From an uncultured Rickettsiales bacterium (lineage in GTDB: Bacteria > Myxococcota_A > UBA796 > UBA9615 > CAYRNR01), in contig CAZLEO010000158.1 in the NCBI GenBank assembly GCA_964558555.1, forward strand, positions 1-22,420: a stretch of DNA of 22,420 bases, given 5' to 3'. The notes beneath the pieces were generated by a model. The model was not told the origin of the DNA and ran no database searches. It was given only the letters and a program-made list of their open reading frames with translations. Positions 1 through 22,420 of the stretch are shown in pieces; within the stretch, counting starts at the first letter, position 1, and every line of letters begins with the position of its first letter. The translations under genes and the position numbers were made by a program.

Positions 1-228
1 CATGGCCTGGCTGATGCGGCCGCTTCGCGACTCGAGCATCAGGTGGAAGTGATTCGGCATCAGGGTATACGCGTGAACGACCATCCCGAACCGCTGCGGC
101 AGCTCGCCGAGGAGCTCCAGGAACTGTCCGCAGCACTCGTCGTCGAGAAAAATCGTGGCGCGGCGCGCACCGCGGTTCATTGCGTGATGGCGGGCTCCTG
201 GGTAGTCGATGCGGTGAGGTCTGGCCAC
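1..228 (-). mobile_element. IS200/IS605-family (Y1 HUH) transposase-like gene, N-terminal part only. It starts at GTG 228 and runs off the left edge of the window.
   Basis: Minus-strand translation from GTG(228) is MARPHRIDYPGARHHAMNRGARRATIFLDDECCGQFLELLGELPQRFGMVVHAYTLMPNHFHLMLESRSG... It carries the N-terminal R-x-P-R-I-x-x-P-G-x-x-HH-V/A-x-x-RG motif and the HxYxLMPNHFHLL block typical of IS200-like/RAYT transposases. An in-frame TAG lies at 238-240 just upstream. The frame is open to position 1 and shows high-GC third positions. The six-frame track misses it because it has no in-window stop. Confidence 0.7.
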
Positions 229-332
229 AGAGAGAGCCTACCAGGAAAAGCGAAAAACGAAACGAATGGCACCTTTCTCTTCGCCTACAATGCAAGGAAC
301 GAGGAAGCTTCCGAATCGCGAGAGGGGCGAAC

Positions 333-1493
333 ATGCGATCTCACCTGATGCTCTTGATCCTGGGCCTGGGGCTCGTCGCCGCCGGCTGTGGCAGCGGCTA
401 CGACGACGACGACAGCGGCGGTGACGACGACGACGCGGGCGACGACGACGTGGGCGACGACGACGTGTCGGACGACGACGTGTCGGACGACGACGACGAC
501 TTCACGGGCAACCATCCGCCCACCGAGCCCCTGGTCGCCATCGAGCCCGAGGCGCCCGCCGTCGGCGAGGTGATGACCTGCGTCGTGCTCATCGAGTCCG
601 AGGACGTGGACAACGACCCCATCGCCTACGCGTTCGAGTGGGACCGCGAGGGGATGACCACCGGCATCACCGGCGACACGGTGCCGGCCAGCGCCACCAT
701 GGACATGGGCGAGTGGACCTGCCGGGCCAAGGCGTTCGACGGGACCGACTTCAGCCAGGAGGTCACCGCCTCGGCCTTTGTCGGGCCCGGCGGGCTGTAC
801 TTCGACGTCGAGATGACGGCCATGGGGGGGCTCGGACCCGGCACCGCCTCGACCACCATCGAGTGGATCATGGTCGACGACATCTACGCCGATCCGTGGG
901 TCGAGCTGTGCTCGTACACCTACGAGCTCACCGGCACCTACGAGGAGATCGCGCCCGTCCAGGGTGACGACTTCTACGAGTTCATCGACGAGGTGGTCTG
1001 GTGGGACACCGTCCACGCGGTGTACAGCACCTGCCCGGAGAGCCTCCACGACGTGTTCGCCCCGTACACGGATCCCCTCGACGATCCCAACATCAGCCTG
1101 GCGTGGTGGCTCAACCCGTTCGCCATCATCTCGTGCGACCAGATCGCCGCGAACCCGGCTCTGGCCGCGACCTCGTTCCTGGACGACGCGTGGTCCCTGG
1201 GCCTCAGCGACGACACCATGGGCACCTGGTGCAGCGAGTACGGCTCCCTCGCCGCGGCCACCTCCGGCCAGCTGGAGGGCCTGTGGGTCCGTCCCAGCGA
1301 CTCCTCCACCGGCGCCCAGGGCCTCGGCGTCGAGCACCTTCCCGCGCCCAACGGCGATGTCGGCGGCCTGGGGCTGTACGACTCGTGGTCGGTCATGGGG
1401 TTCTTCCACGCCGACACCACCAATCCCAACGAGCCGGGCGAGGGGCTGGAGGGGCTGTACTCGCCGTTCCCGCTGTGGATCTGGAGTTACTGA
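333..1493 (+). CDS. Lipoprotein of unknown function with a poly-Asp tether and a C-terminal globular domain
   Basis: ATG 333 sits 6 nt after GAGAGGGG (RBS). The N-terminus MRSHLMLLILGLGLVAAGC carries a lipobox. It is followed by GSGYDDDDSGGDDDDAGDDDVGDDDVSDDDVSDDDDD, then a Cys-containing folded domain. GC3 codon bias is high. The ORF-track entry at 180 is an upstream extension through low-GC non-coding DNA. Confidence 0.8.
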   Translation: MRSHLMLLILGLGLVAAGCGSGYDDDDSGGDDDDAGDDDVGDDDVSDDDVSDDDDDFTGNHPPTEPLVAIEPEAPAVGEVMTCVVLIESEDVDNDPIAYAFEWDREGMTTGITGDTVPASATMDMGEWTCRAKAFDGTDFSQEVTASAFVGPGGLYFDVEMTAMGGLGPGTASTTIEWIMVDDIYADPWVELCSYTYELTGTYEEIAPVQGDDFYEFIDEVVWWDTVHAVYSTCPESLHDVFAPYTDPLDDPNISLAWWLNPFAIISCDQIAANPALAATSFLDDAWSLGLSDDTMGTWCSEYGSLAAATSGQLEGLWVRPSDSSTGAQGLGVEHLPAPNGDVGGLGLYDSWSVMGFFHADTTNPNEPGEGLEGLYSPFPLWIWSY

Positions 1494-1506
1494 CCCCCGT
1501 CGAGCT

Positions 1507-2616
1507 TCACCTGGCGTCCCCCGCATAGAACCGATCCAGGAAACCGGGATTGCGCTCGGCGTAGAGCACCGAAGCGCAGCGATCCGCCTCCTCGATCTGT
1601 CGCTGCTCGAACCAGCACCACACGCCGTCCACGTCACCCACGTCGCCGGTCATGAGCCAGTTCACGCAACCGCACCAGTGCACGCAGCGCGCGCGGAGGT
1701 CGCACGCGAGGCAGTCGTCGTTCATCCGGTCCTTGGCCTGGACCAGGGCGTCGCGCCTGGCGGTGTCGATGCCGGACCGGACGTCGCCGATGACGAAGGT
1801 GTCGTCGTCGTCCTCGCGCACGACGCGGTCGCAGGGGTAGAGCCGGCCGCTGGGGGCGACGAAGACCTCCAGGCAGCCGAAGTTGCAGCGGGGGCGGCCG
1901 TGGGGGCGCGAGGTGAGGCCGGTGACGATCTTGCTGTCGAACAGGTTCAGGGCGAGTTGACGGCCGTCCCGATACGCCTGGATGTACCGGTCGCCGGCGG
2001 CGGTGATGGCGTCGTCGAAGCGAGCCCGGTCGCCGGATCGCCAGCGTGGGTGGACGTCGAGGTTGAACGCCTGGTCCCACAGGCCGAGGTCGAGCAGGGC
2101 GTCGATGGAGTCGGCGAGGTGGGACACATTGGCCGGGTGGATCACGGCGAACGCGCGGACCCACAGGTCTGGCGCGCGGTCGAGCAGGAGGCGTACCCCC
2201 CGCTCCACGGCGGCGTAGCTCGGCCGTCCGTTGGGAAAGCGCCGGTTGGCGTCGTGGGCGGCGGGCCCGCCGTCCACGCTCACCGCGACCTGGAAGCCGT
2301 GCCCGGCCAGGAAGTCCGTGACCGAGGCGTCGATCCGCGTGGCGTTGGTCACCAGCATCAACCGAAGGCGGACACCGGCGCGGTCCGCCCGCTGCTGCGC
2401 CCGCAGCGTCAGCTGACGGATGCGGTCGAAGTGGAGCAGGGGTTCTCCCCCGAAGAAGGTCAGCACCCGCTCGTCTCCCGCGCTCGCGTCGGCGAAGAGC
2501 AGGTCGAGGGCGGAGTCCGACACGTCGGCGGGCATGGGTCGGGAGAACTTGCGGCCGCCGAAGCAGTAGCCACACCGCAGGTTGCAGGCGTGGTCCAGGA
2601 TCAGGGCGACGTTCAC
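1507..2616 (-). CDS. Radical SAM/SPASM-domain maturase, anaerobic sulfatase-maturating enzyme (anSME/AslB)-like
   Basis: GTG start. The N-terminus MNVALILDHACNLRCGYCF is a CxxxCxxC radical-SAM cluster motif at residues 11-18, as in anSME. It has the GGEP motif, VTNATRID, and SVDGGPAAHDANRR (the anSME-type SxDGxxxxHDxxR). The C-terminal SPASM cysteines are CNFGC...YPCDR...CLACDLRARCVHWCGC, a CxxCxxxxxCxxxC auxiliary-cluster pattern. The frame is high-GC3. Confidence 0.9.
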   Translation of the reverse strand: MNVALILDHACNLRCGYCFGGRKFSRPMPADVSDSALDLLFADASAGDERVLTFFGGEPLLHFDRIRQLTLRAQQRADRAGVRLRLMLVTNATRIDASVTDFLAGHGFQVAVSVDGGPAAHDANRRFPNGRPSYAAVERGVRLLLDRAPDLWVRAFAVIHPANVSHLADSIDALLDLGLWDQAFNLDVHPRWRSGDRARFDDAITAAGDRYIQAYRDGRQLALNLFDSKIVTGLTSRPHGRPRCNFGCLEVFVAPSGRLYPCDRVVREDDDDTFVIGDVRSGIDTARRDALVQAKDRMNDDCLACDLRARCVHWCGCVNWLMTGDVGDVDGVWCWFEQRQIEEADRCASVLYAERNPGFLDRFYAGDAR

Positions 2617-2635
2617 GGTGTGTCCCGGCGAGGAC

Positions 2636-3232
2636 TCAGCGGCGGGCCCTGCGGCGCCCTCGCCAGCGGACGGACGAGCAGGAGCAGCCCCCGGAGGTCG
2701 CCCAGTCGTCGCCGTAGAGCACGGTCGAGACCTCCAGGTCCAGGCGGACGAAGTCCGACTCGGTGAACTCCCCGGACGATCCCGCCGGAGTCCAGCTGCC
2801 CGACCCGGCCAGGCCGTCGACGAGCTGCACCAGCAACCCGTCCTCGATGTCCTCTCGGAGCGTCTCCTCGAGCAGGTCCTCGCGAGGGTAGCCTTCGAGC
2901 GCTGCGTCGAACCCGGTCAACACCGCGTCCTCTTCCCCCCCGAGGCGCCCCTCGACGTCGCTGCTCACGACCTCGATGAAGACCTCGTAGTACAGGGGAT
3001 CGTCTGCACCGCCTGGGTAGAACTCGCGCCACTCGTCGGTCGAGGGCATGCGCACCCAGTACCCCTCGTTCTGGCCCGTGGCGGCGTAGAGCGCGCTCGC
3101 CCGGCCGATCCCTGCGAGCAGCACCAGCCCCGACGCCGCCCCCATCCGCGCGAGGAAGCGGCGACGGCCCAGCCCCTCCGCTGCGGGCGGGTACTGGCGG
3201 CGCGAATAATCCGTGCGTCGTCGTCGTTTCAC
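2636..3232 (-). CDS. Tat-signal acidic exported protein of 198 aa with a C-terminal GGCSCSS...Arg-rich tail. Candidate substrate or partner of the downstream rSAM/SPASM enzyme.
   Basis: GTG 3232 is preceded by AAGAGAGG (RBS). It has a twin-arginine motif, GRRRFLARMGAASGLVLLAGIGRASALYAA, then a very acidic body. The C-terminus is ...WATSGGCSCSSVRWRGRRRARR*. The stop TGA lies 17 nt before the rSAM GTG, so the two are co-oriented and tightly linked. Codon bias is strong in this frame. The alternative frame (2613-3263) is Arg-rich junk. Confidence 0.7.
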   Translation of the reverse strand: MKRRRRTDYSRRQYPPAAEGLGRRRFLARMGAASGLVLLAGIGRASALYAATGQNEGYWVRMPSTDEWREFYPGGADDPLYYEVFIEVVSSDVEGRLGGEEDAVLTGFDAALEGYPREDLLEETLREDIEDGLLVQLVDGLAGSGSWTPAGSSGEFTESDFVRLDLEVSTVLYGDDWATSGGCSCSSVRWRGRRRARR

Positions 3233-3296
3233 GCGGGGCCTCTCTTCGCGGAGATCTTACCAACTGTTATCTTCGTGGCGACCTGGAGATGACGCG

Positions 3297-4481
3297 ATGA
3301 GTGGATTGGCATTGTGGCAGAGGCCCGTGCTGCGGCGGGACGACGATGGGGGACGCAAGGCCACCTGGCTGGAGCTGTTCTACGACCTGGTGTTCGTGGT
3401 GATCATCGCGCAGCTCTCCCACGGCCTGGCCGCGGACGTGAGCTGGCGTGGGGTGGCCGCCTTTGCCCTGCCGTTCGTGCCGGCGTGGTGGCTGTGGATC
3501 GGGGGCACGATCTACGGCGATCGGTTCGAGACCGAGGACGTCGGCCACCGGGTGCTGACCTTCCTGCAGATGATCCCGGTGGCGGCCATGGCCGTGTTCC
3601 TGCACCACGGCCTGGAGCACGACTCGGCCGGGTTCGCGCTCGCGTATGCGGCCGGCCGCGTGCTGATCATCGTCATGTGGGTTCGTGGCGGGTGGCACAA
3701 CCCCGAAGCCCGGCCGATGACGAACATGTTCGCCGTGGGCTTCTCGATCTCGGTGGTGCTCTTCCTGGGATCGCTGCTGTTGCCCGTGCCCCAGCGCTAC
3801 CAGCTGTGGACCGTGGCGCTGGTGATCGACCTGCTGATCCCGTTGACCACGATCCCGCACCAGCAAGCCCTGCCGAGGTTCAGCACCTCGCGCCTGCCCG
3901 AGCGGTTCGGCCTGTTCACCATCATCGTGCTGGGCGAGACGATCGTGGGCGTGGTGTCGGGCCTGACCGAGGTGCATCACCTGACCTGGCAGACCGGCCT
4001 GGTCGGGTTGCTCGGCATGGCCCTGGCGTTCGGCCTGTGGTGGCTGTACTTCGACGGCATCTCCCACCAGCCGCCGCGGGGCGGGCTGCGTTCGAGCCTG
4101 GCGCGCAACTACCTGCACCTGCCGCTGGTGCTGGGCATCACCGCGCTGGGCGCGGCCGTCCTCGGGGTGGTGGAGCACGCAGACCACGGCGTGGAGGCGC
4201 CGGTGCGCTGGCTGCTGTGCGGTTCGGCGGCCCTGGTGTTCGTCTGTCTGGCCCTGCTGACGCTGGTGGTGAAGCGGTCGTCTCCGCGGTACGGCCGGAC
4301 GATCCCCGTGACCGGGCTGCTGGTGGCGGCCGTGCTGACGCTGGCGCTGGCATCGGTGGACGTGATCCACGGCGCCATCGCCCTGGTCGCAGCGTTGCTG
4401 GTGGTGGTGCTCGCGCTGGTGGTCGTGGACGTGTGGATGCGGCGTGTGCGTGCCGCTAGTACAGCGACTCCAGCGGCGTGA
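3297..4481 (+). CDS. LtrA-like (low temperature requirement A family) polytopic membrane protein
   Basis: ATG 3297 gives MSGLALWQRP...KATWLELFYDLVFVVIIAQLS. The ELFYDLVFV block is the hallmark N-terminal motif of the LtrA family. About 10 predicted TM helices follow. The upstream ORF-track extension (3213) would overlap the divergent gene's start region. Confidence 0.75.
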   Translation: MSGLALWQRPVLRRDDDGGRKATWLELFYDLVFVVIIAQLSHGLAADVSWRGVAAFALPFVPAWWLWIGGTIYGDRFETEDVGHRVLTFLQMIPVAAMAVFLHHGLEHDSAGFALAYAAGRVLIIVMWVRGGWHNPEARPMTNMFAVGFSISVVLFLGSLLLPVPQRYQLWTVALVIDLLIPLTTIPHQQALPRFSTSRLPERFGLFTIIVLGETIVGVVSGLTEVHHLTWQTGLVGLLGMALAFGLWWLYFDGISHQPPRGGLRSSLARNYLHLPLVLGITALGAAVLGVVEHADHGVEAPVRWLLCGSAALVFVCLALLTLVVKRSSPRYGRTIPVTGLLVAAVLTLALASVDVIHGAIALVAALLVVVLALVVVDVWMRRVRAASTATPAA

Positions 4482-5868
4482 GGTAGCCGAAGCCGCCGCC
4501 GATCTCCGCGTTGAGCTCCCACAGCACCTCGCCCTCGGGCGAGACCTCCTCGAGCACACCGTTGGAGCTCCAGGTGACGATGGTGTTGCCGTCTCGCAGC
4601 CGGGACACGTCGCCCAGGCCCACGCAGTACAGGATCGGATCGGCGCGGTACTCCCAGATCTGCTCGATCTCCCAGGCTTCGCCGTCGAGGGAGTACTCCA
4701 CCGCGCGGGAGCCCGCGGGGATGTCGTTGCCGTTGTCGAACACCACCAGACCGCCGGGCAGCAGCTGGAACTGGTGCTGGCCGGCGAACAGCTCGTCCTC
4801 GCCGCCCACCGCGTCGAAGTCGCTGCCCGACCGCCCGAGCTTCCACAGCTGGGTGCCGGTCTCACGCTCGATCTTGTAGATGGCGCTGAGGTGGCGCGCG
4901 CCGAGGTAGTACATGTCCTCCTCGACGCTGTAGTCCAGGGCGTTGGCGTGGGACCAGCGCCCGTCCTGCACGATCTCGGGGTTGAAGGGTTCGTGGTCCC
5001 ACACCGACCAGACCACGCGGGAGGTGCCGTCGGCCGCGAACTCCACCAGCTGGTCGCCCCAGATGGGCTCGTCGTCGACGATCTGGCGATCCTCCATGAG
5101 CACGGCGTAGCTGTCGTCGGGGAGGATCACGAAGTCGTTGTGCACCAGGTCGATGGGGAACGGCTCGGACGCGACGCCGTCGAGGGTGACGCGGGAGAGG
5201 TGTTGCCCCTCGGGCTCCTCGTCGCCCCCCGGGATGCGGTTGGGCAGCATCACGACGCTGCGCTTGTCCGGCGTCAGGTGAGCCCGCGTGATCGGCCACG
5301 CTTCGAACTCGGGGTCCGGGTCGGTGTACCACCACACGTAGTTGCCGTCGCGGTCCAGGATCACGGCGTAGGAGGGGATGGAGAGCACCGTGGTGAGCAG
5401 GAAGCGCGCGTCGTCGCCCACCTCGCCCGCCACGCCGAGATCCACGTCCAGTAGGACGGAGGGGGCCGACCCGGTAGTGACCGTCTGGTCGGGCAGGGCC
5501 GCGCTGCCGTCCTCGTCCTCGACCACCGGCCGGAGCCAGGCCTCGGTGTCCGCCGGGATCCCCAGCAGCAGGGCCTCGAATCCGTCGTCCGTGGCCGTGG
5601 CCGGCGCCCGATCCACGGGGCCGTCACCCACGCCGAACTCCACGTAGGCGTCGGTCACGTCCGTCCGATCGCTGGCCCAGCGCACCGTGACCACCGTGGG
5701 CACGACCTCGCTCAGCTCGATGTCGATCTCGGCGGACGTGTCGTCGTCCCCGACGCCGTCGGGCGGCAGATCCTCCTCCTGGCAGGCGGAGCACAGCACG
5801 CAGCAGGCCAGGGAGAGCAGGATCATGAGGCTGCCGCCGCGGGTGGACATACGCAGGAGGATACCCAT
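4456..5868 (-). CDS. Secreted or lipoprotein beta-propeller, arylsulfotransferase (ASST/Arylsulfotran_2)-like
   Basis: Start ATG 5868 (MGILLRMSTRGGSLMILLSLACCVLCSAC). ATG 5850 (MSTRGG...) is an alternative. The signal peptide has lipobox-like Cys, followed by the acidic tether QEEDLPPDGVGDDD. The body resembles ASST-family propellers (NYVWWYTDPD, LLPGGLVVFDNGND, NTIVTWSSNGVLEEVSPEGEVLWEL). The long ORF-track entry (to 8409) upstream of 5868 is antisense artefact. Confidence 0.65.
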   Translation of the reverse strand: MGILLRMSTRGGSLMILLSLACCVLCSACQEEDLPPDGVGDDDTSAEIDIELSEVVPTVVTVRWASDRTDVTDAYVEFGVGDGPVDRAPATATDDGFEALLLGIPADTEAWLRPVVEDEDGSAALPDQTVTTGSAPSVLLDVDLGVAGEVGDDARFLLTTVLSIPSYAVILDRDGNYVWWYTDPDPEFEAWPITRAHLTPDKRSVVMLPNRIPGGDEEPEGQHLSRVTLDGVASEPFPIDLVHNDFVILPDDSYAVLMEDRQIVDDEPIWGDQLVEFAADGTSRVVWSVWDHEPFNPEIVQDGRWSHANALDYSVEEDMYYLGARHLSAIYKIERETGTQLWKLGRSGSDFDAVGGEDELFAGQHQFQLLPGGLVVFDNGNDIPAGSRAVEYSLDGEAWEIEQIWEYRADPILYCVGLGDVSRLRDGNTIVTWSSNGVLEEVSPEGEVLWELNAEIGGGFGYLTPLESLY

Positions 5869-5946
5869 CCTGCCTGCGCGGACCAAGTGGATTGGGCACT
5901 CCCTCTGGTAGACTGGGCTCGCACTCACACACCGAGGGAGGAACGC

Positions 5947-6516
5947 ATGCGAGGAAGCTGGACGCTGGGTATCGTCTTGGTCGTCGGGATGCTGGGCTGG
6001 GCGACGACCGCACGCGCCGACGTCGTCTTCCCCGCCCCCACCGACTGCCCGCCCGGATCGGTGGGCGACACCCACCACGGGGGACCGCACTGCGCGGCCG
6101 ACCTGTGCGCGGAGGAGCCGGGACGCTGCGCGGCGACCGGAGCGACGTGCCAGGAGCACGGGCTGTGCACACAGCAGCAGCAGGGCGCGTCCCGCGGCGG
6201 CCCGTTCACCTTCAAGGTGGTGCTGGGTGTGTGTGACCCCGAGGGCAACTGCGCGCAGGGCGCGTGCGAGAAGCTGAAGGTGTGCGTGCCCGCGGCGGGT
6301 GGCCCCGGCGCCGGGGAAGCGGCCGAGGAGGTCGAGGAGGTCGAGGCCCCGACCCAGGAGGCCGTGGAGGCGCCGACGGCCGCCCCCGAGGTCACCGAGG
6401 CCGTGGACGAGGTCGAGCGCAAGGGATGCCAGCTGGACGCGGCCGGCTCCGTGGGAGTGGGCTCCTCGATGCTGATCGCGCTGGCGCTGGTCGGAATCAT
6501 CCGACGCCGGCGCTAG
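5947..6516 (+). CDS. Cys-rich secreted protein with a MYXO-CTERM-like C-terminal sorting signal
   Basis: GAGGGAGG RBS, then ATG 5947. The signal peptide is MRGSWTLGIVLVVGMLGWATTARA|DV. A Cys-rich region follows (CPPGS..HCAADLCAEEPGRCAATGATCQEHGLC...CDPEGNCAQGACEKLKVC), then an E-rich spacer. The tail is GCQLDAAGSVGVGSSMLIALALVGIIRRRR*: a Cys motif, a hydrophobic helix and an Arg cluster. Confidence 0.75.
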   Translation: MRGSWTLGIVLVVGMLGWATTARADVVFPAPTDCPPGSVGDTHHGGPHCAADLCAEEPGRCAATGATCQEHGLCTQQQQGASRGGPFTFKVVLGVCDPEGNCAQGACEKLKVCVPAAGGPGAGEAAEEVEEVEAPTQEAVEAPTAAPEVTEAVDEVERKGCQLDAAGSVGVGSSMLIALALVGIIRRRR

Positions 6517-6567
6517 GCTCCGTCCGGGGCTCCCGTCCGGACCCGGGGACGTTGTACCCTGAAGAAC

Positions 6568-8508
6568 ATGGGCGCCACCTCCCTGAATCCCTTCGCACGG
6601 ATCTCGATCCTCGGCCTGACCATCCTGACCCTCGCGGGCTGCACCGGCGAGCCCCGCTGCGTCTACCTCGGCCCGGACGAGAACATCCCCAACCACACAC
6701 AACCGTTCGAGGTCGCCGTGGATGTGGACCGCCGCATCGGGTACGTCACCGGGCTGGCCAGCCGGGGGGTGCTGAGCTGGGACCTGGACACCCATGAGCT
6801 GATCGGGGTCAAGCCGTTCGCCGACCAGCCCCTGCGCTACCCGGACGTGGCCGTGGACGAGCTGGGGGTGATCTGGGTCATCACCCGGTCCGATCCCTCC
6901 GTGATCCGGTTCGATCCCTTCACGAACCACCGCACCCAGATCTTCGAGCCCCTGGGGCACGCGGGGACGCTGGCCCCGGTACCGGGCGGCGGGATGGTCG
7001 CGCTGGGGTTCACCCACGAGCAGGAGCAGGTGGTGGCCCTGTTCGGTCCGGACGGGGAGCTGCTCGAGCAGCTGTACCTGGAAGACTCGGCCACGGGGAT
7101 GTTCGCCCTGGAGTCGGGGCAGATCGCCCTGCTCACCCAGCCGGTGGGCGACGAGGCGTACAAGGTCCTCGATCTGCCGTCGCTGGAGGTGGTGAAGACC
7201 TGCGCGTTGCCGTTCGTGGCCTATCACGGCGACGAGCTGGACGACGGCACCGTGCTCGTGGCCCGGTCCGCGGCCGTCGGGACGGTGGCGTGCGACGGCG
7301 AGGAGGCCCCGTCGTGGAGCGCCGGGGCCGAGAACCACGAGGTCATCTCGCTGGGGGAGCGGGCCGTCGTCCTCGACCGCCTCGGGGAGGAGGACGCCAA
7401 CTGGGGGGTGGGCCGGTTCTTCACCGCGGACGGATACGTGGAGGGCGCGGACTTCTCCACGGCCAAGAACACCGGCTACGGCGACGTGGACACCCAGACG
7501 GGCGCGATGTGGGTCAACAGCGAGGGCACCGGCGACGTGTGGGCCCTGTCGACGGACGATGGCTCCCTCATGGCCAGGGTACAGACGGGGGCGTTCCTCG
7601 ACGGGATGGCGCTGGATCGCGAGGAGCAGAACTTCTACGTGACGGGCCGCCTGTCCAACACCATCGCCCGGATCTCGGCCGAGGGGGGCGTCGTCGCGGA
7701 GGCAGACGAGACGTTCTGGCCCTTCTCGCCCGTGGTGGACTCCGGGCGGGACACCCTGTGGGTGCTGTCCCAGGCCGACGGCGTGATCCACGGCTACCGA
7801 CGCGGCGATCTCGAGTTCCTCACCGAGATCGACCCGGGCCTGGGCCGCAACGTGCTGCTCACGTTCAACTCCATGATCATGCACCCCGCGCGCAGCACCC
7901 TGTTCGTGGCCCACGCCGAGACGGACCAGGTCGTGGAGATCGATCCGGACTCCGGCGAGGTGGTCCAGACGTGGGATCTGCAGGGGCCGGCCATCGAGGA
8001 CCCGGACCAGATCGGCCACCTGATGATGCGCATCCATGCCGCCACCGGGTCGGTGATGATCCTGAGATCCAACGACGCGCGCGTGCAGCGCCTCGACCCG
8101 GAGTCGGGCACGCTGGATTCGGTCTGGCTCGACCAGCCCGTCGTCGACGAGCTCGCCGCCGGCAACTCCGTGGACTTCGCCGGCATGCTGCAGGACTACT
8201 TCATCGTCTACGTGGGCAGCCACGCCGTGGACGGCGCCACCCTGACGCCGCTTCCAGAGCGCAACCTGCCCGTCTCCCGCATCATCGGCCCCCACCCCGA
8301 CGACAACGACGACCTGCTGGCCGTGGCCACCGATCGCCGCCGGCTCGTGCGCATCAACGCCATGGGCGAGGAGAAGGACTCGGTGGCCTTCACCGGCAAG
8401 GAGCTGCACTCGGCCATCTTCCGCATCGACAAGGAGCGGCGCTCCATCGCCATGATCCGCGCGTCGGACGGGCGGCTGTGCTGGTTCAAGTTCGACGAGA
8501 TGAAGTGA
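6568..8508 (+). CDS. Lipoprotein of 646 aa with YVTN-type beta-propeller repeats
   Basis: The N-terminus MGATSLNPFARISILGLTILTLAGC carries a lipobox. It has the repeated blocks RIGYVTGLASRGVLSWDL and QNFYVTGRLSNTIARIS, and many WD-like beta-strand motifs. The long open frame shows GC3 bias. Confidence 0.85.
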   Translation: MGATSLNPFARISILGLTILTLAGCTGEPRCVYLGPDENIPNHTQPFEVAVDVDRRIGYVTGLASRGVLSWDLDTHELIGVKPFADQPLRYPDVAVDELGVIWVITRSDPSVIRFDPFTNHRTQIFEPLGHAGTLAPVPGGGMVALGFTHEQEQVVALFGPDGELLEQLYLEDSATGMFALESGQIALLTQPVGDEAYKVLDLPSLEVVKTCALPFVAYHGDELDDGTVLVARSAAVGTVACDGEEAPSWSAGAENHEVISLGERAVVLDRLGEEDANWGVGRFFTADGYVEGADFSTAKNTGYGDVDTQTGAMWVNSEGTGDVWALSTDDGSLMARVQTGAFLDGMALDREEQNFYVTGRLSNTIARISAEGGVVAEADETFWPFSPVVDSGRDTLWVLSQADGVIHGYRRGDLEFLTEIDPGLGRNVLLTFNSMIMHPARSTLFVAHAETDQVVEIDPDSGEVVQTWDLQGPAIEDPDQIGHLMMRIHAATGSVMILRSNDARVQRLDPESGTLDSVWLDQPVVDELAAGNSVDFAGMLQDYFIVYVGSHAVDGATLTPLPERNLPVSRIIGPHPDDNDDLLAVATDRRRLVRINAMGEEKDSVAFTGKELHSAIFRIDKERRSIAMIRASDGRLCWFKFDEMK

Positions 8509-8589
8509 GCCGGCCCGCGAGCTCGGACACCTCCGCCTTGACGATTCCCCCCTTTGACGTCAGATTGCGAGCGCCCGAGGAGGTGTGTG

Positions 8590-9723
8590 GTGTACGCGAG
8601 ATGGCTGGCTCTGATGGTGCTGTCGCTGGGCATGACCCTGTTCCTGGCCTGTGACAGCGGGGACGACGACACCGCCGACGACGACGTGAGCGACGACGAC
8701 GACGCGGGTGACGACGACGCGGGTGACGACGACGCGACCCCCATCGTCGAGTACGCGTTCGAGGACCACGCACCCTGGTACTCGTGCCCCGAGTACGACG
8801 CGATCGACGGCACGACGGTGGTGCGGGCGTACGATCCGGCGTACCACTACTTCGGCGAGGAGAACCACCGCACGGTCAACACCGACGTGGAGTTCCCCGA
8901 GGGCGAGTGGAGCCAGGTGGGCCTGTGGCTGGACCTGCACTGCCCGGACGGGGGGACGTGCGACTCCTGGGACCGCTGGGGCAGCGTGGGCTTGGTGCTG
9001 AATCCCGGCGACCCCGAGGACCAGTGGGAGACCCTGGAGCTGGCGCGCCACATCACGCCGTACAAGATCCCCATGTGCCAGTTCATCGACGTCACCCCGG
9101 TGGCCGACCTGCTCGTGGGGACGCAGACGCTGACGTCGTTCATCGACACCTGGGTCGGCCCGGGGCACTCGGACGGGGACGGGTGGTACCTGACCGTGGA
9201 CTTCGTGTTCTTCTCGGGGCCGGCGGCCGGCGCGGCCGAGGTGGTGAACATCTGGGGCACCAAGAACATCACGGTCGGCGAGACCGAGGAGGACGTCAAC
9301 GTGGACTCCCAGGTGGATCCGACCACCGTGGCCATCCCCGCCGACGCCACCCGCGTGGAGGCCCACCTCACCACCACCGGCCACTCCTTCGGCAACTCGC
9401 TCAACTGCGCGGAGTTCTGCCACCTGCGCCAGGACGTGATCGTCAACGAGACGGTGTTCTCGGTGGACCCGTGGCGCGACGACTGCGAGGAGAATCCGGT
9501 CAGCCCGCAGTACGGGACGTGGGAGTACGACCGCAACGGGTGGTGCCCCGGCGCCATCTCCGTGGGCCACGTGTTCGACATCACCGAGGCCGTCGAGCTC
9601 GGCGCCGACAACGTCATCGACTTCGACATCCTCACGACCACGGGCGTGGAGTACAACAACAACAGCCCCGTGGACCTGTTGCCCTACGAGATCGTCGCGC
9701 TGCGCATCTACATCTACCGCTGA
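8590..9723 (+). CDS. Peptide-N-glycosidase F (PNGase F)-like lipoprotein
   Basis: GAGGAGG at 8577-8583, then GTG 8590. The N-terminus MVYARWLALMVLSLGMTLFLAC carries a lipobox. A D-rich tether follows (DSGDDDTADDDVSDDDDAGDDDAGDDDA). The body resembles PNGase F: CPDGGTCDSWDRWGSV (cf. CPNKTCDEWDRYANV), RHITPYKIP (cf. RFITPY), IDVTPVADLL, CAEFCHLRQDVIVNETVF (cf. CAEWCFRTHTIAINNANTF), and RNGWCPGA (cf. RAGWCPGM). Confidence 0.8.
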   Translation: MYARWLALMVLSLGMTLFLACDSGDDDTADDDVSDDDDAGDDDAGDDDATPIVEYAFEDHAPWYSCPEYDAIDGTTVVRAYDPAYHYFGEENHRTVNTDVEFPEGEWSQVGLWLDLHCPDGGTCDSWDRWGSVGLVLNPGDPEDQWETLELARHITPYKIPMCQFIDVTPVADLLVGTQTLTSFIDTWVGPGHSDGDGWYLTVDFVFFSGPAAGAAEVVNIWGTKNITVGETEEDVNVDSQVDPTTVAIPADATRVEAHLTTTGHSFGNSLNCAEFCHLRQDVIVNETVFSVDPWRDDCEENPVSPQYGTWEYDRNGWCPGAISVGHVFDITEAVELGADNVIDFDILTTTGVEYNNNSPVDLLPYEIVALRIYIYR

Positions 9724-9773
9724 GGTCGGCCCGAAAGGGTGTACCATCGATCCAATCCAACCGAGGGGAATCG

Positions 9774-10781
9774 ATGCTCGACCGACCGATCCTTCACCTG
9801 CTGCTTTGCCTGATCCTCGCTGGCGTCCTGCCGGGTTGCCCGGGGGCCGACGACGACGACGTGGCGGACGACGACGCCACGGCGGACGACGACTCGGCCA
9901 CCGACGACGACGACGACAGCGCGACCTCGGCGTTCGCCGCCTCGGCGGTGGACGACCTGGAGGCGGCGTCCTACGCGTCCACCATCGCGCTGGAGCAGTA
10001 CGCGTTGCTCGCGGACCTCGCGGGCGACGACGCGGTGTACGCCCTGTTCTCGCCGCTGGCCGACGGCATCGACCCGGGGGGGCTCGAGCTGCCCGAGGGC
10101 ACGTGCCCCGACGTCTCGTTCTCGCTGGGCGAGGGCATCGTGCTGGACTACGCCGAGGGGTGCACCAACTTCCGCGGCCAGCAGATCGAGGGGCGGCTGG
10201 TCCTGGCGCGGTCCGACGACGAGTTCGGCGTGGAGGTGACCTTCGACGAGTACGTGCGCAACGGGCAGGTGGCGTTCTCGGGCAGCAGCGTGTTGGGTCT
10301 GGGCACGCGCGCCGGGCTGTCGTTCATCGGCTCGGGGCCGCTGGACGTGACGTCGTTCAGCATCACGCACGCCCTGGACAGCTCCACGCCGTACCCCGGG
10401 TCGCAGATCCTCGGCCCGCACGACGGCCCGATCGGGGATCTCGAAGCCCCCTCGGTCGGTCCGACCGCATTCGGCGACGGGCCCAGCGTGGGCACGTATG
10501 GGGTGGCCTGGATCACCGCGGACGGATCCTCGGTGTGGATCATCGTCCCCGAGGGCACGCTGCATCACGGCACCGACGCCCCCGATGCTTGCCGCTGCCC
10601 TGACGGCGGTGTGCTCGCCCAGTACCACGAGCAGCGCGGGCACTGGACCGCGATCACCTTCGACGACCAGTGCGGATTCGAGCTGTGGATCAACGCCGCG
10701 GGTACCGATCAGGTGGGCACCTTCGGCAGTGACGAGCTGCCCCAGCTGCGGGCGCTGCTGTGCGATCCGCTGGAGGGATGA
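9774..10781 (+). CDS. Lipoprotein, unknown function
   Basis: GAGGGGAA RBS, then ATG 9774. The N-terminus MLDRPILHLLLCLILAGVLPGC carries a lipobox. The tether is PGADDDDVADDDATADDDSATDDDDDS. A folded C-terminal domain has 6 Cys. It lies 50 nt after the PNGase F-like gene on the same strand. Confidence 0.8.
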   Translation: MLDRPILHLLLCLILAGVLPGCPGADDDDVADDDATADDDSATDDDDDSATSAFAASAVDDLEAASYASTIALEQYALLADLAGDDAVYALFSPLADGIDPGGLELPEGTCPDVSFSLGEGIVLDYAEGCTNFRGQQIEGRLVLARSDDEFGVEVTFDEYVRNGQVAFSGSSVLGLGTRAGLSFIGSGPLDVTSFSITHALDSSTPYPGSQILGPHDGPIGDLEAPSVGPTAFGDGPSVGTYGVAWITADGSSVWIIVPEGTLHHGTDAPDACRCPDGGVLAQYHEQRGHWTAITFDDQCGFELWINAAGTDQVGTFGSDELPQLRALLCDPLEG

Positions 10782-10783
10782 GG

Positions 10784-11635
10784 ATGCGGGGCGCTGCCAC
10801 GGCGCTGGGGGTCGCGGCGATCCTGATCGTCGGCTGCCCGGCCGACGAGCCGCGCGACGGGGGATCGGGGAACTACACGGGGGACCTAGACGACGATCCG
10901 GACTTCACCGTTCCGAACAGCCGGATCGAGGTCAAGACGTGGCTGGACTACGGCCAGACCTCGCTGGAGGGCTGGTTCGCGGACGAGCCGCTGCCCCGCC
11001 ACCACGAGCCCGCCGAGGTGACCGGCAACTGCCGGTTGATGACGTACACACCGTCCACGTGCGACCCGCCGTGTGACGTGGACTCCACCTGTCTCGCCGG
11101 GGAGTGTGTGGCGTGGCCCGTGCGGGAGGACCGCGGTGATCTGCTGTGGACGTGGCCCGACGGCGAGCAGACCGTGTCGCCGGACGGGACGCTGCTGTAC
11201 TACGCGACCGGATCGGCGAATTCCGAGGGCGACGTGGCCATCGAGGTGGACACCCTCGCCCTGACCGTGCCCACCATCGGCCCGCCCGTGGAGGACGGCT
11301 CGTGGGTGGATACCATCACGTCGCGCGGGTCGGGGGATGCGGTGCTGCGCTGGCACGACCCGATCCTCGACGCGCGCGTCCGCCTGCACATGACCGACTG
11401 CGTGGGCAGCCACGGCGGGTTCGCGCCGGCCGAGATCGAGTGCGAGGGGCCGGACACGGGCGAGCTGGCCGTGCCCGGGTCGTTCCTCACCACGTTGGAG
11501 GCCGGCGACTGGAGCCACGGCGAATGCGGCAGCCACACCTTCGAGCGCTACCACGCCGCGGCGCCCGAGGACGATCCGCTGACCCGCCTCGAGACGGTGG
11601 GAGCGGGTTCGCTGTTCTACTTTCCCGGCATGTGA
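10784..11635 (+). CDS. Cys-rich lipoprotein, unknown function
   Basis: GGAGGG at 10772-10777, then ATG 10784, which is 3 nt after the upstream stop. The N-terminus MRGAATALGVAAILIVGC carries a lipobox, then PADEPRDGG...DLDDDPD. Multiple Cys pairs are present (CRLMTYTPSTCDPPCDVDSTCLAGEC). Confidence 0.8.
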   Translation: MRGAATALGVAAILIVGCPADEPRDGGSGNYTGDLDDDPDFTVPNSRIEVKTWLDYGQTSLEGWFADEPLPRHHEPAEVTGNCRLMTYTPSTCDPPCDVDSTCLAGECVAWPVREDRGDLLWTWPDGEQTVSPDGTLLYYATGSANSEGDVAIEVDTLALTVPTIGPPVEDGSWVDTITSRGSGDAVLRWHDPILDARVRLHMTDCVGSHGGFAPAEIECEGPDTGELAVPGSFLTTLEAGDWSHGECGSHTFERYHAAAPEDDPLTRLETVGAGSLFYFPGM

Positions 11636-11671
11636 TCGACAATCGGATCACACCTTCTCGGGGGAGGAGCC

Positions 11672-12763
11672 ATGACCCAGGATTTCACCTGCGCCGCCTG
11701 CGGCGGCGAAGTCGAGTGGTCGCCCGTCCGTCAGGAGGTCGTGTGCTCGCACTGCGCGGCACCGACCCGGCTGGAGCGGCCGGCCGCGGGGGATGTCGAA
11801 CGTCGTGACGTGACCGTCAAGGCGCTCAAGCTGGGGCGCGCGTACGGCGTGGAGACGTCCGCGATCCAGTGCGGCCGCTGCGGCGCCACCATCGATCTGG
11901 GGCCCCACATCGCGCTGACCCAGTGCGCGTTCTGCGGCAGCGACCAGCTGCGCGACTACGCGGACGAGGACCCGATGAAGCCGGACGGCATCGTGCCGTT
12001 CCGGCTGGACCGCGATTCCCTGGAGGATCGCCTGCGTGAGTGGGCCGACGAGGACCCTCAGACCCCGTCCGACGTGGCCGACCACCTCGAACTCACCACG
12101 GCACAGGGTGTGTACCTCCCCGCGTGGATCTTCCAGGCCCGGGCGTCCGGAGCCTGGGAGTGCACGGTGAAGATCCCCAAGGGCAAGGACAACTGGAAGA
12201 AGGAGGAACGCGCCGGTGGGTACGATCGGGAGTTCATCGATCGGCTGGTGTTCGCGTCCTCGTTCGCCGACGGCCTGACGGACTTCTTCTACGACGCCCG
12301 GCAGATCGTGCCCTACGACGCGCGCTACCTCGCCGGCTTCCCGGCGGAGCGGGCCCAGCGGGCGGTCGAGGACGCGTGGACGTGGTGCAAGGAACAGTTC
12401 GTGGGCGAGTACCGCGACGAGTGCGAGCAGGAGGGGGCGGCCGCTTGTACCGCGGAGCACGGCCACGTGGTCGAGACCCGGGTGGATCCCAGCTGGTCGC
12501 GGGAGACCTATTTCCTCTGCCTGGTCCCCACCTGGTTCACCACCTACACCTACCGCGGCAAGTCCCACCGGGCCGTGGTCAACGGGCTGACCGGCGAGTG
12601 CTCCGGGGAGCTACCCTCGGACGCCCGGAAGGCGTGGCTGTACGAGCGCATCGGCAAGCCCAACACGCCCCAGCGCCGCGTGGCCATGCAGGTCGCCTTC
12701 GCCGTGGGGGTGTTCTCGGTGTTCTTCATCGCCATGGCGATCCTGATCGCCACCAACGACTGA
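11672..12763 (+). CDS. Double zinc-ribbon protein with a C-terminal transmembrane anchor
   Basis: GGGGGAGGAG RBS, then ATG 11672. Two CxxC-x(n)-CxxC ribbons are present: CAACGGEV...CSHC and CGRCGATIDLGPHIALTQCAFCG. A soluble region of about 250 aa follows, then the C-terminal helix MQVAFAVGVFSVFFIAMAILIA. It is the last gene of the 8590-12763 co-oriented string. Confidence 0.8.
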   Translation: MTQDFTCAACGGEVEWSPVRQEVVCSHCAAPTRLERPAAGDVERRDVTVKALKLGRAYGVETSAIQCGRCGATIDLGPHIALTQCAFCGSDQLRDYADEDPMKPDGIVPFRLDRDSLEDRLREWADEDPQTPSDVADHLELTTAQGVYLPAWIFQARASGAWECTVKIPKGKDNWKKEERAGGYDREFIDRLVFASSFADGLTDFFYDARQIVPYDARYLAGFPAERAQRAVEDAWTWCKEQFVGEYRDECEQEGAAACTAEHGHVVETRVDPSWSRETYFLCLVPTWFTTYTYRGKSHRAVVNGLTGECSGELPSDARKAWLYERIGKPNTPQRRVAMQVAFAVGVFSVFFIAMAILIATND

Positions 12764-12764
12764 C

Positions 12765-13628
12765 TCAGAACACCTGGAAGTCCTCGATCTCGTAGCCCAC
12801 GTAGGGATCGTGGGTGCCGTGGGGATCGATGTGCCACACGCTGTTGCCCTCCGGGCAGTGGCCGTGCACGCCGGAGTCGGCGGCGATGTAGACGGTGCGG
12901 TCGGTGGGATCCACCGCGACCCCCTCGGAGCCGCCGGCGCAGACCGGGTTCGGCCCCAGGCGTACCGCGGGGCACCCCGCGCAGTCGGGGTCGAGCTGGT
13001 ACACGCCGTCGGGGTCCACGAGGTACAGGGTGCCGTCGGTGGAATCCAGCGCGACCCCCTCGCCAGCCACGCCGGTGTCGAGGGACTGGACGAGCTGCCA
13101 CGACGGCAGCGCGTACAGCTCGGCCAGGGGCGATCCCTCGGCCTTGACCCAGAGGCCGCCGCGGGCCGCGTCGTAGGCCAGCATGCCCGGCTTGTGGCCG
13201 CCGAGATCGCACATCGCCGGATCCGCCGGCACCGTGGTCAGCAGGTTGCCCGCCAGATCGACCTCGAAGAATGAACAGTGGCCCTGCAGATCGCGCACCG
13301 GCGTCCCTGGCGCGGCCTCGTCGAACGCCCAGATCCAGAAGGTGCGGCGGGTCGTGTCGAAGGTGAGGCCCTCGAGGACGGTGACGTGGTCGCTGACGTC
13401 GATCTCGGCGATCAGGACGTTGTCGGTGTCCTTGACCACGATGGTGTCCTCGACCAGCGACGCGTCTGCGAGGGCGTCGAGGGTGGCGCTGGCCTTGCCG
13501 AGGTAGAGGATCTCGGCGGTATCGTCGCAGGCCATGCCGGTGACGCCGGTGATGGAGCTGCAGGCCGAGAGCGCCAGGCCGAGGGCGAGCGCGCAGGCGA
13601 TGAGGGACGGAGCGTTGTGGGGATTCAT
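12765..13628 (-). CDS. Lipoprotein, beta-propeller-like, unknown function
   Basis: A perfect AAGGAGG sits 7 nt before ATG 13628. The N-terminus MNPHNAPSLIACALALGLALSAC carries a lipobox. It has Cys pairs (CAGCP, CAGG, HGHCPEG). Its stop is 1 nt from the stop of the convergent zinc-ribbon gene. Confidence 0.85.
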   Translation of the reverse strand: MNPHNAPSLIACALALGLALSACSSITGVTGMACDDTAEILYLGKASATLDALADASLVEDTIVVKDTDNVLIAEIDVSDHVTVLEGLTFDTTRRTFWIWAFDEAAPGTPVRDLQGHCSFFEVDLAGNLLTTVPADPAMCDLGGHKPGMLAYDAARGGLWVKAEGSPLAELYALPSWQLVQSLDTGVAGEGVALDSTDGTLYLVDPDGVYQLDPDCAGCPAVRLGPNPVCAGGSEGVAVDPTDRTVYIAADSGVHGHCPEGNSVWHIDPHGTHDPYVGYEIEDFQVF

Positions 13629-13729
13629 GGGGCCTCCTTTCCCGGGTGGTCACGCCGGGGCCGCGGAGGTCACGTGCATGTGTAGACCGTGTGTATCCTC
13701 GGGGTGGGGGCTGCTATCGTCGACCCACG

Positions 13730-14869
13730 ATGGGCACCCGCAACGCCACGCTGATCGCGTTCACCCTCGCCCTGCTGCTGGGCTGCTCGGGCGAGGGCGA
13801 GGGCTTCGGCGTGGACGACGACACCGTGGCGGACGACGACGCCGTGGACGACGACACGGGCGCTGACGACGACGACGACACGGTCCCCCAGGGCGGATGT
13901 CCCAACGCCTGGCACGGCTTCGGGGACGACCCCGATCCCGATTCCTGGGACATGCTGGTGCTGTACGCCATCGGCGACCCCAACTTCGACATCGGCGAGC
14001 GGCACCTGCGGGACTACGGGCTGCAGGTCGTGGACTACGGCCCGGGCGAGGACACGTACTTCATGGTACGCAACGCCGGGCTGTGCTTCAGCACGGCCGG
14101 TGGGATCTTCCGCGGCGACGACGAGTACTACGGCGGCGACTTCTTCAGCGTCAGCGTGACCATGAACGCGGACGACGGCTGGGGCGGCGGCATCCAGGTC
14201 ATCCCCGACGATGGCGGCGAGCCGTACCTGCTGGAGCGGTCCACCCCCCTGCGCGGCCTGGCCATCGAGCCCGACGGCGTCGGCGGTTTCGTGGTGTGTG
14301 GCGCCACCGCCCAGGAGGACGACAACGCCATCTTGTGGGTGAACGGCGACGGCGACGAGGTGGTCGAACACCCCCTGCCCGACGGCGGCTCGTGTTACGA
14401 CGTGGCCGAGGGATGGGACGGCACCTTCTGGGTGACCGATCTCGCCAACAACCTCCTGCTGAACTTCGACCTGGACACCGGCGAGTTCGAACCGTGCTGG
14501 GAGCTCCCCGAACCTGGCCTGGACTGGGTGGTGAGCGAGACCGCCGGCGATCAGATCATGGTCGCGGCGGACAACGAGATCTGGGTCTACGAGGCAGACA
14601 CCGGCGAGGACTGGCGCTACGCCAGCATGCCGCCGCTGGGCATCACCTCCCACCACGTCACCAACATCCACTGGTCGTTCTCGTGGGGGGTGACCTCCAT
14701 GTCCAAGGTCATGCGCGACTACCCGACGTCCGGGCTGTGGGGGCCCCACTCGGCGCGGATCGAGGGTGGACCCGATCCCGACGGCGAGTTGTTCGAGTTC
14801 CAGGGGGCGGACCAGATCCTGGATGGTGAGGTGATCCTGGACTACGTGCTGCTGGGGGATCTCCAGTAA
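13730..14869 (+). CDS. Lipoprotein with poly-Asp tether, unknown function
   Basis: ATG 13730 gives MGTRNATLIAFTLALLLGC (lipobox), then SGEGEGFGVDDDTVADDDAVDDDTGADDDDD. A folded C-terminal domain follows. The ORF-track start (13646) is an upstream extension lacking a signal peptide. Confidence 0.8.
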   Translation: MGTRNATLIAFTLALLLGCSGEGEGFGVDDDTVADDDAVDDDTGADDDDDTVPQGGCPNAWHGFGDDPDPDSWDMLVLYAIGDPNFDIGERHLRDYGLQVVDYGPGEDTYFMVRNAGLCFSTAGGIFRGDDEYYGGDFFSVSVTMNADDGWGGGIQVIPDDGGEPYLLERSTPLRGLAIEPDGVGGFVVCGATAQEDDNAILWVNGDGDEVVEHPLPDGGSCYDVAEGWDGTFWVTDLANNLLLNFDLDTGEFEPCWELPEPGLDWVVSETAGDQIMVAADNEIWVYEADTGEDWRYASMPPLGITSHHVTNIHWSFSWGVTSMSKVMRDYPTSGLWGPHSARIEGGPDPDGELFEFQGADQILDGEVILDYVLLGDLQ

Positions 14870-14879
14870 GACCGGACGG

Positions 14880-15257
14880 TCAGTCGATCGACATCCCAAG
14901 AAAGACCAGACCCATGAACGCTACCCAGGTGAGGGTGGCGACCACCAGCATGTGGACCACGGTGCGGCCGGTGATGCGGCGGCCCTGGTGGGGGTCGTCG
15001 GAGGCGGTGTGGACGAAGGAGGCCGAGGTGAGAGGGACGTTGCAGGTGGGGCAGGTGTTGCCGAAGTCGAACTGCTCGCTGCAGGCGGGGCAGGCGAGCG
15101 CCTCGGCGGACTGCGCCAAGGTCGGATCGTCGTCGTAGCGCTGCTGGTTGTCGTGCATCCGGCGCCGCATGCGCGCCTGGCGCTCGGCCATCTTGTCCTG
15201 GAACTGGCGGGTCTGTCGGGCGAGGGCTTCGGCTCCTGCTTGATGTCCGAGTCCCAT
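14880..15257 (-). CDS. Small zinc-ribbon protein with a C-terminal TM helix
   Basis: GGAGAGGAG RBS, then ATG 15257. It has CPAC-x13-CPTC and a C-terminal helix, VVHMLVVATLTWVAFMGLVFLGM. The basic N-terminal region is ARQTRQFQDKMAERQARMRRRMHD. Confidence 0.6.
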   Translation of the reverse strand: MGLGHQAGAEALARQTRQFQDKMAERQARMRRRMHDNQQRYDDDPTLAQSAEALACPACSEQFDFGNTCPTCNVPLTSASFVHTASDDPHQGRRITGRTVVHMLVVATLTWVAFMGLVFLGMSID

Positions 15258-15330
15258 GTTCTCCTCTCCGGTGCGCTGTGGATGCCCACAGTACGGCGGC
15301 GGGGAGGGGGTATTCCGGGAAAGCAGCCGA

Positions 15331-16395
15331 TCAGGGGTTGTACTCGAACCAGTCCCCGTTGGCGATGAACAGGTCCACGGCGTCGAGGTCGATCTCGACG
15401 ACGTGGTAGCGCATGGGCTGGGCGTCGTCGCCCTCGCCGACCGTGGTCTGGAGCACGGAGTTGCCGGTGGAGTCGGTCATCATCACCGGGAAGCCGTGGA
15501 ACTCGTCGTGTACGAACCAGTGGCCGTGGCCGACGAACACGCCGAGGATCTGGTCGGCGTGTTGTTCCAGGACCGCGTAGATGGGATCGGTCCAGCCCTC
15601 GTATTCGGTGCCCTCGTACTTGGCGTAGCCGCCCTCGGCCCGGGGGACCTCGAAGGGCATGCCGGCGGAGAAGCCGGCGGTGACGGCGTTGTCCAGGGCC
15701 AGGGCGTGGTGGAAGAACAACACGGCGGGCGCTCCGTCGGAGAGCTGCTGCTCGAGCCAGGTCACCTGGTCGGGGCCGAAGGAGCCGACGCCCTCTGGGT
15801 TCCAGCCGGCGTCGGGGTGGGGCTGCATGGTGTTCAGACCGTAGAAGGCGACGCCGCGTAGATCGTGGCGAAACCACAGGCCGGGCAGGCCGAGGTGGTC
15901 CAGTAGCAGCTCCTCGCGGGCCGGGAGATCGTCGGTGAGGTCGTTGAGGATGCCGCCGCCGGAGATGTAGTAGTCGTGGTTGCCAAGGGCGGCCAGCCAG
16001 GGCACCTGGAGGTCGGCGAGCAGCTCCTCGGCGCGGTGCAAGGCCGTGTCGGAGGTGCCCTCGTAGTCGGCCGGTTCGTCGCTGGGAAGCTCGTCGATCA
16101 GGTCGCCGGTGAGCAGGACGAGCTCGACAGGTGGTTCCATGGCGTTGAGGATCTCGATGGTCTCGGCCATGGTCTGGTTGTTGGAGTGGTCGGCGTCCGG
16201 CTTGAGGTGCATGTCGGTGATGACGGCAAGACGCAGCACCTCTCCGCTGCCGCCGGGGGCGCTGTCGTCGTCGTCGCCGGTGGCTTCGCCGTCGCAGCCG
16301 CCGACGAGGCCCAGGGCACCACCGGGCAGCGCGAGGCCGCTCGCTCCGAGGATCTGGATGATTCGCCTGCGCGTGAGGGTTCTTCTGGGGGCCAT
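15331..16395 (-). CDS. Calcineurin-like metallophosphoesterase, Tat/lipoprotein-type signal
   Basis: GGAGGA RBS, then ATG 16395. The N-terminus is MAPRRTLTRRRIIQILGASGLALPGGALGLVGGC (RR motif plus lipobox), with the tether DGEATGDDDDS. Phosphoesterase motifs are present: LAVITDMH, GNHD, GHGH. Confidence 0.85.
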   Translation of the reverse strand: MAPRRTLTRRRIIQILGASGLALPGGALGLVGGCDGEATGDDDDSAPGGSGEVLRLAVITDMHLKPDADHSNNQTMAETIEILNAMEPPVELVLLTGDLIDELPSDEPADYEGTSDTALHRAEELLADLQVPWLAALGNHDYYISGGGILNDLTDDLPAREELLLDHLGLPGLWFRHDLRGVAFYGLNTMQPHPDAGWNPEGVGSFGPDQVTWLEQQLSDGAPAVLFFHHALALDNAVTAGFSAGMPFEVPRAEGGYAKYEGTEYEGWTDPIYAVLEQHADQILGVFVGHGHWFVHDEFHGFPVMMTDSTGNSVLQTTVGEGDDAQPMRYHVVEIDLDAVDLFIANGDWFEYNP

Positions 16396-16507
16396 GGCTC
16401 TGTCCTCCGGACGCGCTCAGACTAGGGCCGGGATCTCCCGGTCGTCAAGCCGCAGGGGCTGTTCGGGAGGGCGGTGAAACAAGAAAAGGCGCGGTGTCGG
16501 AACTTTT

Positions 16508-16538
16508 TTGTTGACACGTTGTCAGAGGGGGATATTCT
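16508..16538 (+). promoter_or_regulatory. Sigma70-like promoter (TTGACA-16nt-TATTCT) with an embedded TGACAcgtTGTCA palindrome
   Basis: TTGACA sits at 16511-16516 and TATTCT at 16533-16538. A perfect inverted repeat, TGACA-CGT-TGTCA, sits at 16512-16524 overlapping the -35. An A/T-rich tract (aacttttttg) lies upstream. No annotated gene is immediately downstream. Confidence 0.3.
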
Positions 16539-16887
16539 CTGGAGCGCAATGTGGACGAAACACTACGATGACGAGCCCGCCTTCATCGGCGGAGACCTGT
16601 TGGCCGGGGGCCCTCCCGTGTGACGGCTAGACCGTCGTGACCGGGAGCCCCCGCCGGCAGCCGCCAGCGGGGGCTTCGTCGTTCTGGAACACAAAATCGC
16701 CAAAGCGGGGCATTCCGTCAGGGGATAGGAGCGCCCGAAAGGTGTAACAGAAAATAGATTTGACAGCGTTGACGTCAGCCGGGCCCGCGGCGCGCCGGCC
16801 CCAACGTGAGCCGCCGGAAGGCGAGTACAACGGGGTTGGACCGTGCGCGTTCCGTCCAGGGGTTCCGAACCCGGAGAGGCCAACGAC

Positions 16888-16960
16888 GCCTGGATAGCTC
16901 AGCAGGTAGAGCACACGACTTGAGATCGTGAGGTCGAAGGTTCGATTCCTTCTCCAGACT
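16888..16960 (+). tRNA. tRNA gene of 73 nt with class-I cloverleaf, anticodon UGA and no encoded CCA. It is atypical (see findings).
   Basis: The manual fold is: acceptor gcctgga/tccagac, D-arm gctc-agcaggta-gagc, anticodon arm cacga-cttgaga-tcgtg, variable aggtc, and T-arm gaagg-ttcgatt-ccttc. This is a canonical TAGCTCAGCAGGTAGAGC / GGTTCGATTCC tRNA signature. Confidence 0.7.
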
Positions 16961-17313
16961 CCTACAACCAGGGGTCCCTTTACTGGCCTGATTAGCCAGG
17001 TTACCGAGGTCCGATGGGGGAGTCCCGCGCGTCCGGCCGGCCGTATTCGCAGCGGAGGTGCGCCGCGACCGATCTCCGATCGGGGACGGCGTGCCGAGGC
17101 CGCGGGTGCGGCAGCGGGGACGACGCCAGCAGCCTGCGGGATCCGTCCGCCCCAGCGGTCGCAATGGCGGTCGTGACAGCGGACGCACGTGGGCTCCGCG
17201 TCGACAACCGTGGCTGGATCCGCGGGTTCCCTCTGACGACCGCGGCGCCGGCTGGCGATTCGGAATTCATGGAGCGCAGTGCATGGGGCACTGCCAGGCA
17301 AGGAGGTGACGTC

Positions 17314-18417
17314 ATGTTCAAGCGTTACAAGGTTCTGCGGCACGAGTTCGGGCTGAAGTACGTCGAGGACGAGTTCGTCGGCGTGCTGATGCCGGGTGTG
17401 CACTGGTTCGTCGACCTCCTGGGACGCATCCGGGTGGACGTGGTGTCCGCGCGGGAGCCGTTCCTGGTACGGGAAGACAACGACGTGCTGGTCAAGTCCG
17501 GCGCGCTCGAGGGCGTGGCCCAGGTGATCGAGTTGACCGACCGCCAGCGTGCGCTGGTGTGGATCGACGGGCGCTTCGACCGTCTGCTGGTCCCGGGCCT
17601 GCACGTGATCCTGGATGGATTCCATCGCATCGAGGTGGAGCGGGTCGAACTCGACGGGGAGATCTTCGCCCACGCCGAGATCGAGCCGATCCTCGCGCGG
17701 CTCGTCCACAACCCGCACGGGCTGGACGTGTTCGCGGTCCAGGACGGCATTGTCGGCCTGGTGTACCTCGACGGCGTGCTGAAGCACGAGCTGGAGCCGG
17801 GACGCTACGCGTTCTGGCGCGGCGTCGGCATGCAGTCCCGCCACCTGGTGGACCTGCGCGAGACCTCCGTCGACGTCGGCGGCCAGGAGCTGATGACCGC
17901 GGACAAGGTCAGCCTGCGCATCAACGCCGTGGCGACCTACCGTGTCGTGGACGCGCGCCGCAGCGTGTCCGCGGTCTCCGACCTGCGCGGTGCCCTGTAC
18001 CGCGAGGCGCAGCTGGCGCTGCGCGCCGTGGTCGGAACCCGCGAGCTCGACGTGATCCTGAGCGACAAGGACGCCGTGGCGTCCGAGCTCGAGGCGGTCC
18101 TGAAGCAGCGCGCGGCCGACTACGGTGTCGCGCTGGTCTCCTTCGGCATCAAGGACGTGATCCTGCCGGGTGAGATGAAGGACCTGCTCAACCAGGTGAC
18201 CGAGGCGCGCAAGGCGGCCGAGGCCGCGGTGATCACTCGCCGCGAGGAGGTCGCCGCCATGCGCAGCCAGGCCAACAGCGCCCGGCTGCTGCGTGACAAC
18301 CCGACCCTGATGCGCCTGCGTGAGATCGAGGCGCTCGAGCGGGTCTCCACCCACGCCAAGCTCACCGTCGTACTCGGTGAGCAGGGCCTCGCCGATCGGG
18401 TGATCAACCTGGTGTGA
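17314..18417 (+). CDS. SPFH/Band-7 (stomatin/slipin-like) domain protein
   Basis: AAGGAGGTGA RBS, then ATG 17314. The C-terminal half has the Band-7 signature (LRINAVATYRVVD...ELDVILSDKDAVASELEAVLKQRAADYGVALVSFGIKDVILPGEMKDLLNQVTEARKAAEA). No TM helix is present. The ORF-track N-terminal extension (17014) is Arg/Gly-rich non-coding. Confidence 0.9.
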   Translation: MFKRYKVLRHEFGLKYVEDEFVGVLMPGVHWFVDLLGRIRVDVVSAREPFLVREDNDVLVKSGALEGVAQVIELTDRQRALVWIDGRFDRLLVPGLHVILDGFHRIEVERVELDGEIFAHAEIEPILARLVHNPHGLDVFAVQDGIVGLVYLDGVLKHELEPGRYAFWRGVGMQSRHLVDLRETSVDVGGQELMTADKVSLRINAVATYRVVDARRSVSAVSDLRGALYREAQLALRAVVGTRELDVILSDKDAVASELEAVLKQRAADYGVALVSFGIKDVILPGEMKDLLNQVTEARKAAEAAVITRREEVAAMRSQANSARLLRDNPTLMRLREIEALERVSTHAKLTVVLGEQGLADRVINLV

Positions 18418-18440
18418 CGCCAGTGACCCCGGTCAACTCG

Positions 18441-18480
18441 CAGGGGCAGCGCGGTTTCCGCGCTGCCCCTGTCTCGTTTG
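18441..18480 (+). terminator. Rho-independent terminator-like hairpin downstream of the SPFH gene
   Basis: A perfect 13-bp stem, caggggcagcgcg / cgcgctgcccctg, with a 4-5 nt loop (gttt c) lies 24 nt after the stop. It is followed by tctcgtttg, which is U-rich for a 70% GC genome. Confidence 0.6.
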
Positions 18481-18547
18481 TCGACGGTCGACGGTCGACG
18501 GTCGACGGTCGACGGTTTGGGTCGACGGTTGGGCGGTCGACGGTTTG
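18476..18547. repeat. Tandem heptamer repeat: GTCGACG x5 perfect plus 2 spaced degenerate copies
   Basis: The sequence reads gtttg(tcgacgg)x5 tttgg gtcgacgg ttgggcg gtcgacgg tttg. Each unit contains the palindrome GTCGAC. It lies between the SPFH terminator and the stop of the convergent gene at 18548. Confidence 0.85.
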
Positions 18548-19108
18548 CTAGTCCCAGCTGCGCTGGGTCTCGGGGGGGAGGAGCTTTTCGAGGTGGGCGG
18601 CGATGTCGCCGGTGGCGTCTGCCTCGAGGGTGACGCCCTCGACGTCGTGCAGGGTGATGCGGACGGGGCCGTCGGGATCGCCGAGGGATGGGGTGACGAT
18701 CATGCGGTAGACCGCCTCGGTCAGCACGGCGGTGACCTTCCCGGCTCGGTCGGCCTCGACGCGGTCGGGCCAGATGCGCAGCTCGCGGTGGGGTGGCCGG
18801 TAGCGCCGGCGGAAGTCGTGGCGGCTGAACACGGCACAGACGAGGCCGATGGATGTGAAGGTGGTGAGGGCCGAGGCCAGGGTGAGGCCGTAGGGCGCGC
18901 CGATGTGCTCGGAGAGCAACCAGAACGTGAACGCGAACCCCGCGAATCCGCCGACGCCCACGAGCACGATCGCCGACAGCACGTAGCCCCAGATCGTCAC
19001 GGGGTCGATCGTCGGAACGTGAGGTCTGTGGACGATGGGGTACGACGCGGACGCCGACGCGTCCGACCGATCGGGTAGTTCGTGCCAGTCCTTTCGGCGT
19101 TCGTCCAT
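18548..19108 (-). CDS. Membrane protein with two N-terminal TM helices and a soluble C-terminal domain (bacterial PH-domain-like)
   Basis: GAGGGGAA RBS, then ATG 19108. It has two hydrophobic helices (WGYVLSAIVLVGVGGFAGFAFTFWLL and LTLASALTTFTSIGLVCAVF) followed by a soluble domain of about 90 aa. The layout is YdbS/bPH_2-like, but the assignment is tentative. Confidence 0.65.
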   Translation of the reverse strand: MDERRKDWHELPDRSDASASASYPIVHRPHVPTIDPVTIWGYVLSAIVLVGVGGFAGFAFTFWLLSEHIGAPYGLTLASALTTFTSIGLVCAVFSRHDFRRRYRPPHRELRIWPDRVEADRAGKVTAVLTEAVYRMIVTPSLGDPDGPVRITLHDVEGVTLEADATGDIAAHLEKLLPPETQRSWD

Positions 19109-19219
19109 GGTTCCCCTCGGCGATCGAGTCTACCGCGAGCGCGCCACGTCCGCTTCTACTGCGCAGGGCCGCGTGAATTCCGCGCGCGCGGTGTTACCCT
19201 GGCCAGCGAGGAGGCCGAG

Positions 19220-20428
19220 ATGCCCCGGGTCTCGATCGGACTGTGGCCGCTGATCGTCGTCGCGGCGTTCGCCTGCTCCCCCGGCGAGGAGGGCGACGAC
19301 GACGACAGCGCCGTCGAGGACACGACGCCGGTGATCGGCGAGGCCATCGACGTGGTGCCGTCGGACGGGCTGCCGGCCGACGTGGAGCTGCAGGACGCGA
19401 ACAACAACCTGGACGTGGCGTGGTTCGGCGACCGGGTCTTCCTGGCGTTCCGCACGGCGCCCAGCCACTTCGCAGCCCCGGAGACGATGCTGTACGTCGT
19501 CAGCTCCACCGACCAGGAGACCTGGCGCTACGAGGGGTCGTTCTGGATGGAGACCGACCTGCGCGAGCCGCGCCTGCTGGCCGTGGAGGGCCGGCTGTTC
19601 CTCTACTACGCGGTCCTCGGGCAGTCCGCGGCCGACTTCGAACCCCAGGGCACCCTGGTCACCGAGTACCTCGGCGTGGACCAGTGGACCGAGCCGGAGT
19701 GGATCTTCGTCGAGGGGTTCATCCCGTGGCGGGCGCGGGTGATCGACGGCACGGCCTACCTCATCGGGTACGAGGGCGGCGCGGACATCTACGACTTCTC
19801 CGAGGGCACGGAGTTCGTGTACTGGTATCGCTCCGACGACGGGCTGAACTGGGAGCCGGTGGCGCCGGACCAGCCCATCGTGCACCAGGGGGGTGTGTCC
19901 GAGGCGGACTTCGCGTTCCTCGACGACGGGTCGGCCGTGATCGTGGGCCGCAACGAGCTGGGGGACGAGGACGGCTGGGGCTCGAAGATCTGCCGCGCCG
20001 AGGCGGGCGCCCTGGACGACTGGACCTGCGCCATCGATCCGAAGAAGTACGATTCTCCGCTGGTCTTCCGCGCCGGCGGCCGCGTGTGGCTCGTGGGTCG
20101 GCGCAACGTCACCGACACGGGCAACTACGACCTGTTCTACCGCGACCTCGAGCCGTCCCAGCAGACCCTGGAGTACCTGGTGGACTACTGGGTCCACCCC
20201 AAGCGGTGCTCCCTGTGGGAGGTGGACCCCGAAACGCTCGAGGTCCACTTCGTGCTCGACCTGCCTTCGTGCGGCGACACCTGCTTCGCGTCCGCCCTGC
20301 CCACCGAGGACGAGGGGCGTATGTGGATCTACAACTACACGTCGCCCCTGGACGACCTGGACATCTCCTGGCTCGACGGCCAGCTGGAGGAGACGTTGAT
20401 CTACCGCATCGAGCTGGCGATTCCATGA
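19220..20428 (+). CDS. Lipoprotein with Asp-box (BNR) motifs, a sialidase/glycosidase-like beta-propeller
   Basis: GCGAGGAGG RBS, then ATG 19220. The N-terminus MPRVSIGLWPLIVVAAFAC carries a lipobox. The tether is SPGEEGDDDDSAVED. Asp-box-like motifs are present: SSTDQETW and RSDDGLNWEP. Confidence 0.8.
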   Translation: MPRVSIGLWPLIVVAAFACSPGEEGDDDDSAVEDTTPVIGEAIDVVPSDGLPADVELQDANNNLDVAWFGDRVFLAFRTAPSHFAAPETMLYVVSSTDQETWRYEGSFWMETDLREPRLLAVEGRLFLYYAVLGQSAADFEPQGTLVTEYLGVDQWTEPEWIFVEGFIPWRARVIDGTAYLIGYEGGADIYDFSEGTEFVYWYRSDDGLNWEPVAPDQPIVHQGGVSEADFAFLDDGSAVIVGRNELGDEDGWGSKICRAEAGALDDWTCAIDPKKYDSPLVFRAGGRVWLVGRRNVTDTGNYDLFYRDLEPSQQTLEYLVDYWVHPKRCSLWEVDPETLEVHFVLDLPSCGDTCFASALPTEDEGRMWIYNYTSPLDDLDISWLDGQLEETLIYRIELAIP

Positions 20429-21567
20429 GCCGCACCTTCTTCGCCACGTGCGCGCTGGGCCTCGAGGAGGTCGTGCGCGACGAGCTGGTCGCCCTGGGGG
20501 CGGACAACGCCCGCGCGCTGCGCGGACGCGTGTCCTTCCACGGCTCCCTGTCGCTGGGGTATGCGGCGTGCCTGTGGCTGCGCTCGGCGAGCCGTGTGCA
20601 GGAGCAGCTGTTCCGCGACAGGCCGGCCGGGTCCCGTCAGCTCCTGTACGACGCGGTTCGCGCGTTCGACTGGGGGCCGCTGATCGAGCCGGACAACACC
20701 CTGGCGGTGAGCGCCTCGGTGCGCGACAGCCGTGCCACGGACACGCGGTTCGTGTCCCTGGTGACCAAGGACGCCATCGTCGATCAGATCCGCGACCGAT
20801 GCGGCAGCCGGCCGAACGTGGACGCCGACGACCCGCACATGCCCATCCGCGTGCTGGTCCACCGGGATCGCGCCACCGTGCTGCGCGACCTGTCCGGCGA
20901 CAGCCTGCACCGCCGTGGCTGGCGGCCGATCCAGGTCAAGAGCCCGCTGAACGAGGCCATCGCCGGGGGGCTGCTGCAGCTCACGGGCTGGACCGGGGAG
21001 GGCACGCTCGTGGACCCCATGTGCGGGTCGGGTACCTTCCTGGTGGAGGCGGCCCACCTGGCGCAGGACCGCGCGCCGGGGCTGAGGCGCCGGTTCGCCT
21101 TCGAGCAGTGTCCGGACCTGGAGCAGACGGAGTGGCGGCGGCTGCGAGACGAGGCCGAACAGCGGTACGCGGTGGGGCGCGAGCGGGAGGTGTCCATCGT
21201 CGGCAGCGACGCCCATCCGGGCGCCCTGGGGCTGGCGCGGCGCAGCCTCGAGGCGGCCCAGGTGCGGGACGCGGTCAAGGTGCGGCGCATGTCGGTCGAG
21301 CGCGCCGTGCTGGACGGCCCGCCGGCGCTCGTGGTCAGCAATCCCCCCTGGGGTCTGCGCCAGGAGAAGCAGGGCCTGAGGCAGACCTGGAGCCAGCTGG
21401 GGACCTTCCTCAAGACCCACTGCGGCGGCTCCACCGCCTACCTGCTGTCTGGAGAGCCGACCCTGACGCAGGTGCTCAAGCTGCGCGCGGCGCGCCGCCA
21501 CCCGGTGCGCATCGCACAGGTGGACTGCCGCTGGATCCGCTACGAGGTGCTGCCGCCGCGGGATTGA
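20425..21567 (+). CDS. THUMP-domain class I SAM-dependent RNA methyltransferase (RlmL/COG0116-like)
   Basis: ATG 20425 overlaps the upstream stop (ATGA). The N-terminus MSRTFFATCALGLEEVVRDELVALGA is the typical THUMP-methylase start. SAM motif I is DPMCGSGTFLVEAA. Motif IV is VVSNPPWG. Confidence 0.9.
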   Translation: MSRTFFATCALGLEEVVRDELVALGADNARALRGRVSFHGSLSLGYAACLWLRSASRVQEQLFRDRPAGSRQLLYDAVRAFDWGPLIEPDNTLAVSASVRDSRATDTRFVSLVTKDAIVDQIRDRCGSRPNVDADDPHMPIRVLVHRDRATVLRDLSGDSLHRRGWRPIQVKSPLNEAIAGGLLQLTGWTGEGTLVDPMCGSGTFLVEAAHLAQDRAPGLRRRFAFEQCPDLEQTEWRRLRDEAEQRYAVGREREVSIVGSDAHPGALGLARRSLEAAQVRDAVKVRRMSVERAVLDGPPALVVSNPPWGLRQEKQGLRQTWSQLGTFLKTHCGGSTAYLLSGEPTLTQVLKLRAARRHPVRIAQVDCRWIRYEVLPPRD

Positions 21568-22420
21568 CTACCAGCTCTCGCCGTTGTGGTGATACTCGCC
21601 GTGGCACGAGCCGCTGGAGCACGTGCGCGCCCCCGGGTTCCACGTGATGCCCCCGCCCATCTGTAGCGCCACCGCGCCGTCCACGTGCAGCTGGGGCGCG
21701 ATCACCATCTGGTTGGAGTCGACCACCGAGCCGTGACAGCCCGAGCAGGTCACGCCCTCTTCGAGGTGGTCGCGGTGCTCGCCGCTCATCTGCGAGTTCC
21801 ACGCGGACGGACCCGAGCTGCGGTCCGGGTGGCAGGCCGAGCAGCCGTTGATGGGGGTGGTGAAGTCCGCGACGGTGCCGTTGTCCTGGCCTCGGTTGCC
21901 GTGGCAGTACAGGTTGGCGCATCCGCCGCCGCTGAAGCTGCCGGCCGGGCTGAGGCCGCCGCCCATCGTCACCTCGGCGCTGCCGGCCGTGGCGTCGAAC
22001 ACGTGGTCGCTGCTCAGCACGTCGGTGGGGGCGACGTGGCAGTGGGTGCAGTCGAGGGCAGCGTGGGTCGTCTGGGTCACGTGCTCGGTGTGCGAGCCCA
22101 CGGTGGGCAGGGACGAGGCCGTGGCGTCGTGCAGGTCCTCTGGCGGCGCGCCCAGGTTGTTGTCCGTGCCGCCGTGGCAGAAGGTGCAGTCGGTGCGCCA
22201 GCCAGCGTCGTGGCAGTCGTCGCAGCTGTCCGCGTCGCCGTCGCCGGTCAGGTCGGCGCCGTGGCAGTCGCGGCAGTCCGTCTGCTGCTCCTTCAGGGCG
22301 ATGCCGTGTTCCTCGGGCGCCTCGAAGCCGGCCGGGTGTTCGTCGTCATCGTCGTCGTCGTCATCCTCGTCGTCCTCGTCGTCCTCGTCGGCGGGGACAT
22401 AGTACTGCTGAAAGGAAAGC
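21568..22420 (-). CDS. Multihaem c-type cytochrome. The 5' end (N-terminus) lies beyond the window end.
   Basis: The minus-strand frame is open from the window end to TAG (21568-21570). The in-window translation begins ...LSFQQYYVPADEDDEDDEDDDDDDDEHPAGF... It then carries CRDCH, CDDCH, CTFCH, CTHCH, CANLYCH, CSACH, CSGCH and CSSGSCH: about eight CxxCH-type haem-binding motifs. The ORF track only reports from an internal GTG (22101). Confidence 0.85.
   Translation of the reverse strand, partial: LSFQQYYVPADEDDEDDEDDDDDDDDEHPAGFEAPEEHGIALKEQQTDCRDCHGADLTGDGDADSCDDCHDAGWRTDCTFCHGGTDNNLGAPPEDLHDATASSLPTVGSHTEHVTQTTHAALDCTHCHVAPTDVLSSDHVFDATAGSAEVTMGGGLSPAGSFSGGGCANLYCHGNRGQDNGTVADFTTPINGCSACHPDRSSGPSAWNSQMSGEHRDHLEEGVTCSGCHGSVVDSNQMVIAPQLHVDGAVALQMGGGITWNPGARTCSSGSCHGEYHHNGESW

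Follow-up and report, generated by a model that had tools for sequence, protein, structure and literature searches.

The closest described systems are radical SAM maturases of peptides and proteins. As a rule, RiPP maturases recognise the conserved leader of their precursor without modifying it. QhpD introduces thioethers of the Cys-Asp and Cys-Glu type into a protein subunit destined for the periplasm, and the Asp of the YPCD motif of the sulfatase-maturating enzyme anSMEcpe is presumably D277, the proposed catalytic base. The thioether synthase PapB accepts Cys-Xn-Asp motifs with n = 0-6 and tolerates an altered orientation of the thiol and the carboxylate (PMC9413430), and ChlB, an enzyme without an RRE domain, has been crystallised with the leader of its precursor bound (PDB 9gm3). 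A sorting signal also relevant here, MYXO-CTERM, is defined by three parts, namely a Cys signature, a transmembrane helix, and an Arg cluster; as described by Haft, it contains one invariant Cys, often accompanied by a second one that is close by yet non-adjacent.

The window, i.e. the whole stretch of 22,420 nucleotides analysed (contig CAZLEO010000158.1 of an uncultured Rickettsiales bacterium, placed by GTDB in Myxococcota_A), contains a gene for a radical SAM/SPASM enzyme, directly preceded by a gene for a second protein, referred to as the partner. The preferred reading, with a probability of roughly 0.55, is that both genes form a dedicated module, in which an RRE-less maturase docks on an N-terminal tag of the partner and modifies the latter before export.

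General features of the two genes

All features located below lie on the minus strand. The enzyme gene (positions 1507 - 2616) was called as an open reading frame of 369 codons with Pfam matches to Radical_SAM (PF04055, 56.8 bits) and Fer4_12, and its product lacks an N-terminal RRE domain. The motifs that the sequence-only reading had claimed for it, namely CxxxCxxC at residues 11 - 18, SVDGGPAAHDANRR, and CxxCx5Cx3C, were all found in this 369-amino-acid frame. The first one (C11, C15, and C18; positions 2563 - 2586) would hold the SAM-cleaving 4Fe-4S cluster; among 42 homologues compared, C15 and C18 were invariant and C11 was almost invariant. The motif SVDGGPAAHDANRR begins at residue 113. 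The SPASM region (positions 1615 - 1887) comprises C244-x12-G257-x4-C262, C302xxC305x5C311x3C315, C317, and C334, predicted to bind two auxiliary clusters, and every Cys of this region was invariant across the 42 homologues. Alignments located a YPCDR loop (residues 260 - 264; positions 1825 - 1839) lining the active site. An AF2 model of the enzyme (pLDDT 93.7) resembled CteB and anSMEcpe alike (TM of about 0.8). Hence, the cluster motif, the seven-Cys SPASM motif, and the predicted fold of the radical SAM/SPASM enzymes are all present. Both genes showed the GC3 bias typical of real genes (0.92 for the enzyme gene and 0.89 for the partner gene, in a window of 69% GC).

The partner gene (positions 2636 - 3232) was called as an open reading frame for a putative substrate of 198 amino acids, homologues of which adjoin the enzyme gene at all close loci. 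Its start codon is a GTG at position 3232, which is supported by the same N-terminus being kept in homologues, and a Shine-Dalgarno-like sequence (GAAGAGAGG; positions 3239 - 3247) occurs 6 nt before it. The gap between the partner stop codon and the enzyme start is 19 nt (positions 2617 - 2635), and not 17 nt as first read, implying co-transcription. A divergently oriented LtrA gene (PF06772, E-value of 7e-82) was recovered as described, and no sulfatase domain occurred in any plausible open reading frame of the window.

The upstream acidic protein with its RRRFLA motif was likewise confirmed, both as an open reading frame and as a motif, the latter being followed by a hydrophobic stretch. 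It is part of a Tat-like signal (GRRRFLARMGAASGLVLLAGIG, followed by RASALYA; positions 3083 - 3169), which has another residue where sister-clade partners have a lipobox Cys. The Tat model TIGR01409 (cutoff of 16.7 bits) was passed by three close homologues (L002, 19.2 bits; L004, 16.9 bits; L166, 17.9 bits); no match to it was reported for the window partner, despite GRRRFLARMGAASGLVLLAGIG. Judged from its N-terminal sequence, the partner probably has a Tat-type signal and its export is predicted. Between two strongly basic termini, residues 51 - 185 contain 31 D/E versus 6 K/R (pI 4.05; 4.79 for the whole protein), and AF2 predicted a folded acidic core (residues 55 - 170 approximately; positions 2723 - 3070; pLDDT 70 - 88) with the order beta-beta-beta-alpha-alpha-alpha-beta.

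The profile search and structure prediction suggested earlier for this protein thus yielded a predicted core and eight profile matches, but no family: Pfam and NCBIfam gave no match, and Foldseek against the PDB returned weak matches only (the FliL periplasmic domain and T-fold proteins, E-values of 5e-3 or worse). A word-seeded homology search retrieved only the partner itself, and a full HMMER search of 1.84 billion representatives added five matches, four of which look like true homologues. The fifth, a repeat protein of 1022 amino acids (P0125), looks spurious. The partner family was therefore reached through the gene neighbourhoods of enzyme homologues and not through direct searches.

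Conservation of the gene pair

Close homologues of the enzyme (79 - 50% identity) were examined at nine distinct loci, counted after merging near-duplicate contigs among L001 - L005, L166 - L170, L173, and L174. In every one of them a homologue of the partner occurred directly upstream, so that the two genes proposed earlier as a maturase-substrate pair hold as a conserved unit. These upstream genes encode proteins of 165 - 245 amino acids without Pfam matches, and they overlap the enzyme gene or precede it by up to about 80 nt, the sole exception being L169 (255 nt). Directly next to the genes of distant enzyme homologues (44 - 27% identity), on either the upstream or the downstream side, lies a gene whose product bears the tag, and the partner types follow the enzyme clades in a neighbour-joining tree. 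None of the other neighbouring genes was conserved; a protease, a transporter, and a CPBP enzyme were sought among them and not found. Similarly, no hidden open reading frame for a small Cys-rich precursor fits the intergenic gaps of 13, 19, and about 61 nt. The enzyme gene and the partner gene are a conserved two-gene unit.

The shared N-terminal tag

The window partner begins with the tag MKRRRRTDYSRRQYP (Y9, Y14, and P15; positions 3188 - 3232), located ahead of the signal peptide and proposed, on the basis of its sequence conservation, to be the element on which the enzyme docks. Its consensus, M-K/R-x(6-7)-Y-x4-Y-P, precedes a Tat-like or lipoprotein signal and matched no curated family; nor did any of approximately 25 partner proteins of all types when searched against Pfam and NCBIfam. 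The distance of the tag from Met1 is fixed in 25 partners from Myxococcota, Planctomycetota, Verrucomicrobiota, and Clostridia, with Tyr14 invariant and the first Tyr and the Pro variable. A tag HMM found an adjacent match at 30 of 59 loci with related enzymes, ten of these lying outside the set from which the model was built; the tag of the window partner itself scored just 7.9 bits. As a negative control, SCIFF-dominated loci from genome and metagenome scans with the radical SAM enzyme profile were used, and among the matches listed the tag occurred beside none of 116 SCIFF-type or other SPASM enzymes.

These data bear on two other explanations. That the two genes are merely neighbours, the substrate of the enzyme being encoded elsewhere, might be read from the roughly half of the related loci that lack a tag match, some of which are cut contigs and some of which carry divergent tags. 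This explanation is highly improbable, as adjacency holds down to 27 - 30% enzyme identity, irrespective of gene order and throughout four phyla, whereas all other neighbours differ, and as the tag is restricted to these loci in the comparison above. It is just as hard to credit that the enzyme acts on the tag itself, for instance at Tyr14, with a modified N-terminal peptide, released on signal cleavage, as the functional product. Indeed, no element other than the tag is common to the partners of every type and phylum, the distance of the tag from Met1 is constant, and the rest of the partners consists of unrelated folds or low-complexity sequence. However, leaders of RiPP maturases are conserved yet unmodified as a rule (compare the ChlB-leader complex), the first Tyr and the Pro of the tag vary, and the partner domains co-diversify with the enzyme clades, which would be unexpected if the tag alone mattered. 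The preferred reading of the tag as a docking element would, if right, provide a sequence handle for finding more systems, namely M-K-x7-Y-x4-Y-P followed by a signal peptide, beside an RRE-less PapB-like enzyme.

Relationship of the enzyme to known maturases

The window enzyme reached no curated family cutoff of NCBIfam. Its best match was PapB (NF047865; 188.2 bits versus a cutoff of 340), followed by QhpD (TIGR03906; 140.2 versus 453); the anSME models TIGR03942 and NF010321 scored 73.8 (cutoff of 349.45) and 51.8 (cutoff of 441), respectively, and cyclophane-synthase models gave 57 - 70 bits. Placement by HMM search thus went against the assignment as an anSME, and the three signatures held to distinguish anSMEs turned out to be common to SPASM enzymes at large. 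The whole clade of the window enzyme followed this pattern and scored highest on PapB (172 - 225 bits for full-length members and 149 bits for a truncated one), and the closest PDB entry by sequence was CteB. The "YPCER" enzymes of Planctomycetota and Verrucomicrobiota were considered as the anSMEs of these sulfatase-rich phyla and rejected as such; all of them scored best on PapB, below its cutoff.

A profile of six active-site residues, with positions taken from PMC10288494, reads F-F-V-S-D-R in the window enzyme, Y-F-T-S-Q-R in PapB, and F-Q-Q-S-D-F in anSMEcpe. Agreement with PapB amounts to three of six positions in the window enzyme and four in the sister subgroup, and agreement with anSME to three and two, respectively. 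The residues after "PC" are D/E-R in the clade of the window enzyme, Q-R in PapB, H-Q in SCIFF/CteB, and V-Q in one more clade that has the tag; D263 corresponds in the alignment to the Asp in YPCD of anSMEcpe, and R264 equals the PapB residue. On these sequence comparisons, the enzyme belongs to a clade that is covered by no curated family and is sister to the PapB-type thioether synthases, to which it is closer than to anSME.

An anSME-like action, by which a Cys or Ser of the partner tail would be oxidised to formylglycine, is quite improbable. The description of the enzyme as anSME-like stands as regards its compact build of about 370 amino acids, full SPASM region, lack of a recognition domain, and shared Asp, but not as regards family scores; the active-site profile agrees in part. 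In favour of formylglycine formation are this build, the aligned D263, a structural match to anSMEcpe equal to that to CteB, and a putative substrate that would be modified before its export. Against it are anSME scores far under the cutoffs and the presence of Phe and Val at profile positions 2 and 3, where anSME has Gln; further evidence comes from the tails of the partners.

The C-terminal tail of the window subclade

The tail of the window partner (VLYGDDWATSGGCSCSSVRWRGRRRARR; positions 2639 - 2722) consists of an acidic-Trp motif, GGCSCSS (C183 and C185; positions 2672 - 2692), and an Arg cluster (positions 2639 - 2668). In the window subclade (subgroup 1), GGC(S/Q)CSSV is invariant in seven tails, all seven have an Asp 2 - 7 residues ahead of the first Cys, and Arg (NLAS/G-R) takes the place of the lipobox Cys found in subgroup 2. 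The partners of subgroup 2 contain the lipobox Cys only and end in Phi-D-G-D-Phi, so that, among the partners of the two subgroups, a C-terminal GGCxC and a lipobox Cys never occur together. The predicted core is kept in both, with P63 invariant. Enzyme identity to the window enzyme is 50 - 54% for subgroup 2, almost as high as the 56 - 57% of the subgroup-1 enzymes from L004 and L166, and Cys-free distant partners exist (L010 and L093).

For the window subgroup, the leading candidate product, though less likely than not, would be a thioether joining C183 or C185 to an Asp close by (D175 or D176) in YGDDWATSGGCSCSS, as PapB, QhpD, and CteB behave in this way. Because subgroup 2 has the lipobox Cys only and some partners are Cys-free, a Cys thioether cannot be the reaction common to the family. 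The C-terminal Cys peptide, earlier seen as the target, is confined to one subclade and absent from sister-clade partners with equally similar enzymes.

The tails also argue further against formylglycine. The sequence S-V-(P/A)-(W/M)-R, present in five of seven subgroup-1 tails, fits (C/S)x(P/A)xR, but the latter motif fails in the window protein (SVRWR; SVPWP in L002), an Arg at +4 is to be expected by chance where the tail is so rich in Arg, the subgroup-2 partners lack a Cys/Ser tail, and the partner has no sulfatase fold. Together with the low anSME scores, the lack of this motif from the window partner makes the proposed formylglycine target unlikely.

Furthermore, the tail resembles MYXO-CTERM in its GGCxC signature with two non-adjacent Cys and in its terminal Arg cluster, and a genuine MYXO-CTERM of the same or a related metagenome-assembled genome (TGGCKCAT...TM...WRRRDR) is closely similar to ATGGCSCSSVPWRDRRRSRR of the window partner. 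It differs from the MYXO-CTERM/myxosortase MrtX system in that only three residues (VRW) separate signature and Arg cluster, leaving no transmembrane segment, in that the signal peptide is Tat-like, and in that no CPBP protease gene is nearby; TIGR03901 gave no match to the tail at E-values up to 1. Since it is MYXO-CTERM-like without a membrane helix, and occurs in the subclade of the window, the tail is not the family-wide target.

This resemblance underlies another alternative, which is unlikely: the enzyme would alter a family-wide feature by Cys-independent chemistry, and GGCxC plus the Arg tail would be a separate anchoring signal, derived from MYXO-CTERM and replacing the lipobox. The site could be the Phi-x-G-x-Phi motif, which is acidic and centred on Gly, or the region close to the tag; the reaction could be epimerisation, cross-linking through a C-C or C-O bond, or oxidation of Asp at C-beta. 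It is favoured by the mutual exclusion of lipobox Cys and GGCxC in subgroups 1 and 2, by the likeness of ATGGCSCSSVPWRDRRRSRR to a real MYXO-CTERM, including the invariant Cys and the frequent second, non-adjacent one noted by Haft, and by the Phi-D-G-D-Phi ends of the subgroup-2 tails. In low-complexity partners, 43 occurrences of Phi-x-G-x-Phi were counted versus 7.5 +/- 2.6 in shuffled sequences, a statistic that was drawn up post hoc and that internal repeats inflate. However, the sorting-signal part is weakened by the lacking transmembrane segment and TIGR03901 match, and by a variant (P0124) that keeps CxC without an Arg cluster, directly after an LMGVI motif, which ties the Cys pair to a shared motif and not to sorting. 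Moreover, the closest characterised relatives of the enzyme all make Cys thioethers, contrary to a Cys-independent chemistry.

Proposed mechanism and significance

In the preferred two-gene module, the enzyme would first dock on the 15-residue tag (MKRxRRxxYxxxxYP) ahead of the twin-arginine signal of the partner. Secondly, it would modify the partner in the cytoplasm; thirdly, the Tat pathway would export the modified protein; and lastly, signal peptide and tag would be removed together. Modification in the cytoplasm prior to export is reasonable logic for a Tat-type substrate, and the docking, the modification site, and the chemistry are what we infer from the comparisons made here.

With odds slightly short of even, the module may represent a widespread and undescribed class of exported proteins and lipoproteins modified by radical SAM enzymes, with the recognition leader lying within the n-region of the signal peptide, be it of the Tat or of the Sec/lipoprotein kind. 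The suggestion that export and signal-peptide cleavage double as leader removal in this class carries the same, not quite even, odds, as does that of full-size substrates whose cores vary (repeats centred on Gly, an HGxGxGC domain, and the helix-less MYXO-CTERM-like Cys tail of the window). Literature searches on SPASM with twin-arginine and on radical SAM with lipobox retrieved no description of such a system. If true, radical SAM maturation would reach beyond RiPP peptides and sulfatases to varied exported proteins and lipoproteins, and a leader within a signal peptide would be a new arrangement, allowing leader removal without a dedicated protease. The organism of the window would then possess an acidic envelope protein that is modified in the cytoplasm and exported by the Tat pathway, and the Cys tail may connect radical SAM chemistry to myxobacterial C-terminal sorting signals.

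Comparison with known systems

PapB, the maturase of the ranthipeptide freyrasin, is the top HMM match and shares three to four of six profile positions with the window clade, among them the Arg that follows the Cys of an auxiliary cluster; also, the window partner tail has Cys and Asp at a spacing that PapB tolerates. It differs at profile position 5 (Gln, versus Asp/Glu in the window clade). A genuine Paenibacillus PapB (L034, 474 amino acids), scoring 431 on NF047865, is extended at its N-terminus by about 100 amino acids, presumably an RRE, which is absent from the window enzyme, so that its CxxxCxxC lies near residue 107 instead of residue 11. It is preceded by a gene for a CX3D peptide of 51 amino acids, whereas the partner of the window enzyme has 198; similarly, PapA is a CX3D-rich peptide of about 50 amino acids, whereas the window partner is a protein of about 200 with an export signal. 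In the QhpD/QhpC system of quinohemoprotein amine dehydrogenase maturation, QhpD has an N-terminal extension of about 95 amino acids as well, the match of the window enzyme beginning at profile position 96, and neither qhpA, qhpB, qhpE, and qhpF nor other qhp genes were found among the neighbours of the enzyme gene.

With anSME (AtsB/anSMEcpe), the window enzyme shares a size of about 370 amino acids, the lack of an RRE, a full SPASM region, the YPCD loop, and a TM of about 0.8 (4K36 - 4K39), as well as, with the partner as putative substrate, a protein that has an export signal and would be modified in the cytoplasm. Unlike anSME, it lacks both active-site Gln, although Asp and Ser are shared, and its partner is no sulfatase and has no CxPxR. 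Finally, ChlB matches the window enzyme weakly in sequence (32 bits), and the substrates of three-residue cyclophane synthases are short peptides without signal peptides. Nevertheless, ChlB/ChlA and the window pair are alike in having an RRE-less SPASM enzyme, of about 375 amino acids in the case of ChlB, that binds its leader directly (PDB 9gm3/9gmc), as is proposed for the window enzyme, the structural match between both enzymes having a TM of 0.78.

The gene pair in the window

The minus strand of the window carried a radical SAM (rSAM)/SPASM gene (1507-2616; 369 amino acids), preceded by the gene of a partner protein (2636-3232; 198 amino acids). Both open reading frames (ORFs) lay where a sequence-only reading had placed them and showed GC contents by codon position that are typical of genuine genes (window 69% GC), the gap between them being 19 nt and not 17 nt, as that reading had it. 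The partner gene starts with GTG, and a good Shine-Dalgarno sequence stands 6 nt before this codon. The claimed acidity of its product was evident from the middle part (31 Asp/Glu versus 6 Lys/Arg; pI 4.05), and both ends were strongly basic. As had also been noticed, the divergent neighbour is LtrA, and no sulfatase domain occurred among the plausible ORFs of the window. No hidden small precursor ORF was found in the intergenic spaces, which leave no room for one (13, 19, and about 61 nt). The two genes probably form a dedicated maturase-substrate pair (probability about 0.55), in which the enzyme, lacking a leader-binding RRE domain, would bind an N-terminal tag of the partner and modify the latter in the cytoplasm. 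The modified partner would be exported via the Tat pathway, whereafter tag and signal peptide would be removed together.

Placement of the radical SAM enzyme

The rSAM motifs quoted before were all retrieved, namely CxxxCxxC (C11/C15/C18), SVDGGPAAHDANRR (beginning at residue 113), and the SPASM cysteines (C302xxC305x5C311x3C315, plus C244, C262, C317, and C334). However, these presumed signatures of anaerobic sulfatase-maturating enzymes (anSME) are not distinguishing, as all three are common to SPASM-domain rSAMs generally. An anSME placement was also contradicted by the HMM scores, which were far under the cutoffs (TIGR03942, 74 bits, cutoff 349; NF010321, 52 bits, cutoff 441). PapB (NF047865; 188 bits, cutoff 340) and QhpD (TIGR03906; 140 bits, cutoff 453) ranked higher, with the nif11-like, CXXX-repeat, CcpM, and SCIFF thioether maturases ranking next. 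As all HMM cutoffs tested were failed, the enzyme belongs to no curated family. The best PDB match by sequence was CteB (70 bits, full length; anSMEcpe, 49 bits), while structure comparison with an AF2 model of the enzyme (pLDDT 93.7) ranked CteB and anSMEcpe equally (TM about 0.8). The six active-site positions defined on CteB by Mitchell and co-workers (PMC10288494) read F-F-V-S-D-R in the window enzyme, Y-F-V-S-D/E-R in the sister subgroup, Y-F-T-S-Q-R in PapB, F-F-T-S-H-Q in CteB/SCIFF, and F-Q-Q-S-D-F in anSMEcpe. Judging from HMM ranks and these profiles, the enzyme is a member of an uncurated clade nearest to the PapB-type thioether synthases. Among 18 other members of the wider clade, originating from Myxococcota, Planctomycetota, Verrucomicrobiota, Kiritimatiellia, and Clostridia, 17 were likewise PapB-like, below the cutoff, and none was an anSME; the remaining one (L037, Kiritimatiellia) had no HMM match at the E <= 1e-35 threshold.

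Conservation of the pair and fold of the partner

In the collections searched, mostly MAG fragments, a direct homology search with the partner yielded almost no detectable homologues. The gene pair did co-occur, since a Pfam-less upstream gene stood beside all close rSAM homologues placeable on a contig. This gene (165-245 amino acids) was present in L001-L005, L166-L170, L173, and L174 (rSAM identity 79-50%; nine distinct loci after merging near-duplicate contigs), overlapping the rSAM gene or up to about 80 nt away, except in L169 (255 nt). The upstream genes were homologous to the window partner (hmmsearch E 1e-49 to 1e-68, plus alignment), no other neighbours were conserved around the rSAM homologues, and the enzymes grouped by partner type in a neighbour-joining tree. 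That the two genes would have no enzyme-substrate relation is highly improbable. Additional partner paralogues were seen in L004 (2925-3536, plus strand; intact, 2.4 kb upstream) and in tandem in L001 (4526-5190, plus strand; apparently frameshifted, and more similar to the window partner than L001's intact copy is).

An AF2 run on a shallow alignment of eight sequences modelled the partner core (residues about 55-170) with moderate confidence (pLDDT 70-88) and predicted tag, signal, and tail to be disordered. Foldseek against the PDB returned weak matches only, namely the FliL periplasmic domain and T-fold proteins (E 5e-3 or worse), and neither model nor search revealed a sulfatase-like fold.

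The N-terminal tag

All partners shared the N-terminal consensus M-[KDE]-[RKI]-x(4-5)-(Y)-x-x-(P/G)-x-Y-P, with its invariant Tyr at residue 13-15, ahead of the Arg-Arg motif and hydrophobic core of the signal peptide; the window partner begins with MKRRRRTDYSRRQYP, followed by GRRRFLARMGAASGLVLLAGIG. In four phyla, the same tag occurred on genes adjoining rSAMs that are related less closely (44-27% identity), the parts downstream of it being mutually unrelated. Besides further types, these partners comprise low-complexity Pro/Asp-rich lipoproteins and one family that contains a domain HGxGxGC...SEEEA...WLKxQGVI. The latter family, absent from Pfam and NCBIfam, was encoded directly upstream of the rSAM in L092, L094, L095, L096, L015, and L102 (about 260-300 amino acids) and carries the tag, a lipobox, a conserved HG(D/E)G(R/Y)G(A/S)xGC(V/I)xVxPPxF(L/I)SExEA, and a C-terminal WLKxQG(V/I)I; its rSAMs have YPCVQF in place of YPC(D/E)R. 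Tag-bearing genes occurred three in tandem in L104 and two in L024.

A tag HMM was run against 175 loci (1.5 Mb), covering every stop-to-stop frame of 40 codons or more. An adjacent match was found in 30 of the 59 loci with an rSAM of at least 133 bits versus the window enzyme (28 of these matches co-oriented with the rSAM gene), and in none of the 116 loci whose rSAM is of SCIFF type or another SPASM enzyme; HMM and motif statistics derive from the same data that they describe, save for ten of the 30 positive loci that were not in the training set. Among the misses are contigs that break off at the gene and tags whose divergence puts them beyond the reach of the HMM, and the window's own tag scored 7.9 bits only. 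We infer from these sequence patterns that the tag is the docking element of the rSAM. A precedent for docking by an RRE-less enzyme is ChlB, crystallised bound to the leader of its precursor (PDB 9gm3). Modification of the tag itself has very little probability.

The C-terminal tail and the candidate modifications

The close relatives fell into two sister groups. In subgroup 2 (L167-L170, L174, and P0126-P0133), a Tat-like RR motif is followed by a lipobox Cys, the core fold is that of the window protein, and the C-terminus consists of acidic residues followed by Phi-D-G-D-Phi (e.g., EEVDGDLAEVD, NDIDGDIG). In subgroup 1 (window, L002, L001 paralogue, two L004 copies, L166, and L173; seven tails), the lipobox Cys position is taken by Arg (NLAS-R, NLAG-R), the Tat HMM scored above cutoff in three members, and the C-terminus shows the invariant pattern (D/E)(D/E)-W/Y-x3-GGC(S/Q)CSSV-(P/A/R)-(W/M), followed by 3-7 Arg. 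Hence, the Cys tail singled out in the sequence-only reading is strongly conserved in subgroup 1 but only there, and it is unlikely to be the common target of the whole family, as the identity of subgroup-2 enzymes to the window enzyme (50-54%) is only slightly lower than that of the more distant members of subgroup 1 (56-57%). P0124 (no locus), a partner variant with tag and Tat-like signal, has a tail reading ...EEWDLMGVIGRPSCACRLPSP, which bridges the two tail types in that it combines Phi-x-G-x-Phi with a CxC pair.

A first candidate modification is a Cys-based cross-link in the window's tail, PapB-like between Cys and Asp, which can be put forward tentatively. An Asp precedes the first Cys by 2-7 residues in all subgroup-1 tails, and PapB tolerates a changed orientation and accepts Cys-Asp spacings of 0-6 (PMC9413430). 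Such a thioether cannot explain the whole family, however, since several partners possess the lipobox Cys only and those of L010 and L093 lack any Cys.

A second candidate, rather doubtful, is a Cys-independent modification of a common motif, the tail then being an anchoring signal. In the low-complexity partners a Gly-centred Phi-x-G-x-Phi recurs, frequently as L-D-G-D-V or M-G-D-Phi with Pro after it (43 occurrences versus 7.5 +/- 2.6 in residue shuffles, a post hoc count inflated by internal repeats). The proteins of subgroup 2 end in this motif too, and in many other partners it comes after the lipobox. As to anchoring, MYXO-CTERM signals often have two nearby, non-adjacent Cys (Haft), and the subgroup-1 tail resembles them minus the membrane helix, as in the L166 MAG (genuine MYXO-CTERM TGGCKCAT-(TM helix)-WRRRDR versus partner ATGGCSCSS-VPW-RDRRRSRR). 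Moreover, the tail is present exactly where the lipobox Cys is lost, which suggests that subgroup 1 exchanged a lipobox anchor for a C-terminal one. Yet, the transmembrane segment, a defining part of MYXO-CTERM, is missing, the MYXO-CTERM HMM does not match the tail, and P0124 retains CxC without the Arg cluster.

Thirdly, formylglycine formation in the tail is improbable. The sulfatase-type motif (C/S)x(P/A)xR is matched by S-V-(P/A)-x-R in five of the seven tails, but not in those of the window (SVRWR) and L002 (SVPWP), and the context is Arg-rich in any case.

Other genes

The window further encoded a lipoprotein of the arylsulfotransferase ASST family (4456-5799, minus strand; PF05935, 68.5 bits; PF14269; signal ending ...LSLACCVLCSACQ), representing sulfate-ester chemistry beside the locus, yet not a sulfatase and not known as a formylglycine carrier. 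A Cys-rich secreted protein (5887-6516, plus strand) has a MYXO-CTERM-like tail, ...KGCQLDAAGSVGVGSSMLIALALVGIIRRRR (15.7 bits versus TIGR03901 cutoff 20), which supports the Myxococcota origin of the window. A 437-amino acid ORF without protein-family match (180-1493, plus strand; start probably at an internal Met) contains a lipobox LVAAGCGSG and, after it, a long poly-Asp linker (DDDDSGGDDDDAGDDDVGDDD...), a kind also present in partner homologues of other MAGs (DDDSAGDDDSAG). Also present were a protein with a PNGase F C-terminal domain (8554-9723, plus strand), an SPFH/Band 7 protein (17014-18417, plus strand), a small multihaem c-type cytochrome (CxxxxCH/CxxCH; 21568-22101, minus strand), and several ORFs of 290-450 amino acids without family match (10760-14869, 19082-20428). 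In the subgroup-2 loci L167 (2035-4260, minus strand) and L168 (6105-8621, minus strand), the gene convergent with the rSAM codes for a fusion of Ser/Thr kinase and FGE-sulfatase domain, the latter having the formylglycine-generating enzyme fold; L166 has a kinase nearby without this domain. Such fusions are common in Myxococcota, so these neighbours could be a coincidence.

Comparison with known systems

Neither the curated libraries nor the searchable literature yielded a description of an rSAM system whose leader forms part of a signal peptide, the coverage of this literature being incomplete and thus weak evidence of absence. The main interest lies in this arrangement of tag and signal peptide and in the protein-sized exported substrates. 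By sequence and active-site profile, PapB, QhpD, and CteB are closest to the window enzyme. Two of its traits are anSME-like, namely the lack of an N-terminal region of about 100 amino acids, present in a genuine PapB (L034, 474 amino acids), and the acidic residue after an auxiliary-cluster Cys (YPC-D/E-R), which aligns with D277, the Asp in the YPCD motif of anSMEcpe. Similarly, the module as proposed would share the logic of anSME and sulfatase, in which an enzyme without RRE domain modifies a protein prior to the export of the latter.

Follow-up and report, generated by a model that had tools for sequence, protein, structure and literature searches.

A tRNA-shaped element ahead of an SPFH/Band-7 gene as a likely new member of the predicted b7a-tRNA class

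The element and its surroundings

According to ARAGORN, the window, which is the whole 22,420-nt (22.4-kb) stretch of DNA analysed here, holds a single tRNA, called as tRNA-Ser(tga) at 16888-16962(+). The Rfam family RF00005 aligns with 16888-16960(+) through model positions 1-71; its score of 67.2 bits (E=6.6e-13) exceeds the gathering score of 29, and a single acceptor-stem pair is marked as non-canonical. The element lies ahead of a gene for an SPFH/Band-7 protein on the same strand, with a promoter candidate upstream and a terminator-like hairpin downstream of the two (Table 1).

Table 1. Features of the tRNA-like/SPFH locus in the window
Feature	Position	Strand	Details
Sigma-70-like promoter candidate	16511..16538	+	TTGACA-16 nt-TATTCT; consensus match only
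Leader, ~350 nt, promoter candidate to element	16539..16887	+	Sequence; no recognisable RNA family
tRNA-like element, probable b7a-tRNA type	16888..16960	+	ARAGORN; Rfam; SPFH-proximal family membership; covariation
Non-coding spacer / 5' UTR, 353 nt, element to SPFH start	16961..17313	+	
SPFH/Band-7 ('slipin') protein, 367 aa	17314..18417	+	RNA-repair-associated type
Terminator-like hairpin	18440..18472	+	15-bp stem (12 G-C), 3-nt loop, then CTCGTTTGTC; inverted repeat I7

In the ARAGORN drawing, the acceptor stem GCCUGGA/UCCAGAC leaves C2·A71 unpaired and forms six of its seven pairs, including G1-C72. The D arm is GCUC-AGCAGGUA-GAGC, the T arm is GAAGG-UUCGAUU-CCUUC, and the anticodon stem CACGA/UCGUG closes a 7-nt loop, C-U-UGA-G-A (CUUGAGA), with a G at position 37. 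The variable loop of 5 nt (AGGUC) is that of a class I tRNA, and the discriminator U73 is followed by CCU, CCA not being encoded. A sequence-only reading of this DNA had described a class-I cloverleaf with a 5-nt variable loop, a UGA anticodon, G37 and a C2-A71 mismatch; ARAGORN and Rfam agree with that description, and the drawing places the anticodon loop in exactly the register proposed there. The short variable loop, the C2·A71 mismatch and U73 each depart from a canonical bacterial tRNA-Ser. Contigs from five samples/assemblers (JGI 3300009008 and 3300009128; ENA ERZ23498639 and ERZ23498660; Logan SRR8062321), which represent one population and are at least 99.9% identical, agree completely (100%) over the 73-nt element and all 918 nt of the intergenic region; because the element is the same in all five assemblies, a sequencing error is ruled out as the source of the mismatch.

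The promoter candidate is the sole sigma-70-like match in 16300-18600, agreeing with the consensus at 10 of 12 positions (0.2 such matches are expected in shuffles), and could direct expression of the leader, the tRNA-like element and the SPFH gene. A GC-rich hairpin is located in the leader at 16646-16675 (inverted repeat I14, 13-nt arms and a 4-nt loop), and in relatives further tRNA genes stand where the window has this leader. Rfam in E-value mode (E up to 5) returned the tRNA, a weak antisense echo of it and nothing else convincing in 16300-17400, and gave no hidden second tRNA or Y RNA flanking the element. The SPFH start is preceded by AAGGAGG, and the terminator-like hairpin beyond the gene may end a putative tRNA-like/SPFH transcription unit. 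Comparison of the window spacer with those of other loci (blastn, nhmmer) found neither long-range sequence conservation nor a conserved small ORF, and a ~21-nt motif in the spacers of eight Planctomycetota loci was not detected in it by the same programs; with the motif confined to those eight loci, a conserved RNA or peptide within the spacer is not supported. The element had been described as sitting alone, some 350 nt from both the promoter and the SPFH gene, the latter serving purely to mark its location. The distances stand, but the isolation does not, the tRNA-like element and the SPFH gene being a unit.

A conserved, co-oriented pair with a structurally selected core

A scan of ~185,000 species genomes for class-I tRNAs with the loop YUUGARA gave 23 loci, and 15 of these, together with the metagenome locus L043 (L numbers denote loci), carry a same-strand homolog of the window SPFH protein downstream. 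In all 24 other loci examined, from at least five phyla, the SPFH homolog is located downstream of a same-strand tRNA-like element. Among the 22 other loci with a measured gap between the two, 21 fall at 316-576 nt and L023 is the exception (826 nt), and the measured spacers each end in a strong Shine-Dalgarno sequence ahead of the SPFH start. Eight Planctomycetota-type loci were sampled without regard to the anticodon, via their SPFH homologs, and in each of them a tRNA-like element precedes the SPFH start by 324-461 nt, with the loops GAU (three loci), CAG (two), UUG, AUC and GCU; the Burkholderia locus L077 has a 'Phe(aaa)' element 256 nt upstream of its SPFH gene. The SPFH gene is preceded by 4 to 21 co-oriented tRNA genes in L043, L076, L083 and L086, the arrays ahead of the homologous gene comprising 21 tRNAs in L076 and 20 in L086. 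In Planctomycetota the pair is often the 3' end of a long tRNA array, of which the window shows the single-element version. The tRNA-like element and the SPFH gene are a conserved, co-oriented pair across phyla.

We aligned 22 element sequences (alignment A1). The anticodon stem is 99.1% paired, and all five of its pairs show changes on both sides; pairing is complete (100%) in the T stem, and the D stem does not vary. Along the acceptor stem, pairing falls from 95-100% at pairs 5-7 to 77% at pair 4, 59% at pair 3 and 41%, the chance level, at pairs 1-2. The covariation score of the alignment is 0.568, compared with 0.158 for shuffles (0 of 500 reach the observed value) and at most 0.136 for slid registers. 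The elements of L043 and L076 have identical bodies and differ at all seven loop positions, and their flanks are unalignable. Rfam spans only model positions 3-68 or 5-66 in SPFH-proximal elements, whereas the adjacent array tRNAs span 1-71; compared with these ordinary array tRNAs, the SPFH-proximal element stands out by the erosion of its acceptor stem and by an anticodon ill-suited to its body. The members at L003 and L013 possess a complete 7-bp acceptor stem with G3·U70 and an encoded CCA. Selection keeps the D, anticodon and T arms and the inner three to four acceptor pairs, and the anticodon-loop sequence and the outer acceptor pairs are not maintained by it.

The SPFH protein and the RNA-repair neighbours of its homologs

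In the window SPFH protein, three beta-repeat units at the N-terminus are followed by an SPFH domain (Pfam Band_7, residues 142-312, E=1.5e-28) and a long helix. No membrane segment is predicted in it, the maximum 19-residue hydropathy being 1.33. In a Foldseek search with its AlphaFold model (pLDDT 86.7), stomatin and HflK/C match the C-terminal part and the major vault protein matches the full length; no other PDB family aligns along the entire model as the latter does (423-475 columns, E=2.5e-11). As in the eukaryotic vault, beta-repeat units lead into an SPFH-like domain and a long helix, and in both cases an SPFH-type protein, cage-forming in the vault, goes together with a small structured RNA. 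However, the window protein, known here from a predicted model, has three repeats instead of nine and shares 12-14% sequence identity, and the vault RNA is not tRNA-shaped. We treat the apparent resemblance of the modelled protein to the vault as a lead only. An anti-phage defence system is not supported: PADLOC gave no meaningful match for the SPFH protein and its neighbours, and 50,697 phage records contain no homolog of the protein.

Full-length homologs of the window SPFH protein adjoin RNA-repair genes at seven loci. In L077, a divergent rtcR is followed by the tRNA-like element, the SPFH gene, RtcB and RlaP; in L010, L012 and L022, the order is tRNA-like(UGA), SPFH and RtcB; in L080, it is SPFH, RtcB and RlaP. 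L078 carries rtcR, then SPFH and RlaP (PF10127, E=1.5e-96), and in L073 a tRNA array lies between SPFH and RtcB (PF01139). Because a tblastn search of the 22-kb window gave no matches to RtcB, RlaP or RtcR, the window's own link to RNA repair rests on these homologs, whose protein identity is 32-45%. In Anabaena, the slipin alr0740 is de-repressed 42-fold jointly with the trn tRNA array and rtcB (PMC10272220), and the SPFH protein PaFlo8 of P. aeruginosa sits within the rtc locus (PMC13086221).

Class assignment, alternatives and possible role

The b7a-tRNA (band 7-associated tRNA) goes back to a prediction by Burroughs and Aravind (Nucleic Acids Res 2016;44:8525), quoted in bioRxiv 10.1101/312249. 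In this genomics-based prediction, a tRNA-resembling ncRNA is encoded next to a Band-7/SPFH gene of the type that adjoins RtcB, and the Burkholderia operon at L077 agrees with it; we found no experimental validation of the class in the literature. The window element resembles a tRNA in both its RF00005 score and its ARAGORN cloverleaf, and a Band_7 gene begins 353 nt downstream on the same strand. It differs in that the pair is solitary, in 22 kb free of RtcB, RlaP and RtcR; in Planctomycetota the pair usually closes a tRNA array. Judged by its sequence and position, the element is most likely a new member of this known, predicted class. We put at roughly three in four the probability that it is a tRNA-shaped ncRNA, probably co-transcribed with the downstream gene for a soluble SPFH/Band-7 protein of RtcB-centred RNA-repair/translational-stress systems, and its most likely function is that of a non-decoding RNA cofactor or bait. 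A tRNA-like regulatory element, one of the options raised in the sequence-only reading, comes nearest to the evidence, the family being conserved and its core structurally selected while the loop and the distal acceptor pairs are not.

The closest parallels are found in YrlA and the L-arrays. YrlA and other bacterial Y RNAs occur with Ro60 (Rsr) in rsr-yrlBA-rtcBA operons (PMC4201824; PMC7790460), and a role as cofactor or competitive inhibitor of an anticodon nuclease has been proposed. Like the b7a-type elements, YrlA is an ncRNA that mimics a tRNA and whose gene directly precedes that of its protein partner in RNA-repair loci with RtcB/RtcR; its acceptor stem often has fewer than 7 bp, and it is regarded as non-aminoacylated. 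In YrlA, however, the tRNA mimicry concerns the D and T arms and the acceptor stem, with a Ro60-binding helix in addition, whereas the window element has an intact anticodon arm (7-nt loop), lacks an extended Ro-binding helix and has an SPFH instead of a TROVE partner: no TROVE protein was found among the window genes searched, no Y-RNA family in 16300-17400, and no extended closing helix around the element in the sequence and its inverted repeats. L-arrays, such as the Anabaena trn operon, are found in Planctomycetes and linked to rtcB (PMC8421152; PMC10272220); neither of the two array papers mentions SPFH. The likeness lies in the 4-21 co-oriented tRNA genes ahead of the relatives' SPFH gene and in the co-regulation of the Anabaena slipin with its array. 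An L-array is defined by at least 20 tRNA genes at a density of at least two per kb (PMC4758250); the 22.4 kb of the window contain a single tRNA, and the relatives' SPFH-proximal element is set apart by its eroded acceptor stem and misfitting anticodon.

The element might instead be a pure processing signal, at which a cut by RNase P and/or by RNase Z or E frees the SPFH mRNA from a tRNA or leader transcript ahead of it and leaves the RNA idle, which we consider unlikely. Its fixed, co-oriented upstream position, its place at the junction of tRNA arrays and SPFH mRNA, and the conservation of the T arm and inner acceptor helix recognised by RNase P would all suit such a signal, and YrlA of M. 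smegmatis is cleaved by RNase P (PMC4201824). However, the anticodon and D arms, which are dispensable for RNase P, are conserved equally strongly, and in most loci 320-580 nt separate the element from the start codon. Processing is, moreover, compatible with the reading as an ncRNA partner of the SPFH protein and does not exclude it.

That the element is a decaying, functionless remnant of a horizontally acquired L-array that once preceded the SPFH gene, retained by chance, appears decidedly improbable. The contrast between the 4 to 21 tRNA genes of relatives and the single one in the window, and the family-wide erosion of the outer acceptor pairs, fit such a history, and L-arrays are known for frequent gain and loss of genes (PMC8421152). 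Against it, the three core stems are kept 99-100% paired across phyla by compensatory substitutions while the flanks are saturated, a mark of purifying selection rather than decay. Furthermore, array-free elements occur in operons of the rtcR, tRNA-like, SPFH and RtcB type (L077, L010, L012 and L022), and the distance to the SPFH start is kept at ~320-580 nt in most loci.

We regard as highly unlikely the 'genuinely unusual decoder' that had also been suggested, namely a charged tRNA decoding UCA (or UCN), whether it receives serine in an unorthodox way or deliberately mistranslates with another amino acid. Bacterial SerRS identity depends on the long variable arm, and bacterial tRNA-Ser has G73 and a fully paired 7-bp acceptor stem; the element lacks the long arm and carries U73. 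A G37 that follows A36, as here, does not provide a TrmD context. Of the 6,719 codons in the window genes, 3 are UCA, none of them in the SPFH gene, which rules out a special UCA-decoding demand, and equivalent elements elsewhere have unrelated 'anticodons' and degenerate outer acceptor pairs. A decoder would be consistent with the high tRNA score, the canonical U33, the 7-nt loop, the perfect D and T loops, the six of seven acceptor pairs, G1-C72 included, that place the window copy among the better-formed members, and the complete stem, G3·U70 and CCA of L003 and L013. Long-array tRNAs of relatives can be functional, according to PMC8421152, and bacterial mistranslating tRNAs exist: in PMC10404621, Streptomyces tRNAProX, likewise a bacterial tRNA whose anticodon mismatches its body or identity, is co-encoded with a dedicated ProRS isoform (ProRSx), charged and decoding. 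In contrast to such a pair, Pfam found no aminoacyl-tRNA synthetase domain in the 20 window ORFs searched, so that a dedicated synthetase among them is rejected, and the 'anticodon' varies among homologous loci while the acceptor end of the family is degenerate.

An integrase attachment-site remnant at the edge of a mobile island, in line with the earlier suggestion of a pseudo-tRNA left by integration, has next to no probability: tRNA genes are common att sites, and an imperfect 11-nt direct repeat surrounds the element (CCAGGGGTTCC at 16856-16866 and CCAGGGGTCCC at 16968-16978), but both copies fall outside the tRNA body and their length is modest for 70% GC sequence, the 21-nt tRNA 3' half sought as a direct repeat occurs once in the window with up to three mismatches allowed, no integrase or recombinase domain was found among the window genes searched, there is no compositional break (GC of 0.65 in the two windows over the element compared with 0.65-0.73 elsewhere), and a pairing with SPFH fixed in position and strand across phyla is unexpected for an att scar.

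As a b7a-type partner of the Band-7 protein, the element RNA would be non-aminoacylated and non-decoding, comparable with Y RNA/YrlA and Ro60, and its weak acceptor end would exclude it from translation. It may serve as a scaffold by which repair enzymes that act on tRNA reach damaged tRNA molecules. Alternatively, it may mimic a tRNA as bait or sensor, offering anticodon nucleases an exposed anticodon loop of natural appearance to cut; we infer both mechanisms. In this organism, the module would be reduced to a two-part core, RNA and Band-7 protein, equipped with a promoter candidate and terminator of its own, the 22-kb window being devoid of RtcB.

A bolder version of the b7a reading, which we offer tentatively and think doubtful, is that of a programmable bait. 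The constant tRNA scaffold would carry a 7-nt loop exchanged between lineages, copying real tRNA loops (Ser-UGA, Leu-CAG, Ile-GAU, Ser-GCU and Gln-UUG, for example) to match the targets of local anticodon nucleases. A soluble vault-like SPFH cage, with its beta repeats, SPFH 'shoulder' and cap helix, would hold the RNA scaffold, sense or sequester the attack and pass cleaved tRNA to RtcB-type repair. In Planctomycetota, the gene pair for this RNP would stand at the end of mobile back-up tRNA arrays, the arrays and the RNP together forming one anti-toxin 'translation insurance' cassette, of which the window would hold the stripped-down core.

Automated annotation, as by ARAGORN here, labels such an element tRNA-Ser(UGA), which raises tRNA counts artificially and hints at recoding that probably does not occur; recognition of the b7a type prevents this false label. 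The class, in which a tRNA mimic is paired with an SPFH protein in RNA-repair loci, dates from 2016, and the conserved core with its free loop and eroded acceptor end, the link to Planctomycetota arrays and the probably soluble, possibly vault-like partner make it experimentally approachable; culturable carriers include Burkholderia multivorans, Bremerella sp. JC770 and Citrobacter freundii.

Two other window genes were considered as partners and rejected. The THUMP methyltransferase at 20425-21567 is RlmL-like (NCBIfam E=9.6e-93), and its synteny is absent elsewhere; the metallophosphoesterase at 15331-16395, a candidate for RNA end healing, has no homolog at the other loci. The latter carries a twin-arginine-type signal at its N-terminus, MAPRRTLTRRRIIQILGASG.

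Fold and candidate transcription unit of the tRNA-like element

ARAGORN calls a tRNA-Ser(tga) at 16888-16962(+) as the sole tRNA of the window, and nucleotides 16888-16960 fit the Rfam tRNA model end to end (67.2 bits, E = 6.6e-13, gathering score 29), with one acceptor pair flagged as non-canonical. The ARAGORN drawing bears out the sequence-only reading of a class-I cloverleaf with a 5-nt variable loop (AGGUC), a UGA anticodon followed by G37 (loop C-U-UGA-G-A), and a C2·A71 mismatch, which is drawn unpaired; the discriminator is U73, followed by CCU instead of CCA. Contigs of five different samples and assemblers, all from one population, carry the tRNA and the full 918-nt intergenic region at 100% identity, so the mismatch is real and not the sequencing error that had been considered; among the copies, the window contig is the metagenome contig Ga0115649_1010631 of JGI 3300009008.

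The features from the promoter candidate to the terminator hairpin make up a compact candidate unit, in which both the promoter candidate and the SPFH gene lie at the distance of about 350 nt from the element that had been noted.

Features of the candidate unit and its surroundings, in window coordinates
Feature	Position	Strand	Remarks
Metallophosphoesterase gene	15331-16395		divergent
Promoter candidate	16511-16538		sigma-70-like match
Leader			~350 nt, between promoter candidate and tRNA-like element
Possible 24-codon ORF	16549-16623		in the leader, within 16539-16700; MWTKHYDDEPAFIGGDLLAGGPPV
GC-rich hairpin	16646-16675		in the leader; followed by TCGTCGTTCT
Direct repeat, upstream copy	16856-16866		CCAGGGGTTCC
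Small palindrome	16860-16872		GGGTTCCGAACCC; overlaps the upstream repeat copy
tRNA-like element	16888-16960	+	ARAGORN, Rfam
Direct repeat, downstream copy	16968-16978		CCAGGGGTCCC
Spacer			353 nt, between tRNA-like element and SPFH start
SPFH gene	17314-18417	+	start behind AAGGAGG
Terminator hairpin	18440-18472		15 bp
Indel	~18453-18456		~40 nt, between independent assemblies
Tandem units	18480-18547		GTCGACGGT-type, directly 3' of the terminator hairpin
THUMP/UPF0020 RNA methyltransferase gene	20425-21567	+	3.5 kb downstream of the element; RlmL-like (NCBIfam PRK11783, E=9.6e-93)

The leader hairpin and the sequence behind it could be an attenuator or terminator. The 11-nt imperfect direct repeat around the element is of modest length for a sequence with 70% GC and is probably a chance occurrence, and the indel marks a spot that is length-polymorphic in the population. 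Since the window has 69% GC, its genes were picked by third-position GC. The methyltransferase is also similar to the tRNA m2G6 enzyme Trm14; its proximity is probably coincidental, since other loci show no synteny between it and the module. Neither TCG nor TCA occurs in the SPFH gene (14 Ser codons) or the metallophosphoesterase gene (12 Ser codons), and TCG makes up 125 of the 370 Ser codons over the window's genes; this absence may reflect chance or a different codon adaptation.

Pairing with an SPFH gene whose homologs lie in RNA-repair loci

Among ~185,000 species-representative genomes scanned, only 23 loci had a class-I tRNA with the anticodon loop YUUGARA, and a metagenome scan restricted to G37 returned 36, many of them low-GC and repeat-like. 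When all window proteins were used as tblastn queries against the scanned loci, the SPFH protein was the only one with homologs: 15 of the 23 loci from genomes have one, as does comparison locus L043, and in every case the tRNA is co-oriented with the homolog and upstream of it. These loci span Planctomycetota, Acidobacteriota, Gammaproteobacteria, and Verrucomicrobiota. The element was said to sit alone, which is true of tRNAs in the window, but it is one half of a conserved tRNA-SPFH pair. Because the scan pattern fixed the loop, eight distinct loci were added for which an SPFH homolog was the only selection criterion (protein identity 55-58%, annotation as Planctomycetota or Pirellulales slipin), and in all eight a tRNA-like element precedes the SPFH start by 324-461 nt.

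In eight Planctomycetota loci (L069, L076, L020, L043, L013, L075, L073, and L003), a conserved spacer motif of ~21 nt, CTCTGCAG-NN-CG-YGGAT-W-CCG, recurs between the element and the SPFH start, 100-220 nt past the element. Its nhmmer E-values range from 7.7e-17, at L069 as the seed locus, up to 7e-3, and the motif went undetected in the spacer of the window.

The annotated context of full-length SPFH homologs, some of them retrieved by protein search from plasmid and chromid records, points to the nature of the partner. In Citrobacter freundii (L078), a divergent rtcR is followed after 448 nt by a slipin and a nucleotidyltransferase (RlaP, PF10127, E=1.5e-96); Burkholderia multivorans (L077) has divergent rtcR, tRNA-like element, SPFH, RtcB, and RlaP; three gammaproteobacterial loci (L010, L012, and L022) have tRNA-like(UGA), SPFH, and RtcB; Subdoligranulum (L080) has SPFH, RtcB, and RlaP; and the metagenome contig L073 has SPFH, a tRNA array, and RtcB (PF01139). 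PaFlo8, an SPFH protein of P. aeruginosa, also lies inside an rtc locus (PMC13086221).

The SPFH protein lacks any hydrophobic segment (hydropathy over 19 residues peaks at 1.33), and its confident model (pLDDT 86.7) comprises three beta-repeat units, the SPFH domain, and a long helix. The C-terminal ~230 columns match stomatin, HflK/C, and prohibitin cages, whereas alignment over the full length is seen with one family only, the major vault protein (423-475 columns, E=2.5e-11).

At L043, L076, L083, and L086, the element closes a row of co-oriented tRNA genes, 4 to 21 in number. A tRNA-Cys(GCA), often preceded by Arg-Arg or Trp-Arg-Arg, stands directly before the SPFH-proximal element at six loci (L002, L016, L076, L083, L084, and L086), which suggests a conserved array terminus; at L016, which has the array and a 'UGA' element, no SPFH homolog occurs within the 2.1 kb available downstream. 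Long tRNA arrays are present in Planctomycetes and linked to rtcB (PMC8421152). In an Anabaena trcR mutant, de-repression affects the trn tRNA array, rtcB, and the slipin alr0740, the last by 42-fold (PMC10272220).

Anticodon loops and the conserved core

The loops of SPFH-proximal elements differ: GAU in L069, L075, and L086; CAG in L081 and L083 and GCU in L084, on class-I bodies that are wrong for Leu and Ser, respectively; UUG in L073, which has no ARAGORN call; AUC in L076, unnatural for Asp; and 'Phe(aaa)' in L077. L043 and L076 share the same body from the inner acceptor pairs through the T arm, with all seven anticodon-loop positions different and flanks that are not alignable. Most family loops look like natural anticodon loops: among E. 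coli and B. subtilis tRNAs, CUUGAAA is a Ser-UGA loop and CUGAUAA an Ile-GAU loop, and CUCAGGA is similar to a Leu-CAG loop with G37.

Pairs were counted for each helix in an alignment of 22 elements. The anticodon stem is paired in 99.1% of cells, with both-side changes at 5/5 pairs, the T stem in 100%, with such changes at 3/5 pairs, and the D stem in 100%, invariantly; acceptor pairs 5-7 are paired in 95-100% and covary, but pairing falls to 77% at pair 4, 59% at pair 3, and 41%, about chance level, at pairs 1-2. The covariation score was 0.568, compared with 0.158 for column shuffles (0/500 reach the observed value) and at most 0.136 for slid registers. Therefore, a tRNA-shaped core is kept, and neither a particular anticodon nor a 7-bp aminoacyl-acceptor helix is. 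SPFH-proximal elements cover only positions 3-68 or 5-66 of the Rfam model; array tRNAs cover 1-71. The window copy is among the better-formed members (6/7 acceptor pairs) and shows compensatory changes in the anticodon and T stems relative to the Planctomycetota consensus.

Two SPFH-linked 'UGA' elements of Planctomycetota MAGs (L003, 5931-6005; L013, 7144-7218) stand apart from most family members: all 7 bp of the acceptor stem are paired, including the classic identity pair for AlaRS, G3·U70, and CCA is encoded past the discriminator. If expressed and charged, they would deliver alanine to UCA codons.

Identity, proposed role, and related elements

The 2016 abstract of Burroughs and Aravind reportedly presents SPFH/Band-7 modules with 'a novel tRNA-like molecule' as potential scaffolding cofactors. 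Their b7a-tRNA (band 7-associated tRNA), as described in bioRxiv 10.1101/312249, is strongly similar to authentic tRNA, can apparently be exchanged for YrlA, a tRNA-like Y RNA, and is a prediction without experimental validation; a full-text search for 'b7a-tRNA' returned no other paper. The window has the tRNA-like element and the adjacent Band-7 gene, and its RtcB context comes via homologs only, since it contains no RtcB, RlaP, or RtcR. This kind of element is already described, as a prediction only; the window copy comes from an uncultured organism, probably one related to Planctomycetota. Three features may be additions to the quoted descriptions: an anticodon loop that is free while the scaffold stays fixed, outer acceptor pairs that are systematically eroded, and a pair that sits 3'-terminal in long tRNA arrays, together with the vault-like, membrane-free architecture of the partner.

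We infer that the element is a non-decoding RNA and, by analogy with YrlA and Ro60, cognate to an oligomeric Band-7 assembly. As its RNA partner, it might scaffold the repair enzymes that act on tRNA, or imitate tRNA so as to bait or sense anticodon nucleases, and the eroded acceptor end would keep the mimic out of translation. A simple RNase P/Z processing mark would be compatible with the element's position but is unlikely, as it leaves unexplained the conserved D and anticodon arms and the lack of a 7-bp acceptor stem, which RNase P is described as relying on as a major determinant (PMC4201824). A functionless leftover of a lost tRNA array is quite improbable, given the compensatory changes seen across phyla and the occurrence in array-free rtc operons. 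Very unlikely, too, is a genuine UCA decoder or mistranslator: charging of the window copy appears possible from its sequence, but it lacks a long variable arm, its discriminator is U73, the anticodon varies among homologous loci, UCA accounts for 3 of the 6,719 codons of the window genes, and no aminoacyl-tRNA synthetase is annotated among them. The proposed att-site remnant is hardly credible, since the 3' half of the tRNA is not repeated in the window and its annotated genes include no integrase or phage gene. A b7a-type RNA most likely accounts for the tRNA-Ser(UGA) puzzle, and the element and SPFH protein point to a putative ribonucleoprotein.

Class-I 'UGA' tRNA-likes without an adjacent SPFH gene were also found. 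In five cyanobacterial and other contigs (L008, L015, L017, L051, and L068), an extra inverted repeat (AAAGCT...AGCTTT) lengthens the acceptor helix; in L008, L015, and L051 the next protein has a C-terminal DKSGSM (vWA-type) motif, and that of L015 (493 aa) weakly matches solved TROVE-domain proteins (E=0.044), with no Pfam match. These five are probably Rsr/Ro60-YrlA-type loci. Those of Pseudomonas cedrina (L007) and Xenophilus sp. (L011), from different proteobacterial classes, share the 3' flank TTCAGAAGCCCT; both have imperfect anticodon stems, and the former an imperfect T stem as well.
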